Shown here: in pieces, positions 1 to 64,000 of the stretch | Layout of the letters: each line of letters begins with the position of its first letter | How positions within the stretch are numbered: the first letter of the stretch is position 1 | Virus record (IMG/VR): IMGVR_UViG_3300028373_000196 | Direction: 5' to 3' (one strand) | DNA: 64,000 nt | DNA from: an uncultured virus (IMG/VR IMGVR_UViG_3300028373_000196) | Taxonomy: Duplodnaviria > Heunggongvirae > Uroviricota > Caudoviricetes | Translations under genes and position numbers: made by a program | Notes under the pieces: generated by a model | The model's input: only the letters and a program-made list of their open reading frames with translations | Database searches by the model: none | Told to the model about the DNA's origin: nothing

Positions 1-156
1 TCAGGAGTAACAGCAAAAGAAGTATGGTCCAGAGATAAAATTAAATTAGAAGAAGCAAAAAAACGTGGATTCGATGTAATGGTAGTGTGGGATAGCCACT
101 ACACAGCAAATACTAAACTAGTAGAACAACAAATATTAAAATGGTGGAACGAATGA
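1..156 (+). CDS. 3' end of a Vsr/DUF559-like (putative homing) endonuclease, partial
   Basis: Frame 1 is open from the window edge: ...AKEVWSRDKIKLEEAKKRGFDVMVVWDSHY...KWWNE*. This resembles the C-terminus of Vsr-like endonucleases. TGA at 154-156 overlaps the next ATG (ATGA). Confidence 0.65.
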   Translation, partial: SGVTAKEVWSRDKIKLEEAKKRGFDVMVVWDSHYTANTKLVEQQILKWWNE

Positions 157-380
157 AAGATAAATTAATCAAGATATTATCAGCAAACACTAAAGAGGAA
201 GTTGCTGTTGCAGTAAAGGACTTCCTGGATGGGGTTGGATCTAAGAAACTAAGTCTATCTCGAGGCAAAGTTAAAAGAGTTACTAGAGTTCAAAAAGCTA
301 ACGACGAATACGTATACGACATAGGAATGAAAAATAGTAGTCAGCCTTGGTTCTTTGCTAACAACATCCTAATCCATAAC
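153..380 (+). mobile_element. Split intein C-terminal fragment (IntC)
   Basis: Intein block F/G motifs YVYDI...WFFANNILIHN are followed by Ser+1 (TCG at 381). There is no N-terminal intein half in this ORF. Confidence 0.85.
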
Positions 381-1235
381 TCGGTGTATTTCAGTGCGTA
401 CAACATGTTAAAAGAAGATATCGATGCAGGAAAAGTACCCTGGGGTATTGACAGTGTTATTAAACTGTATGATCAGATAGCTGAAGAGACCAACAAGTCA
501 TTTCCGGCGTTCATGGGCGCATCATTTCATTGTCCAAAGAAGCGTGCCGAAGTTATTGCAGCAGGTAGAGAAATTGTTGCAGAAGCAGGATTATTCATTA
601 CCAAGAAAAGGTATGCAGTGCTAGTAGTCGACAATGAAGGCGAACGCAAGGATGTTGACGGTAAGCCAGGAAAGATCAAAGCACTAGGACTTGATCTTAA
701 AAGATCAGACACTCCAGTGTTTATGCAAAAGTTCCTAAGTGAATTATTGACTATGGTACTTCTAAAGCACCCAGAGCAAGACGTTCTAGATGCAATTATT
801 AAATTTAGAAAAGAGTTCAAGGATCGTCCTGGATATGAAAAAGGTTCTCCTAAACGTGCAAATAATATCCAGGCGTATCAACGCAAGGAAGCAAGTTTAG
901 GAAAAGCAAACATGCCCGGGCACGTTCGAGCAAGTATCAACTGGAATACACTAAAGCGTATGAATGGCGATAAGTATTCACAAGAGATTGTAGACGGTAT
1001 GAAGGTTATTGTTTGTAAAGTAAAGCCCAATCCGCTAGGATATACCAGTGTTGCTTTTCCAGTAGACGAACTACGTCTACCCGAATGGTTTAAAGAGTTG
1101 CCATTTGATGATAATGCAATGGAGTCTGCAATCATTGACAACAAGCTGGATAACCTGATTGGTGTGTTAAACTATGATTTACAAAGCACACTATTAAACA
1201 ATACATTTAGCTCACTATTTGATTTTGGAGACTAG
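153..1235 (+). CDS. polB: DNA polymerase family B, C-terminal fragment, carrying an N-terminal C-intein
   Basis: After the intein end the sequence reads SVYF (second half of motif C, YGDTD-SVYF). It also has KKRYA, GLDLKRSDTP and PGHVRA motifs typical of T4 gp43-like PolB. The likely start is ATG 153 via the ATGA overlap. Confidence 0.9.
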   Translation: MKDKLIKILSANTKEEVAVAVKDFLDGVGSKKLSLSRGKVKRVTRVQKANDEYVYDIGMKNSSQPWFFANNILIHNSVYFSAYNMLKEDIDAGKVPWGIDSVIKLYDQIAEETNKSFPAFMGASFHCPKKRAEVIAAGREIVAEAGLFITKKRYAVLVVDNEGERKDVDGKPGKIKALGLDLKRSDTPVFMQKFLSELLTMVLLKHPEQDVLDAIIKFRKEFKDRPGYEKGSPKRANNIQAYQRKEASLGKANMPGHVRASINWNTLKRMNGDKYSQEIVDGMKVIVCKVKPNPLGYTSVAFPVDELRLPEWFKELPFDDNAMESAIIDNKLDNLIGVLNYDLQSTLLNNTFSSLFDFGD

Positions 1236-1236
1236 C

Positions 1237-1659
1237 ATGAGAGTAGGTATTACGTTTTCAACTTTTGATTTGTTGCATGCCGGACACATTGGTATGTTGC
1301 GCGAAGCTAAAGACAATTGTGATTATTTGATTGTAGGGTTGCAAACCGATCCTACAATCGACCGGCCTGAAACAAAAAATAAACCAGTGCAAACGCTGGT
1401 CGAAAGATATGCACAACTCAACGCAATAAAGTTTGTTGATGAAATTGTTCCTTATCAAACTGAAAGAGACTTAATAGACATACTAGAACTATTTCAACTG
1501 GATGTACGATTCCTAGGAGATGAGTACAAAGACAAAAGCTTTAGTGGCAAGTACCAATGTGAAAGCCGAGGTATACAATTGCACTTTAACAAACGCAATC
1601 ATAGATTTAGTACCAGCAACTTGCGAGAGCGAGTAACAGCAGCGGAGATGACCAAATGA
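1237..1659 (+). CDS. Cytidylyltransferase (TagD/glycerol-3-phosphate CTase-like)
   Basis: FDLLHAGH HxGH motif; LIVGL; R..FSTS C-terminal motif. Confidence 0.85.
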   Translation: MRVGITFSTFDLLHAGHIGMLREAKDNCDYLIVGLQTDPTIDRPETKNKPVQTLVERYAQLNAIKFVDEIVPYQTERDLIDILELFQLDVRFLGDEYKDKSFSGKYQCESRGIQLHFNKRNHRFSTSNLRERVTAAEMTK

Positions 1660-2396
1660 ATAAATTTATATTTGATGTAGATGGAACTCTGACACCAAGC
1701 AGAGGAATGATAGATACCGAATACAAAGATTTCTTTTTATCATTTTGTAAAGATAACGAAGTATATCTAGTAACCGGATCTGACAGAGAAAAGACAATAG
1801 AACAACTAGGCAAACCGATCTACAACAGTGCTGCAATGGTATTCAATTGTTCAGGAAATGATGTTTGGAAAGGTAACCAACATGTTTATTCTAACCCCTG
1901 GAAGATGTCAGCAGCCGTAGTAGACCATTTAATAGAAGTAGGACAGTCTAGTCAGTGCCCTGAAAAGACTGGTAACCACATTGAATCACGGCCCGGGTCA
2001 GCTAACTTTAGTACAGTAGGCAGAAAAGCTAACAGCGTACAGCGCGCTGCTTATATTGAATTTGATAATCGCACGCACGAACGTGAACATATTGTAAAAA
2101 GATTTAACAACTGTTTTGTCACCACAGACAATTGCACAGCCTTAATTGGTGGCGAAACTGGTATCGATATTTCTGAAACAGGCTATGATAAGAGGCAAGT
2201 ACTTAAAAAAATTAAGTTTACTCCTCGCAAAGATAAGCTATTTTTCTTTGGCGACAAGACAACACCGGGTGGTAATGATTATCCGCTTGCTGCTGCAATA
2301 AGAAACAAATCAATCGGTACAGTTGTTTCAATTAAAAAGTGGCAAGACACGTTTGAGATATTATCGTATTACCAGGAGGCCAGGATAGCACAATGA
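1656..2396 (+). CDS. HAD-IIB phosphomannomutase-like
   Basis: FDVDGTLT, VTGSD, GGETGIDI and FFGDKTTPGGNDYP match the eukaryote-type PMM/HAD IIB family. Confidence 0.85.
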   Translation: MNKFIFDVDGTLTPSRGMIDTEYKDFFLSFCKDNEVYLVTGSDREKTIEQLGKPIYNSAAMVFNCSGNDVWKGNQHVYSNPWKMSAAVVDHLIEVGQSSQCPEKTGNHIESRPGSANFSTVGRKANSVQRAAYIEFDNRTHEREHIVKRFNNCFVTTDNCTALIGGETGIDISETGYDKRQVLKKIKFTPRKDKLFFFGDKTTPGGNDYPLAAAIRNKSIGTVVSIKKWQDTFEILSYYQEARIAQ

Positions 2397-3154
2397 TAGT
2401 TATAGCAGGATTTGGATTTGTAGGGCAGGCCCATTATGATGTATTTAAGCAACACAATAATCTAATAATAGTCGACCCACTTCATAATAACACTCAATTA
2501 AACGAATTAGAGAATGTAACGGGCGTAATATGCTGTGTTTCAACTCCGTCTAAAGGTGGCGGTGCATGCGATGTATCAAACATACTTGATGTGTTGTCTA
2601 AAACGCCTGTGGATGCTCCTGTATTGATTAAGAGTACAATTGACCTCAAGGGATGGAAAAAAATACGACGAGAATTTCCAGATCACTTTATAACATTTAG
2701 TCCTGAATTTTTAAGGGCAGTGTCAGCAGTTAACGACTTACTTCTCACTACTCAATTTATACTTGCAGGAGAAAGTGTTATATTCTGGAGAGACTTTTAC
2801 AAGTCTCGAAATAAGAAGTCCGAGTTTTTATTAATGTCGGTCGAAGAAGCTATACTTACAAAATATTTTAGAAATGCATTCTTGGCTACCAAGGTTAGTT
2901 TCTTCAACGAGGTATACGATCTTTGCTTAGAATATGATATTGACTTTGATAGCGTACGGCAAGGAATAACAGACGACACAAGAATAGGAGCAAGCCATTC
3001 ATTTGTTGATCCTGATTATTCTAGAGGATGGGGCGGGATGTGTTTTCCAAAAGATACAAGGGCCCTATTAAAAATAGCCAAGGATAAAAAAATCAATCTA
3101 AATACAATTAATGCAGCAGTTGATTATAATAAGATAGTTCGTAAAAAACCTTGA
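2393..3154 (+). CDS. UDP-glucose/GDP-mannose dehydrogenase family, short form
   Basis: GFGFVG, IKSTI, SPEFLR, KYFRNAFLATKVSFFNE, GWGGMCFPKD. At 253 aa it lacks the C-terminal UDP-binding domain. Confidence 0.85.
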   Translation: MIVIAGFGFVGQAHYDVFKQHNNLIIVDPLHNNTQLNELENVTGVICCVSTPSKGGGACDVSNILDVLSKTPVDAPVLIKSTIDLKGWKKIRREFPDHFITFSPEFLRAVSAVNDLLLTTQFILAGESVIFWRDFYKSRNKKSEFLLMSVEEAILTKYFRNAFLATKVSFFNEVYDLCLEYDIDFDSVRQGITDDTRIGASHSFVDPDYSRGWGGMCFPKDTRALLKIAKDKKINLNTINAAVDYNKIVRKKP

Positions 3155-3179
3155 CTATTAAACAAAACTAATATATAAT
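3151..3179 (+). promoter_or_regulatory. sigma70-type promoter
   Basis: TTGACT-17 nt-TATAAT upstream of a GGAG RBS. Confidence 0.75.
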
Positions 3180-3201
3180 AAAAGTATAAATGGAGACATA
3201 C

Positions 3202-3930
3202 ATGAAAGATATTCTACTCGACATTATAAGCCACACTCACAGCTTGGGCTTTATAACCACACTAAAAGTAACAGCAGAAGATACTACTATTGTTGAAGCG
3301 TTAACAGACGACCGTGCTGTTATTTTAACAGCAGTAACACATGCTCCTGTTTCTGAATTTACCGGGGTGTTTGGTATGCCAGACTTGGGCAAGCTTTCTT
3401 ATCACCTTAAGAATCCAGAATACAAGAGCAATGCAAACATTGAAGTTAAACAGGAAGAGCGAAATGGTGTAAAGATGCCCACACACATACATTTTGAAAA
3501 TGCTGCGGGCGATTTCCAGAACGATTACCGCTTTATGAATAGAGCAATCATTGAAGAAAAACTAAAGAATGTTCGATACAAAGGCAACTCCTGGGATGTA
3601 TCATTTGAACCTGCTGCGGCAAGTGTTGCTCGTATGAAGCTGATGGCAGGCGCGCACCCAGAAGAAACAGTTTTTCAAGTTAAGACAGAAGATGAAAGCT
3701 TGAACTTTTACTTCGGAGACTTAAATACACATGCTGGAAAGTTTACATTCCAGCACAACATCAAAGGATCATTGACTCATACATGGGCGTGGCCTGTAAC
3801 AGAGACATTGGCCATTCTTGGACTAGTTGGTGACAAGACTCTAAGTATCACCAACGACGGTGCTATGAAGATCACTGTCGACAGCGGCATGACAAAGTAC
3901 GATTACATACTCCCAGCACAACAGAAGTGA
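3202..3930 (+). CDS. Probable DNA polymerase sliding clamp (gp45-like)
   Basis: About 240 aa alpha/beta protein ending YDYILPA, near polB. It resembles jumbo-phage clamp proteins as recalled; not verified by search. Confidence 0.5.
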   Translation: MKDILLDIISHTHSLGFITTLKVTAEDTTIVEALTDDRAVILTAVTHAPVSEFTGVFGMPDLGKLSYHLKNPEYKSNANIEVKQEERNGVKMPTHIHFENAAGDFQNDYRFMNRAIIEEKLKNVRYKGNSWDVSFEPAAASVARMKLMAGAHPEETVFQVKTEDESLNFYFGDLNTHAGKFTFQHNIKGSLTHTWAWPVTETLAILGLVGDKTLSITNDGAMKITVDSGMTKYDYILPAQQK

Positions 3931-3938
3931 GATTAAAA

Positions 3939-4382
3939 ATGGACAATTTTGATATTAAAGCTTTTGCTAAAATGCTTGACGCAGCTATTGCATCTGACAA
4001 CCCGGCAGTAAAAAAAGCATTAAAGAACTTTATGATGATTGCTGCTATTGCAGAAACTGAAAAAGATATTTCAGGACCGCTCGAAACGTTGCTTGATCGA
4101 ATGGATGCACTCGAACAAGAACTTCGGACAATGAAGATGAACCCGTACCCCGTCTACCCAGGAGGCTATCCAACTGTTCCTAGTTATCCTAGGTCACCTG
4201 GTTATCCTGGGACCGGGACCCACCGAGGTCCTACATACTCAACCAGTACGTTAGCAACCAGCAGTACATTATCAGAAGATGAGATTGTTGAACTATTATT
4301 AGACCTAAAGGCTGATAGTTACTGGTCTGCCAAAGAAGTAAGCAGCTTAGAGCAGGCATTTAAGGATTTCAATGCAAAGTAA
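3939..4382 (+). CDS. Hypothetical protein with Pro/Gly/Tyr-rich linker
   Basis: ORF fills the gap in the operon; low-complexity segment PYPVYPGGYPTVPSYPRSPGYPG. Confidence 0.65.
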   Translation: MDNFDIKAFAKMLDAAIASDNPAVKKALKNFMMIAAIAETEKDISGPLETLLDRMDALEQELRTMKMNPYPVYPGGYPTVPSYPRSPGYPGTGTHRGPTYSTSTLATSSTLSEDEIVELLLDLKADSYWSAKEVSSLEQAFKDFNAK

Positions 4383-5988
4383 TTTAACCGAAACACAAAA
4401 GGATTATGCTGTGTTTCTGCCTAGCATAAGTGGATTCTACGGCACGTTTATTGGCAAGCAAAGATTTGGGGAGTATGTAGAGCCAGCACGTATTCCCCAA
4501 GGGCTTGGCGAGATGGAAGCCCTTAACTTTTTAAATCCCGACAAAGGTGCATTTAATTATAAATGGGCGCTGTACTCTGCAGGACACGCAGAACTTGATG
4601 TAAACAAGCACAGCGAAAAAGAAGACATGGTTCGCAACAGAGACAGAGAAAACACATGGTTACTAGGCGACTCCGGAGGATTCCAAATCGCCAAAGGACT
4701 ATGGGAAGGCGACTGGACTGACCCGGACTGTCCTAAAGCTGCAAAGAAGCGCGAGCTGGTTGTTAACTGGATGGAAGAGTACATGGATTATGGAATGATG
4801 TTGGACATTCCAACTTGGACATTTCAGGATCCCAAGGCAGCAAATGCAGCGAATATTCATAGTTACCAAGATGCAGTTGATGCAACACATATTAATGCAA
4901 AATACTATATGGCCAATATGCGCGGCAACTTCAAAGTTCTAAATGTGTTACAGGGCAGCAACCATGCAGATGCTGATCATTGGTACAACGAGTTCAAAGA
5001 CTATTCGGATCCTGCAAAGTACCCCGACACGCATTTTAGAGGTTGGGCAATGGGTGGACAAAACATGTGTGATGTACATTTGATTCTGCGCAGGCTTGTA
5101 CATATGATACACGATGGTCTTCTTGAGGAAGGGTTGCACGACGTTATGCACTTTCTTGGTACAAGTAAACTGGAGTGGGCCACACTGCTAACGGATATTC
5201 AACGATCTGTACGCAAGTATCACAACAAGAACTTCATGATTACATATGATTGTGCAAGTCCGTTTCTTGCAACTGCAAACGGACAAATATATCACAGCAT
5301 TAGAATCAAGGACCGCGGCAAGTGGAGTTATATGATGTCTCCGAGTATCGATGATAAAAAGTATTCAAATGATACTAGATTATTTAGCGAAGTGTTTGTC
5401 GAGCGCAAGACTGCTGACGCACACAAGATTGCAAAAAATCAAGCAGAACTTGATCACCTGATACGTAAAATTGCATTCGAAGATTCTCCTATTAGCCGTC
5501 ATTGCTTGGCTAAAGATATTTGTATCTACGCACCTGGCGACTTAAATAAAATTGGTAAAGAAGGTCGTACTAGCTGGGACAGTTTTTCTTATGCATTACA
5601 AATGGGACATAATGTCTGGATGCACATCGAAAGTACACAACGCGCAAACAGAGAATATGACGCCGGTAAATTTCCGTATATGCTTATTGACGAAAAGTTT
5701 GAACGCACTACATTTAGAGATGTAGTTGACGAAGTATTCGGTCTTAAAGATAAAGAGAAAAGCTTGGCTAAGATTGAAGAATATCACAGATTCTGGATGC
5801 AGGTTATTGGAACTCGTCTAAACATCGGCAAAAAAGCTGTTAATGCAAGTACGCAATTTGGCAACCACTTTGATGTAACTGCCGAGATTGCACCAGAAGT
5901 GTTAAGCGAAGAAGAAGCAGAACAATGGATCAAAAAGAAAAAAGAAACGTTTGTTCCTAATTTGCCGGATAATTTATGGGACTTTTAA
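4372..5988 (+). CDS. dpdA: TGT-like DNA 7-deazaguanine transglycosylase (DpdA-like)
   Basis: LGDSGGFQ (TGT catalytic DSGGFQ), MMLDIP, LNVLQG, MHFLG, ITYDCASP. Neighbours include queD-like, folE and queE. Confidence 0.75.
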   Translation: MQSNLTETQKDYAVFLPSISGFYGTFIGKQRFGEYVEPARIPQGLGEMEALNFLNPDKGAFNYKWALYSAGHAELDVNKHSEKEDMVRNRDRENTWLLGDSGGFQIAKGLWEGDWTDPDCPKAAKKRELVVNWMEEYMDYGMMLDIPTWTFQDPKAANAANIHSYQDAVDATHINAKYYMANMRGNFKVLNVLQGSNHADADHWYNEFKDYSDPAKYPDTHFRGWAMGGQNMCDVHLILRRLVHMIHDGLLEEGLHDVMHFLGTSKLEWATLLTDIQRSVRKYHNKNFMITYDCASPFLATANGQIYHSIRIKDRGKWSYMMSPSIDDKKYSNDTRLFSEVFVERKTADAHKIAKNQAELDHLIRKIAFEDSPISRHCLAKDICIYAPGDLNKIGKEGRTSWDSFSYALQMGHNVWMHIESTQRANREYDAGKFPYMLIDEKFERTTFRDVVDEVFGLKDKEKSLAKIEEYHRFWMQVIGTRLNIGKKAVNASTQFGNHFDVTAEIAPEVLSEEEAEQWIKKKKETFVPNLPDNLWDF

Positions 5989-6001
5989 TATGCAAGACAG
6001 C

Positions 6002-6044
6002 ACCTCTAATATCTTTATAATTGTACTATAGAGATATTAGAGGT
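6002..6044. terminator. 18-bp stem-loop after the dpdA-like gene
   Basis: ACCTCTAATATCTTTATA / TATAGAGATATTAGAGGT with one G-U pair and a 7-nt loop; weak U tract. Confidence 0.55.
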
Positions 6045-6108
6045 TGCTTATATGCTTGTTGCTGTGTATAGTAGTATAACGTAGATAAATACCAAAAAGG
6101 ATTTAGCT

Positions 6109-6543
6109 ATGAACAATATAGAAAATATGCGCAACTTAATAGCACTAATCAACGAAAGCAAACAACTGCAAGTTAATCCAGCGTTTGCAATTTCGTTGAT
6201 TAACAAGATATCACCAACAGTTAGAAATGCAAAGGATAAAACAATGGAAGCAGGACTTGGATCAACAGTAGCATTTATTGCAGTGTTTCTCGGTGGAGTA
6301 GAAACCGCAAACATTGGGCCGCTTGATACAAACAGCGCAATAAAAATGAAGCGTCAACTCACACAAGACATTCAGCGCTCATATGATTACAGCCATCCTA
6401 AAGGGTTCACTGACGGAAGTGGTACAATATATCGCATGCAAGACTGGGATATTAATATTGAAACATGTCATTCATCCGAATGCAACAATATTATTGGACC
6501 ACGAATGGATGCAATACGAGCTAGCCGCTCGGTAATTACATAA
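6109..6543 (+). CDS. Hypothetical protein, probably late-expressed
   Basis: Preceded by GATAAATA (6084-6091) and an AAGGA RBS. Confidence 0.65.
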   Translation: MNNIENMRNLIALINESKQLQVNPAFAISLINKISPTVRNAKDKTMEAGLGSTVAFIAVFLGGVETANIGPLDTNSAIKMKRQLTQDIQRSYDYSHPKGFTDGSGTIYRMQDWDINIETCHSSECNNIIGPRMDAIRASRSVIT

Positions 6544-6555
6544 CAAGGTTTTATC

Positions 6556-7068
6556 ATGAAGAGACTATATAATACGCTTATCCCTACTGACGCAGCTACT
6601 ATATTTGCTGGAGTCGAAGTTGAACACACTCCGATGTTTGGACAACCTACACTGTTTGTAGTAGGCTGTCAGCCTCTGGAATATATCATTGAAACAATTA
6701 ACATGCAAGGGGGCGTCCATCAACACGTATACCTAGGGGCAAATCACAGCTTTGCCCCTAATGACCAATGGAACAAGGTAGTGAGCGGATTGCTAGAAGA
6801 CGGACGGTGGGTTACACTAGATTTTGATATCCAGCATGTTGAATGGGTATTGGATAATGGCTGGTCTGAACACAACAAATTTATTGCAATGGTTAGTGCA
6901 AAACTGCCTTACATCGAACAGTTAGGATATAATGCATGTTTAAAACTCGACGACAAGGACTTTAATGCAACCAATCCAGGTGTATGGACCCACCGCATAC
7001 ACAATCTAAAAAATACTGATGTATTTACAGATTGGTCTAAATACACCAAGGATGAAATCATTCGTTGA
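6556..7068 (+). CDS. Hypothetical protein in the deazaguanine locus
   Basis: 170-aa ORF with enzyme-like motifs GVEVEHTP, HVYLGANHSF and KLDDKDF.ATNPGVW. Confidence 0.75.
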   Translation: MKRLYNTLIPTDAATIFAGVEVEHTPMFGQPTLFVVGCQPLEYIIETINMQGGVHQHVYLGANHSFAPNDQWNKVVSGLLEDGRWVTLDFDIQHVEWVLDNGWSEHNKFIAMVSAKLPYIEQLGYNACLKLDDKDFNATNPGVWTHRIHNLKNTDVFTDWSKYTKDEIIR

Positions 7069-7093
7069 CAGATGTTGCAATTGCGTTTATAGT
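7065..7093 (+). promoter_or_regulatory. sigma70-type promoter
   Basis: TTGACA-17 nt-TATAGT. Confidence 0.7.
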
Positions 7094-7104
7094 AGTAGAT
7101 ATCA

Positions 7105-7512
7105 ATGAGGAAATACATTTTGACACAAATAACACCTACTAAAAGTATCTTTGTTCAATTTCGCAAAGAAGGCATACATTTGTATCCCGCTGCTGCTACT
7201 GATCCTAAACTTGCAACCGGCGATTGGGACGATGTAAGTTTTTTAGGACTGCTACACAGACACATCTTCCATTTCAGAGTACGCATTGAAGTCTTCCACA
7301 ATGACCGCGACGTTGAATTTATACAGTTCAAACGCTGGTTAGAGAAGCTCTACAACGAAGAAATGCTCAAACTGGATCACAAGAGTTGCGAAATGATCAG
7401 CGACGACTTGTACAAAGAAATTTCTACAAAGTATCCGGGTCGCTTTGTAGAAATTGAGATCGCCGAAGACGGCGAGAACGGCTCACTAACTTACTATCCT
7501 TCCAACGCCTAA
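7105..7512 (+). CDS. 6-pyruvoyl-tetrahydropterin synthase/QueD-like T-fold protein
   Basis: EGIH...HRHIFH Zn-binding histidines, SCEMI and terminal EDGEN, matching QueD-like H..HxH, (S/T)xE and ExxxN features. Confidence 0.65.
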   Translation: MRKYILTQITPTKSIFVQFRKEGIHLYPAAATDPKLATGDWDDVSFLGLLHRHIFHFRVRIEVFHNDRDVEFIQFKRWLEKLYNEEMLKLDHKSCEMISDDLYKEISTKYPGRFVEIEIAEDGENGSLTYYPSNA

Positions 7513-7526
7513 CAAGGGGAATCTCA

Positions 7527-7715
7527 ATGGCTATTAACAACCCAACTATCAATAAAGTCTTCAACGATCTAGAAGAATTCAAAGATTTCTGCCGATTTGA
7601 AGGTCACGTTTTCAACGAAACGAATCTTTACAAGTCAGACAGCCGAGTATGGCAGGCTTTCACCAAGTGGAAGAACTGGATGAAAGCTAAAGCACGAAAC
7701 AAAGGTAGAAGATAA
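7527..7715 (+). CDS. Small hypothetical protein
   Basis: AAGGGG RBS; TAATG-coupled to the next gene. Confidence 0.7.
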   Translation: MAINNPTINKVFNDLEEFKDFCRFEGHVFNETNLYKSDSRVWQAFTKWKNWMKAKARNKGRR

Positions 7716-8878
7716 TGCGCAAGATATTTTATATGGGTTTAGAAAAATATGAGGGAAGATACACACTTCAGTTAGAAGACTGGAGTAAGAGTGCATTTGC
7801 TCGGCGCGCAGTTGACTGGTATTCAGTACCTGGTGAAACCATTGACAATACCAAGTCTATTCAAGTAGGACAGGTACTTGATGCACACGGTCGCTCATAC
7901 TTTGCTATGAGTCAAATGATGAATCTTGTGCAAATGATGCGCAACGGAGAAGTTACAAGCGAAGACGTTGTGTTCTTTGAAGACATGTTTCAACCAGGTA
8001 TGGAGAGTCTTCCATACATCATGAACCAGATTCCTAAAAGCCAGCGTCCTAAAGTTTGGGTACGTTGCTTGGCGCAGTCTATTGACCCTGATGACTTTGT
8101 GCATGTCTGGGGAATGAACAAGTGGATGAGTTCATACGAGGCGATGTGCAACGACTTTGTTACAGGCGTGCTAGCAAGCAATGAAGAAATGGTTGCTAAC
8201 ATGAAAATTGCAAACTGGACTGCACCCATCTACAACATCAGTGGATTAGCATTTGACAAAGTTGAAGTGCAAGGTCGTGTTGCAGAACGCAAGCCGTTTG
8301 ATGAAAGAGCCAACCGTGTTGTATTTGCAGCGCGCTGGGATCAAGAAAAGCAACCTGGTTTCTTTATGGATCTTGCAGAGCGATATGCTGACAAAGATGT
8401 TGAATTTGCTGTACTACAAGGTGGACCATTGCGTTCCAACAATAGCGATTATGTAAATCGTGCAAAAGACCTTGTTAGAAAAGGTACATTGAAAGTATAC
8501 GAAGATCTAAAAAAGGACGAATACTACGAGATCCTTAATGATAGTCGTGTAATGATAAATAATGCATTACAGGATTGGACCAGCAATACTGTAAGCGAAG
8601 CAGATGCATTGGGTACTAATGTGTTATATCCAGCATACCGCAGCTTCCCTGAGATCTTCAACAACGACCATACACGATTGTATGTTCCGTGGAGTCTTGA
8701 CGATGCTGCTAACAAGCTAGATGTGCTACTCGAAGAGCAGCACGAAAAAGTTGGAGAGATCTCCGATTGGACAGATGGCACTATCGACCGGTGCCTTGAT
8801 ATCATGCAAGGCAACGGCGAGGAATGGAATAGAAACAATCCTCGCTACCGAGACGAAGTCTCTAAGGAGAAATACTAA
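7715..8878 (+). CDS. Glycosyltransferase (GT-B, GT4-like)
   Basis: VVFAARWDQEK followed by Q(D)...SEADALG..VLYP, the E-x7-E-like acceptor motif of GT-B enzymes. Confidence 0.75.
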   Translation: MRKIFYMGLEKYEGRYTLQLEDWSKSAFARRAVDWYSVPGETIDNTKSIQVGQVLDAHGRSYFAMSQMMNLVQMMRNGEVTSEDVVFFEDMFQPGMESLPYIMNQIPKSQRPKVWVRCLAQSIDPDDFVHVWGMNKWMSSYEAMCNDFVTGVLASNEEMVANMKIANWTAPIYNISGLAFDKVEVQGRVAERKPFDERANRVVFAARWDQEKQPGFFMDLAERYADKDVEFAVLQGGPLRSNNSDYVNRAKDLVRKGTLKVYEDLKKDEYYEILNDSRVMINNALQDWTSNTVSEADALGTNVLYPAYRSFPEIFNNDHTRLYVPWSLDDAANKLDVLLEEQHEKVGEISDWTDGTIDRCLDIMQGNGEEWNRNNPRYRDEVSKEKY

Positions 8879-9501
8879 TGCCACAAATGAGAGTTAAAAG
8901 TATAAAATTTGGACTAGCAGTTGGAGATCCTGTACCAAAGCAGGATCCAAAAGATCTCGGGAATGTAGGAAGATATCTAGAACATGTAATACAAAGTCAA
9001 GGCATTGTATTACAGAAAACAGGAATAGATATTCCTTCTCTAAACATGGAAGTAAAGACTCGTAAAAATAGTGCGTTATCAGCATTAACTGTTTGTCGAA
9101 TGCATGTGGACGATATTATATCAACTGATTATAACGATTCACTAGTTTGTCAAAGTGCCGAAAATCTTTTAATTGTTAGATACTGCGACGATGAAAATGT
9201 GGTAACTTCGGTCGAGGTACACAATTGGAATAAGCATTCGTTGGTAAAAGAGTTTATGTCTTCGTCATACGAAGCTGCAAGAAAACTGCTTGCTGCTGGA
9301 ATACATAAAAAAAAGTATTATATCAGAGGCGACAGCACAAACCGTGCTTATTTCGAAAAGGCCAAGCCGAAAAAGAATAAAAAGAATAAAAAGAATAAAA
9401 AGAAGAAGAGTAATATGTATGCGTTTAGATTAGGAAAATCGTCTCTTATTAAAATGGAGAAGTGCAAAAATTCCGGCCTGCATTTGTTTGAGTACGGATG
9501 A
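8878..9501 (+). CDS. PD-(D/E)xK nuclease, MutH/NaeI-like
   Basis: G..GRYLE...GIDIP...MEVKTR catalytic pattern; contains a (KKN)3 insert. Confidence 0.55.
   Translation: MPQMRVKSIKFGLAVGDPVPKQDPKDLGNVGRYLEHVIQSQGIVLQKTGIDIPSLNMEVKTRKNSALSALTVCRMHVDDIISTDYNDSLVCQSAENLLIVRYCDDENVVTSVEVHNWNKHSLVKEFMSSSYEAARKLLAAGIHKKKYYIRGDSTNRAYFEKAKPKKNKKNKKNKKKKSNMYAFRLGKSSLIKMEKCKNSGLHLFEYG
9370..9396 (+). repeat. (AAAAAGAAT)x3 in-frame tandem repeat
   Basis: Encodes KKNKKNKKN. Confidence 0.85.
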
Positions 9502-10370
9502 AAGTATTAGTCACAGGAGCAACTGGATACATCGGAAGCCATGTTTGTAAGTTACTAAAACAACATGGACATCATGTAACTGCTTGGGATATTAATTTCT
9601 GGGGAGAACACAATGATATCAGCGGCTACTATGACCATTTTCTAACGTTTGATGTTACTAAGGAAGTATGCGGCGAGTTTGATGCTGTGGTACATTTGGC
9701 AGGACGAAGCCTAGTCGGCCCTAGTATGAAGGCGCCAACTGAGTATTATCGAGTGAACGTTGCTGGTACTGCTAACTTGTTAGACAGAGTGCAAACAGAT
9801 CACGTGTTGTTTGCAAGCACCAGCAGTGCTTGGGAAATGGCAAGTCCGTATGCAAGAAGTAAAGTAGCAGCAGAGGATGTAATCAAAGAGAAAGCAACCG
9901 GATATACTATCTTTAGGTTCTTTAATGTAAGCGGAACTGACGGAACAAACAGACAACTAGGACCGCCTAGTCACCTTATAAAAATTGCAGCAATGGCTGC
10001 TGCCGGCAAGATACCACAAATAGAAATATACGGCAATGATTATCCAACAAGAGATGGTACTTGTATTAGAGATTATGTTCATGTTGCCGACTTGTCCAAA
10101 GCTATTATAAAGGCTGTAGAAAGTGGACCTACTAATACACCATACGAAAGTCTAGGTAGTAACCAAGGATATAGTGTTTTAGAAGTCCTAGACACAATGG
10201 AACTAGTGTCGGGTGTGAAATTAAATACAACCATTGTTGGCAGGCGGGCAGGAGATGCAGTAAGCTCGGTTGTCGACAAACTAAGTGACTTTATTACTTT
10301 AGAAAAGAGTATCAGCGACATGTGTTTAGATCAGTACAACTTTGAAAGAACATGCAATGGCAATGGGTGA
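9498..10370 (+). CDS. galE: UDP-glucose 4-epimerase
   Basis: TGATGYIG, HLAG, YARSK (YxxxK), RFFNV, DYPTRDGTCIRDYVHV. Confidence 0.9.
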   Translation: MKVLVTGATGYIGSHVCKLLKQHGHHVTAWDINFWGEHNDISGYYDHFLTFDVTKEVCGEFDAVVHLAGRSLVGPSMKAPTEYYRVNVAGTANLLDRVQTDHVLFASTSSAWEMASPYARSKVAAEDVIKEKATGYTIFRFFNVSGTDGTNRQLGPPSHLIKIAAMAAAGKIPQIEIYGNDYPTRDGTCIRDYVHVADLSKAIIKAVESGPTNTPYESLGSNQGYSVLEVLDTMELVSGVKLNTTIVGRRAGDAVSSVVDKLSDFITLEKSISDMCLDQYNFERTCNGNG

Positions 10371-10596
10371 ACCAATCAGCATAGGTGATTTAAAGTACGA
10401 CAGCGGCGGGCAGGCCAGCGTATGGGATGGGTCCCAATGGGCTGTACTTGTTCACAAGACGCCAGAACTGTGGGTAGACACTTTACCAGATATCCACAAA
10501 CTGGAACAGATGTGCAAAGATTATCCAGGATTAGGAAAGGCTTATGAAAATTTTAAAACAATGTATAGCATGGTTGAACACCACTGCAAAGACTAG
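10357..10596 (+). CDS. Small hypothetical protein (YPxL family)
   Basis: C-terminal LEQMCKDYPGLGKAYENF motif. Confidence 0.7.
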   Translation: MAMGEPISIGDLKYDSGGQASVWDGSQWAVLVHKTPELWVDTLPDIHKLEQMCKDYPGLGKAYENFKTMYSMVEHHCKD

Positions 10597-10613
10597 GAAA
10601 AGAGTAAGAAAAA

Positions 10614-10910
10614 ATGGTAAACAGTGTAATCACCGCAGTTGGATCAAATGAGACATTGTGGACAGCAACCAATTGTAATTCGGCAGTTATTAGCAACGTG
10701 GTTCCTAACGATAGGATAGTATCATCAAGCTTAACAGTAGATGGCAGAGATATTCTACAGGAACTAGATGAAGTTTGAAATACATTAATATTGTTAAACA
10801 GAGACGTTAACATGGAAGAAAAATACCCAAAGTTAAAAGAACTGAAAGATGCATACGATCGGCAACTGTTAATCTACCAGACTTGGGATGCAGTAAAGGG
10901 AACAAAATGA
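10614..10910 (+). pseudogene. Small hypothetical gene with an in-frame TGA at codon 55
   Basis: MVNSV...LQELDEV*NTLILLNRDVNMEEKYPKLKELKDAY...KGTK*. The final stop overlaps the next ATG (ATGA). Confidence 0.65.
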
Positions 10911-11257
10911 CAGATTTTATAGAACGAGTCGAAGGCTCAGGCAGCATAACCGTGCAGCTAAACGGCGGTATAACTCCTGATTATACGCCAAATAGTAGTA
11001 TTCCACTAGACGGCATGCTGCGAACTTTTAATGGTCGAGTAGAATATTACGACGGAAGCTTAAACCAATGGTATACATGGCACGGTGCGACATTAAGGGT
11101 AGAGCTTTTACCAGCATTTGAAGATGTAATGTGGTGGGCAATGGAAGAAAAACAAAAAGCAGAACAGCTGGAAGAGAAGATGAAGAAATTTCCCAGCTTG
11201 CGGTTAGCCAAGGAGAACTTTGACATGGTAAAAGCGTTGGTTGAAAATGACAAATAA
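10907..11257 (+). CDS. Small hypothetical protein (YPxL/FPxL family)
   Basis: C-terminal MKKFPSLRLAKENF; start chosen from the ATGA overlap. Confidence 0.7.
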   Translation: MTDFIERVEGSGSITVQLNGGITPDYTPNSSIPLDGMLRTFNGRVEYYDGSLNQWYTWHGATLRVELLPAFEDVMWWAMEEKQKAEQLEEKMKKFPSLRLAKENFDMVKALVENDK

Positions 11258-11280
11258 TAAATTAATTGGAGAAACGTACA

Positions 11281-11580
11281 ATGAACTGGATTAAGAGAAA
11301 AGTTATAAAGTGGATAAGCAACGGACTATCTGCGCGCAACGACGCCTATGACACCGTAGATTGTTCATCCAGAGGCGTCTCGCGTCGCGAAGCCAATAGT
11401 CCGCGAGGTGATGCCCAACTTAGTTTTAGAATCTACAATGCAGTAAATGGACAGATTCTTGAATTCAACCATTACAACAGAGTAACTGACCGCGACGAAA
11501 ATACAGTTTATCTTGTTGACAAAAGTGAAAAGATCGGCGATTATGTAACGAAGTGTCTTACCATCGAGATGATGAAATGA
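11281..11580 (+). CDS. Hypothetical protein
   Basis: GGAG RBS; ATGA overlap with the next gene. Confidence 0.75.
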   Translation: MNWIKRKVIKWISNGLSARNDAYDTVDCSSRGVSRREANSPRGDAQLSFRIYNAVNGQILEFNHYNRVTDRDENTVYLVDKSEKIGDYVTKCLTIEMMK

Positions 11581-12119
11581 AGAAAAAGTATTACACATGG
11601 AACGATGTTGAAAGTGCAGCAACTTCAATTATGTCACAAATGTATGAGGATCAATGGCGGCCCGATTATATAGTAGGAATCACTCGTGGTGGACTCTGCC
11701 TTGCTACTATTCTAAGCCATATGAGCAAGATACGTATGCAAACGCTTAATGTTAGATTGCGCGACGGATTCAACGATTCTGAATCTAACCTGTGGATGGC
11801 CGAAGAAGCGTTTGGTGTCAATGACGGGTCAAAAGGCATAACCGGAGCAAGGTGGGATCCAATACATAGGAAGAACATTCTTATTGTAGACGACATCAAT
11901 GATACCGGTGCTACGTTTGAGTGGATCAAAGACGACTGGCAAAGTGGTTGCTTGGCAAATGAGAGTGATGTATGGAAAAACGTTTGGGGTAAAAGTGTCC
12001 GTTTTGCAACAATGACCGACAACACCGGAAGTGCGTTTGGCGATGTTAACTATACCTGGGACGAAGTAAACAAGTCCGAAGATGACCTTTGGCTTGTGTA
12101 TCCATACGAAAATTACTAA
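11577..12119 (+). CDS. Type I phosphoribosyltransferase (xanthine/guanine PRT-like)
   Basis: IVGITRGG, the PRPP motif ILIVDDINDTGAT, and C-terminal WLVYPYE. Confidence 0.85.
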   Translation: MKKKYYTWNDVESAATSIMSQMYEDQWRPDYIVGITRGGLCLATILSHMSKIRMQTLNVRLRDGFNDSESNLWMAEEAFGVNDGSKGITGARWDPIHRKNILIVDDINDTGATFEWIKDDWQSGCLANESDVWKNVWGKSVRFATMTDNTGSAFGDVNYTWDEVNKSEDDLWLVYPYENY

Positions 12120-12557
12120 ATGCCCAGTATAGTCAACATATCTAAGATCGACAAGGTGGAAATTCAAGAATATTTACCAAATGCGACCATGCATAGAGAG
12201 CAGTGGACACTTGGGATCGAAGACGAATATCCGTATATAGCACATGTTCTTGATTCCGACGAGAACGTCCGTATGCTGAAAAACATACGTGTATACATCG
12301 AACGTTACGGCATAGACGATGCTTTGTATCACATCGTCAATAAAGACTATCAATACTGCTGGAATGTTGACAAGGCAAAATATATGTAGGACGAGGACTG
12401 GAGTACAGTGTCTAATACATGGTGGAAGTTTTATTTTGCTTCTGAAAAAGATTTAACCATGTTGTTTTTAAAATACAGCAGAGTATTATACACAACACTA
12501 CCTAAGTATCATCCAGGTTATGAATGGCACAACGAAACTAATACAAGACAACGGTAA
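12120..12557 (+). pseudogene. Hypothetical gene with an in-frame TAG at codon 90
   Basis: The frame continues 55 codons past TAG 12387-12389 (DEDWSTVSNTWWKFYFASEKDLTMLFLKY...RQR*) and ends just before the next RBS. Confidence 0.6.
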
Positions 12558-12571
12558 AAGGAGAAAATACC

Positions 12572-12772
12572 ATGAGAGAACAGATGTTAAAAGCAGCAGA
12601 ATTACATGCCCAAGGGCATATCGAGAAGCACCGAATCAACATAGAGATTTATCTTAAGAATCCTATGGGTATCGGAGAGCACTCGGATATTATGGAATCT
12701 GTAGAAATTGAACTTGCAGAGATGGCCAAGTACCACGACCAACTAGAAATGCTCAAAAAATACTTTAATTAA
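12572..12772 (+). CDS. Small conserved phage protein
   Basis: AAGGAG RBS; NPMGIGEHSDI motif common in T4-like phages. Confidence 0.8.
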   Translation: MREQMLKAAELHAQGHIEKHRINIEIYLKNPMGIGEHSDIMESVEIELAEMAKYHDQLEMLKKYFN

Positions 12773-12775
12773 TGA

Positions 12776-12804
12776 TTGACAAAAATCTAAATATATGGTA
12801 CAAT
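12776..12804 (+). promoter_or_regulatory. sigma70-type promoter for folE-queE
   Basis: TTGACA-17 nt-TACAAT with TG extension. Confidence 0.75.
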
Positions 12805-12864
12805 GTAAGTAAGTATATGTTGTACCATATATTACGACATCCACGTCATTAACTCGGAGTAGAA

Positions 12865-13551
12865 ATGAAAACAAGTGAACTAATTAAAGTAAGAATTGAA
12901 GAAGCAGGCGCAAGATATTGGGCAGGCGATAATATTGCAAAATATATTAAAGAAGGCGAAAAAGATGAACTAATTGACGAACTGTCTGCTCAGTTTGAGC
13001 AGGTTCTAGATAGTTTGGTAATCGACAGGTTAAACGACCCGAATAGCAAAGACACAGGCAGACGCCTTGCCAAAATGTACATCAAAGAAATTATGAGTGG
13101 TCGGTACAATGAAATACCAGCTGCGACAGCATTTCCAAATGATTCAGTTACTGGATACAACGGTATGCTAGTTGTTCGTTCCGAACTAAAGAGCATGTGT
13201 TCGCATCATCATCAGCCAGTGTCCGGTGTAGCTTACATTGGTATTATTGCTGCTGACAAACTTATTGGACTGAGTAAGTATACTCGAATTGCGCAATGGT
13301 GTGCAAGACGCGGAACCCTGCAAGAAGAACTAGCAGTAGACATTGCTAAGGAAATTGGCAATGCTACGAAGTCCTGTGACATCGGAGTCTACATTCAGGC
13401 TCAGCACGGATGTTGCGAAAATAGAGGCATTATGGCAACTAGCAGTCTTACACAAACAACTGTGCTACATGGTGCATTTAAAGATGATGCAGGTACAAAG
13501 AAGGAGTTCTTTGACAATATTAAATTACAGCAGGAGTTTGCCCTAAGATGA
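12865..13551 (+). CDS. folE: GTP cyclohydrolase I
   Basis: SMCSHH, IGLSKYTR, LQEEL, HGCCENRG. Confidence 0.93.
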   Translation: MKTSELIKVRIEEAGARYWAGDNIAKYIKEGEKDELIDELSAQFEQVLDSLVIDRLNDPNSKDTGRRLAKMYIKEIMSGRYNEIPAATAFPNDSVTGYNGMLVVRSELKSMCSHHHQPVSGVAYIGIIAADKLIGLSKYTRIAQWCARRGTLQEELAVDIAKEIGNATKSCDIGVYIQAQHGCCENRGIMATSSLTQTTVLHGAFKDDAGTKKEFFDNIKLQQEFALR

Positions 13552-14444
13552 AACTAAGATATTCCGAAGCATTTTACAGTGTGCAAGGCGAAGGAAAATT
13601 TGTAGGAGTACCTAGTGTGTTTCTGCGTACATTTGGCTGTAACTTTCGATGCATGAATTTTGGACTAGGTAAAGATGAACCTAGTCGAGCCGAGAAACAT
13701 GCAAACGGTAATCGATACAACGACGAAGTTAAGGCGTTAATTGATGCTGACGTACATAAGACTACAGAAAAGTTCGAGGACCTACCAATCATCCATACCG
13801 GGTGCGACACGTATGCAAGTATCTATCCAGAATTCAAACATCTTGTACACAACAGAACAGTTGACGAAGTTGTAGAACATCTGTTGTCACTTACGCCAGA
13901 AGGCAAGTGGACAATGAACAACGGTCAAGATATTCATTTAATTCTAACAGGCGGCGAGCCGTTGCTTGCTTGGCAACGTGTATATGTAGAACTGTTTGAA
14001 CATCCGCGTATGCAGGATCTAAAGAACATCACAGTTGAAACAAATACTACACAGCCGTTACACGACGAGTTTTTTGACTACCTTCATGATAACACCCGAA
14101 TCACAGTAACGTGGAGTTGTTCGCCTAAACTTTCCGTTAGCGGCGAAGACTGGGACGAAGCAATCAAGCCCAGTGTTGCACTCGAATATACCTGTGTCGA
14201 AGGTAGTAATTTATATCTTAAATTTGTTGTTGCAGATCGCAGCGACATTGAAGAAGCTGGAAGAGCAGTGGAAGCGTATCGAGCAGTTGGTATTGAATGT
14301 CCAGTATACCTAATGCCACTGGGCGGCCGCTCAGAAGAATACAATCTCAATGTACAAGAGGTTGCAAATATTTGTATGGAAAAGGGTTGGAGATTTACGC
14401 CCAGACTACACATAGAATTATTTGGCAACGCCTGGGGAACTTAA
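13548..14444 (+). CDS. queE: 7-carboxy-7-deazaguanine synthase (radical SAM)
   Basis: SEAFYSVQGEG...FLRTFGCNFRC...GCDT, TGGEP, ETN, CSPKL, RLH. Confidence 0.9.
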   Translation: MKLRYSEAFYSVQGEGKFVGVPSVFLRTFGCNFRCMNFGLGKDEPSRAEKHANGNRYNDEVKALIDADVHKTTEKFEDLPIIHTGCDTYASIYPEFKHLVHNRTVDEVVEHLLSLTPEGKWTMNNGQDIHLILTGGEPLLAWQRVYVELFEHPRMQDLKNITVETNTTQPLHDEFFDYLHDNTRITVTWSCSPKLSVSGEDWDEAIKPSVALEYTCVEGSNLYLKFVVADRSDIEEAGRAVEAYRAVGIECPVYLMPLGGRSEEYNLNVQEVANICMEKGWRFTPRLHIELFGNAWGT

Positions 14445-14473
14445 AAGTTCTCTATTAGAAAAAGGAAAAAAAT

Positions 14474-14641
14474 ATGAAAAATAAAATAAGTGAAGAAACA
14501 ATTAACGATATAGTGTACTTTATGAGAAAAGGAACACTGCAATCATTACAGCAAGCAAACCTTCTACTCTCTGCAGAACTCGTTGCACAGTATCATAAAG
14601 AACCCAGTAGTGATATAACACAAGAGGCATGGTTAGTATGA
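14474..14641 (+). CDS. Small hypothetical protein (55 aa, not in the ORF track)
   Basis: AAGGA RBS; MKNKISEE...AWLV*; ATGA overlap with the next gene. Confidence 0.6.
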   Translation: MKNKISEETINDIVYFMRKGTLQSLQQANLLLSAELVAQYHKEPSSDITQEAWLV

Positions 14642-14985
14642 GAAAGTTTTTAGAAACACACGCACTTGACCCAGCAACGTTCGAGTTAGTAACAAAACTA
14701 GTTGAAAAATACGATGATGGTACTATTGTTCCTATTTCCGAACGTCGTGCTACAGGCTCGTCATCAAAGTATACACTTCAACAACAGGCTAATATTGACA
14801 GGGTTAATCAAACGTTGCGCGACTGCGGGATTGATATGATGACTGAAGAAGAAACAGATTACATGCTTGATCCAAGTGGTATGGTCAAGTATGGAGAACA
14901 TGCAATAAAGAATGACAGCAATAGAGAAATGCAGGAACTTGCTGGATTTGTAGTTGAGAAGACAGTAAGGTACACCAACGAATGA
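14638..14985 (+). CDS. Hypothetical protein
   Basis: ATGA-coupled on both sides. Confidence 0.7.
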   Translation: MRKFLETHALDPATFELVTKLVEKYDDGTIVPISERRATGSSSKYTLQQQANIDRVNQTLRDCGIDMMTEEETDYMLDPSGMVKYGEHAIKNDSNREMQELAGFVVEKTVRYTNE

Positions 14986-15506
14986 AAAATTGGATTAAAA
15001 AGGTCACAGGTATTGCAGATTTGGAGGCTGCGGCGCAAGCTGCTACAGATACCCGCATTGCCGAAGAGGAGCGGATGGTAGAACTTGTTAAACGGCGCGC
15101 TGCCGCTGACGAACTAGCAAGAGCAACATCAGAAAAGTTTGCTGCCGATGCAGCCGACGCTGCAGAGCTTGCAAAAGAAGAAGCCAGGGTCGCCGAGATT
15201 GCAAAAATGTCCAATAAAGACCGTGCAACTGCAAACGGCGAAAGCTGGGTTAATGTACTTGACATTCATATAAACCAAGACGACATTCGAAATGGATTCT
15301 TTGAGCTAGATTGGAATGACTTTTTTATTACAGACTTGGTACTAAACGGGTACGGGACCAACGACGATCCTGCAGAAGAAGTAGTTAATAGATGGTTTAA
15401 AGAGATTGTTTCTCAAATGCTCGGTGACGAAGGGCTCGACCCAAGGCGCGGCAGCGGCTATATTAATGTAACACCCCTTAGTAAGGGCAAATCGGAGATT
15501 TCATGA
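14982..15506 (+). CDS. Hypothetical protein (coiled N-terminus, NGFFELDWN motif)
   Basis: ATGA-coupled to the rnh-like gene. Confidence 0.75.
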   Translation: MKNWIKKVTGIADLEAAAQAATDTRIAEEERMVELVKRRAAADELARATSEKFAADAADAAELAKEEARVAEIAKMSNKDRATANGESWVNVLDIHINQDDIRNGFFELDWNDFFITDLVLNGYGTNDDPAEEVVNRWFKEIVSQMLGDEGLDPRRGSGYINVTPLSKGKSEIS

Positions 15507-16489
15507 CCACATATATTTTAGTAGATACTGCTAATACATTCTTTCGGGCGCGCCATGTGGTCCGAGGAGATATTGATACAAAAGTTGGAATGGCACTACA
15601 CATCACGCTTAACAGTGTTAAAAAAGCATGGACAGACTTTAATGCAGATCATGTTGTGTTTTGCCTCGAGGGGCGTAGCTGGCGTAAAGACTTCTACGAG
15701 CCGTACAAGCGTAACCGCAAAGAACATAGGGATGCAATGACGCAGACCCAGCAAGAAGAAGATGTGGCATTTTGGGAGATATTTGACGAGTTCAAGGACT
15801 TTGTTACCGAGAAGACCAACTGTACTGTTATTCGAAATCCTGTACTAGAAGCAGATGACTTAATTGCAGGGTGGGTACAAGCACACCCCGATGACAATCA
15901 CGTTATCATTAGCACAGACGGTGACTTTGCTCAGTTGGTTAGTCCTACTGTTCGTCAGTATAATGGCGTTAGCAATGTTACAATTACACACGAAGGGTAC
16001 TTTGAAGACAACGGCAAGGCCGTTATTGACAAGAAAACCAACGAAGTAAAGCCTGCGCCGGAACCAGCATTTATGCTGTTTGAAAAATGTATGCGAGGCG
16101 ACGTAAGCGATAACGTGTTTAGTGCATACCCAGGAGTTCGAAAGAAAGGCACCGCTAAAAAAGTTGGACTAATTGAAGCGTTTAATGATAAGACCAAGAA
16201 AGGATTTAGTTGGAATAATATGATGTTGCAACGATGGGTTGATCATAATGGCACTGAACACCGAGTGCTAGACGACTATAATCGAAATGTAGTGCTGTGT
16301 GACTTAACAGCGCAACCCGAGCACATTCGTAAAGAGATCAACGATTCTATTGATGCAGTTAAACCAAAGGAAGTATCGCAAGTTGGACTTCGACTAATGA
16401 AGTTTTGCGCCAAGTGGGATATGCAAAGAATTGCAGACCAAGCAGCATCATATGCAACTGCATTAAATGCCAAATACCCAGGAAAATAA
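15503..16489 (+). CDS. rnh: T4 RNase H-like 5'-3' exonuclease/flap endonuclease
   Basis: LVDTAN, WRK..Y..YK.NR, EADD, STDGD, GDVSDNV. Confidence 0.88.
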   Translation: MTTYILVDTANTFFRARHVVRGDIDTKVGMALHITLNSVKKAWTDFNADHVVFCLEGRSWRKDFYEPYKRNRKEHRDAMTQTQQEEDVAFWEIFDEFKDFVTEKTNCTVIRNPVLEADDLIAGWVQAHPDDNHVIISTDGDFAQLVSPTVRQYNGVSNVTITHEGYFEDNGKAVIDKKTNEVKPAPEPAFMLFEKCMRGDVSDNVFSAYPGVRKKGTAKKVGLIEAFNDKTKKGFSWNNMMLQRWVDHNGTEHRVLDDYNRNVVLCDLTAQPEHIRKEINDSIDAVKPKEVSQVGLRLMKFCAKWDMQRIADQAASYATALNAKYPGK

Positions 16490-16490
16490 C

Positions 16491-16961
16491 ATGAAAGCAA
16501 AAGAAATATTAAAAGGCAAGTTTTGGATCCTTGAAGAACACGGTGTTCGTATAGGAACACTGAGCAGAGACGAAGAAAAATTCATTTTTTCTAAAAAAGG
16601 CGAAGTGCATTTTTACAAAGACGAAAAGCAGCTAACCAATTACTTTGGCAAGAATCCGTTGACTGTAAAAATTACTGCTCCTAGGTCAGCAAGAGTTGAG
16701 TTGGATGTACACGGATATCCAACAAGGGCACATGCATACAACGGAATGTTTGATATGTCACGTAAGCTTCCGTTGTTTACTAAAAGTGAAAAGTCAAAAA
16801 GTGTGTACTGTGCAGGCTACTATCTGATTAAGTTTAATGTGAATTGGCTTAAGAGTTTTTGTCCTAAATTAATTACCATTGAACGGAACGAATACCTCGG
16901 ACCGTTTAAAACTCAAATTGAAATGAAAGCAGCGTTAACCAATGTCAATAGATCCAATTAA
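16491..16961 (+). CDS. Hypothetical protein
   Basis: Operonic ORF with LPLFTK...YCAGYY...FCPK motifs. Confidence 0.75.
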   Translation: MKAKEILKGKFWILEEHGVRIGTLSRDEEKFIFSKKGEVHFYKDEKQLTNYFGKNPLTVKITAPRSARVELDVHGYPTRAHAYNGMFDMSRKLPLFTKSEKSKSVYCAGYYLIKFNVNWLKSFCPKLITIERNEYLGPFKTQIEMKAALTNVNRSN

Positions 16962-17187
16962 CACATTACCCATCGAACAATTTATACAGAAAGTTAAAGC
17001 ATCAGAGTCTAGCAACTCCAAAGAGGTCAGGATCGACGCTACTACTGCAAAGAACCTTGCATTTACATTAGGTTTAGTGATGAGTAGGTTGCACGGGGAC
17101 CTAGAAAAGTTTGTAAGTGCAAATGCAGCTAGTAACAACGACGAAGTTATCAAGGTCGACCTCAATGGCGGCGGCGACTGGAAATAG
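16942..17187 (+). CDS. Hypothetical protein
   Basis: Operonic ORF overlapping the upstream stop. Confidence 0.7.
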   Translation: MSIDPINTLPIEQFIQKVKASESSNSKEVRIDATTAKNLAFTLGLVMSRLHGDLEKFVSANAASNNDEVIKVDLNGGGDWK

Positions 17188-17230
17188 TCGGTTATAGATA
17201 AATATATACGTATATATCGGAGTACGTATA

Positions 17231-17512
17231 ATGAGTCGACCAAAGCCAACTGTGTTACTGGAATTTATCAATAGCCAAACCTACAGATGTGAGCAAGTAC
17301 TAGAAGCCGATGCAATTTGGGCAGTTTTTTACAAAAAACACCCTTTTAATCTAAAGAGCTCTAATTCTCTAACAAACTACCCAGGACCTAAATATAAAAA
17401 GACTAGCTTTTCAAATCCAGGACACGCACACAATCTAGCCAAGAAACTTAATTCGACATTTAGGACCAGTGATTTTGCTGTTTTTAAACTAGTTGGCGAG
17501 GAAGTAAACTAA
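17231..17512 (+). CDS. Hypothetical protein (MSRPKP... family)
   Basis: Preceded by GATAAATA (17197-17204) and GGAG; basic protein with FSNPGHA motif. Confidence 0.75.
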   Translation: MSRPKPTVLLEFINSQTYRCEQVLEADAIWAVFYKKHPFNLKSSNSLTNYPGPKYKKTSFSNPGHAHNLAKKLNSTFRTSDFAVFKLVGEEVN

Positions 17513-17514
17513 AA

Positions 17515-17901
17515 ATGAACAAAGAAGTATATACTAAAATATTTCTACAACAGTTAGGCAAGACAGCAAATGACGACGCCGCAAAGGAATATCTCTCCTT
17601 ATGGTGGCAAAATACTCGTAAAAAAGAAGGCAGCGGACTACGACTAACAGATCTAGGGTTAGAGATTGTTAATCAGCTAGAAATAGCAATATACAATATA
17701 CCGTTTGTTGCCGACATGCCGCTCACTGCTCAAGTGATCATCTTCTTAGATAAATTCATCGACTGTCCGTATCACCTAGACAAGCATAGCATCCATGTTA
17801 CAAACGAACGTAAAGCAGTCGAGTTAGCACTGTTTAGCGGAGACTTGCGAAAATTCGGCATTGCCAAAGCGTTAACTAGGGCTAAAAAGCTCAATGACTA
17901 G
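17515..17901 (+). CDS. Hypothetical protein
   Basis: Operonic ORF with GLRLT..G wing-like motif. Confidence 0.75.
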   Translation: MNKEVYTKIFLQQLGKTANDDAAKEYLSLWWQNTRKKEGSGLRLTDLGLEIVNQLEIAIYNIPFVADMPLTAQVIIFLDKFIDCPYHLDKHSIHVTNERKAVELALFSGDLRKFGIAKALTRAKKLND

Positions 17902-17939
17902 TATACAATATAAAAATCTCACAATCTTTAAAAAAGTCG

Positions 17940-17968
17940 TTGACGTAGTGTGACACAGGTGCTATAAA
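17940..17968 (+). promoter_or_regulatory. sigma70-type promoter
   Basis: TTGACG-17 nt-TATAAA with TG extension. Confidence 0.7.
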
Positions 17969-18003
17969 GTACGTAGGCACTGCAACACATAGAAAGGATT
18001 ACA

Positions 18004-19086
18004 ATGTCTGAGATTACTAGAACTGTTAGCCCAAATAAGGGTAAAGCTGCAATCCGTCATGCAATGATGAAACAACGTCCAATTTTCCTTTGGGGTCCTC
18101 CGGGCATCGGCAAGTCAGACATTGTACATCAAATTGGTGCAGGACTTGACGCCCTTGTTATTGACATTCGTTTGTCATTGTGGGAACCAACTGATATCAA
18201 GGGCATTCCTTACTTCGACTCTAATATCGGCAAGATGGTATGGGGCGCGCCAGTTGAGCTTCCGGACGAAGCAATTGCTGCAAAGCATAAGCACATTATC
18301 TTGTTCTTGGACGAGATGAACTCTGCGGCGCCAGCTGTACAAGCGGCCGCCTATCAGCTTATTCTTAACCGCAAGGTCGGCACTTATAAGCTGCCAGACA
18401 ACGTAATGATCATTGCTGCTGGTAACCGAGAGGCAGACAAAGGTGTTACTTACCGCATGCCGGCACCGCTTGCTAACCGATTTGTTCACCTTGAAATGGC
18501 TGTTGACTTTAACGACTGGTTCCAGTGGGCAGTCGACAACAAAGAACACAAGGACGTCGTTGGCTTCCTTCAGTTCTCTAAGAAAGACTTGTATGACTTT
18601 AGTCCTAAGTCAGCAAGCCGTTCATTTGCAACGCCACGTAGTTGGTCATTTGTGAGCGAACTTCTAAGCGACGATCTCGACGAAGGAACACTTACTGACC
18701 TGATTGCCGGTGCAGTCGGCGAAGGCCTTGCAGTCAAGTTCATGGCTCACCGAAAAGTTGCATCAAGCATGCCTGATCCAACTGAGATCCTTGCAGGACG
18801 CGTGAAAGAGATGAAGGCAAAAGAAATCAGTGCCATGTATTCCTTGACTGTGTCTCTCTGCTACGAACTCAAAGAAGCAAACGACAAAGGCGATAAGAAG
18901 TTTGATGAGAAAGTTAACAACTTCTTAAAGTTTACTATGGACAACTTTGACACAGAACTTGTTGTAATGGGTATTAAGCTTGCCTTGTCACAATACGGTC
19001 TGCCAATTGACCCAGATGCAGTCGAATGCTTTGACGAGTTCCACGATCGTTACGGCAAGTACATCAAGGCAGCGCAAGCTTCCTAA
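18004..19086 (+). CDS. MoxR-like AAA+ ATPase
   Basis: Walker A GPPGIGKS, Walker B LFLDE, AAGNR, PLANRF, TPRSW. Confidence 0.9.
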   Translation: MSEITRTVSPNKGKAAIRHAMMKQRPIFLWGPPGIGKSDIVHQIGAGLDALVIDIRLSLWEPTDIKGIPYFDSNIGKMVWGAPVELPDEAIAAKHKHIILFLDEMNSAAPAVQAAAYQLILNRKVGTYKLPDNVMIIAAGNREADKGVTYRMPAPLANRFVHLEMAVDFNDWFQWAVDNKEHKDVVGFLQFSKKDLYDFSPKSASRSFATPRSWSFVSELLSDDLDEGTLTDLIAGAVGEGLAVKFMAHRKVASSMPDPTEILAGRVKEMKAKEISAMYSLTVSLCYELKEANDKGDKKFDEKVNNFLKFTMDNFDTELVVMGIKLALSQYGLPIDPDAVECFDEFHDRYGKYIKAAQAS

Positions 19087-19094
19087 GGTGAGTC

Positions 19095-19122
19095 AAGTGG
19101 GCAGGATTAATCCTGCCCACTT
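19095..19122 (+). terminator. Perfect 28-bp palindrome, probable intrinsic terminator
   Basis: AAGTGGGCAGGATTAATCCTGCCCACTT followed by TCTCTT. Confidence 0.65.
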
Positions 19123-19136
19123 TCTCTTACTAAAGG

Positions 19137-19166
19137 TTGACTCACACGAGAAAAAAATGCTACAAT
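19137..19166 (+). promoter_or_regulatory. sigma70-type promoter
   Basis: TTGACT-18 nt-TACAAT with TG extension. Confidence 0.6.
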
Positions 19167-19195
19167 GTTATATAGACAACACACATGAGGTTAAA

Positions 19196-20482
19196 ATGTC
19201 CGTTAAAGAAACAGCATCCAACGCTAAAAAGAACTGGGCGCCAAATCCAGATCTTACACCAGAAGAGCTCAGGACAATGGGCGAAGAAGTTTTAGACCGT
19301 ATTATTATTGCACGTCTCGGTCTTCTTCTGCGTCATCCGTTTTTTGGTAACATGGCAACGCGCCTGCGGGTAGAAGCAGCCGACGACTGGTGTCCAACTG
19401 CGGCAACTGATGGGCGTCATTTGTACTACAATACACAATTCTTCCATGCAATGAGCAACAAAGAGATTGAGTTTGTTATTGCACACGAAGTCCTGCATTG
19501 TGTGTTTGATCACCTCGGGCGGCGTGAAGAGCGGCATCCAAAGCTGTATAACATCGCAGCAGACTATATTGTCAACAACTTACTAGTACGTGATCGAATT
19601 GGTCACAAGCCGAAGTTGATTGACTGTTTCCAAGACTTTAAATACGATAAGATGACTTCAGAAGAAGTCTATGATCTGTTGTACAAGGATGCAGAAAAAA
19701 ATGGCCAGAGTGCAATCGATGCGCTAGGAGAGATGCTGGACGAACACCTTAACTGGGGTGACGAGGACGGCGATGAAGGCAAAGACGGAAAAGGCAAAGG
19801 CAAAGGTCGTCCGCGTTACAACGACGACGAAATGCGTGCTATCAAAGACGAGATCAAAGAAGCTATGCTTCAAGCGCATCAGGCTTCGGGCGCTGGTAAC
19901 ACACCGGGTGAAATCACTCGTATGATCAAGGAACTAACTGAGCCCAAGATGAACTGGCGCGAGCTGCTTCGTCAACAGATTCAGAGCAGTATCCGCAGCG
20001 ACTATTCATTTAGTCGCCCAAGTCGTAAAGGTTGGTCAACTGGTGCAATTCTTCCAGGTATGATGTTTGCAGAAACAATCGACCTCTGTGTGTGTCTTGA
20101 TATGTCAGGATCAATCGGCGACGAACAGGCACGCGACTTCTTAAGTGAAATCAAAGGCATTATGGAAGAATACCAGGATTATAAGATCAAGCTGTGGTGT
20201 TTTGATACAAAGGTCTACAACGAACAGGACTTTAGTGCAGATTGCGGCGAAGACTTAATGGATTATAAAATCATAGGCGGCGGCGGCACAGACTTTATGG
20301 TCAACTGGACTTACATGAAGGAACACAGTATTGAACCTAAGAAGTTCATTATGTTTACAGACGGATATGCTTGGAATAGCTGGGGTGATGAAAATTACTG
20401 CGATACAATCTTTATCATCCATAGCCACCATGACAAGACAGTCGAAGGACCGTTTGGTGTAACTGCACACTACGAGGCCTGA
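19196..20482 (+). CDS. Metallopeptidase-like plus VWA domain protein (DUF2201-type)
   Basis: TAATDG, HEVLH (HExxH), MIDAS DMSGS, GGGGTDF, FTDG. Start at 19196 after GAGG. Confidence 0.88.
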   Translation: MSVKETASNAKKNWAPNPDLTPEELRTMGEEVLDRIIIARLGLLLRHPFFGNMATRLRVEAADDWCPTAATDGRHLYYNTQFFHAMSNKEIEFVIAHEVLHCVFDHLGRREERHPKLYNIAADYIVNNLLVRDRIGHKPKLIDCFQDFKYDKMTSEEVYDLLYKDAEKNGQSAIDALGEMLDEHLNWGDEDGDEGKDGKGKGKGRPRYNDDEMRAIKDEIKEAMLQAHQASGAGNTPGEITRMIKELTEPKMNWRELLRQQIQSSIRSDYSFSRPSRKGWSTGAILPGMMFAETIDLCVCLDMSGSIGDEQARDFLSEIKGIMEEYQDYKIKLWCFDTKVYNEQDFSADCGEDLMDYKIIGGGGTDFMVNWTYMKEHSIEPKKFIMFTDGYAWNSWGDENYCDTIFIIHSHHDKTVEGPFGVTAHYEA

Positions 20483-20483
20483 T

Positions 20484-20762
20484 GTGAAACAGAAAAATGT
20501 TAACCCACTTAACGTTCATAAAGTAAGGAGGGCAGCATTTTGCCCTCCTTACTTTGAATCGGCACTGTTACCATCATTATCTAGAGTTGGAATGCCAAGA
20601 GAAATTGATGATTGGGTATATAAAAACATGACAGGGCGCTACTTTATTGGAAGAACAGTTAACACAACCGACACTGGGTCAATATCAGTAGTTCCGTATA
20701 TTGCATTTGAAAACCCAAGCGAATTATCTATCTTTATGTTGTCTTGTCCATATCTGAAATAA
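20484..20762 (+). CDS. Hypothetical protein
   Basis: Operonic ORF ending FENPSELSIFML. Confidence 0.65.
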   Translation: MKQKNVNPLNVHKVRRAAFCPPYFESALLPSLSRVGMPREIDDWVYKNMTGRYFIGRTVNTTDTGSISVVPYIAFENPSELSIFMLSCPYLK

Positions 20763-20806
20763 TTAATAAGACACAGAGATATATATTAAGGACAAAGGAG
20801 ATATTA

Positions 20807-21073
20807 ATGTCTGAACAAGAAACTAACCCAAATGATCTTACAATTCAAGATCTTGCAACAATGAAGGGCATCATCGAAATTGCCAGTGAACGCAGTACAT
20901 TTAAGCCTGCTGAAATGGCAGCCGTGGGGGTTGTTTATAACAAGCTTGATGCATTTCTAAAAGCTGTCGAAGCGCAACAAAAAGCAACAAAAGATATAGA
21001 AAGTGCAGAAGACACAGCAATTGTTGATGCGGTTGCAGGGGCAAATACACACGAAAAAGAAGGATCAGCATAA
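20807..21073 (+). CDS. Hypothetical protein
   Basis: AAGGAG RBS before ATG 20807. Confidence 0.75.
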   Translation: MSEQETNPNDLTIQDLATMKGIIEIASERSTFKPAEMAAVGVVYNKLDAFLKAVEAQQKATKDIESAEDTAIVDAVAGANTHEKEGSA

Positions 21074-21807
21074 TGGCTAGTCTAAAACATATCGGAAGAT
21101 TAAAGAAGAACAAGCGGCGCGCGATTGTTGCATATAGAACTGTGCCAGATGCGCCGACATATGCGCTAGTGGTGTTAACAGAGTCGTTGCCAGCAGACGA
21201 ACATGATGCGCTGATTAAACTAGTTGAATCAGCTTCGGGACAGCTAGCGCACGAATTGGCAGATGCAATGTATCGAACAGTTATGCCCGATGGCAGAAAT
21301 ATGCTGGCTGCATTACATGCAACTGGACAACTACGAAAGGTTGCAACCAACGAAATTGAAATGACTCCGGACACATACAGCTCAATTGGGCTCGATGAGC
21401 TCAACGAGATCATTGCAAAACAAAAAGGTGTTGCAATCGAAGACTTGGCAATTAAGCCAGTTATCAGTGAAGAAGTTAGACGCGTCGCTGAGAAAAAAAG
21501 ATTACTAGCCGAAGAAGAGTTGGCTGCAACGGCGGTTACTAGTGATGATCCAATTGTCCACGCAATGAATCTTGCAGTTGCTAATAAGATGCCCACAGAT
21601 GAAGCTGCAATGGAACCCACCGAAGTTGCACCGCTAACCAATGCTGAATTAGCTGTACAACTGCGAAGTCACGCAGATGCAATGTTCAAAGAAGCACAAT
21701 CACTTAGAAAGCAAGCTGATACAATTGCACCGGCAGACAAACCAGCCGCAGTTAAACGGCGCGCGCCAGTAAAAAAGCCAGCCGCAAAGAATATATCGCG
21801 TGCCTAA
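21073..21807 (+). CDS. Hypothetical protein (LKHIGR... N-terminus, Ala/Lys-rich tail)
   Basis: TAATG-coupled ORF. Confidence 0.75.
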   Translation: MASLKHIGRLKKNKRRAIVAYRTVPDAPTYALVVLTESLPADEHDALIKLVESASGQLAHELADAMYRTVMPDGRNMLAALHATGQLRKVATNEIEMTPDTYSSIGLDELNEIIAKQKGVAIEDLAIKPVISEEVRRVAEKKRLLAEEELAATAVTSDDPIVHAMNLAVANKMPTDEAAMEPTEVAPLTNAELAVQLRSHADAMFKEAQSLRKQADTIAPADKPAAVKRRAPVKKPAAKNISRA

Positions 21808-22117
21808 AAAATCTAAAAAGGTAACAGTTAAAGGAGATGATTATTGGGATCCAATTTTTGACTCTATTGACATGGAATATCTTCCTCTGGAATACTTGGA
21901 TAAAATTGTTCTTACGTTCGAAGACGGTACAAAGTGGGATATTGATCTTAAAGATAGTCGCCAGAATCAACCTATTGAACAAATTGAGGATAGCCTCGAC
22001 AAACTATTTGAGGAATACAATCCTTATATTGAAGCAATTGACTTTCGACTAGACATGGAACGTGTTAAAAAATATCTAACAAGCAGAGTTTTTAGATTTC
22101 TTAAATTAAATAAATAA
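21800..22117 (+). CDS. Hypothetical protein
   Basis: Overlaps the upstream stop; GTG start. Confidence 0.7.
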   Translation: MPKKSKKVTVKGDDYWDPIFDSIDMEYLPLEYLDKIVLTFEDGTKWDIDLKDSRQNQPIEQIEDSLDKLFEEYNPYIEAIDFRLDMERVKKYLTSRVFRFLKLNK

Positions 22118-22122
22118 TATTC

Positions 22123-22165
22123 CTCCTAGGTGATAAATATATGTAACTATAATATCACCTAGGAG
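22123..22165 (+). promoter_or_regulatory. RBS-sequestering hairpin overlapping a late-promoter motif
   Basis: CTCCTAGGTGATA (22123-22135) and TATCACCTAGGAG (22153-22165) are perfect inverted repeats. ATAAATA is at 22133-22139, and the right arm contains the AGGAG RBS. Confidence 0.75.
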
Positions 22166-22174
22166 AAATACAAT

Positions 22175-23128
22175 ATGTCACTGAGATTAAGACGCGGAAC
22201 TGACGCCGAAAGAGAAGCGATTGTCTTTGATGCCGGCGAACTTGTCTACACAACAGACTTCAAGGAGCTGTGGGCAGGCGATGGTAGCACACCCGGCGGC
22301 ATACTTGTTTCCAGTGCGCAAATTCCAGATAAGTTAATCCAAAATTTAAATCTTAATAGTAATAATATTGCCGGAACAGGCAATATTATTATAAGTGGTA
22401 TTGTTCAAGCAGATCAGTTTATTGGAGCATTAGTAGGCGACGTAGTAGGATCAGTTTTTTCTGATGATTCAACGATCATCGTTAACGGTCAAACTGGTGT
22501 TGTTACTGCTTCACTGATAGGCGACGTAGTAGGATCAGTTTTTTCTGATGATTCAACGATCATTGTTAACGGAAACAACGGCTCTATTACAACAAATCAA
22601 ATATTTGGCGATGCTGCACTCACATGCAGTAACGGAATCGGAGTTACAATAGTAGACACTGACGATTTCTCAGCATTACGGTTTATAAGAAATCAGTTAG
22701 ATGATGATATTGCTGATCCAAATGTACCAACTGCTTACGGAGTAGTGCGTTGGGAAAGAAATGATCAAGGTGGTCTAGGGACCACCGTTTACATGCAGGG
22801 CGGCAGCGACGGCTACAAGATATTTAACTTAACTGGTGGTGTGTTTGATACTACAAAACAACTTCACTTCGATATGGGCGGAAGTCTTGGTGTTGGGAAA
22901 AGTCCAACTACAAAATTAGATGTCAACGGTGCAGGCGCGTTTAGCGAAGGCGTCGCTGCTGATTCAATTACGAGTTCGTCTTATGTCCAGTTTGGAAGTA
23001 TTACAACCACAGCTCGCAATGCATTAACAGCAGTCAACGGCATGGTTGTGTACAATACAACTGATGACAGATTTCAGGGATATCAGGCAGGTGCATGGAT
23101 TAATCTCGACGACGGAACTGCTGCATAA
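22175..23128 (+). CDS. Fibre-like virion protein with Mtd/hyaluronidase-type N-terminal module
   Basis: LRLRRGT...GELVYTTD..LWAGDG.TPGG N-terminus; GSVFSDDST repeats; C-terminal NGMVVYNTT...FQGY...W. Confidence 0.65.
   Translation: MSLRLRRGTDAEREAIVFDAGELVYTTDFKELWAGDGSTPGGILVSSAQIPDKLIQNLNLNSNNIAGTGNIIISGIVQADQFIGALVGDVVGSVFSDDSTIIVNGQTGVVTASLIGDVVGSVFSDDSTIIVNGNNGSITTNQIFGDAALTCSNGIGVTIVDTDDFSALRFIRNQLDDDIADPNVPTAYGVVRWERNDQGGLGTTVYMQGGSDGYKIFNLTGGVFDTTKQLHFDMGGSLGVGKSPTTKLDVNGAGAFSEGVAADSITSSSYVQFGSITTTARNALTAVNGMVVYNTTDDRFQGYQAGAWINLDDGTAA
22434..22572 (+). repeat. Near-identical ~55-nt direct repeat, period 84 nt
   Basis: Encodes GDVVGSVFSDDSTIIVNG twice. Confidence 0.85.
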
Positions 23129-23131
23129 TTC

Positions 23132-23782
23132 GTGATTGAAATTGATTTACCATATGGTGTTTTAGAAGCGTTTACTAACTTATCCGCTAATGGTGTTAAG
23201 ACGGTAATGAAAGACTTGTCTATAATCGAAGAGCAAGAAACTATTAAAAGTATTGCAGACAAGTTTATAGACACGTCGTGCTTCCATTATGGAAATTTAT
23301 TTAATCATACACAGCCGTTTGCAATACACAGCGATGTTAGTATTAAAAAAGAATCAATATTATTAATTCCTATCTATGCTAGTGTAGAACAGAAGTTTAT
23401 TGTTTTCGATCAAACTGTAGAGTCAGACTCTGAGATATCGTGGATATATAATATTTTTGACGATAAATCCAACGAAGAACTAAAAGAAATGTATTACGAT
23501 TCTTCAATTAAAAGCAGACCGTGCGATACTAATTCAGTTAAGGGATGTACTAGAAACCCTGTATCAAATGGCCTATATAAGTTCTTACCGTATACCAAAG
23601 AGTTGTATCACGGACTTACAGGAATTGCATGGAATTACACACCAGGAAAAGCATTGTTATTTCCTGCAAATAGAATACATGCCACCGGAAGAATGTCTTC
23701 TAGTAAAATAGGATGTACTATTCAGTTTACTGATTCAGTAGACAATCTTTTGATTTCAGCATCAACACGCACCCTATCTTGA
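23132..23782 (+). CDS. Fe(II)/2OG oxygenase-like, paralogue A
   Basis: HSD...H triad, W..GKALLF...RIH, terminal K. Confidence 0.6.
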   Translation: MIEIDLPYGVLEAFTNLSANGVKTVMKDLSIIEEQETIKSIADKFIDTSCFHYGNLFNHTQPFAIHSDVSIKKESILLIPIYASVEQKFIVFDQTVESDSEISWIYNIFDDKSNEELKEMYYDSSIKSRPCDTNSVKGCTRNPVSNGLYKFLPYTKELYHGLTGIAWNYTPGKALLFPANRIHATGRMSSSKIGCTIQFTDSVDNLLISASTRTLS

Positions 23783-24401
23783 ATTTTGTTTGAATTCCAG
23801 TTCCGTGTAATTGACTGCTTTTGAAGATCAATCCCTTCCCGGGAGTTTGCACCCATGAACTTCCAGTTAGTCCGTGATAAAAATTATGTACAAACGGCAA
23901 ATCGTCCTTTATACTTTCGTTGACAGGCTGGTCAGTTAGATAATTAACTCCAACAGTATCACATGGTCGACGGTCAGTATAACAAATACTTTTGATATGA
24001 TCGTTATCTTTTTTACTGCTAACTAAATCACTTTCAAGAAGAGAAGTGTGACGTTTTTGTTCGACACCGTTAACTTGCCACTCACATCCTGATTGGTCAA
24101 ACTCTTGATCAAACACAATAAATTTCTGTTGGGTGTCTAATACGTATATAGGAACATTTAGATTATATATAGCTTCTGAATTATATCTGTCTACGTGTAG
24201 AGGAATCGTTTCATCATGTGCATAGATGTAGGCGGTGCTAACAGTGTTTAGATTTAATAGTTTTTTAAATGCGGTTTCTAGAAGATCTGAATTTACTTTT
24301 GTGTAAAATGGAAACTCTCCTAATGTTCTATTGCCCAAATTATTTATAACATGGGCGTATAAGACATCAACAGTTTCAAGTGGTATATCTAATTCAATCA
24401 T
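23727..24401 (-). CDS. Fe(II)/2OG oxygenase-like, paralogue B
   Basis: HVD...H triad. Shares QKFIVFDQ, RPCDT, YHGLTG, TPGK and KIGC with paralogue A. Confidence 0.6.
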   Translation of the reverse strand: MIELDIPLETVDVLYAHVINNLGNRTLGEFPFYTKVNSDLLETAFKKLLNLNTVSTAYIYAHDETIPLHVDRYNSEAIYNLNVPIYVLDTQQKFIVFDQEFDQSGCEWQVNGVEQKRHTSLLESDLVSSKKDNDHIKSICYTDRRPCDTVGVNYLTDQPVNESIKDDLPFVHNFYHGLTGSSWVQTPGKGLIFKSSQLHGTGIQTKFKIGCVLMLKSKDCLLNQ

Positions 24402-25036
24402 AGGTTCTCTAAATCGCAGGTGCCGTCTAAGCTAAACATTAGTGCAATACGAGGACTACTACTCATGTTGATCACAGCATGTGGATATCCAATGTTTAAG
24501 AAGTATGCATTGCCGTTTTCAAGATTATATGCTTCAAGCTTGTCGTCACGACGAAAGAGATTTACTGCTTGTTTATCACCATAGATAGGTACTATACATC
24601 TCACAGCATAACTTACATCGTAGTCGACGTGAAATGGTATAGTTTTGCCTGGAGCAAGTTTGGTGATACGTACACGACTAGCAGGCGCCTTACACTGCTG
24701 TATAACGCTCTGTATATAGCTGTTAGTATACTCGGCAGTTGGGATGTTGTAAAGATGCTCTTCTCTGCGTCTTAGTCGCTCTTTGATGCTTGAAGCATGT
24801 GGCAAAACCTCACTTGGCATAGTAAGGTTAATTTGTTCAAAGTTGTCATAAACATCCTTAACCAAGTCTTCGTGATTCATGCACAGTCCAGGGTTGGCTG
24901 TTCGCACGTCTACAAACTTGTCAGCCAGGAAATCACATTCTTTTCTTAATTCAGTTAGGTCAATATTTAAACCAAGGTTTGCTAAACTGGGTAATTGATG
25001 TTTATTCATAATTTTGTTTCCATTTGTTAAAGACAA
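24398..25036 (-). CDS. Asp/Asn beta-hydroxylase-like Fe/2OG oxygenase
   Basis: RVRITKLAPG.TIPFHVD...PHAVIN...PRIAL. The true start may be 25009 (MNKHQ). Confidence 0.75.
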   Translation of the reverse strand: MSLTNGNKIMNKHQLPSLANLGLNIDLTELRKECDFLADKFVDVRTANPGLCMNHEDLVKDVYDNFEQINLTMPSEVLPHASSIKERLRRREEHLYNIPTAEYTNSYIQSVIQQCKAPASRVRITKLAPGKTIPFHVDYDVSYAVRCIVPIYGDKQAVNLFRRDDKLEAYNLENGNAYFLNIGYPHAVINMSSSPRIALMFSLDGTCDLENL

Positions 25037-25616
25037 TCTTGATATCTTCTATATCGTCAAAGTATTTTTCGTAATCTATAAAATCGGATAGTTTGTAGTA
25101 TTTTTTACTTACAGTATCTAAATCTTCATAATAATGTACACTACCAACAGCGCTATCTAGTTGTTCTTTGATTGTAAAAAATTGTTCTAAGCTCTTATTA
25201 TAATCATGATTTGTGCGTGTAATGATATTTAGTTGATTGGGCATGCCATCGGCTTTCATAACGGCTGCTGTTGTCCAGTTTGTACTATCTTGAAATAAAA
25301 AACTTAAAAACCATTTCCACGTATCTCTTCTTTTTAAAATAACGATCTTGTCGTCTTTGTAGAAGTTCTTAAACCACGTGTTGTAATAGTCACCAAGATA
25401 GTTTATATGATGTTTGAATGTATAATCAACTCCGTCTAACTTTTTATCTTCGAGAAATTTTATCTTTTGTTCTAACGTCATCAAAGTCTTTGTTGGATCT
25501 AAGAATTCTTCAATACCGATGTATTTAACGGTTGGTAATGTTAAATTATATGTGTGAATTGATTCGTAAGCATATGACGATCCGGCTCTAGGTGCGCTCA
25601 ATAATACTTGCATCAA
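25002..25616 (-). CDS. Sulfotransferase-like P-loop protein
   Basis: SAPRAGSS (PAPS PSB-like), EEFL, LKRRD...FLS, YYEDL. Confidence 0.55.
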   Translation of the reverse strand: MMQVLLSAPRAGSSYAYESIHTYNLTLPTVKYIGIEEFLDPTKTLMTLEQKIKFLEDKKLDGVDYTFKHHINYLGDYYNTWFKNFYKDDKIVILKRRDTWKWFLSFLFQDSTNWTTAAVMKADGMPNQLNIITRTNHDYNKSLEQFFTIKEQLDSAVGSVHYYEDLDTVSKKYYKLSDFIDYEKYFDDIEDIKIVFNKWKQNYE

Positions 25617-26196
25617 AATCTCTTGTTATAAAATCACTGCTGGGTTGCCAAACGTAAGACGGATTATTCAGTCGTATACTATAAACATACTGCAATATAT
25701 TACCCGTTTTAAACAAAAAGTCTCTTTCTAATTGTAATGTTTGATACCACTCGGTTTTAGTATACTCGGTAAATGTGTTAACTGTCATTCTTCTTTTACG
25801 CTGGTATAATGCATTTATAGCACGTTTGGTAACATCGTGTGTAATATATAATATCTCAAACTGTTTTTTTCTTGCCCACGCAATTTGATAATCGGCCATA
25901 CGCAATCCACAATGTGTAAACCTGTAATCTTTTAAAATATGATATCGACACACTCGTGCAGATATTTTTGGGTCATTGGTATAATGACTGTGTTCTACTA
26001 CACTAATACTGATTAACTTGTCATTAACAAAGCACATCCATGTTTCCGTGGCAGGGTCGTCAGGATTATAGTTTGAGGTGGTAATACTGTTGTTCCCTTC
26101 GAGCCGAGATTGTCGTATAAAAGGATAGATTAAATCCCTGTGTTTGTCGACATCCTCACTGTAAGTCTTAATTAAAATGGGATGTTGTAATTGCAT
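25588..26196 (-). CDS. GNAT acetyltransferase-like protein
   Basis: LISISVV...RYHILKDYR...G.RMADYQI.WAR, a motif A-like segment. Confidence 0.45.
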   Translation of the reverse strand: MQLQHPILIKTYSEDVDKHRDLIYPFIRQSRLEGNNSITTSNYNPDDPATETWMCFVNDKLISISVVEHSHYTNDPKISARVCRYHILKDYRFTHCGLRMADYQIAWARKKQFEILYITHDVTKRAINALYQRKRRMTVNTFTEYTKTEWYQTLQLERDFLFKTGNILQYVYSIRLNNPSYVWQPSSDFITRDFDASIIERT

Positions 26197-26956
26197 ATTC
26201 TTTATACCTTTGATAACTCTTTTCTAGTAGTTCATGCCATAGTGGTAAATCATATACGCCATGAATTACAAGCTGCGCACGATCAGTGAAACTAAATCCT
26301 TTGTCGACACCGTGCTCAAATGTTGCGCCGTCGTACGCAAATGCATTTGTTTCTGGCGGCAACATTGGAAATATTCTAGTAGCACCGCTGTCTTTACTCA
26401 TGTAAAAATGTTCTTTCTTCCAATCAGTTACATTACTCCATCTAAAATGCAAATGACTAGGGGCTTGTGCTTGCAATAATCCTTCTAAGAGTTTTTCTTC
26501 GTCGTAGTGCGGAGGAATTGGAGTAGGTGTTTGTACAAAAAAGATTTGATGAATACTCTTAAAAGGCAATGCTTCTACGTACTCAATAAGATCTGGAAAT
26601 TCATCTCTAGCCCAGTTAAACCATTCGGGATTACTTCCTGGTGTACCACAATTATTAGATTTTAAAAACATCAAGGTTCCTACGTTTTCAGTTTTGTAAA
26701 AATCTTTCTGTTTTTGTTGATCGTTGTAGATCTGTGCAATACGTGCAAGGTTGATGTCTAAATACGGTAAGTCTATTGGTGTCCAAACCATATCTCTATA
26801 TCCAACGTAATCGTTGTGTAAGCTGAGATCTTCCCAATTCGGCCTGTCTGGCCCAGGATTTCCTGGATCATTGTTTAAATATTGCCTATTAGGAATGTTA
26901 TGTTCGTCATATTCTAACTTATGGTATGTTTTTCTAAAGTTATTAGTATTCAACAT
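26168..26956 (-). CDS. Fe/2OG oxygenase-like protein
   Basis: IPPHYD...FEHGVD...R triad. Confidence 0.6.
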   Translation of the reverse strand: MLNTNNFRKTYHKLEYDEHNIPNRQYLNNDPGNPGPDRPNWEDLSLHNDYVGYRDMVWTPIDLPYLDINLARIAQIYNDQQKQKDFYKTENVGTLMFLKSNNCGTPGSNPEWFNWARDEFPDLIEYVEALPFKSIHQIFFVQTPTPIPPHYDEEKLLEGLLQAQAPSHLHFRWSNVTDWKKEHFYMSKDSGATRIFPMLPPETNAFAYDGATFEHGVDKGFSFTDRAQLVIHGVYDLPLWHELLEKSYQRYKEYAITTSHFN

Positions 26957-27494
26957 CTATTATTGTCCTTTTTCCTACTTGTATATTCAAATCTAAGTTT
27001 ATTATATTGCATTTATAATTTTTAGAAAAGTAATCCAGGTCTGTATACTGCAAATCTTCTGTGTTACTGTTGGTTACTTCGTGTACTATTGCATGCTTGG
27101 GTTTATAAAAGTCACATATACGGTTAAACATCTCGTGTGGCTTATTATCGTATATCAGTACACTGCTAAAAACAACTACATCAACATCAAACATAGGACG
27201 AATTAAGTATTTCCACGACCTAACACAAAATTGGTGCTCTGGATACACTGTCATTGCCTTTTCGATAGGTTCTCTGCTGGTATCAAATCCGTAGTAATTA
27301 TACTCGTAATTTGTTAAAAACTTGTTTAATGTGCCAACACGGCAACCAACATCTACTATACTTGTTAATTTGTTGCATTTAATAATATCTGCCATCGTCT
27401 TGTAAATTGGACTAGCATCAGGGCCGTCCAAATATGACATATCGGCAATACGGTATTGCTCATGAAGATTAGCAGTGCTGATAGTCACAAGCAA
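26943..27494 (-). CDS. Class I SAM-dependent methyltransferase
   Basis: IVDVGCRVG, YYGFDTS, DVVVFSSVLIY. The start may be MSYLD (about 27440). Confidence 0.75.
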   Translation of the reverse strand: MLVTISTANLHEQYRIADMSYLDGPDASPIYKTMADIIKCNKLTSIVDVGCRVGTLNKFLTNYEYNYYGFDTSREPIEKAMTVYPEHQFCVRSWKYLIRPMFDVDVVVFSSVLIYDNKPHEMFNRICDFYKPKHAIVHEVTNSNTEDLQYTDLDYFSKNYKCNIINLDLNIQVGKRTIIDVEY

Positions 27495-28266
27495 CCCTCC
27501 AGAGTAAGCGGTTTCTGTCTAGAACAGGAGTTCTTCGATGCAATGTAGTAAACTGATCCATCATAAGCAGATCACCTTTTTTAAATATATGGTGATACAT
27601 GTGCCTAGACTTAAATATGTTTGGTTGTAACTTATCAATCATTTGTCGATGATCGATTTTTGTTTTTCCTTCCCATGCACCTACAATAAAGTGATACGGA
27701 AAGTAAAAATAATATTTGCCAGTATGAGGATGTATACCCACTAAATCACGTATGCTACCTTTATTCTTTTCCATGAATTCTAGTTCAGGATCGCCTTCAT
27801 CTAAATTATACATGGTGTTATTTTGAAATTTTATTCGAATCTTAATACTTTTCCAATACTCCTGTTCGTCTTTGCTCATATCGTAGAACGGGTCGCTCGT
27901 ATTGCAGACACTCAATGTGGTATTAACATCTTCTTCTATACAATATAACGAAATTAATATCTTGTCAATTTGATGTCTGCTGTTACCGTTACTGTGCCAT
28001 CCTAGCTCGGTGTCACCAAACATACCGACCTTATTACCATCGGTGTCTTTTTTTCCAGTTACTAGAAATATTTCAGGATGGTTCTTTGAATTCATAAACA
28101 AGTTAGGAGTTTCGCACTCTCCAAACTGTTTCATTATGTCAACATATGTCTGCTCGGTCAGTTTCTGGTCATAAAATAATGCAAATCCAGTTGTTTGAAT
28201 AGTGTGTGCTAGTTTACTAGGGCATAACGTTGTTACGTCCTCGCTAGTTTTATATGGTGCTATCAA
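27469..28266 (-). CDS. TauD/TfdA family dioxygenase
   Basis: FG.TELGWHSN, GDLLMMDQFTTLHRR, R.LWR. Confidence 0.8.
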   Translation of the reverse strand: MIAPYKTSEDVTTLCPSKLAHTIQTTGFALFYDQKLTEQTYVDIMKQFGECETPNLFMNSKNHPEIFLVTGKKDTDGNKVGMFGDTELGWHSNGNSRHQIDKILISLYCIEEDVNTTLSVCNTSDPFYDMSKDEQEYWKSIKIRIKFQNNTMYNLDEGDPELEFMEKNKGSIRDLVGIHPHTGKYYFYFPYHFIVGAWEGKTKIDHRQMIDKLQPNIFKSRHMYHHIFKKGDLLMMDQFTTLHRRTPVLDRNRLLWRVACDYQHC

Positions 28267-29038
28267 GGTATTGTTCCTTTATTAAGTCGGCTATGCATAA
28301 CCGGTTGGTTTGATTTCTTTTAAATTTGTTGTATATTGGGTTATCTGATGATGCTAACCATATTACATCACTTGATATTAAATCTAATTCAGTACATACT
28401 GTATCTTGATAGGGCTTAAGAGTGTTATAAACCAAGTCAATCGGTATAGTTTCAATTAATCTTTCGCCTAGGCCCATGCTGTAGTAATTATAATATTTTG
28501 CATTTACATTTAATGGTTCTAAACATCGATCTGGAGTTCTACTCCAGTAATAGCCAATTCGGTAGTTACGCAAGCCAAAACATTTACTAAAACTAAAGAA
28601 TACCTTCTCGACGTTGTCAGGTATTTTAAAGTTGGTTACCCTTGTGCTTAACAAGTATGCAAGATCAAGTACAACAGGTTTATCAGTTGGAATGCTACAA
28701 TAATTTCCATTAAAGCTAGCCGGATTTGTCCAATAATGTACGTCGCCAGTCTCCTGGCCACTTACCCATACGTAGTCACCTTTACGAATCTGTATTGCAC
28801 GTTTTTCGTCTGTCATCCAGTAGTTTAATCCTTCTGTGATGCCGTTTAACGGATATAAATATTCAAATCCACTTAAATCACAGTACGGTTTTAAATATTC
28901 AGATATGTTACTAGAAAAGACACTAACCTCGTCATGTTTTGTTAATGAAAAGTCATCAACAACATTAACTATTTCTTTAATAGGAAAACTACGTATTGCC
29001 ATACTTTGCTGCATAAGCTGTGCGATTCTGTCATTCAT
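28250..29038 (-). CDS. PLP-dependent aminotransferase-like (truncated fold type I)
   Basis: GITEG, TNP...G, VLDLAY, SFSK.FGL...RIG. Confidence 0.7.
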   Translation of the reverse strand: MNDRIAQLMQQSMAIRSFPIKEIVNVVDDFSLTKHDEVSVFSSNISEYLKPYCDLSGFEYLYPLNGITEGLNYWMTDEKRAIQIRKGDYVWVSGQETGDVHYWTNPASFNGNYCSIPTDKPVVLDLAYLLSTRVTNFKIPDNVEKVFFSFSKCFGLRNYRIGYYWSRTPDRCLEPLNVNAKYYNYYSMGLGERLIETIPIDLVYNTLKPYQDTVCTELDLISSDVIWLASSDNPIYNKFKRNQTNRLCIADLIKEQYLDSTI

Positions 29039-29682
29039 ATTACTTTGAATATTCTCTGTGCTATTAATTGCTGTGCTACCCAGCCCCCGGTGTCGTATTT
29101 GTGTAACCGTATTTTTCTAAAATTATTATGGTGCTCTAAATGATATCCTTCGCCTGCTATTAACAAATTCAGCCAAGCATTATTTGTTGGGCCATCTTTG
29201 TGTCCTAGTGTGTTAAGTAAGCCAAATCCTAGTTTAGCATGAACAAAGGGCATTAGTGCAAATGCAACAAAAAACTTAATCCCAATTAACAAAGACACAA
29301 TCCAAACAACTATAATAATCTTAAACCAATGCTTGTGGCAGAATACTAACATAGAGTTCTGATACAAGTCCTTTGCATACTTAATTGGAATACGAGGAAT
29401 GTTCCACGTAGTACTTAACACTTTCCAGAATCCAATATGCTTAGGAGAGTGCGGGTCGTGTTCGGTGTCAGCATGCGCATGGTGTAATCGATGACTAGCT
29501 ATCCATCCAATTGGCGATTTTATAACAACAACCATTAACATTGCCAGTCCAATTGCTTCAAACCATTTTGGTACTGCAAATTGTCTGTGACAATAATATC
29601 GATGTAGCAGAATACTTGCTGCCCAGTGAGATATAATAGTTCCCCATAATAGACCAAGGAGTATAACATAAATCCAATCCAT
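29035..29682 (-). CDS. Membrane fatty-acid desaturase (delta-9-like)
   Basis: His boxes HRYYCH, HRLHH and HLEHH; DPHSP; GEGYH; hydrophobic helices. Confidence 0.88.
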   Translation of the reverse strand: MDWIYVILLGLLWGTIISHWAASILLHRYYCHRQFAVPKWFEAIGLAMLMVVVIKSPIGWIASHRLHHAHADTEHDPHSPKHIGFWKVLSTTWNIPRIPIKYAKDLYQNSMLVFCHKHWFKIIIVVWIVSLLIGIKFFVAFALMPFVHAKLGFGLLNTLGHKDGPTNNAWLNLLIAGEGYHLEHHNNFRKIRLHKYDTGGWVAQQLIAQRIFKVI

Positions 29683-30398
29683 TATATGTTTCTCACAATG
29701 TCAATACTATCTTGCCACGTCTTTGTATTACTTTCAAAATTAATATTACAAATCACCCGATGTTTTGTTCCAGTATTAATTGCTTCATGCCACTGCTTGA
29801 CATTCCACAATACCGGTTTATCAACTAGCGCATATCTACAAGCAACATCGTCATTTGTAAACAAGTACTTGTCAGATCCTTTGTTATATTTTTTCCAGTA
29901 ATATTCGCTCCAGTATACTCCGACATTTGGATCTTCTGGAATATAGCCGTCTACGTCTTCATACATAGGCCAACTTGTTAGTGTATTTTCGTCGCAGCCT
30001 GCAACTGGAAATATTAAACTTGCTACACTTGTTTTTGTATGGTGCCTGTGTCCAAAAAATAAGTGCTCAACTGCTTTGAATTCAGGCTGAGTCGGATCTG
30101 CTTGGAAGAACTTTAGGCTTTGTGTAAAACCGTGTTTGTGCAGGGCTTGTGAAAGTTCTTTATGCTCAATTAAGTCAGAGGTATTAATAACTTGCATAAC
30201 CGGCTTGTCCGGATCATACAAGTTATAATGGTCTTTATAGTTATTGATAAAGTAGTTGGTTTCTGGATGTTGTGTATATATGTTAGGAAGGTGTGCAAAT
30301 ATTTGCTGTATTTGCTCATATATAAATTCTAAGCCGGGCGTCCACTCTAATTCATGTACAAAATCTTTTGCAAGTACTGGATCTGTTAATATTGGCAT
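29682..30398 (-). CDS. Cupin/Fe-2OG oxygenase-like protein
   Basis: HRH...SLIFPV...PVLWNVKQWH.AIN...HR double-stranded beta-helix pattern. Confidence 0.5.
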   Translation of the reverse strand: MPILTDPVLAKDFVHELEWTPGLEFIYEQIQQIFAHLPNIYTQHPETNYFINNYKDHYNLYDPDKPVMQVINTSDLIEHKELSQALHKHGFTQSLKFFQADPTQPEFKAVEHLFFGHRHHTKTSVASLIFPVAGCDENTLTSWPMYEDVDGYIPEDPNVGVYWSEYYWKKYNKGSDKYLFTNDDVACRYALVDKPVLWNVKQWHEAINTGTKHRVICNINFESNTKTWQDSIDIVRNI

Positions 30399-30967
30399 TA
30401 TCGATTTCCTATTATTGTTGCTACTAAATGCGATCGAACACTTTTACTACCGTTGAAGACCGAATGCAAAATAGTAGTATCGGTAAAATACCATTTATTT
30501 TTTTCTAAATGCTTCACTTGATCATCAATTACCATAAAACACCCAGTGTGTGTGTCTATTGGGAAATGCACTCTTGGATGGTAGTCAACATGCCAAGACA
30601 AACATGTCTTGGGATGTAGATTCATTATGCGCACTCTACCTAGGATATACTTATCACTAAGCGCATTGTATACTTTTTCAAAACTTGTATTTATAAATTG
30701 GTCACATAATATTGTAAAGTCGGATTCGTTAAGTATAACTTTATTTACAGGAACGTCAATATTTCCATCTTTGTCAACCGTTGAGTTATCCCAGTCGTAA
30801 TACAAGCTACCGGTTCCTAATAAGTAGTCGGTATTTTTTCCTGGAAGAGTATTTAAACAAATTTGTGAACCATTATTATACTTAATAATGTTGTCATCTA
30901 CTAATTTCGTTAGGTCGGTATGTAAGTCAAAGACCGGTAAGTCAGCAAGTTCAGTGAAATGTTTCAT
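30398..30967 (-). CDS. Asp/Asn beta-hydroxylase-like Fe/2OG oxygenase
   Basis: GRVRIM.L.PKTCLSWHVD..PRVH.PI...HSVFNG...R.HL. Start MKHF follows the ATAAATA motif. Confidence 0.78.
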   Translation of the reverse strand: MKHFTELADLPVFDLHTDLTKLVDDNIIKYNNGSQICLNTLPGKNTDYLLGTGSLYYDWDNSTVDKDGNIDVPVNKVILNESDFTILCDQFINTSFEKVYNALSDKYILGRVRIMNLHPKTCLSWHVDYHPRVHFPIDTHTGCFMVIDDQVKHLEKNKWYFTDTTILHSVFNGSKSVRSHLVATIIGNR

Positions 30968-30980
30968 ATTAGTATTTATG

Positions 30981-32351
30981 TTAAGGCAGTTTACGTTTTG
31001 GAATTTTAGAATCGGCACTGCTTACACAACTGTCTGTTATGCACGGCATTGCTTTGTTAAATAATTTAAACCCAGTTTCGACATTACCGAGCGGCACATC
31101 ATGACATGAGTAGCTTCGTTTAACCGATCCGTCGGGTTCACGTATTATAATTCCTTGATACCCAGCGTTGCAACTCCATCCTTTGAATTTATTGAAGTTA
31201 AAAGCATTGAATCGTTCAGCTTGATCCATGTACCATTTTGTACCGTCCTTGTCTTTGAGTTCTATCTGCATATGCCACGGAACACTTGCGTCGTTGTTGC
31301 CTACTACTTCTTTTGGTATTTCAAAAGTTGCTTTGGGACGATTAGCCCATGTGCGTTTAGATTCTGTATAGGCGCGCTGCGGCATGCCGTTGTGCAATGC
31401 CTTGAGTATTTCTTCGGAATAACCGTCTACAATTCGAGAAGCAGTTGGGTCACTCATCGGCTTGAGCGTAACATTAATTCCTTGCTCATGAAAGAATAAT
31501 GCGTTATTCCAATCTTTGTCGAACCATTCAGGAACCATAACCATATTAATGGTAACTTGTACATCGTGTTCTTGGCAATATATCAACTTGTCTGCAAAGT
31601 CTTGCATTTTTGCAGTCGTGTCCAAGTGCTCTGTGTGCAAACTTGCAGTAATACTTGCGCGATGGAATGACTTTGTAATTTCTACATACTCCTCAAACCA
31701 GCTCATAGGGCGCGAGCAATTGCTGGTCATGTGTGTTGATGTGTAATTTGTAGACCCGACGTCAGCAGCAAGGTGTTTGAGCATGTCAAGGTACCCTGGG
31801 TGGAACGTGGGTTCGCCACCGCTCAACGAAAAGTGAAAGCTGTTAAAGCCATTTTCTCTAGCTTGTCGTTTGATCTCGTCAATTGTTTTTAAACAAAGCT
31901 CGGTTGGCCTGTGATCTTTTTTATCAGATCGAGCGTAAGGCCAGCAATCATATTGTTCAAACAGTGTCGTTAATACTGTCCCGGAACGTATCCAGCTGCA
32001 TGTTACCATGCAGATCAGACTATATCATCATCCCAGTTGTGGGATGCTCCCCGTTTCGACTCACATGAGCCTACGTCTTTCGACTAGTCGTTGAACCTTC
32101 TTTGTGTAACAAAGCTTGGCTGCTGATTGCCCAAAAGCATGGGGTTTCCAGCAATTAAAGGAGTTTTCGACCATTGTTACCAATGGAAGTCGCATTGATG
32201 TTTACGAACAGCGGTAGTTACAGAAGCGGCCCAAGATCCAGCTCACTGTAAATAGATCTCTGTATAGCATTGTTCGTTGCCCAACACTTACTATATCATC
32301 AAATGGTATTTTTGTGAAGTCATATTCACTCCATTTTAAATTATTGTTCAT
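30981..32351 (-). CDS. Radical SAM protein, spliced: join(32351..32204, 31948..30981), 371 aa
   Basis: Exon 1 is MNNNLKW...WILGRFCNYRCS+T; exon 2 is AT-TGC-TGG.... Joining them gives CNYRCSYCW (CxxxCxxC), then SGGEP and C-terminal Cys motifs. Confidence 0.9.
31949..32203 (-). ncRNA. Group I self-splicing intron, 255 nt, no ORF
   Basis: P AATTGCTGGAAA, Q AATCAGCAG, R GTTCAACGACTA, S ATGATATAGTCT. The 5' exon ends in U and the intron ends in G. The IGS CAATGCGA pairs with exon TCGT|ATTG. Confidence 0.93.
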
Positions 32352-32409
32352 ATATTTGCCATCCTTTGCATGATTTGGTTTGCTGTAATAAATCTTCTGT
32401 CATACGTTT

Positions 32410-32438
32410 AGTATAACACCATTGTAATATTATGTCAA
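32410..32438 (-). promoter_or_regulatory. sigma70-type promoter
   Basis: TTGACA-17 nt-TATACT upstream of the intron-containing gene. Confidence 0.7.
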
Positions 32439-32447
32439 CTATTTACT

Positions 32448-33389
32448 TTATAGCTGCTGTTTGGTAAAATGGTCACGATTATTTTGCTTGCACGCCTGTA
32501 TACATTTGGGTATCTTGTTATCACTATCCCACGAATTCATAATATCAGTAAATACCTTTCCGTGTAGTGCCTGCTTAACAGACACATTTGCCAAGTTAAT
32601 ATCATTTTTGTAATCGTTGTCAACTAGTATTTCTTCAAATCTATCCTTTGATTTTTCTGTTACTGAAAACTCCATCATCTTACTGTTGAGATGACAGCAC
32701 GGAATGACATTACCCATGTGATTAACAAATATACGCTTTTGGCCACTGTATTTGCAAGATATACATGGTGACTCATCAGCCTCTATTTTTTTGTGCGTTA
32801 TACCACTAGTATCAGGTCGATGACTAATAATGGTTTTAAAATCTTTAAACCCTTCGTCCTTGGCCAGTTGTTTTGCTATATGAGTTTGGTGCTGATTGTG
32901 TTCAAATTCAATATATTGCCAAACTGATTGGCCGCCTGCTGCAATAAACGATCTATAATTGGTTTGTACCTTTTTAAAACTACTGCCTTCTCGGTAGATC
33001 TCACTTGTTTCGTCAGCTCCGTCGATCCCCCAAGTAACTCTGTGACTAGCAGGTAATATGCCTGCTAGCTTCGCCCACCAACCAGCAGTTCGTAAACTAC
33101 CATTGGTAGCAATATTAATGTGTACGTTCCAGTCTGCAAAATGTTTTATAATTTCAAAGAAATCAGGATGTGTAGTAGGTTCGTCTACACTGCCGCAGAA
33201 ATTAATAATCTGCATGTTTGGAAACATTGATTTTTGAAATCTAGTTCTTATGGTGTCCAAGTCTAAGTATGTTTTGTTTAATATTTTGTCTGCATGATCG
33301 GACAATACACGAAAGCATCCTTTGCATTGTATGTTACAATAACTTGTAAGTTCGATGTCTATCCACTCTAATGTATCAGTTGACCACAT
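32448..33389 (-). CDS. Radical SAM protein with Twitch/SPASM-like C-terminus
   Basis: CNIQCKGC, TNG, C...IPCC...CIQAC. Confidence 0.88.
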   Translation of the reverse strand: MWSTDTLEWIDIELTSYCNIQCKGCFRVLSDHADKILNKTYLDLDTIRTRFQKSMFPNMQIINFCGSVDEPTTHPDFFEIIKHFADWNVHINIATNGSLRTAGWWAKLAGILPASHRVTWGIDGADETSEIYREGSSFKKVQTNYRSFIAAGGQSVWQYIEFEHNQHQTHIAKQLAKDEGFKDFKTIISHRPDTSGITHKKIEADESPCISCKYSGQKRIFVNHMGNVIPCCHLNSKMMEFSVTEKSKDRFEEILVDNDYKNDINLANVSVKQALHGKVFTDIMNSWDSDNKIPKCIQACKQNNRDHFTKQQL

Positions 33390-34654
33390 TAGTTATACTC
33401 CGTAGGGATTATTGGTGCGGATTTTGGTACAGGTGCTTCGCTATTTTTAAAAACGTCCATATTTACATGACCAGATAACACAGTTTTATAATTCTCAGGA
33501 TATGCACTCTTTGGAGCGCATAACCCGCAACCACAAGTGTGTTTAGGACAAACAATTGTGGGCATGGTTTTGGTTTCTAGTTGATGTCTTAGTTGTGCAA
33601 GAATAGCTGCGCCTTCGCTTATTTTGCCAATAGGGCCGCGTGTTTGGTCAAATTTTGCTTGACATGTTTGGTGATGAAAGACTTGATCGGTTTGCTGCTC
33701 AAGATGAAGAAAGAACCAATTGACGCTGCAATGCCACCCCTTGAAGTTTCTAAAGTCTACAAAGGTACTTTTCTTAGATTCTGTTTTGCTGCTCAAGCAC
33801 ATTTCTCTACTACCACAACACGGGCGGCCGATTGCCCATCCGTCTTTTTTAGATGCAGGCTTTTTGACTTGGACTTCTTCTAATTCCTCTTCCACACCTT
33901 CTATTTCTACTTCTTCCATTAACTTAGGCAGCTTATCAGTTGATTTGTGCTCTTTGTTTAGTTCTGCATTACGATACTTCCAGTAATTTTTCATAAAGTC
34001 TAGTTGTTCGTCAGTGTACTGGTGTGCAAAGTTGTCTCGACTGCCGGCTTCTTCGCCGATGATTCTAGGTACATATTTTACACCAGCGTCTTCTAGAAAA
34101 TTACAAAGATCCTTGCATTCGTCAAAATGTTGTGCGTGAAACATTACGTTTACATTCATTGTAAAGTTATGCTGTGGGCCAGATTTGTGAAATTGCATAA
34201 TTCGATCTCGTACTTGCTTTTTGAGCTTTAGGTCGCTTTCTGCATGATAACTCACAGTGATGTGCTGCAAATTTTCCATTATTCTTGTAGCCATTTTTGC
34301 GCCCATTGCACCATTACTGGTTAATGAAAATCTAGCTCGCCATTTATCTTTATACTTATTAGCATGCTCTTCTTTTAAGTATTGAATAAATGTTATAAAG
34401 TTAGGGTTTACTGTGGGTTCTCCGCCTGTAAAACTAATAGTGGATGATTTGTGATCTCTGTGTTCCATGTATGTATCAATATATTCAAACACAAAGTTGG
34501 CGTTATTTTTTAATTCATCTAATGTAGCATGGGCACTAAAGTTGTCATGTCGATAAACGGGGCAATAACTACAATCATAATTACAGCGTCGCCCTAAATC
34601 CCATGTAACCTGAAAAGCATTTCCAGTTAGCAAGTCTACTGTATCAAAACTCAT
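33389..34654 (-). CDS. Radical SAM protein
   Basis: CNYDCSYC, TGGEP, Cys-rich C-terminus (CC...C...CPKHTCGCGLCAPK). Confidence 0.9.
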   Translation of the reverse strand: MSFDTVDLLTGNAFQVTWDLGRRCNYDCSYCPVYRHDNFSAHATLDELKNNANFVFEYIDTYMEHRDHKSSTISFTGGEPTVNPNFITFIQYLKEEHANKYKDKWRARFSLTSNGAMGAKMATRIMENLQHITVSYHAESDLKLKKQVRDRIMQFHKSGPQHNFTMNVNVMFHAQHFDECKDLCNFLEDAGVKYVPRIIGEEAGSRDNFAHQYTDEQLDFMKNYWKYRNAELNKEHKSTDKLPKLMEEVEIEGVEEELEEVQVKKPASKKDGWAIGRPCCGSREMCLSSKTESKKSTFVDFRNFKGWHCSVNWFFLHLEQQTDQVFHHQTCQAKFDQTRGPIGKISEGAAILAQLRHQLETKTMPTIVCPKHTCGCGLCAPKSAYPENYKTVLSGHVNMDVFKNSEAPVPKSAPIIPTEYN

Positions 34655-36057
34655 TTAAATATATCCTTCATTTCTGGAAATGTTTCTGCAAATTTATTGC
34701 CGCGTTGGGTGTCACAGAGTTTTAAGAATTCTTGCATCTCTGGAAGGCGACGACTCCAGTCTTCACTTTCCATAAACTGCAACATACCGTTGAGGCGCTG
34801 TATACCGTACTCTGCACTGCGCCATTGTTCGTAATCAACTTTACCTTTATGCCACTCAGGAATACCTAACTCCCAATTGGCTTCCCACCACGGATACCAA
34901 GCTTCGTATTTTTCTCTGCATTCTTGTTTGAACCATGCGGGCAATGATTTAACATTCAAGTGTGCAGGCCAATATACAAAATGCTGACTAATTCCGCCTG
35001 CACCGAACGGCCACATATTAATTTTCTTAAACCCTTGTTCTAATTTCCATTGTATGAAATCTGGAATATAGTATATGTTCAACGCCTGCACTGCACATGC
35101 AATAGTAACTTCGACATTGTCGCTGGTCTGTGTATCAAGAATGTGAAATACTTCTTCTTGTCGTGTCCATTTGCTAGGATATCGAATGTAGTCGTTCATT
35201 TCTTTTATACTATCTATCGAGTAATGAAAGCGTACAATTTTGAATTCCTTCCATAGCTCAAATAAATCAGGTCTCCACTCAACTCCATTTGAGTTATAAC
35301 GTAACTCGAGATTCTTAGCATAGCCCATTTTGATAGCGTGCTCGAGTATTTCATAATGTTCCTCAATAATCAAGCTTTCGCCACCTGCGAAATAAATTTG
35401 TTGCATGGTTGCCATTTGCTCGTAAAACTGTGTCCAAAACGTTGGATTTTGTTTGTGCCAGTTGTAGCTCGATCCGTTTGTGCTTCCTTTATCTTGCCAC
35501 TGCATAATCTCTTTGAGACTTTCATTTTTAACGGCTGGGAATATGGACTTATAATCTTTTATCCATCCGCTACTGTCATGGGGACTACACATAACACATG
35601 CCAACTGGCATTTAGTGCCAAATCGTAAGTCTATATATGCTAGATTTGGCGGAACTTCGCCGTCCTCTGTAGTGTCTGCTAGTATCTTCTCAAGGTCGAC
35701 TCGTTTGCTCCAGTAATTGGTTTCCCACTGCCGTTTACTACGATGTCCAGCTGCTTCTTCTTTGAAGCATTTTAAACAACTAGGAGGCTTTTCTCCGTTG
35801 AGCATTTGCTTGCGGACGTTTTTCATATAGTTGCTGTTCCAAGCAGTCTTAAAATCACTTACATTTAAGTTGTTTGGCTTACCGTCGTCTGTTTTAAGAA
35901 TTCCCACTTGCCCACCGTGTTCTGTGTCGTTTGTTGGGCCAACACTACTAGCGTTGGCAGTGCAACAAACTCTGAGACTTCCGTCAGGGCGGGTAGATAA
36001 ATGCATCCAAGGTAAGATACAAAATGTTTCTGACGGAGGAGTAATTTTATCTGTCAT
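34651..36057 (-). CDS. Radical SAM protein with N-terminal Twitch/SPASM domain
   Basis: FCILPW...VCC...CLKC N-terminal domain, then CQLACVMC, AGGES, YNSN. Confidence 0.9.
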   Translation of the reverse strand: MTDKITPPSETFCILPWMHLSTRPDGSLRVCCTANASSVGPTNDTEHGGQVGILKTDDGKPNNLNVSDFKTAWNSNYMKNVRKQMLNGEKPPSCLKCFKEEAAGHRSKRQWETNYWSKRVDLEKILADTTEDGEVPPNLAYIDLRFGTKCQLACVMCSPHDSSGWIKDYKSIFPAVKNESLKEIMQWQDKGSTNGSSYNWHKQNPTFWTQFYEQMATMQQIYFAGGESLIIEEHYEILEHAIKMGYAKNLELRYNSNGVEWRPDLFELWKEFKIVRFHYSIDSIKEMNDYIRYPSKWTRQEEVFHILDTQTSDNVEVTIACAVQALNIYYIPDFIQWKLEQGFKKINMWPFGAGGISQHFVYWPAHLNVKSLPAWFKQECREKYEAWYPWWEANWELGIPEWHKGKVDYEQWRSAEYGIQRLNGMLQFMESEDWSRRLPEMQEFLKLCDTQRGNKFAETFPEMKDIFK

Positions 36058-36907
36058 GTAACCCTACTTTTTCTATTGCCCAGTTGCGCTCGACACACCA
36101 AAAACACTTACCACATTCTGGTATGTGTGCGTCAGGATTTTGAGTGTACCATGTAAAGTTCATTCCTGATGACAGGTAAGTATTGCTATCGCCTTCGCAA
36201 CTTCTAGTGATATACAATAATTCGAGTATATCGTGATTCACGTATTGCCGAATTACCCAATCTTTTTCTGTTAATCGAAGAGGTGTAAGACTCCATGATG
36301 TAGTATCGTCTGCTATATATGCAAGAGAGTTTAGAGATTGTTCGATGTTGTCTCGATTCATCATCCTATCGAAAATTTCATACCCTACCGTTGGATTTTT
36401 AGTAGTAGCATTGTAACATGCATTATACTGATGTGTCACTGCTAGATACTTATTAAACGATCCAACCATAATCTGATCCATTGATCGGCCATTATGAATA
36501 TTGCCAATTGCGCCGTGTTCGAGCTCAGGAGGCAAATAAGTCACTACTTGATGTGTAATTATGTCAGGAAATCTATTTTTGAGCCACTTATAAACGTTAG
36601 TCGATACAGTAGATTGCCACGGTCGGGTAAACCAATTGCGTACAAATGTAATTATCTCAATTTTGCAGTTGTAATTATTATCTTTAATGGTTGTGGCCAT
36701 CAAAAATGCCATTATGGCACTATCGGCGCCGCCGCTGAGATTGATTCCCACCTTTGTCCATTCTGGATTCATCGGAATTACAACATTATCAAAGTTGTGG
36801 GCCTTTAATCCAATTTTGTTAAGTGTATCAGGGGTTGCACCAGTAGCGGCATTTGCCCATGCATACGAACTGTTGTACTCAGCTGAATTGTATAATGATT
36901 GATTCAT
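36047..36907 (-). CDS. QueC-like PP-loop ATPase
   Basis: LSGGADSA PP-loop; TRSC...CGKCFWC.ER Zn motif as in QueC. Confidence 0.7.
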   Translation of the reverse strand: MNQSLYNSAEYNSSYAWANAATGATPDTLNKIGLKAHNFDNVVIPMNPEWTKVGINLSGGADSAIMAFLMATTIKDNNYNCKIEIITFVRNWFTRPWQSTVSTNVYKWLKNRFPDIITHQVVTYLPPELEHGAIGNIHNGRSMDQIMVGSFNKYLAVTHQYNACYNATTKNPTVGYEIFDRMMNRDNIEQSLNSLAYIADDTTSWSLTPLRLTEKDWVIRQYVNHDILELLYITRSCEGDSNTYLSSGMNFTWYTQNPDAHIPECGKCFWCVERNWAIEKVGLHDR

Positions 36908-36986
36908 GTTGTTATTTTCCTACTATATTAGTATATATTTATATACGTATATTTCTGCTGCTGGTAATCTGAACTACAACACAAAA

Positions 36987-38060
36987 TTATTGTTTTATGG
37001 TTATTTCATTATGATATGCTTTGTTATGAGCGCAAGTTAGTATACACCGTGACAAATGCTGTGCGTGGGCCGGATTCCAACTTTGTTCTAACACTTCAGA
37101 AAACCAATCATGAGATAATACGGCGTCTATATCCTGATCCTTGACACTGTTCCATCCGTTTGTGTATTTTGATAACTTGTCTGTAATTTGATCTCTATTT
37201 TTAAACGTGCTGTCCCAAAGAAAGCAACATGGCCAAACTTCAAGCTGGGCACTAATAAATATTTCGGCTTCGTGTACATATTTGCAAGTGATCGACGAAA
37301 CCACTCGTTGTGTTTGGTAGCTATCGTTATTTTTATAGTTTTCAATAAATTCAGCAAGTTCATAAACCTGTTGTTTTTTAGTATGTTCTTTTTTGCCAGA
37401 GGTTGTAATTACACTTTGTTCAGTAACTAGTTTTTTTGTATTAGCATCTCGTTTCTTTATAATAGAAACCCAGTCGTGGTAACTGTTTCTCATTCCAGTT
37501 CTAGTTGCAAACTTGAACCCCAGCGACTTAGCATGCGCCTCAGCAGCAGGCAACTCATACTCATTGTGATCAAATACAATAAATATCCAAGTTGCAGCAG
37601 AGTGGCCAGCGCCGCCGGCTCGGTATGCTTGCATATTACGGTCGATTACTTTAAAGTTGGTGTTTACCCTATAGACGTGATTGGTTTCTCTGTGGCCGTC
37701 GATGCAAAAGTTGATCTCGACATTCTTTGTTTCTTTGCTCAACTCGCCAAGTCGGTGCCACCACGTTGCTGTTTGATAACCGCCATTGGTGCTCAATTGA
37801 CAAAATCCGCCGTTGGTGGACAGATATTCTACCATATCGACACATTCTATGTTGAGTGCCGGGTCGCCAAGCACTCCGCAGAATTTAAATTGCTTGCCTG
37901 CAATATATTCTCGCGAAGGAAACAATCGCTTTATATCAGCAAGTCCAAACCCAGTGACTAAAAATTTACCAAAATTCTGCGTTCTTGCACAACCAGGGCA
38001 AGCTGCATTACAATCACTTGTAATTTCTAATTCGACTTTTTTGATGTTTAATAAGTTCAT
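36987..38060 (-). CDS. Radical SAM protein with Twitch-like C-terminus
   Basis: CNAACPGC, CGVLGDP, STNGG, WPCC, CILTC. Confidence 0.9.
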   Translation of the reverse strand: MNLLNIKKVELEITSDCNAACPGCARTQNFGKFLVTGFGLADIKRLFPSREYIAGKQFKFCGVLGDPALNIECVDMVEYLSTNGGFCQLSTNGGYQTATWWHRLGELSKETKNVEINFCIDGHRETNHVYRVNTNFKVIDRNMQAYRAGGAGHSAATWIFIVFDHNEYELPAAEAHAKSLGFKFATRTGMRNSYHDWVSIIKKRDANTKKLVTEQSVITTSGKKEHTKKQQVYELAEFIENYKNNDSYQTQRVVSSITCKYVHEAEIFISAQLEVWPCCFLWDSTFKNRDQITDKLSKYTNGWNSVKDQDIDAVLSHDWFSEVLEQSWNPAHAQHLSRCILTCAHNKAYHNEITIKQ

Positions 38061-38066
38061 ATTTGG

Positions 38067-38603
38067 TTACTTAACTGAAGTCCTTGCATAATATGTTTGT
38101 AGATTGGACATTAAATTTATCTGAGTCATATAATACTTTTCAGTATATTCTAAATTTTGTACAAATGTAAACGATTCAGGATCTATTATCTTAACTTCGT
38201 TCGAAGTTGTTAGCACAATATTGCTTAGACTTAAATCACAGTTTACAAAAAATGTGTTGTTTTTTAACTTTTTAGATTCCTGCATTGATTGACTCCAAGT
38301 ATTATTTATAGTGATAATTATATCACAAATTAAGTCTTTGGTAATCAAGTGATAGTATTCTTCTCTTTTCAAAACACTTTCAATAGTATCAACAATATCT
38401 AAAAATTCCATGGTATATGTTTCATGGTCAACCAACCCAAGTACCTTTACCAATGCAGGATTAGATTTTGACAAGTTAGAGTAATGTTTTAACCATTGTT
38501 GATTAATTGGCTGGAAGTTGGTGTTGCGTACTGTTTTAAAGACAATATCATCTTTAAACTCGATCTTCGAGTATCTGTCTATCATTGGTATTATTTCTCT
38601 CAA
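38067..38603 (-). CDS. Kinase-like (APH/PKL fold) protein
   Basis: VFK, YTMEFL, CDLSLSNIV (catalytic loop DxxxxN), KIIDP. Confidence 0.6.
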   Translation of the reverse strand: MREIIPMIDRYSKIEFKDDIVFKTVRNTNFQPINQQWLKHYSNLSKSNPALVKVLGLVDHETYTMEFLDIVDTIESVLKREEYYHLITKDLICDIIITINNTWSQSMQESKKLKNNTFFVNCDLSLSNIVLTTSNEVKIIDPESFTFVQNLEYTEKYYMTQINLMSNLQTYYARTSVK

Positions 38604-38651
38604 TACTTATATTAGTCTATTGTAGCACACATTATTTCAATTGTCTAGTAT

Positions 38652-39254
38652 TTAGGCAAAGTATTTGTTTATTAAATATTCTGCAAAAAGTTTTTGACTT
38701 TTGGGCCCAGGGTGAGAGTTGTCTAGCGCTCTGTCTACTTTAAAAGATTGCAGGTTTTTATCTGACATAGTAATTGACCGGTCAATGTTTAAAGTTTTTG
38801 GATGTGCGTCTACCGGTAATATATTGTATGTTTTAATACCGAGTGATCGTAATTTTAAGTTGATGTAATTGATGTACACACAACGCATGATAGTTGAATC
38901 CCAATCGTTGTGTAAAAATTTGTAATATGGTTTTGATGGCTTGTCATACTTCCACGTTCCTATCTGAACGTTAGTGTGCTGTTTTATAATGCAATGACGG
39001 TCATTATGACTCCACTGTATTACGCAAATATCAGACAAATCGAAATTAGTATTGTCAGCGATGTGCATAATGTGTTTATCGCCGGCGCCAGGAACAGATA
39101 AGTTTACCAGTTTGCGCCTTAAATGAGTGGCAACTATCTGAGCAAAGCCCAACTTACTAGGTTCATCCAGCGGATGAACACCGTCGGAGTGTATACAATC
39201 GGCCAATCCGTGTCCAAAAGTGTATGAACATCCAATTGTTATTAACTTATTCAT
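38652..39254 (-). CDS. SGNH/GDSL-like hydrolase, paralogue 1
   Basis: GCSYT (GDS-like), NLSVPG, QWS, DNSHPG (DxxH). Confidence 0.6.
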   Translation of the reverse strand: MNKLITIGCSYTFGHGLADCIHSDGVHPLDEPSKLGFAQIVATHLRRKLVNLSVPGAGDKHIMHIADNTNFDLSDICVIQWSHNDRHCIIKQHTNVQIGTWKYDKPSKPYYKFLHNDWDSTIMRCVYINYINLKLRSLGIKTYNILPVDAHPKTLNIDRSITMSDKNLQSFKVDRALDNSHPGPKSQKLFAEYLINKYFA

Positions 39255-39277
39255 ACAAGTATTTATGCCAAGAATTA

Positions 39278-39496
39278 TTACTTAAACTGCGCCGAAAATG
39301 GATCAAACTCGGCGCCGCACTTCATACTGCATACTTTTAATTTTCCGTCGGCGCAGCTGGGTTTGTTCCAACTTGCTTCTATGTTTTCAAATATGCCAGT
39401 ATCAAACACAGCTTTTAACCCGTGTATCTTGGCATTGACTGCATCCTTGCCGCCGGCTTCATCAATAAAGTCCCATACTTGTTCTACTTTGGGATC
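39278..39496 (-). repeat. 219-nt diverged duplicate of 43493..43711
   Basis: 64/72 aa identical, with many synonymous differences. Confidence 0.9.
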
Positions 39497-40429
39497 ATTG
39501 GTCCAGCACAACACATCAGTATCTTCTTGTAGGAAGTCGCAGCCCTTGCAGTAAGAAATACTGTCAAAGTCACCTGCATTGTGTTTTTCTCTTAGTTCGG
39601 TATAAAGATTGCCTGTCCAAATTTCTTCAAAGGTTTGACTCGAAAGATGTCCTAGAACACTTTTACTTTCGCTCGGCGGTCCTAGGACCTGACAACACGG
39701 AGTTACTGCTGCTGTCATACCGTTAACTCCTCCGGCACGAACTGTTAGTTCCTCAGCAGACGGGCGGCCACAACTTCGTTTTTTACCAGAGCGAATGTAT
39801 TCCGGAGAATGATTTCCACTCCAGTTGTGCATTTTCCAGATATAAGAAATTACGCCTGTGGGAATAATAAAATTATTTTTATATTGTTCAGCTTCCCATT
39901 CTGCATTTTTAGGGTCTAAGATTAGATGATAACTCTGAACAGAACATTTAGAATTTACTTCTTTCACGTATGCGGCTGCTTCAGTGGTATTTGACTTTAT
40001 TAAATCCCAGTTATCTTTACTCATCCATTTCTGGTACAATTCTCGATTGTACCCTATTACAGAAAATCTAATAAGCGACAATCCGGCATCAATACAGTCT
40101 TTCATGTACTGCCCTGTAAATTTAGCACCGTTGCAATATAAGTAAGACTTTAAGCCACGTTTAGTACATGCTGCGATATACTCATGGAGGTCTTTTGCCA
40201 TAGTCGGTTCGCCTGATCCCTCAAGATTAATCACTGGATATCCGTATTTAGGAGTAATTTGATCAAGAATACTTTCAAATTGCCGCAATGGCATTTTTTT
40301 TAAAAATTCTTTTTCTCTGCCTTCGGCGGATCCCTGAGGACACATTTGACAAGTATAATTACAACCTCCAAAGACTTCAATTACTGCGCGTTTTAAATTT
40401 AGATGTTCAAGGTCAATACTCATACTCAA
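39278..40429 (-). CDS. Radical SAM/SPASM protein with an appended foreign C-terminal module
   Basis: CNYTCQMC, GSGEP, SPASM C..PCC..CKGC. The last 72 aa match the end of 43493..44572. Confidence 0.88.
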   Translation of the reverse strand: MSMSIDLEHLNLKRAVIEVFGGCNYTCQMCPQGSAEGREKEFLKKMPLRQFESILDQITPKYGYPVINLEGSGEPTMAKDLHEYIAACTKRGLKSYLYCNGAKFTGQYMKDCIDAGLSLIRFSVIGYNRELYQKWMSKDNWDLIKSNTTEAAAYVKEVNSKCSVQSYHLILDPKNAEWEAEQYKNNFIIPTGVISYIWKMHNWSGNHSPEYIRSGKKRSCGRPSAEELTVRAGGVNGMTAAVTPCCQVLGPPSESKSVLGHLSSQTFEEIWTGNLYTELREKHNAGDFDSISYCKGCDFLQEDTDVLCWTNDPKVEQVWDFIDEAGGKDAVNAKIHGLKAVFDTGIFENIEASWNKPSCADGKLKVCSMKCGAEFDPFSAQFK

Positions 40430-40441
40430 TATATACCAATG

Positions 40442-41668
40442 CTATTTAAACTGCCTAGTATTACCATAATGAATCACAGTGACATCATCATTGGTATATG
40501 TACGCCAAGGATCAACTACAATGCTGTCATCTGGGATATGACAATACATTTTTTGTGGATTATCGCTGCCCAGATATTTGTATGTAGTGTTTGAATCGTG
40601 CGCCAGTAAAAATACACATGGTGTAATTGGTGTATACTTGTCGCCTGTTAACGGATCAATATAGATAGGTTTGATTCCTAACTGTTCACAAAAATGCCCC
40701 ACTAATAAACTGTAACTGCCGTCGATATAAGACACACCGGGTTTGTATGACTTGCCGTGTATTACAATATCCATATTATGGAATTTACTTTGGAACACTA
40801 ACTGTTTGGCAATATTCTTAGCTTGTATGTCACGTGCGTTCATGATAGCGTCAAACATATCATACCCTAGATTTAACTTTTCTGCCATGTAGCGCAATGC
40901 AATGTTATCACGGGGATGGCAACCGCCCCCGTCGCCCATACCAGCAGTCATATACTGCGGGCCTGTAATGCGCATGGTTGACTTGGCCAAGGCTTCTGTT
41001 ACAATATCTACGTTGATGTTGCCTTGTGCTTCTGCTACGTCTTGAATCATGTTGACAATGCCAATCTTTGCACTAATCATAGTATTATAGAAAACCTTAA
41101 TGCACTCGCACTCGTCCCATGTACCAATTTCATAACGTGGATTATTTTGCATAATTGTTTTATAAAAATCAACTAACATTTTAGCGTCGCCAGTTTGTGA
41201 CCCATCTTCTGTGCCGATCATTACCATCTCTGGATTAACCATGTCCCATGCTACACTGCCCATTGCAATAAGGTATGGATTGTATATGAACCTAGTGTTG
41301 GTAACAATAGGGATAAATTCTCTGCGCGTTGTGCCTGGTAACACTGTGCTGATCAATACCAGTAATTGGTCCTCGGTCATATGCTTGTTGGCTTCTGCTA
41401 TCACCGATTTGACAATGTCATAGTTGAAGTCTTTAGGTGCAAGGTGTGCTGTTGGTGCTCTGCCATCATACTCTGGATCGTGTGGTGTTGGCACTGCAAT
41501 GAACACAATGTCTTTGTCTTTTACACATTCTTTAATCGAGTTTGCTATTGTTACTACTTCGGAAGTGCATTCAGCAATGTCATATCCTACTACATTGTGT
41601 CCACCGTCTGCTATAGCTTCAGCACACGGCATTCCCAATTTGCCAATGCCAATGAATCCTATTTTCAT
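40442..41668 (-). CDS. ugd: UDP-glucose/GDP-mannose dehydrogenase family
   Basis: GIGKLG, AVPTP, ISTVLPGT, K..YN, GDGGGCHPRD, GKSYKP. Confidence 0.85.
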   Translation of the reverse strand: MKIGFIGIGKLGMPCAEAIADGGHNVVGYDIAECTSEVVTIANSIKECVKDKDIVFIAVPTPHDPEYDGRAPTAHLAPKDFNYDIVKSVIAEANKHMTEDQLLVLISTVLPGTTRREFIPIVTNTRFIYNPYLIAMGSVAWDMVNPEMVMIGTEDGSQTGDAKMLVDFYKTIMQNNPRYEIGTWDECECIKVFYNTMISAKIGIVNMIQDVAEAQGNINVDIVTEALAKSTMRITGPQYMTAGMGDGGGCHPRDNIALRYMAEKLNLGYDMFDAIMNARDIQAKNIAKQLVFQSKFHNMDIVIHGKSYKPGVSYIDGSYSLLVGHFCEQLGIKPIYIDPLTGDKYTPITPCVFLLAHDSNTTYKYLGSDNPQKMYCHIPDDSIVVDPWRTYTNDDVTVIHYGNTRQFK

Positions 41669-42268
41669 TTAAAAGTACTCCTTTATCAAGTATTCTGCAA
41701 AGCGTTTATTGCTTTTTTTTCCTGGATGTTGCTTGTCCAATGCACAGTCAACTCTAAAATATTGTAAGTTTTTATCGGACATTTTAACTGACTGATTAAT
41801 ATTCAAATCACACAGGTATGCATCAATTGGCAATATGTTATATGTAACAATTCCAAGAGACTGTAACTTTAAGTTAATATAATTAATGTATACATCACGC
41901 ATAACAGTTGCATCATTCTCGTTGTGTATGCTTTTATAATACGTTTTAGTTATTTTATTATCCATCCACGGGCCAATCGCAACAGTTTCTTGTTTGTTTA
42001 GAATGCAGTAACGGTCATTATGACTCCACTGTATTAGGCAAATGTCATCCGGATCAAATAAAGTATTATCTACTATATTCATAATTTGTTTATCACCTAT
42101 GCCGCATTGTGCTAAATTAATTAGAGATCTCTCTAAATGATCGGCTACAATCTGAGCATACCCTAACTTACTAGGACAAGGTCCTTGGGCATTACTGTTA
42201 CTATCTATACAATCGGACAACCCGTGGCCGTATGTATAAGAGCATCCAACTGTTATTATTCTACTCAT
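41669..42268 (-). CDS. SGNH/GDSL-like hydrolase, paralogue 2
   Basis: GCSYTYGHGL, QWSHNDR, DKQHPG; strongly similar to 38652..39254. Confidence 0.6.
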   Translation of the reverse strand: MSRIITVGCSYTYGHGLSDCIDSNSNAQGPCPSKLGYAQIVADHLERSLINLAQCGIGDKQIMNIVDNTLFDPDDICLIQWSHNDRYCILNKQETVAIGPWMDNKITKTYYKSIHNENDATVMRDVYINYINLKLQSLGIVTYNILPIDAYLCDLNINQSVKMSDKNLQYFRVDCALDKQHPGKKSNKRFAEYLIKEYF

Positions 42269-43484
42269 GCAAGTATTTATATAGGGTATCTTGCAGTATA
42301 GAGTCCATCATGTGTGATCGGTAACTCATTATTGCAAGATTGTGTACAAGTATACTTTTGATCTTAATCATGTCGTTGTATAATTCGTCATCGGGCCTGT
42401 CAAAAAATTTAACTGCAGAATCTATTGCACTGTTAACTCGCGTTGTGTTATCTATTTTACTGTCGTAACTCTCATCTAGTACACTATTAAATGTTTTATA
42501 TCCCATACTTTGTAATGTGCCTAACGAATTTGGTTCACCTAGTATTACAAAAGGCTGCATATACATAATAGGCTTAAATATTTTTTCACTAAAAAACATT
42601 CTGCCTGGCGTATTGTACTGATAAGTTTCAGGACATATGTGGAGAAAAGAATCATAAAATTTATCTGTGGCCCAATCCGACACTGGGTTATCTATTTCAG
42701 GATTTACATTATCATTAATTTTAAGAGGTATGTTTTCTTTTATACTAGACTGTATGTACTTTTTATAAATTTCTGGAGATTCTTGTTGGAAAAGAGCTTC
42801 TTGGATATCAAAATAACCATCTGCTGTATCACCGCATTTCCCCATTGATAAATATCCTCTATCAATATGAGGGTATAGCAATGTTACTCCTGCAAATCTG
42901 CCTGCATGGGGGCGACGGTTTAAACAAATAAACTTTTTTGCGCGATGCTTTTTTTGAGAAATTCCCAAACTTCCATGCTGTATTAACCACTTTGTATTTT
43001 CAAATTTAGTTTGGTACTCCCAAAAATTATGATACGCTGTTTTCATGCCAGGGGCTTCTGCTAGATTTGCACAAACAAATACAAAGTTATCTAAACTAAT
43101 ATCATACCGTTTTATAAAAGGAGCAACCAACGATTTCCACCAATTCCAGTCCCACCCTTCGTAAGAATTGTAGACTAGGATTTTGCAGCGGTTGGCTTTA
43201 ATATCGCTAACAACAGAGTCTGGAATAATTACTTCGTCTATTACTTCTTCAATAGAAGTAAGCGATGGCAAAAACGGAAAATAGTATAAACTATCGCTTT
43301 CTACTTTATCTCTAAACACAACGTCAAATGGTGGGCCAAATAAACCAAAGTATGCATCAGGTGTGTTGTGTCCTATGATAAAATAGCGATGATCTAAATA
43401 TCGGTGGGGGGGGCCGCAGCAATATTTAAACTCTTGTTTGTCTTCGGGCAAATCAGTTCTGTAATATAAAGGAATCTGTGTCAT
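42261..43484 (-). CDS. Putative glycosyltransferase-like protein
   Basis: FICLNRRP..R and ET...FFSEKIFKPI...PF motifs, reminiscent of GT10-like C-termini. Confidence 0.4.
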   Translation of the reverse strand: MTQIPLYYRTDLPEDKQEFKYCCGPPHRYLDHRYFIIGHNTPDAYFGLFGPPFDVVFRDKVESDSLYYFPFLPSLTSIEEVIDEVIIPDSVVSDIKANRCKILVYNSYEGWDWNWWKSLVAPFIKRYDISLDNFVFVCANLAEAPGMKTAYHNFWEYQTKFENTKWLIQHGSLGISQKKHRAKKFICLNRRPHAGRFAGVTLLYPHIDRGYLSMGKCGDTADGYFDIQEALFQQESPEIYKKYIQSSIKENIPLKINDNVNPEIDNPVSDWATDKFYDSFLHICPETYQYNTPGRMFFSEKIFKPIMYMQPFVILGEPNSLGTLQSMGYKTFNSVLDESYDSKIDNTTRVNSAIDSAVKFFDRPDDELYNDMIKIKSILVHNLAIMSYRSHMMDSILQDTLYKYLHE

Positions 43485-43492
43485 AATAATAC

Positions 43493-44572
43493 TTACCTAA
43501 ACTGTGCTGCAAATGGATCAAACTCGGCGCCGCACTTCATACCGCACACCTTTAGTTTTCCTTCGCCAACACTAGGTTTATTCCAGCTTGCTTCTATATT
43601 TTCAAATATACCAGTATCAAACACTGCTTTTAATCCGTGTATCTTAGCATTAACTGCATCTTTCCCGCCTGCGTCATCAATAAAGTCCCATATTTGTTCT
43701 ACTTTAGGATCTTTGTGCCACCACTTGTACATTCTGCCAGCAGTCCAGCAACAAGGCATTGCTAGTCCTTCGGCTGTAATGAACAAGTTTCCTTCGTCCT
43801 TTACTTTGCACTTAATAGGGGCGGCGTCATAGTATGAATCCATGCTACCGTATTTGTCAACGATAACATCTTGCTTTTTAAGAGCTGAATTTTGGTACTT
43901 TGCATCTGGTTTTTTAAGTTCTGTAGTGTTGTTGCCTTTGCCATTAACTGCTTGATGCGAATCTTTTTTCTCAGTTTTAGATGTTACAAATCGCCCAGTT
44001 TTCTTTGCTACAAACCGTTCAAACCCCATTTGTTTGCTTAACTCTTCGGCTTCTTCTACTTGGTGCTGATTATGTTCAAATATTAAAAAATCCCATCTGG
44101 CTCTGCCGCCAGCAGCAATGAAAGCCCGCATGGATCTTTCCACGTTAGCCCAAACAACGTTTTGTCTATACTTGTGGTTGGTATCCTCTAGTCCGTCTAC
44201 ACTAAAAATAACTGCGCCCATTCTTCCATATACTTGAGCAAGCTTTGTCCACCATTGTGCGCTTTTAGCTCCGGCATTTGTATTCATGCTTAGCCACATT
44301 GTTGAATTGTGACTACGAAAATACTCAAAAATTGCCAACGTGTCACGAGCAACAATTGGATCACCCAAGTTGCCGCACATGTACAACGTGTCAAGTTGCT
44401 TGATAAAGTCGGGTTCAAACATAACTTTGATATCGGTCAGTGTAAGTTCGCTCAAATCAATATGCGGATTGACATCTCCGCCGTTTTGATTTCTATCGCA
44501 CATAGGGCAAGCTGCTTGGCAATTTTGTGTATTTTCTAAATGTATTGTTCTTATGTCTTCGTATTTGTACAT
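43493..44572 (-). CDS. Radical SAM protein with Twitch-like C-terminus
   Basis: CQAACPMC, CGNLGDP, MPCCW, CGMKC. Confidence 0.9.
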   Translation of the reverse strand: MYKYEDIRTIHLENTQNCQAACPMCDRNQNGGDVNPHIDLSELTLTDIKVMFEPDFIKQLDTLYMCGNLGDPIVARDTLAIFEYFRSHNSTMWLSMNTNAGAKSAQWWTKLAQVYGRMGAVIFSVDGLEDTNHKYRQNVVWANVERSMRAFIAAGGRARWDFLIFEHNQHQVEEAEELSKQMGFERFVAKKTGRFVTSKTEKKDSHQAVNGKGNNTTELKKPDAKYQNSALKKQDVIVDKYGSMDSYYDAAPIKCKVKDEGNLFITAEGLAMPCCWTAGRMYKWWHKDPKVEQIWDFIDDAGGKDAVNAKIHGLKAVFDTGIFENIEASWNKPSVGEGKLKVCGMKCGAEFDPFAAQFR

Positions 44573-44796
44573 TGATTTTCCATTACTAATTTTATGTCCA
44601 TGCCTGGTCCTACTTTACTAGGTAAATCCCCATGCTGTTCTACATACCAGTTAATAACAGCTCTGTACCAATTTTGACTATTGTGATGCGCCTGTTGGTT
44701 GAATTGCCAAATGTTGTCGTTGGTTGCTTGCATGGTACTTAGTGCTCTTGCGCTTTCTGTTTGCAATTCTCGCAGAGATAATTTATCTATATCCAA
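44551..44796 (-). CDS. Small hypothetical protein
   Basis: Operonic ORF overlapping both neighbours. Confidence 0.65.
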   Translation of the reverse strand: MDIDKLSLRELQTESARALSTMQATNDNIWQFNQQAHHNSQNWYRAVINWYVEQHGDLPSKVGPGMDIKLVMENQCTNTKT

Positions 44797-45757
44797 TTTT
44801 CATAAACCTTGTATATTTTGGTAATTGTAATTCTCCAAGAAACAAACATTCTTGCATGGGCGCAGTTTCACCAAATGAATCCATATCAGCGGAGCAATTA
44901 ATATGTTCTGATATTTCAAAATAATTATTACTCTGAAGTATTACCAATTTACCTTTGGGAATTTTTGCATACCATTCTTCAAAGTTGCCGATATGCTCAC
45001 AACTTGTATTAACAACGGTGTCAGGAGAGTCTAGAATGTAACACATTTTTTTATTAGAATTACTCCACGATTTTGAAGAATGATTAGAATAATCAATGTC
45101 CATTATATCCTGTGTAATTGCTTTAAATTTCCATTGATCGACTAGCCACGGCTTATTGAATATTTCAGCTATTTTCTCGCAACTGGAGTCGACATCAAAA
45201 CTACGTATCTTGGTTATATTCAATCCGGATTCGAACAACAGAGTTGATAGTATAGCATACCATCCAGCACACAGAAATACTGTGCCTAATTCAACATCTA
45301 ATTCTTTAAGTATCTTAATTAGCCATTGTTTACTTTGTAGCTGTCCTCTACTAAAGCAATTGTTGTCTATTTCCAAGGCAGGATTGACAAAGAAACTTTT
45401 AAATGCCGCGACAAGGTGGCTATCTGAGTATCGTGCAAGCACCGGCCATAATTTCCATGTATTGTCTTCAAGAACTAACTTTCGTAAATCGTCGTCAGTT
45501 ACTAGTCTAAATACACTGTGTAAATTCTTTTCCATTACTGCTTTACGCAATTCTTCTGTATCATGATTGTCAATTATTCGAAATACACTATGTAAATTTT
45601 GTTCCATTACTGCTTTACGCAACTCGTCAGATGTATTAGTTAACCTAAAGATACTAGATAAATCCTGATCAATGTATGCACGTCGTAAGTCTGCTAATTT
45701 TGAATTAGTAGGATACAACATTTCAAATCTGTCTAGTAGTTCATAAGTGTGCATCAT
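44783..45757 (-). CDS. Methyltransferase-like protein with N-terminal helical repeats
   Basis: SKQWL, CAGWY, SFDVD, VVNTSCEH Rossmann-like motifs; ELRKAVME.NLHSVFR repeats. Confidence 0.55.
   Translation of the reverse strand: MMHTYELLDRFEMLYPTNSKLADLRRAYIDQDLSSIFRLTNTSDELRKAVMEQNLHSVFRIIDNHDTEELRKAVMEKNLHSVFRLVTDDDLRKLVLEDNTWKLWPVLARYSDSHLVAAFKSFFVNPALEIDNNCFSRGQLQSKQWLIKILKELDVELGTVFLCAGWYAILSTLLFESGLNITKIRSFDVDSSCEKIAEIFNKPWLVDQWKFKAITQDIMDIDYSNHSSKSWSNSNKKMCYILDSPDTVVNTSCEHIGNFEEWYAKIPKGKLVILQSNNYFEISEHINCSADMDSFGETAPMQECLFLGELQLPKYTRFMKIGYR
45509..45622 (-). repeat. Two ~42-nt direct repeats, period 72 nt
   Basis: AAATACACT(G/A)TGTAAATT...TTCCATTACTGCTTTACGCAA at 45509 and 45581. Confidence 0.8.
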
Positions 45758-47093
45758 TAAATTTCTCCTTTAGCCAGTTAAAATCATTTATTTTTTTTAA
45801 TGCAGCAATGTTGTCTTTATTTCTTGTGCCATATGCTGCGCCAGCTTTTGCTCCAGATATTGCATATTTTCCAAATGGCTTTTTAATCCCAACTGTGCAC
45901 CATGTATATAATCGTTGTTGAGTTTCTGTATCTTGCTGTCTGTCAATGATTCTTGATGACAGTTTAACACATTCTCTAAATGCGCTTTTCCATGTGCTGT
46001 AAGGATCTGTGTTAAACAAAGTAATGTTGCTAATTACAGGCATCAACTTAAATTGATTACTGATGCTAGTAGTCATATCCGTCTTACCAATATCCATGTT
46101 TTCTGTAAGCTCCCTAGGTAGTAATTTTACGCCTCCATAGCCGTAAACAAGATCATTCACTGGATTTTGACTACGCCAAACATGCACACAAGTTAAATTA
46201 CTGTCATGTACTTGTAAGTTAAATGTAAAATCATCAACTATAGTTGCATCGGCATCGACTACCCAAAACATTTTAGATTTACAAAGTTTGGCGGCGGCAA
46301 TATGTGCATTATGAATTCCTTTTACGCCGTGCACCCGAACAGCGCGGGGCGCAATCTTTAACAAGACTTGATAGTTTTCGTCAGCATTGGGTTCTTCGTA
46401 ACTTATAAACACAATGTCATAGGGCTTTGGTGTAGATGCTACAATTTTATGTTCAATTCGGTTGACGGGAAATCTATATTCTATTTCGCGTTTTGAAAGC
46501 GGAGAGTGTTTGCTGCACAACAATAATCCATTGTAGTGTTGTTGACCATTTACATGATGCAAAAATGCATGAGATTTATTGCGCAAATCTTTATCGGTGT
46601 GTGGTATATAAAAATTGTTTGCCACATCGTAGTCAATGTTGATGTTTACTGAACTCATCCAAAACATTTCAGTTGTACTAGTTTCCATTGCATGTGTGTA
46701 TTCCGCAAAAGTATCAATATTAAATATGTCATAGGGCTTTGGTGTAGATGCTAGAACTGCAACTTTCTTTGTATTATGGCAAAACCTTATTTGTATGTCG
46801 GCAGTAGTTAATATAGCAGTTTTTGGAATAAGTGAAATTCCGTCATAAAGATCTTTGCCATTTTTAAATACATGTATATAATCCTGACTCCAGTCATCAG
46901 GCACATAGTCAAAATCAAACGTATTACTAACAATTATATCATCGGGTACTATCCAAAAAAACTCTGTTAACGATTGCTGTTGTGCGTCAACAACTGATGC
47001 TGCATGTTTAACAAAAGGAAAACGCTGCACGATATCATCATGCCGGCTTGTGTTGTTACGTGCAACTGGTTGTATAATAATTATGTCAAACAT
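45741..47093 (-). CDS. Multi-domain GT-A-like glycosyltransferase
   Basis: Three related modules (FW(I/M/V) segments); the last has SYEEPNA, GIHNAH, VDAD (DxD) and YGYGGVKL. Confidence 0.65.
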   Translation of the reverse strand: MFDIIIIQPVARNNTSRHDDIVQRFPFVKHAASVVDAQQQSLTEFFWIVPDDIIVSNTFDFDYVPDDWSQDYIHVFKNGKDLYDGISLIPKTAILTTADIQIRFCHNTKKVAVLASTPKPYDIFNIDTFAEYTHAMETSTTEMFWMSSVNINIDYDVANNFYIPHTDKDLRNKSHAFLHHVNGQQHYNGLLLCSKHSPLSKREIEYRFPVNRIEHKIVASTPKPYDIVFISYEEPNADENYQVLLKIAPRAVRVHGVKGIHNAHIAAAKLCKSKMFWVVDADATIVDDFTFNLQVHDSNLTCVHVWRSQNPVNDLVYGYGGVKLLPRELTENMDIGKTDMTTSISNQFKLMPVISNITLFNTDPYSTWKSAFRECVKLSSRIIDRQQDTETQQRLYTWCTVGIKKPFGKYAISGAKAGAAYGTRNKDNIAALKKINDFNWLKEKFNDAHL

Positions 47094-47099
47094 GTATGA

Positions 47100-47645
47100 T
47101 TATTCCTCAGTCGATTGCTTGGTCGGGTTAACAAAATATTCTCGTTGCTTTTCTTCATATAAAAATACTCCGTTGGTTAATATCGGCTTTGCTACAATTG
47201 CCCAATTGCGTTGCCCTTCTTTCAAGTAGTCTATAATATTGGTGCATTTTTCAAACTCTTGTGGATCTACAAACACGTCAATGGTTGTATTAACTCCAAG
47301 GTCATACAGATAATCAGCTAGCTTGCGTGTTTTTACTTTTTTTAAAGTTTCGTGATATGCACTGATGGTAATTGTGTCCAGCACTCTGGCTGCGGCAGTC
47401 CACCAAATTACTCCCGGTGCAGCAGTTGTGTTGATTTCCAACGTACAAGCATAGTGGTCTTTAAGATATTTACACAATGACAAAAAATCACTCCATTCTG
47501 TAACTTCTCGTCCAGTGAACAATATGTTGAAAATATTATCATCAGATTGCATGTGACTATCTAGAAATTTTGAAATGTTTTCTCTTACTAATTCTAAGTC
47601 AGAGAAAGGCTGATTAATTGGAGAAATTGTATATTCAAGTTTCAT
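47100..47645 (-). CDS. Degenerate radical-SAM-like protein lacking CxxxCxxC
   Basis: FTGRE.T.W, INT, WW and ISAYHE resemble the barrel of neighbouring rSAMs; there is no Cys triad. Confidence 0.45.
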   Translation of the reverse strand: MKLEYTISPINQPFSDLELVRENISKFLDSHMQSDDNIFNILFTGREVTEWSDFLSLCKYLKDHYACTLEINTTAAPGVIWWTAAARVLDTITISAYHETLKKVKTRKLADYLYDLGVNTTIDVFVDPQEFEKCTNIIDYLKEGQRNWAIVAKPILTNGVFLYEEKQREYFVNPTKQSTEE

Positions 47646-47654
47646 TGAAATATT

Positions 47655-48584
47655 TTATGTCTCTCTATCTACAAACTGTTGTCCGATTATACGAGCAGGA
47701 TTTTGATATACGGTTTTAAAAAACTTGCTTTGGTCAGGAGCAAGGGGGTCGGCTGCAATCGGAAGGTCAAGTTTGTTGATTAGCATTTCTCCCATCATTT
47801 TTGTTTGAGACATCAAATCTTCTTCTTTGAGTTGACTGCCTGAATGTTCCCAATAATTATTTAAATATTTAAAGTCGCGAACTTGTATGTAATCCCAATC
47901 AGTACACATGGTATGATACAATCCTTCTCTTGCGCCATAAATTGCCCATAATCCATTTTTTACATCAGTGCCAGTCATTAACCATATATAAAGTCTGTGC
48001 ATATTCTTCCAATGATTCTTTTGGAAGGCTTCTGGTGTCGGTTTAATACCCTGGTCAAGTGCCATTTTAACACCTTCTCTAAATCCTGCGCGCCATGCTT
48101 GTTGGGGACTTGCGTTGTTAAAGATTTCGCTGTAGCAGCCGTTCATTTGGATATATTCAATATCCCAACAAAAGTCAACTTGTGCATGTGGATTGTCATC
48201 TGGTGCATTTTCGTGTGTGCGCATGTTGAGCACATATTCTTTGGGCCAGCATTTGAGGCCGCCGTTGCCGTACATTAGTCCGTTGATATGATTTTTTGCA
48301 GTCCAGCTGATAACACATTTATCCAAGTCTTTGTGAGCGTCTAAATCAAACTCCCTTGACAGAAATTTAGTATCGATTATGTTGTCGGCGTCGACTGTGA
48401 TAAATCGGTCTGTGTCACTTAATTCTGCACAGGCCTTGTGTGCAGCGTCAGACCCCTCAACACCGTGTATTCTCTTTGCCCACGGAATTTTTTTGCACAA
48501 GTCTGCATAATTTTTTTCTGCATTTGGTTCGTCATATGACAAATAAATAATGTCATGGTCTAGTATTTTAAATTTGTTATTCAT
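47655..48584 (-). CDS. GT-A-like glycosyltransferase
   Basis: SYDEPNA, GVEGSDAAH, VDADN (DxD), NGLMYGNGGLK, AGFREGVKM; paralogue of 45741..47093. Confidence 0.65.
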   Translation of the reverse strand: MNNKFKILDHDIIYLSYDEPNAEKNYADLCKKIPWAKRIHGVEGSDAAHKACAELSDTDRFITVDADNIIDTKFLSREFDLDAHKDLDKCVISWTAKNHINGLMYGNGGLKCWPKEYVLNMRTHENAPDDNPHAQVDFCWDIEYIQMNGCYSEIFNNASPQQAWRAGFREGVKMALDQGIKPTPEAFQKNHWKNMHRLYIWLMTGTDVKNGLWAIYGAREGLYHTMCTDWDYIQVRDFKYLNNYWEHSGSQLKEEDLMSQTKMMGEMLINKLDLPIAADPLAPDQSKFFKTVYQNPARIIGQQFVDRET

Positions 48585-49155
48585 TAATTACCTCATGACG
48601 ATACGAATCAAGTCTCTTAATAGTATATACACTTAGTGCAGTAGTGTCTGACTCAATCTGGCTATTAAAAGGAATTTTTACACAATCATTTGATATTAAT
48701 TCAATCAATTCAATATTAATCACTCTTTCCAAAGACTGAACATCGTTGTATCTTGTAATACTAAACATCAACGATGCATCGATAGAAATATTCTTTCCAC
48801 TAAAATTATTTCTAACAGGGTCGCTCAACATTATTACCCATTCTTTTCGAGAGACGTGTTGAATTATTGTTAAGTCTGCAGACAGTACGTCTTTGCGGTC
48901 AATATAATGCAACTGATGATTGGCGTTGATAACTTCAGTATTTCGGTATTCTAGTACATAAGTTTTAATAACGGTATCAAAATTTATACAATATTGATGT
49001 AAGTGTTCTTTTCCACTAACTAGATCTTTGACTGCAAAGTCGTCCACTTCGATAAAATTTCCATCTGCATTTTTAGTATTACTAATACTTAACAGATTTC
49101 CCAAGTTGTCAAAATATACAAATCTTTTTGTAGGTATATAGATTAGATCTTCCAT
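48577..49155 (-). CDS. Hypothetical protein
   Basis: Operonic ORF. Confidence 0.7.
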   Translation of the reverse strand: MEDLIYIPTKRFVYFDNLGNLLSISNTKNADGNFIEVDDFAVKDLVSGKEHLHQYCINFDTVIKTYVLEYRNTEVINANHQLHYIDRKDVLSADLTIIQHVSRKEWVIMLSDPVRNNFSGKNISIDASLMFSITRYNDVQSLERVINIELIELISNDCVKIPFNSQIESDTTALSVYTIKRLDSYRHEVINE

Positions 49156-49983
49156 TTAAATTCCCAAGTATTCTTCATAAATTTTTATTATTTTATCAGT
49201 TGCAAAACTCTTTTCAGTGTAATGAAAAATTCCTTGCTGGTGATAATTTCCAATCTTTAGATTAAGAGATTTATTAAACGATACACTAACACTATCCTGC
49301 CATGAGTCGCTGGGTGATTTCCATTCCTGTGCATGCGCCTTCATATGAACGAAATTTGGATAGGCACACGCACTGGAAATAGTATCTTCCCAGCCTAATA
49401 TCTTAGCAACAATGGCTGCACTTACATCCACACTTGGAAACTCCTGAATAACTTTTCCAGTTGCGTATTGTTCATAAAATACTTTCCAGTTTTTCATAAC
49501 AATCTCAAGCCACTGATAAAATAAATGTGCTTCGGTGCTCTTTTTAAAGTAATGAAGTCCGCTGTATAAATTTGGAAGGTTGTTCTTCACAAACAACTTT
49601 CGGTAGTACGTGCTTGCAAGTGGGCTTCCTCTATATGTTAGCACATTGGTTGTATAGAATATTTTCTTGTGTTGCAGGGCTTCCCACCAATGCTGGATGT
49701 TATCCAGCACCAACATGTCTGTGTCTAGTACAATTGTGTTATCATAAGGAGTAATGTGGTATATTTTCCAACGATTTTCAATTTTCCATTGTGATTCGCT
49801 TGCGTCATCTCCCCACGGAATCTCAATTATATTGTCAAAAATATCATATTTACAATCGTCGTTTGTTATTAACGCTATTTTAGAATCAGGATTGGTTGCC
49901 TTTATGCTCAGCGCACACAAGTATGCCTGTTTAATATAATCATCTGAACTATTTTGTGCTAGTAATGTAAAATTAATCGGCAT
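49156..49983 (-). CDS. GT-A (GT8-like) glycosyltransferase
   Basis: TPYDNTIVLDTDML (DxD), YSGLHYFKK, FVHMK. Confidence 0.7.
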   Translation of the reverse strand: MPINFTLLAQNSSDDYIKQAYLCALSIKATNPDSKIALITNDDCKYDIFDNIIEIPWGDDASESQWKIENRWKIYHITPYDNTIVLDTDMLVLDNIQHWWEALQHKKIFYTTNVLTYRGSPLASTYYRKLFVKNNLPNLYSGLHYFKKSTEAHLFYQWLEIVMKNWKVFYEQYATGKVIQEFPSVDVSAAIVAKILGWEDTISSACAYPNFVHMKAHAQEWKSPSDSWQDSVSVSFNKSLNLKIGNYHQQGIFHYTEKSFATDKIIKIYEEYLGI

Positions 49984-50815
49984 TGTCAATAATCCTATTA
50001 AGGCTAAACTTATTCATAATATGAACATTACTGCCAGTGGCTTGTATTGCAAAGCAATCGGCTGTTCCTTGTTTTTCAATTAAAAATACAAATTTATCAT
50101 CTATAATTTTCTCAAGGTGATCTCGGTCAGTGATAAAATATTTTGTTCCCGGCATTGGGTTAACAAAATTTCCAGTTCTGTGGCCGTTCATTATATGTGC
50201 AGCAATGCTAAATGCAAAATCATTGCGAAACACGCTTGAAACAATTTGATAAACATTTCGATAATGATTCCAATTTTTGTTAATGTGATCAACTAGATCA
50301 AAAAATATTCGGTTTGACAAATTCTTTCTAAAAAACACGCACGTTGCCCAGTAAAACTTTGGGCCGCTGTCGCTTATAAATTTAAACTCGGACAAATCTC
50401 TCCATCCAGAAAACTCAAATGTATTGTCACTGTACATTAGTAAATCGTGAGTCTGGTCAAAGCATCGATTTAATACGTTGTTTGCAACAATGAAGTCAGT
50501 ATCCAACAAAATTGTTTCATCATACGGAGTAAGACTGTATGCTGTATTTCGATCAGTGTTCTTGAACTGTAAACTTTTTCTAGTCCACGAACCGTCGTGG
50601 TATTTTTTGTATGTGTCGTTACCGGATGTATTTGTCAAAATTACTTTATCAAACGGATGATCCGGATATGCTTTCTCAAGATAGTCAGCAGTGTCTGTGA
50701 TAATACTCACAGGAATTCCTTGGTATTCTTTAATTCTGTTTGCACAAAAGACAGCTTGTTTAACATAGTCAATTTCGCTGTTATTACGTGCTATTAGTAA
50801 TGCACCCTTTGTCAT
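49973..50815 (-). CDS. GT-A (GT8-like) glycosyltransferase
   Basis: TPYDETILLDTDF (DxD), WATCVFFRK, FRND, HIMNK; paralogue of the previous gene. Confidence 0.7.
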   Translation of the reverse strand: MTKGALLIARNNSEIDYVKQAVFCANRIKEYQGIPVSIITDTADYLEKAYPDHPFDKVILTNTSGNDTYKKYHDGSWTRKSLQFKNTDRNTAYSLTPYDETILLDTDFIVANNVLNRCFDQTHDLLMYSDNTFEFSGWRDLSEFKFISDSGPKFYWATCVFFRKNLSNRIFFDLVDHINKNWNHYRNVYQIVSSVFRNDFAFSIAAHIMNGHRTGNFVNPMPGTKYFITDRDHLEKIIDDKFVFLIEKQGTADCFAIQATGSNVHIMNKFSLNRIIDNAD

Positions 50816-51159
50816 TAACTAATAATACCTTCGACTGTGCGGTTGTTTTTTAATTTGGCAAATCCTGCCAAATACTTGTTACCCGCCTTGGTATACTCGG
50901 CTAATATGTCATTTACAAATTTTGATAAATTGTCAATATGAATAGGAGTTGAATTATCATCTATTAATACCGATTCATTGACGGTAGTATTAACCAACAA
51001 TGTGCAAAAGCTAATTAATTCTCGAGTTAATGTAAATTGACCGCCGTTGTGGTAATAAATAATATCATTGTCGTATTGTTCTTTTAATAACCTTTTCTGA
51101 TTGTCAAGTGTAATCATATAGTTACTAAAATCAAGTGCAGCTTTTAATTTATCATCCAT
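50815..51159 (-). CDS. Hypothetical protein
   Basis: First gene after the promoter; TAATG-coupled to the GT. Confidence 0.75.
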   Translation of the reverse strand: MDDKLKAALDFSNYMITLDNQKRLLKEQYDNDIIYYHNGGQFTLTRELISFCTLLVNTTVNESVLIDDNSTPIHIDNLSKFVNDILAEYTKAGNKYLAGFAKLKNNRTVEGIIS

Positions 51160-51183
51160 TGGAAATCCTTGTTATATTATATA

Positions 51184-51212
51184 ATAATACAACAGTTTTT
51201 TTATTATGTCAA
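51184..51212 (-). promoter_or_regulatory. sigma70-type promoter heading the enzyme cluster
   Basis: TTGACA-17 nt-TATTAT with TG extension. Confidence 0.7.
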
Positions 51213-51217
51213 TTGGT

Positions 51218-52204
51218 TTATGCCGGCGGAGAGCCGTTGTTTGATGTTAACTGAACAACTGTTGCAATAATTGGTGCCGGAACATTGACTGCTGTATATG
51301 AAACAGCGTTGTACACAAAACTACTGTCGGGTCTAAATGTGTTAACAGTGCTAGTAGTTGTGCCGCCTACTGATTCGTCAATATTTCCTGCTGAGCCATC
51401 ATCTATTGATATCCTAAATCTTAAAACAGTGTCACTGACAGTACGGCCGGCAATTGTGTAATCGTTGCTACTATACACACCAGACCCAGTTTTAGTATAA
51501 ATTAATTGATACGTTGATGTTAGTGCATTGTATCCACTAGTAGAAGGTGTTCCGGAATTAGCAGTTAGTCGGTATTTGTCAAATTTTATAGTTCCTATTG
51601 CCGATAGCATATTTGCCCAATCGGTGTCCTTTGCGCCCGATCCAGCTGTTAAGCTTGCAGAAAATCTTAGTTCGCCGCCGGTTTCAAAATAATAGTCGCG
51701 TTCTGCTAGGCTAGCAAATGTAAAAGTAACTACATGATATATAGTTTGGTTATTAGAAGAATTTCCCCATGATGTGCTTCTTGCGCTCGCATCTGCAGTG
51801 CCAAGAGAAAAACTACTATCTGGCCAGCCAGATGTACTTCCGTCAAAATTGCTAATATCAACTACTAGTTGATTATAATCGTTTATGCCCGATGTTGTAC
51901 TAGTTGATGTTGCCGTTTTTGCTCCAGTAACTTGATTAAATTCTAGAGAAACGTCGGCACCAATTGTTTGTCCGGTTGCAGGAACGTTGATAAGAGCGGA
52001 GATTGATCCAGCTTGATGAACATAGCAGCCTTGTGCATCAAGGTACAGTTCTTCCAGTTGTTGAGATGTAACTTTGCTCGATGTAGCAACCACCGGTGAT
52101 GATCTTAAAGTTTGACCGTAGGTGGTATTATACACTGTTGATAGCGTGGTTCTTATATTATTATATTCTGATGCAGATATTACTCCGCCAACACTTACAG
52201 GCAT
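51218..52204 (-). CDS. Virion structural protein (baseplate/fibre associated)
   Basis: Ser/Thr/Gly rich; YGQ and F..GGELRF motifs; ATAAATA upstream. Confidence 0.6.
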   Translation of the reverse strand: MPVSVGGVISASEYNNIRTTLSTVYNTTYGQTLRSSPVVATSSKVTSQQLEELYLDAQGCYVHQAGSISALINVPATGQTIGADVSLEFNQVTGAKTATSTSTTSGINDYNQLVVDISNFDGSTSGWPDSSFSLGTADASARSTSWGNSSNNQTIYHVVTFTFASLAERDYYFETGGELRFSASLTAGSGAKDTDWANMLSAIGTIKFDKYRLTANSGTPSTSGYNALTSTYQLIYTKTGSGVYSSNDYTIAGRTVSDTVLRFRISIDDGSAGNIDESVGGTTTSTVNTFRPDSSFVYNAVSYTAVNVPAPIIATVVQLTSNNGSPPA

Positions 52205-52236
52205 GTATAGTCTCCGTTAACAGTGTATTTATTGCA

Positions 52237-53124
52237 TCATGTACTAAGAGCACTAATGTTTGAAAACAACGGACTTGGTACCGAAACATATGCACCAGTT
52301 GCTCTAAATTGGTTAATTATGCTTGTGATATTACCAGTAACGTTTTCGTCAATTGATCCGCCAGGGCCGGTTGCCCCTGCCCCATCTATAAATTCGACCA
52401 GGAAAGTTAATGCGTCAGCAGTTGCCTTGGCACGAATGGTGTAAAAAGTGTCCGAATATCCAGTGGTTTTTGAGTTTGTATAAATTTGTACATATTCAGC
52501 ATTGTCTATCAAATCAAAATTACCAATGTTTGCAGAAGTATCAGTTACAATTGTAGCAGTTGATACCGCTGTGGTATGATTGAAAATAATAGATTGCATA
52601 CTGGATAAGAACGATGCCCAGGCTGACGATTTGGCATCTGCCGGGGCAGATAATTGAGCGCCAAATCGTATTTGGCCTCCGGAATTAAAGAAGTATCTCC
52701 GTGCATTTGCAGATTCAAATGTTACCCTAAACTCATGTGTGATTGTGCCATTCCAGGTGGTATTTCTAGTACTAGATGCTAGTGCAGAAGTTGTAGCTTC
52801 TGCAGGATCAATTTTAAAACGAGATGCTCCGGTAATTCCAGAAGTTATAGATTCATACTGGGTGTACGCGCTATTTGTAATATCAGTGTTAGCAGCAATT
52901 GACAGCAGTACCGGTAAAGCACCGTTTTGGTGAGCATGTATGTTAACAAGATCAGTTTTTAATCTTTGCATGTGAGTAGCAACAACTGTGGCGCCTGGCG
53001 CCACAGCAGAACTTGACAATACCTGTCCGTACCCAAAGTTAGTTGCCCCGTTGCCTAAAACTTGAGTTACAATTGTTTGCATTGCATTGTATCGTGCTGC
53101 TGAGATTATATCGCCTACGGCCAT
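52237..53124 (-). CDS. Virion structural protein, paralogue of 51218..52204
   Basis: VGDIISA..YN, GYGQ, FFNSGGQIRF, IDENV; TATAAATA upstream. Confidence 0.6.
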   Translation of the reverse strand: MAVGDIISAARYNAMQTIVTQVLGNGATNFGYGQVLSSSAVAPGATVVATHMQRLKTDLVNIHAHQNGALPVLLSIAANTDITNSAYTQYESITSGITGASRFKIDPAEATTSALASSTRNTTWNGTITHEFRVTFESANARRYFFNSGGQIRFGAQLSAPADAKSSAWASFLSSMQSIIFNHTTAVSTATIVTDTSANIGNFDLIDNAEYVQIYTNSKTTGYSDTFYTIRAKATADALTFLVEFIDGAGATGPGGSIDENVTGNITSIINQFRATGAYVSVPSPLFSNISALST

Positions 53125-53155
53125 TATTTTTTTTCCTATAAACTGCTAGTTTTAT

Positions 53156-54607
53156 TTATACCTTAAGCACACACTCAACTAATTTTTCGTCGTTGCTGTA
53201 ATTTGACTCAAGTGATATTCCAACTAGTGCAGTAGTTGCAATTGTAGTACATACACCGTCGACCATTGCATACACTGCTTGACCTTTTTTAACTGGTCCT
53301 GATACTCTAACAGGTAGACGACCCTTTAGACCAACGGGCTGACCGTGTGCTTCGCTGTTCATTAAGTATGCAGGGTCAGTTGATATAACCCCAATGCAAT
53401 GGTTACTCGCAGTAGCAGGTTCTACCTCGTAGTCAATACTTGCGCTAACTGCTACTGCGGTTCCAGGAAGTAGTTCTTCGTTGGTTGAATAATTTTCTGC
53501 TAAATCGGCATATCGAGCAGTTGTTGCTATTCCACGAAATACTACCGCAGTTATGTCGCCACTTGCATCTCTTGCTGCGATAGTATTTATAGAACCGGCA
53601 GTTGTAGCTGTTCTATATAAGCCGCTAACAGATAATGTATCTGCCTGTGTTGCAGTACCATTAAATGTAGTTGCATAAATGTTAGACCATCGTTCAGTAA
53701 TCGTGCCCAATGCATACGTGTTGTTTACTGCTGGCTTAATTTCAGTGTTAGAAATATTTATAATATCTCCGTCGGCTGCATTTTGAATTTTAAGCAGGCC
53801 TCGTTTAAGTTGTATTATAGGTGTAAAAGCATCGGGTGCAATTTTAACAACTAGGTCGTCGTCATTGCCTAGTGTAAATCCAGGATCATTGAACTTAACA
53901 ACATTGGTAAATACTGCATTATCAGTTGTAAGAAATTCTGCTGCGGTTTGGCCGTTTAAAGTTAATGCATTGCTTGCAGTTCCCCAATAAACATGATCGC
54001 TTGTAGTAACACCGGCTGTTGCTGCCTGAGTATTCACAAGCGTTGTACCTTGTTTGATTTCGTCAAACCCTGTGATTGCATCACCTGCTGAGATTGTAAA
54101 TGCAGTCGGACTTGTAATATAAACAATGATATCTTCAATAGTAGCAGCAATAACTGCATGCGGATTACCAACCGTGTCAAAGAGCGTCAGTGATTGCATT
54201 TGAGTAAGTCCGGATCCTGCGCCCTGTGGTCCTACTAGTACCCACTCATTTACTGAATTTCTACTATAGAGCTGATTGGTACTGTTGTTCCACCAAAGTT
54301 CTCCCTCGGATAGACCAATTGGTGCAGTTGCGCTTACTTCGCCGCCGCCTGTTGTTTTCCAAATTGTACCATCATATACTCTAATTTTAGAATTAATACT
54401 GTCGTACCACAGCATGCCGGCGATTGGCCGAGTTGGAGCTGTTGACGAAGCAAAATTTTCTAAAAGGAACAAAAAGTTTTCGTTCTGTGCTTCGCCGTAG
54501 CCAGCAAAGTTTTTGCCAATGAATTTTACTTCAGTAGCTTGATTTACCGTTCCATCTTCAACTGTTGTTAAGACCGATCCGTTGTATCTGTTAATAATAT
54601 AAGCCAT
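53156..54607 (-). CDS. Tail fibre-like protein with C-terminal peptidase G2/intramolecular chaperone-like domain
   Basis: GKNFAGYGE..NENF..LLENFA N-terminal module; C-terminal YADLAENY...GVISTDPAYLMN...GLKGRLPV. Confidence 0.7.
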   Translation of the reverse strand: MAYIINRYNGSVLTTVEDGTVNQATEVKFIGKNFAGYGEAQNENFLFLLENFASSTAPTRPIAGMLWYDSINSKIRVYDGTIWKTTGGGEVSATAPIGLSEGELWWNNSTNQLYSRNSVNEWVLVGPQGAGSGLTQMQSLTLFDTVGNPHAVIAATIEDIIVYITSPTAFTISAGDAITGFDEIKQGTTLVNTQAATAGVTTSDHVYWGTASNALTLNGQTAAEFLTTDNAVFTNVVKFNDPGFTLGNDDDLVVKIAPDAFTPIIQLKRGLLKIQNAADGDIINISNTEIKPAVNNTYALGTITERWSNIYATTFNGTATQADTLSVSGLYRTATTAGSINTIAARDASGDITAVVFRGIATTARYADLAENYSTNEELLPGTAVAVSASIDYEVEPATASNHCIGVISTDPAYLMNSEAHGQPVGLKGRLPVRVSGPVKKGQAVYAMVDGVCTTIATTALVGISLESNYSNDEKLVECVLKV

Positions 54608-54660
54608 TTATGGTTTAACCCCTATTGCGTTAATAGTATTTATCAGTTAAACATTATATC

Positions 54661-55980
54661 TTAGCTTACGTCTTCAATATAGGCCCAACTTCCGGCAACT
54701 ACTCTAAATCTCTTCAAAGTACGTGCAACAGTTAATGCAAGTGTGTTAGTAGCATTGTTAAATAATACATCAGCTAACACAGACTGGTTTTCGGTACCTG
54801 CTTTGTCAACTGTGACAAAAGTTTTTGAAATTCCATCAGACGCATTGTACGTGTTTGTTCCGCTGTATTCGGTACAATGTATTAATGCTTCTACGTTGTC
54901 AATTTTTGTGCTCGACGGCACCATAGATTCAATTATGTCTACAATCAATGAATTATTTAATCCTGTAATATCAAGTGAGAAGAAAACGTCAGTGTTTGTT
55001 ATGGCACCCTCAATGGCAAGATTTCCTGTTATTCTTACATCTCCAGAAACATCAAGGTTATATTGCGGATTATCTTGCCAAATTCCTACATTTCCAGCAG
55101 TAGTATTAACAGTTAGGTAATCAATTAAAAAGTTTTCACTCACTGTTGGTCCTGGGTTAACTTGAAATTTGATTCCTGCGTTGCCAGTCTGACTTCTCAA
55201 TATAGTATTATTATCTGATACAAGTAATTTGAAATCATTATTGTCGCCAACTGTTAGACCAAGATCGGTCTGTATTTTTAATATACCAGTTGTTGTATTA
55301 CCAACTACTTCACTTTCTGGATTGGTTCGAAGAAATCCAGTATCTGATATTCCAGAAATTGATAATGCAGATTCAGCAGTTCCGTGGTAAAGAAAATTAG
55401 AATACAAAGAGCTAATATTAATACCTTCTTTGATATCTTTCTCAAAATTAGGCAAAGCAATGGCCATAGTAAACGATTCTCTGCTAATGATTGCTATCGG
55501 TTGTGCAGCTATTAACAATCGCACAACAACTTTTGAATTTCCAAACTCGTCAACTAGAGTTTGAACATCTAATCCGGACTCTCCCTGTGCAACAGTGTAA
55601 ATTGGGCCTGCAAGAAATGTATTATCGCCATCGCTAAACTTTAATTGCTTGTTTGCAGTATCGACCCAAAGTTCTCCAGGTGCTAATGAAGGAGTTGTAG
55701 AAGAAACAACAGTTGCAGCAGTTGCTATAAAAGATTCTCCATTGTAGATTTTTAATCTTACTTCGCTAGTATCGTACCAAAGCTGTCCAACAAGTGGGTT
55801 TGACGGGGCGGCGGTATTTGCAAAGTTTTCAAGAACTTTAACAAAATTCTCATTAAATGCTTCGCCGTATCCTGTATAATTTCTTCCAATAAGAATCAAG
55901 TCGGTGGTCTCGTCATCGATTCTGCCGTCAATCAAATCTACTAAAAGTGCGCCGTTGGTTGTATTAATTTTATAACTCAT
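54661..55980 (-). CDS. Tail fibre/baseplate-like protein
   Basis: Same N-terminal module (GRNYTGYGE..NENF..LENFA..GQLWYD); PQYNLDVSG fibre motif. Confidence 0.65.
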   Translation of the reverse strand: MSYKINTTNGALLVDLIDGRIDDETTDLILIGRNYTGYGEAFNENFVKVLENFANTAAPSNPLVGQLWYDTSEVRLKIYNGESFIATAATVVSSTTPSLAPGELWVDTANKQLKFSDGDNTFLAGPIYTVAQGESGLDVQTLVDEFGNSKVVVRLLIAAQPIAIISRESFTMAIALPNFEKDIKEGINISSLYSNFLYHGTAESALSISGISDTGFLRTNPESEVVGNTTTGILKIQTDLGLTVGDNNDFKLLVSDNNTILRSQTGNAGIKFQVNPGPTVSENFLIDYLTVNTTAGNVGIWQDNPQYNLDVSGDVRITGNLAIEGAITNTDVFFSLDITGLNNSLIVDIIESMVPSSTKIDNVEALIHCTEYSGTNTYNASDGISKTFVTVDKAGTENQSVLADVLFNNATNTLALTVARTLKRFRVVAGSWAYIEDVS

Positions 55981-58055
55981 TAAAAGACTCCGTGGTATAT
56001 GATAAAGTTAACTGTTGCAAAAGGCGAAACTGTTTTAAATTCTTCTTGCGATAATGCACGATTGGCAATGCCTTCTGTTCTTGTTATTCCTGACCCAGTG
56101 AGTGGCCCAGTAGATGATGGAAGCGCGCTAACCGCTGACGAGTCAGCTGGATTGGTAACGTTGTTGTTAGTAGCATAAAATTGTGTTCCAGCATCGCCTT
56201 GTAAACTGTGCGTGTGCTCCGGTAATTGATCTGTTTCGATTAATGCAGCAGACGAGCCGCCGTAGTTGCCAACCGTGTTAGCAGCGCCGTCGTTGAGGAC
56301 TCGAGCAGCACCAGTTGCTCCGGCCAGTCCTCCTAGCAAAGATCGGCCGCGCATGTCAGGAGATTTAAATAGTAACAGCGGCGATGACGAAATTCCAAAG
56401 CTTGGACCGATGATGTTATATAATAGTTCGTATGTAGCAATTTCGTACTCTGCTCCGTCACACATTAACCACCCAGTTGGCGCTGCTTGGCCGCCAAACG
56501 GTAAAATAGTGCCAATTGGAACCAGTGGACCTAATGCATCGTTGGGTATTTTTTCTAATAATGCTCGTTGCTCTACTATTCGTATTCCAGTACCGGGTCT
56601 GTTAACTAAGATTTGATCAGTTGTTTCCGACGTTGTTACTTTATCCTTATCAGTGAAGAATGTATCATTTAACGTAGTATTAAACTCTTTTGTCAATCCA
56701 CTAACTTGGCCGTCAAACTCAACAACTTGAGATATTACATCACCAACTAATTGAAAACTTGTAGCACTGCTTAACTTCCCAGCCGACGATGCCGATCCTG
56801 TTATGTTACCGGTTAAGTTTCCAGTAAATGCCCCAGTGAATCTTTCAGCGAACATATTAGAAAACGGCAGCAATAACGACCCAACGCTTGATAGACTTGA
56901 CGAGGTTGTTACAATATTGTTAACAGTAATATTTCCTGTAACAGTTGCAGTTCCGTCGACTTCCAAATCTCCTAGTATACTGCTGTTGCCACTGACAATT
57001 AAATTTGACGGATCAGAATCTGAGTTAGTGCCAACATTGAGATTGCCAGCTGTTCTCACATCACCTCGGACATCGAGCGTGGCTGTTGGAATCCTAGTCG
57101 GACTACCAATTACTACACTAGTATCGTGGTAGACTCTTAGTGCAGTTGTTAACACTCCGTCTTTTCTTACTCTGAAGTCAATGCTGCCATCAGATGCACC
57201 ATTTCTAATTTCACCAATGCTTCCTGAAACAGACATTTTAAACTTTGTGTCGTCGCCGACTGTTATGCCGTCGTTACTATTTACTGTTAACGATTTTGTA
57301 AAAGTATTTGCATTGCTGAGTATTGCAAATTCAGCAGCAGCCCTTGGTGAACCGTTGATGATTAGACTCTCGGCTGTACTTGCAACGCCGTAATATTTTG
57401 TATTGGTTGTTATGCCGCCTAGGTCTTCCCCTGTGCCTGTTATTGTTTTACTTAGGTTAACACCAGGATAGATTATATTATTAGTTGCGCCAGTTGAAAA
57501 ACCTGGAAGATCACTTTGATTCTTGGCTGTAAATTGATCTGCACTAATCACCGATATAACTTTATTTGCAATATAGTTGACTATAACAGTTCTGACCTTG
57601 TTGTTAGTGTCTTTGATAGTTTGTGTTGTTGTTCCTGTGCCGCTGCCTGCTGCGTCTGACGGGCCAACAAGAATCCAACCAGATCCGCTGTATAAATAAA
57701 GCTGCCGTGTCGAGGTGTTAATCCATAAATCTCCCAGTGTACTCGAAGTTGCATCGGGTTCGGTTGTTGCTTTTTTTAGTCCACCGGCACTTACCCACTG
57801 GGTGCCATCGTAAAGTTTTAATTGGTTGGCATTGTCAGTTGTGTCGTACCATAACTGGCCTTCAACTGGTCTTGCAGGAGAACTAGTGTTTGCAAAATTT
57901 TCCAGTAGATGCAAGAAGTTCTCTGCAACAATTGTTCCGTATTCTCCTTGATCTCTGCCAGGAAGTGACAGGCTAGTTTCATTGTTGAAGGTTTTGTCAA
58001 CAACAACAATCGAGCCTTTGTTGACGTTATCGGTAAATTTTACATTGTATGGCAT
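55980..58055 (-). CDS. Tail fibre protein with tail collar domain
   Basis: Same N-terminal module; collar PIGTILPFGG..APTGWLMCDG...PDMRGR; LPEHTH...NFII tip. Confidence 0.8.
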   Translation of the reverse strand: MPYNVKFTDNVNKGSIVVVDKTFNNETSLSLPGRDQGEYGTIVAENFLHLLENFANTSSPARPVEGQLWYDTTDNANQLKLYDGTQWVSAGGLKKATTEPDATSSTLGDLWINTSTRQLYLYSGSGWILVGPSDAAGSGTGTTTQTIKDTNNKVRTVIVNYIANKVISVISADQFTAKNQSDLPGFSTGATNNIIYPGVNLSKTITGTGEDLGGITTNTKYYGVASTAESLIINGSPRAAAEFAILSNANTFTKSLTVNSNDGITVGDDTKFKMSVSGSIGEIRNGASDGSIDFRVRKDGVLTTALRVYHDTSVVIGSPTRIPTATLDVRGDVRTAGNLNVGTNSDSDPSNLIVSGNSSILGDLEVDGTATVTGNITVNNIVTTSSSLSSVGSLLLPFSNMFAERFTGAFTGNLTGNITGSASSAGKLSSATSFQLVGDVISQVVEFDGQVSGLTKEFNTTLNDTFFTDKDKVTTSETTDQILVNRPGTGIRIVEQRALLEKIPNDALGPLVPIGTILPFGGQAAPTGWLMCDGAEYEIATYELLYNIIGPSFGISSSPLLLFKSPDMRGRSLLGGLAGATGAARVLNDGAANTVGNYGGSSAALIETDQLPEHTHSLQGDAGTQFYATNNNVTNPADSSAVSALPSSTGPLTGSGITRTEGIANRALSQEEFKTVSPFATVNFIIYHGVF

Positions 58056-58057
58056 TT

Positions 58058-58669
58058 TTATCCCTCGTTGAAGCCGCTGAGGCTTTGTACTCTAACAGTA
58101 TAATCAATTTGTATTAATCTGTTTAAACTTTTTTGAACAGGATGAAATATAACATGTGTTAGCAAACGTCCTGTGTCTGACGACTTGAAACCTTTTAATC
58201 CTAGTTCGTCAAAAACATATAATCCATTGCTGTTACTGCTTGTGTCAAATGCTTCTTGCCCAGACGGCTCGCCATAATCTAATAAGCAACTGATCAAGAT
58301 GTCAGTATAATTAGTTCCTGAAACATGTCGAACTTCTGTTTTGTTCCTAGTAGGATCCACGTTGTTGACACTACGATCGTCAATAACTTTTGTATAAGTT
58401 TGATTGTATAAACTAGCATTTGTTCCAGTTGTGTTCGGAGTTAAATATGTAATAATACCTGTTGGATCCACACTTGTTCCGCCGTTGCCAAAACTCATTT
58501 CGTAGATAAACCCCTGTCCGCGATTGGCCAAGCTTTCTGCTAATGATAAACTCATGTTTTCATAATTAATAGCATTTCGTTTGTTAATAAAGGTTTCTCC
58601 GGATGCTGGGTCAAATATCTTAATATGACCTTCGACGTGTAAACCGCTATATTCTTTTAAATTTGTCAT
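58058..58669 (-). CDS. Conserved structural (baseplate-region) protein
   Basis: EGHIKIFD, FGNGG, FDELGL, THVIFHPVQKS; located within the structural operon. Confidence 0.6.
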   Translation of the reverse strand: MTNLKEYSGLHVEGHIKIFDPASGETFINKRNAINYENMSLSLAESLANRGQGFIYEMSFGNGGTSVDPTGIITYLTPNTTGTNASLYNQTYTKVIDDRSVNNVDPTRNKTEVRHVSGTNYTDILISCLLDYGEPSGQEAFDTSSNSNGLYVFDELGLKGFKSSDTGRLLTHVIFHPVQKSLNRLIQIDYTVRVQSLSGFNEG

Positions 58670-58689
58670 TCCTACCACCTGTATTGTAT

Positions 58690-61600
58690 TTATTTAGGCA
58701 ACTCTATTGTTGCGTTTCGCAAAAAGTTACCTATGATATTATCTGTATTTGCCAACGATTTTCCTTCATCGTTCCACACTTTGCCTACTTTTCGTATGAT
58801 TGAAACCAATTCTCCGTCGGCAGGTGTTATATTATTTCTGTCTAAGTTAAAGACAATAGTATTTCCGTTTAATGTAAATTCCGCGGCTACTGTATTGTCT
58901 CCTTCGGGGCTGTCTTGATGCAACGATGTATTATATCTTTCTATTGAAGCTTTTCTAAGTCTGTGTCCAGCAACAAACACTTCGATTTCGTCAACACTTA
59001 ACGGAGTGTAATCGAGCACAATATCTGTGCTTCCGTCGGACTTGATTGTCTGATTCAAAATTGTATCAGTGTAATTAACAGTCTCGTCTGGCCCTTGGCC
59101 GTATGCTCGTGTTCCGGCGTTATACGTTTCTTTAACGCCAGTTCCTAAAGTACCTCTTCTAAGTTGCTGTACTTGATTACCATTGATTTCAAAGTATTCA
59201 ATTCTTTCGCCATTAATAAACAACACGCCTGGAATATTTTTTGCCTTGTTAGGTTGAAACATTCCAGTTGCATCTTCTAACATAATTCTAATGTCATAAT
59301 AATTTAGCGGATTTAATAGAACATAGCTGTTATCCTGGTTAAGTCTCTTGTAATGAACTCGATTTAACATGTCTTTAAAAATTCTGTATCCAAATTTATT
59401 AGTAACCGGAGTTGCGCCAAATTGTATTACATCAATAACATCATCTTCTGAAGGTGTTTTATACAACTCTATAGTAGTACCTGCAGAATTCAACGAATAA
59501 TCAACTTCAGGAGTTAATAACTCTCCGTTGACTGCAATCCATGCATAACTCGAGTTTGGTATTGTTCCTCTTAATGGAATAAACCCTGTTGCAACTAGAT
59601 TTCTAGTTGCATAATCAAACGAATCCGCAGTTATGTCCGAATCTGTAATGACCTTATATGTAATTCTTTCAAAATTATTAATATCATGATTACTGAACTG
59701 GTATATTTCTACCAAATCGGCAGATTGCGGCGGTGATGTAAAAGTCATTCCTTCGCTTGTAACGTACGACACAGTAGTAACAACAACGTCGGTTGTGTTA
59801 CCATTTGCTGATATAGAAAAATTGTTATTATCTAAAAACGATTCTCTTATTTCTGTGCGCTGGCGCTGTATAGTAAGTGTGTTTGCATTAGTCGACGTAA
59901 CAACTCCGGTATAAACAGTGCTGTCCTCTGCTGATTCCAATGTTAAAGTGTCGCCAGTTGACACAATAGCTGTTATATCAGTGTCAAATATAATTTGTGT
60001 GTCAACAAAATAGTACTCTGCATCCTTGATAACATAAATGTCAAGACGTGTGCCGGCCGGTGCTACTTGAGCTGTCAATAAGTTAATTCGTATATTTACT
60101 GCATCATAAGTGTATTCACTAGAATCCAGCTGCTGATGGTCTGCAAACACAAATACGTCGCTTGCAGTTATAAAGTTATCACTAAACTGCCATTCTTCTA
60201 TGTTATAAACTCGTGAATCAGTCGTTGTATACACAACACTGTATCCGGGGTTTAAGATCTTGTTGCCAACTTTTACAAGTATATTATGAGATATAGGCTT
60301 GTTGTTAAACGGCACAGTGTTGATTGTTCCGTCAAATTTGTGATAATCATTGCTGTTGTTCGCCGTAAATGTTTTGTCAATGGTTACCTGACTGTATGTT
60401 TGTATTAACGTACTGTAAAGGCTGTATTGAACAAAGTCATCAGTTGTCAGCGCACTAACAGAAAACTCAATTTTTACTCTGTTAGGGAATCCATCACCTG
60501 CTGTTGTTTCTGCTAATATATAATCAATGCCACTGGTTAGTACATTGCCGTTAACTGTAATCAGTGCCGACACCTGATCACTCCAAGCAGCTGACGTTAC
60601 AACACTTGTTGTAGTTCCGTCGGAGTAAAAGTTAGTTGTATCAATTAGATTGATTCCGTTTGTGCCAATGGTCGTGATAGCTAAATTTGTACCAATTTGT
60701 AGTGTACCGTCATCAAAGTAGATTTTGCGATTTGTATAATCAATAGTGTATAGATCATTGCCGAGAATTACATTGTCTAATTTAACAATTACACTATCAT
60801 TGGTTTGCGGAATTGCCGGTAATGAAAATTCTACACTTGATCCGTCTATGTTGTAATTTACAGTTCCGATAATACCAACACCGTCTGATGGTCTGTGATA
60901 CACCTGAATGTCCAATGTATCTCTAATTTCTCCCGGAACAAGTTCCTCTGGGCCCTTTGAAGTAGTCGGAGTAACAAAGCCGTCGCCGTCTATGTTAATT
61001 TCTCCGCTGTCAATGCCAGTTGCTGTAGTGTAGCCAAGATTGCCGCCTGACAGTTGTGTGTCGTAGCCAGAAAATATTGTTGCACCATCGCTTGTGCTTT
61101 TTCTAATGACTACAATGTCACCAGCTATTGTTGTTACTAGCTCTTCATCGATTACAATAGTAGTAGAAAACCCGTCACCGGTGATTGTCTGCATAACAGC
61201 GCCAACAGTTGTTACAGGTGTTAGTGTGCCGTAGTTCGGGTCGTCAATTCTTGTTCCGTTTAGATAGAAGTTGTATTCAACCCCGATTTCCAAGGGTTGA
61301 CTTAATTCAAATATTGTTGTGCTACTGTCTAATACAAAGATTTCATCCTGGTTGGTTTCATCAAATGTGTCCCACGGCAATGATCCGTATCCTGCAATGT
61401 CCCATCCTTGGTCAATGCCAAATGTAAAGCTGTCGATTGTTACTCCTGAATATTCGACGCCATCCATTAGTTGCGCTAGGTCGTTGCCCAGCATGCCAGT
61501 TGACGGATTATAGAAGAAGTTGATTCTGTCAGCAGCATCCAGTAAATTAATATCTTTTTGATATTGAATTTCTATCAAAGTATCTATTGCAGGCGGATTT

Positions 61601-64000
61601 ACAAAATCTATGCGGCCGATATATCTGTCATATCCTTTTGATTTGTCTAAGTTATTGCTTATTTCGAAAGTACTTGCAAGCTGGGTGATACCATTAACTG
61701 TAACATTATACGAGTTGGTATTGATATTTATTGGCCATTTTAAGTTAAATATTTCTCTAGAAGAGTTTCCTTCGAAGTTTTCTGTTTTACTCAACTCAGT
61801 AAACACATATGATCCGCTAACTCTATCAAACTTAATAGTCATATGAAACGACCGCACATTACCATTGCCCATAATTGCAACAGCAGTTGCAGGAGTGCTT
61901 CCTGTTTCTTGACTACCAATTAGTGTAATAACCGGGGTGGAATAATACTTTTTACCTGGATTATCGACTACAATAGATTTAACAGAATCTTTGCTCAAGA
62001 AAGCCGAAGCTGTTGTTCCTCGGTTGTTACCAATTTCGACCCTAGGAGTTTCTCTGTAACCATTTCCGCTATTTGCTACATCAATTCTGATAATCTCATA
62101 GCCATTGTTTTCTGTCCACTGACTGAGCGTAGGCTGGAAGTATTCCGACACAAGATTGCTTACAGTGTCGCCGTCGAGCGTTGCCGAACTTGTTTCAATG
62201 TTTTTAGTTACATTATTATACGCAGGCGGCAAATCAAAGTCAGTGGTCAAGGACCCGGTAGGTTCTGTAAATTCATAAGAACTAATATATTCTCTAACCT
62301 TAGTGCTGTAAGGCTTTACTTCATTTACATAATCTTCGTAATTTTCCAAGTTGTCGTTTTGGAATGTAACTTTTTGAGTTAGCTTGCCAAGGTTGTGCTT
62401 TGCTCTAACAAAGCTTGTTTTAAATGCCCAATCAATATTCGATTGCTCTGAGAATGCATATCTCATACTTGCAAAGAATAATTTATTCCACTCAACTGCT
62501 AAGTCGGCATCAAACAAATCGTCTCTTAGCGCAATTAAAAGATTTCTCAATTCAGTTACTGGCTCTCTGTCATAAAACGAGTTATCATAGATAGCTGCAT
62601 CAAATCCGCTTGCAGTAGAAGCGTAGTCATAAATTTTAGTTGAAAATTGTATAGTGCCGTTTTCTCTACCTATCGTCTCATAATTGTCTGTGAAATCTTG
62701 GCCAGAAACATTACTGGTTTTTCTTAAAATAGTCCAGCCGCCTGTGCCAGTATTTTCAATTTTAATAGTATCTCCAATGTTAGTATCAAGGTCGTGCAGT
62801 TTGTAAGTTTGAGAAACAATAATATTAATTGGCGTTAGCGAATTGTAGCCGCCGGCGTACCAATCTGCATATTCCCAGTAACGAGCTGTATCAAACGATT
62901 GGTTGTTAGTTCTTGTCCAGGATTGGCTTGATACATCCCACGAATAGATTGCCCACCGGTTGCCAATTTCTACATCTGAACTAACTAATACACTAAATTT
63001 CCTAACTAATATAGTTGCAGTATCTGAGTAATTGTTTCCTTGAGATTTAATTTTAGCGCTGGTAATCTGTCCAATATTATTAATAGTTACGGTAATTGTT
63101 GCGGCTGTGCCGCTCCGGTCGCTGATTATTATTTCTGGCGCAACAGTATATCCCCTTCCAGGATTTACAATGTTAACACCGACTATACGAGTATTTTCAA
63201 TAATTGGAAGAATTTCTGCTCTCGCAGTTCTAGCAACGCTAACAAATTTCAACTGGTCAACGGTGTCCACAGTAGTATCGTATGCTCCGCTGTTAATATC
63301 CGGAATCTCGTCTTTTGACAATAAAGTGGAAAAATCCGTGTCGTCGACGACTTGATTTGCCATTAATACTTCATTGACTCTTTCAACTACTTGCTTAACA
63401 GCCTCAAGTCTGTTAACAAACATTCCCTGACGAGGAAAGTTTAGAACTCCGTAGCGTTGCTTGATTGGTAATGCAGGATCAGGAACAGAATTAGAATTTT
63501 GATCGTATCCAATTAAACTGTCAAACCACTTGGTTTCTATTTCGTTGTTGATTATACTAGTATCAAGGCCTTCAGTAACTAGCTGGTATTCTCTATGCAC
63601 ATTGGTTTGCAGAGCTGGATCTGCTGCGAAGCTGTAATGCAATACAGTGTTTGATCCTTCGACCAAGCTGCTTGAGTTGTAAATTGCAAATTTATTTGTA
63701 TCAAGAGGTGCTACAAAACGGTAACCGGATGATGCAGGATCTCTAATAAGTCCTGCAACGTCAATTGCGCTCAGTCTTCTCGAAGACAAGCTAGGAACCA
63801 GTCTGTTATTTCTAACCCAGTAAAAATACTTTAGTGCAAAAGATCTCGAAACTCTATCATAAACTCTTTTTGAGCTGTATACGCTATTTCCATAAAGAGA
63901 TATTCCACTAACTCCTTGTGCAAAACCTTCGTTGGTATCGGATATAGCATTCCATTCTGTTGGAAGTAATTTACTGCCAACCCACTCGTATACATCAACT
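58690..64000 (-). CDS. Very large baseplate wedge/tail structural protein, 5'-partial (>1700 aa)
   Basis: The frame stays open to the window edge (VDVYEWVGSKLLP...YFYWVRN...). It has G.GY...P repeats, YVNEVKPY, and LRRGTLGTG. Confidence 0.7.
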   Translation of the reverse strand, partial: VDVYEWVGSKLLPTEWNAISDTNEGFAQGVSGISLYGNSVYSSKRVYDRVSRSFALKYFYWVRNNRLVPSLSSRRLSAIDVAGLIRDPASSGYRFVAPLDTNKFAIYNSSSLVEGSNTVLHYSFAADPALQTNVHREYQLVTEGLDTSIINNEIETKWFDSLIGYDQNSNSVPDPALPIKQRYGVLNFPRQGMFVNRLEAVKQVVERVNEVLMANQVVDDTDFSTLLSKDEIPDINSGAYDTTVDTVDQLKFVSVARTARAEILPIIENTRIVGVNIVNPGRGYTVAPEIIISDRSGTAATITVTINNIGQITSAKIKSQGNNYSDTATILVRKFSVLVSSDVEIGNRWAIYSWDVSSQSWTRTNNQSFDTARYWEYADWYAGGYNSLTPINIIVSQTYKLHDLDTNIGDTIKIENTGTGGWTILRKTSNVSGQDFTDNYETIGRENGTIQFSTKIYDYASTASGFDAAIYDNSFYDREPVTELRNLLIALRDDLFDADLAVEWNKLFFASMRYAFSEQSNIDWAFKTSFVRAKHNLGKLTQKVTFQNDNLENYEDYVNEVKPYSTKVREYISSYEFTEPTGSLTTDFDLPPAYNNVTKNIETSSATLDGDTVSNLVSEYFQPTLSQWTENNGYEIIRIDVANSGNGYRETPRVEIGNNRGTTASAFLSKDSVKSIVVDNPGKKYYSTPVITLIGSQETGSTPATAVAIMGNGNVRSFHMTIKFDRVSGSYVFTELSKTENFEGNSSREIFNLKWPININTNSYNVTVNGITQLASTFEISNNLDKSKGYDRYIGRIDFVNPPAIDTLIEIQYQKDINLLDAADRINFFYNPSTGMLGNDLAQLMDGVEYSGVTIDSFTFGIDQGWDIAGYGSLPWDTFDETNQDEIFVLDSSTTIFELSQPLEIGVEYNFYLNGTRIDDPNYGTLTPVTTVGAVMQTITGDGFSTTIVIDEELVTTIAGDIVVIRKSTSDGATIFSGYDTQLSGGNLGYTTATGIDSGEINIDGDGFVTPTTSKGPEELVPGEIRDTLDIQVYHRPSDGVGIIGTVNYNIDGSSVEFSLPAIPQTNDSVIVKLDNVILGNDLYTIDYTNRKIYFDDGTLQIGTNLAITTIGTNGINLIDTTNFYSDGTTTSVVTSAAWSDQVSALITVNGNVLTSGIDYILAETTAGDGFPNRVKIEFSVSALTTDDFVQYSLYSTLIQTYSQVTIDKTFTANNSNDYHKFDGTINTVPFNNKPISHNILVKVGNKILNPGYSVVYTTTDSRVYNIEEWQFSDNFITASDVFVFADHQQLDSSEYTYDAVNIRINLLTAQVAPAGTRLDIYVIKDAEYYFVDTQIIFDTDITAIVSTGDTLTLESAEDSTVYTGVVTSTNANTLTIQRQRTEIRESFLDNNNFSISANGNTTDVVVTTVSYVTSEGMTFTSPPQSADLVEIYQFSNHDINNFERITYKVITDSDITADSFDYATRNLVATGFIPLRGTIPNSSYAWIAVNGELLTPEVDYSLNSAGTTIELYKTPSEDDVIDVIQFGATPVTNKFGYRIFKDMLNRVHYKRLNQDNSYVLLNPLNYYDIRIMLEDATGMFQPNKAKNIPGVLFINGERIEYFEINGNQVQQLRRGTLGTGVKETYNAGTRAYGQGPDETVNYTDTILNQTIKSDGSTDIVLDYTPLSVDEIEVFVAGHRLRKASIERYNTSLHQDSPEGDNTVAAEFTLNGNTIVFNLDRNNITPADGELVSIIRKVGKVWNDEGKSLANTDNIIGNFLRNATIELPK

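Follow-up and report, generated by a model that had tools for sequence, protein, structure and literature searches.

Group I introns are textbook elements of phage genomes, and their known host genes are mostly genes of DNA and nucleotide metabolism. The introns of phage T4 are classed as subgroup IA2, and the GIY-YIG endonuclease I-TevI cuts 23–25 nt upstream of its intron site. Members of the radical SAM superfamily carry a CX3CX2C motif near the N-terminus. In the available sections of PMC3984707, the presence of P7.1 and P7.2 is the class criterion for subgroup IA, and the pairing of an ORF-less intron with a neighboring free-standing endonuclease is described as collaborative homing (see also PMC6083498 and PMC2790892). 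The psbA intron of cyanophage S-PM2 with F-CphI and the T4 nrdB intron with mobE are examples. No group I intron inside a radical SAM gene was found in the literature, within the available portions of the sources, which include PMC3322345, PMC3468402, and PMC2795772.

Here we describe a 255-nt group I intron (minus strand, 32203..31949) in a radical SAM (rSAM) gene of an uncultured phage. The window, that is, the whole 64-kb stretch of DNA that was analyzed, corresponds to G000:C1:135439-199438 of a 251,140-bp virus record. The best isolate-phage match of the window intron was the T4 nrdB/I-TevIII intron (79% identity over 76% of the length, E = 7e-21). In T4, this match is split in two pieces over approximately 540 nt, under features annotated as nrdB and I-TevIII. 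The two introns have the same core, with P7.1 and P7.2 present in both. The T4 intron carries a defective endonuclease gene, I-TevIII, whereas the window intron has no ORF; the host gene is a ribonucleotide reductase gene in T4 and a radical SAM gene in the window, and the guide sequences differ.

Results

Boundaries of the intron and the interrupted reading frame

Exon 1 (minus strand, 32204..32351) runs from an ATG at 32351 to a T at 32204, comprises 49 codons and the first base of a Tyr codon, and ends TGT AAC TAC CGC TGT TCG T. The intron (minus strand, 31949..32203) begins with AAACATCAATGCGA at 32203 and ends in AATATG, with the terminal G at 31949. Exon 2 (minus strand, 30981..31948) starts at 31948 with AT TGC TGG, that is, the AT of the Tyr codon followed by the codon of the third cluster Cys, and continues to the stop codon. 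The first two Cys residues of CX3CX2C are in exon 1, and exon 2 encodes what remains of the radical SAM barrel together with a C-terminal part rich in Cys. Excision of 32203..31949 joins TGT TCG T to AT TGC TGG and gives CNYRCSYCW, the insertion point lying between the first and second bases of the Tyr codon (T|AT) in CNYRCS-Y-CW. The unspliced frame reaches a stop immediately (TCG TAA), and the ORF list gives 32202..32351 as a 49-aa frame ending in CNYRCS and exon 2 as a separate ORF.

An earlier sequence-only reading had placed the insert at 31949..32203 inside the CxxxCxxC motif, with C-N-Y-R-C-S-Y-C-W restored by removal of 255 nt and with an immediate stop in unspliced RNA. All three points were borne out. 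Exon 1 aligned with residues 1–49 of full-length homologues, and the two exons abutted residues 49 and 51, with one split Tyr codon between them. In an alignment with both exon translations (alignment A1), an unbroken GRFCNY[RK]CSYCWPYARS was present in ten homologues, which we chose from the 120 listed. In IMG/VR, 582 of 590 candidate stretches encoded an rSAM relative; among the best 80 loci, all of which were uninterrupted and which are biased as a set by one search peptide that spans the junction, CNY[KR]CSYCW was contiguous in 80 of 80. An rSAM paralogue located 1.2 kb upstream within the window also has a contiguous motif (CNYDCSYC). Because the homologues require the same junction, the junction read from sequence alone is exact. 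An alternative 3′ splice site was rejected, motif and frame being restored solely by 31949/31948.

The CX3CX2C motif of the window gene is complete only after the predicted splicing. Because exon 1 encodes two of the three cluster Cys residues and the frame of unspliced RNA runs at once into a stop, the rSAM enzyme would need splicing; the dependence of its activity on splicing, which had been proposed from the start, thus agrees with the anatomy of the gene. The only ORF of at least 40 aa wholly inside the intron was a 44-aa frame across the catalytic core. An intron-encoded protein was rejected on this basis, and the description of the intron as ORF-less holds.

Structure and covariation of the intron

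The Rfam group I model (RF00028, Intron_gpI) matched the intron with 100.2 bits (gathering cut-off 50, E = 9.4e-25) over model positions 1–253 of 253. This was the sole gathering-level RNA match in the 64-kb window, and the conserved P, Q, R, and S stretches can be seen when the intron is aligned to the model. The predicted fold had an energy of −75.5 kcal/mol (z = −3.48), and none of 200 shuffled sequences was as stable. The mapped helices were P1-P2-P3-P4-P5-P6-P6a-P7-P7.1-P7.2-P8-P9-P9.1-P9.2.

The internal guide sequence CAATGCGA (minus strand, 32190..32197) pairs with both exons: GCGA with UCGU of exon 1 (P1) and CAAU with AUUG of exon 2 (P10). P1, which has a U-G pair at the 5′ splice site, and P10 consist of five and four pairs, respectively, which is short yet usual for the intron family. 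The strands of the P7 pseudoknot, GACTA (32089..32085) and TAGTC (32022..32018), span 32018..32089 on the minus strand and enclose P7.1, P7.2, P3′, and P8; P7 crosses P3, as it should in group I introns. P7.1 (GTC-GAAA-GAC) and P7.2 (GGCTC-ATGT-GAGTC) lie between P7 and P3′ (minus strand, 32058..32084), which is a mark of subgroup IA. GNRA loops cap P2 (GUAA), P7.1 (GAAA), and P9 (GUAA). The P/Q/R/S elements, the P7 pair, the GNRA hairpins, the terminal G, and the two-sided guide with its U-G pair had all been named in the sequence-only reading, and each was located in the sequence; the proposed group I identity was upheld by the Rfam score, at twice the cut-off. The assignment to subgroup IA, previously worded as IA-like, finds support in P7.1/P7.2 and in the DNA similarity to the T4 nrdB intron.

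A covariance model (R1) was built from four related introns and the hand-mapped structure, and the search of 85 sources with R1 gave 118 matches (96 distinct rows). The window intron obtained 291.8 bits over exactly 31949..32207, the top score of all sequences. In the alignment of the 96 distinct rows, which was fitted to the model and favors the structure, 93.5% of the cells paired, compared with 64.3% after shuffling (the observed value was reached in 0 of 500 shuffles) and 38–42% when the partners were slid. Double-sided changes were found at 65 of the 68 pairs, including pairs of P1, P7.1/P7.2, P9.1, and P9.2. All five pairs of P1 had changes on both sides across the relatives, and the splice-site pair was U-G in 43 and U-A in 16 of the 76 scored rows. 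Helices 9–11 (P7.1/P7.2) had 96–100% of cells paired, all with compensatory double-sided changes. P7 showed no covariation because it is nearly invariant. The controls with slid partners, together with the variety of pair types, argue for a real covariation signal despite the fitting of the alignment to the model.

The interrupted enzyme

At E ≤ 1e-3, the search with the exon-2 translation retrieved 4908 proteins, the best 120 of which were 369–383 aa long and 79–88% identical, with 98–100% query coverage; with such lengths and identities, they are full-length, uninterrupted proteins. The rSAM gene thus belongs to a large family and is conserved, as had been supposed. Its neighborhood includes at least seven radical SAM genes, dioxygenase genes, and UDP-glucose dehydrogenase. 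Exon 2 matched Pfam Radical_SAM (PF04055; 32.7 bits, cut-off 29.5), and this generic family was the only one reached: no NCBIfam model attained its cut-off (best score, 42.4 bits against 170), and PHROGs gave nothing for exon 2. An exon-2 tblastn search of 50,697 isolate phage records gave no match. The AlphaFold model of one homologue (P0001) was mediocre (mean pLDDT 65.7); a fold search with this model gave generic radical SAM folds at TM 0.31–0.37, with viperin-type chains first (E = 3e-5) and MoaA also among the leading matches, which weakly suggests a resemblance of the enzyme to viperin or MoaA-type barrels.

Introns in related rSAM loci

An intron was present at the identical site in three distinct rSAM lineages, and a related intron was found 6 nt upstream in a fourth. 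The two further same-site alleles, L006 (82% aa identity) and L170 (71%), read TGT TCG T|AAA...G|AT TGT TGG and have many compensatory changes in the helices. The L170 intron scored 225.5 bits with R1, and its P10 has a mismatch. In the fourth lineage (L050, 49% aa identity), a 244-nt related intron interrupts the second Cys codon (CGG T|...G|GT TCT TAT TGC), and P1 is altered in step, exon CGGU facing guide GCCG. Four further IMG/VR loci matched the window at 100% identity across 5,017 nt and, given this identity, represent the same genotype and are not independent.

Intron-bearing contigs numbered at least approximately seven, compared with 582 stretches encoding the protein; the count is a lower bound because the scans required exact patterns. 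No intron was found by R1 in the best 80 uninterrupted loci (0 of 80). All three same-site alleles had the Ser codon TCG, which P1 needs, compared with just two of the 80 intron-less alleles in this best-80 set. Among at least 118 stretches found by a metagenome scan for the 3′ junction, rSAM was encoded solely in the window's own record (L202).

An endonuclease ORF was located directly upstream of the interrupted gene in three of the four intron-bearing lineages, compared with none of the best 80 intron-less loci; with so few lineages and with two of the endonucleases homologous, this association does not amount to three independent events. In L006, the ORF (664..1251) is 195 aa long and GIY-YIG-like (phrog_314, E = 1.5e-31; Pfam GIY-YIG, 21.5 bits, just under the cut-off of 22.6). 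The upstream ORF of L170 (1456..2112) is 66% identical to it, and L050 has a different endonuclease-like ORF (phrog_3339, E = 4.4e-10). Ahead of the endonuclease, L006 and L050 also have a second, truncated copy of exon 1; this duplicate stops approximately 26 nt short of the insertion site in L006 and 4 nt short of it in L050. By analogy, the cut distance of I-TevI would fit the end of the L006 duplicate. No endonuclease adjoins the rSAM gene in the window or in its four identical copies. The 251-kb record contains a single GIY-YIG homologue, which lies approximately 70 kb away and shows 45% identity confined to the catalytic domain.

The 5′ region of the window gene

A putative sigma-70-like promoter (minus strand, 32410..32438) precedes the gene. 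It reads TTGACA-17 nt-TATACT with a TG before the −10 hexamer (11/12 consensus), was the best of 15 promoter-like sites found in 30300..32700, and is the feature from which expression of the rSAM gene may be surmised. Intron-less alleles have the same promoter layout, with the hexamers approximately 6–7 nt before the ATG.

Between this site and exon 1 there is a start-codon stub, ATGACAGAAGATTTA (32403..32389), which corresponds to the first five codons (MTEDL) of intron-less alleles. It is identical at 14 of 15 bases to the gene starts of L134 and L112, which stand at an equal distance from the promoter and its −10 hexamer. The stub reads into a 20-codon upstream ORF (minus strand, 32341..32403) whose end overlaps the real start; it is followed by about 36–37 unrelated bases and then by the real start, ATG AAC AAT AAT TTA AAA TGG. 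The stub is probably a recombination scar left by acquisition of a donor allele, and the 5′ layout of the window can be read as that of L006 with the endonuclease cassette deleted. The spacer showed no similarity to endonuclease 3′ ends beyond chance, the score being reached by 1434 and 1365 of 2000 shuffles, and on these values its interpretation as a remnant of a GIY-YIG 3′ end was rejected. Because the remnant comparison was not significant, it is the stub alone that points to loss of an endonuclease.

A sister intron in the same genome's DNA polymerase gene

A second intron was found at G000:C1:134616-134830 (92.9 bits; L002 1511..1762), approximately 0.6 kb before the start of the window, in the KINLNS|LYGA motif of a family B DNA polymerase. 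The same polymerase site was occupied in six distinct polymerase loci. The 5′ exon of this sister intron ends TCGT and its guide is GCGA, as in the window intron. The two introns are 78% identical, with an identical P2 stem and P9 and the same P9.2 loop, and both are ORF-less phase 1 insertions with an immediate stop (U|AA). They differ in host motif (KxxxNSxYG in the polymerase) and in the P10 guide, GUAC in the polymerase intron and CAAU in the window intron. An HNH homing endonuclease ORF (phrog_655, E = 8.8e-35) lies approximately 190 nt upstream of the polymerase intron, whereas no such neighbor was found beside the rSAM gene of the window.

In a tree of 18 introns (one row per distinct sequence scoring at least 174 bits, out of the 96 distinct rows), the window intron grouped with the polymerase intron of its own genome as nearest relative (support 82/84). 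Identity to the rSAM introns of other phages was 71–74%, and the window intron did not group with them. Eight of the 15 inner branches of the tree were drawn open, and the similarity examined helix by helix was a mosaic.

Distribution of the intron family

Matches to the intron were present in 893 isolate phage records, and a 23-nt intron core was found exactly in 83 IMG/VR stretches. Megablast of the locus against isolate phages gave intron-core matches alone, in three records. Flanking frames were listed for 39 of the 48 distinct high-scoring introns, and 41 of those frames were scanned. The flanking genes encoded family B and family A DNA polymerases, UvsX, class I and class II ribonucleotide reductases, EF-Tu, and DnaB, and further AAA_24, a minor tail protein, and a Crass-type capsid protein. 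GIY-YIG, HNH, or LAGLIDADG ORFs were often also in the flanks of the related introns. The polymerases, ribonucleotide reductases, UvsX, and DnaB among these hosts agree with the general statement, made in the sequence-only reading, that phage group I introns usually sit in genes of DNA and nucleotide metabolism.

Discussion

Proposed origin and predicted function of the intron

The reading that we favor, with a probability of roughly 0.9, is that the window contains a functional-looking, ORF-less intron of the T4 nrdB (IA) type, which would be derived from a polymerase intron, would have spread together with an endonuclease, and would since have lost it. Transcription would proceed from the promoter at 32438..32410, and the RNA would fold and bind guanosine in P7. 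Cleavage would follow the U of UCGU, which the guide GCGA holds in P1, and ligation to AUUG, which CAAU holds in P10, would restore CX3CX2C; without splicing, translation would stop at U|AA and no enzyme would be made. The rSAM gene may have acquired its intron from polymerase-type introns within the same phage group, an origin suggested by the same UCGU/GCGA pairing, which fits both sites. The direction of transfer between polymerase and rSAM genes is not given by the intron tree (18 of 96 rows), which is mostly open. Spread among rSAM alleles would have taken place together with a free-standing GIY-YIG homing endonuclease just upstream; in the lineage of the window, the endonuclease would have been lost and the duplicated start stub would remain. 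The intron probably spread by collaborative homing and is now orphaned.

The lack of a homing endonuclease that could maintain the intron, and the rearranged 5′ end of the gene with its start stub and upstream ORF, might also suggest that the group I intron has decayed and lost its ability to splice, the rSAM gene being a pseudogene in the phage. We consider such decay very improbable: all core helices are intact and the intron has the top score against the family model (291.8 bits; Rfam, 100.2 bits), both exons are open and 79–88% identical to full-length homologues with no other lesion, and the Ser codon TCG and the start of exon 2 still match the guide. The route by which the intron arrived is a separate matter. 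The phage's own polymerase intron could have reverse-spliced at the RNA level into a fortuitous UCGU of the rSAM mRNA, with subsequent reverse transcription and recombination, the endonucleases being later and incidental. Both sites end TCGT and both guides are GCGA, the only difference being in the P10 guide; the nearest relative is indeed the polymerase intron of the same genome; and L050 has a related intron 6 nt away with a matching CGGU/GCCG. According to the available sections of PMC3984707, 4–6 complementary bases suffice in principle for reverse splicing, for which the circumstantial evidence usually consists of related introns located at different sites. The complementarity in P1 nevertheless fails to discriminate, because splicing needs P1 by any route of arrival, and DNA breaks are indicated by the exon-1 duplications, which stop close to the insertion sites and adjoin endonuclease genes. 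On this evidence, we regard reverse splicing as a possible but unlikely route.

The mosaic of similarities bears on another explanation, namely, that the rSAM intron is old at its site and owes its likeness to the polymerase intron to later gene conversion between the two resident introns. The own-genome polymerase intron has an identical P2 stem and an identical P9 throughout, whereas the 5′ guide region is like that of L006, P7.2 is like that of L050, and the P9.2 loop is common to all. In addition, an intron occupies the same site in three host alleles that have diverged from one another, their identities to P0001 being 88, 82, and 71%. The small number of intron contigs (approximately seven, a lower bound, against 582 stretches) fits a recent, sporadic gain better, and the intron tree cannot decide; later gene conversion is, in our judgment, a rather improbable explanation. 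A broader proposal combines several of these elements: the CX3CX2C stretch of this rSAM family might be a recurrent landing site for introns of the T4 nrdB type, into which polymerase introns were reverse-spliced at two positions 6 nt apart, GIY-YIG endonucleases then capturing and spreading them. The same-genome polymerase intron could make such a jump because the same UCGU fits the same guide. This proposal is speculative and we would not expect it to hold; if it did, the window would stand at the end of a complete life cycle, after loss of the endonuclease, with earlier stages preserved in L006, L170, and L050.

Comparison with known intron–endonuclease systems

The favored reading, an intron spread with an endonuclease that was later lost, can be set against the described cases of collaborative homing. 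L006, L170, and L050 resemble them in having an ORF-less intron in a conserved motif and a free-standing endonuclease immediately upstream. The endonuclease in L006 and L170 differs in being GIY-YIG-like and not Endo VII-like or HNH, as in the known examples. In the window itself, unlike in such pairs, the endonuclease was lost or never present. The window is not classified as a collaborative-homing pair, because there is no adjoining endonuclease, and is likely a descendant of one.

As a small, naturally occurring series, the allele set would lend itself to the study of movement and loss in ORF-less introns: its members are intron-less, have the intron with an endonuclease and an exon duplicate, have the intron with only a scar, or have a second insertion 6 nt off, and there is a sister intron in the polymerase of the same genome. 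Gene callers split the rSAM gene and drop its N-terminus; as a consequence of this splitting, the rSAM family is under-annotated in intron-bearing phages. An intron in the iron-sulfur motif of an auxiliary rSAM gene widens the host range of phage group I introns. Compared with the T4 nrdB intron and its relatives, the intron of the window belongs to an ordinary and common phage intron family and is set apart by a new, unusual host gene and insertion site.

Intron phase and the 5′ splice site

All of the radical SAM and polymerase introns examined were in phase 1 and began with AA, and therefore the split codon was U|AA each time, an in-frame stop that spanned the exon-intron junction at the 5′ end of every one of these introns. 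The junctions compared were those of the window (32204..32202), of the sister intron in the family B DNA polymerase gene of the same genome (L002, 1510..1512), of two radical SAM alleles from other phages that are interrupted at the same position as the gene in the window (L006 and L170), and of a related intron 6 nt upstream (L050).

Fragmentation of the polymerase gene

The family B DNA polymerase gene was heavily broken up (L002 1..3215, corresponding to G000:C1:133116-136330; L002 from 2324 onward is window 1..892). It was divided by an HNH homing endonuclease ORF (L002 131..1324), which was followed by the group I intron (L002 1511..1762) and then by an intein inserted as YGDTDS|C...HN|S. 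The N-part intein ORF (L002 1762..2292; Intein_splicing, 37.1 bits) closed with a stop, and the C-part opened a new ORF at L002 2464 (window 141 onward). Because this early stop behind the N-intein recurred at three other loci (L009, L027, and L029), the polymerase intein may be naturally split.

Radical SAM genes in the window

The minus strand of the window carried a long single-strand block (23727..44572) with at least seven radical SAM genes: the intron-interrupted gene (30981-32351) and those at 32448-33389, 33389-34654, 34651-36057 (NF033640 twitch-domain radical SAM, 417.7 bits), 36987-38060, 39278-40429, and 43493-44572. Asp/Asn-hydroxylase-like, TauD-like, and fatty-acid-desaturase-like genes and a UDP-glucose dehydrogenase gene were found in the same block. 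On the plus strand, a QueE-like radical SAM gene (13548..14444; phrog_2076, E = 2e-51) is a hint that the phage may modify its DNA with 7-deazaguanine.

Introns of the same family in other genes and contigs

With the covariance model R1, built from four related introns, a same-family intron (203.1 bits) was detected in an EF-Tu-like GTPase gene of a 194-kb IMG/VR contig (L031 1389..1857), where it lay within the P-loop region, between ...VNIGTIG and HVDHGKT. Four tandem matches to the model (49-106 bits) occurred within 1.4 kb of one locus (L022 1381..2790), and these may represent either several introns in one gene or nested introns. Each of two other large phage contigs, of 247 kb (L038 and L058) and 86 kb (L062 and L067), had two same-family introns approximately 26.7 kb apart. 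On each contig, one of the two lay within a family B polymerase gene, in its exonuclease portion, and the other was in a different gene, a two-intron layout similar to that of the genome from which the window comes.
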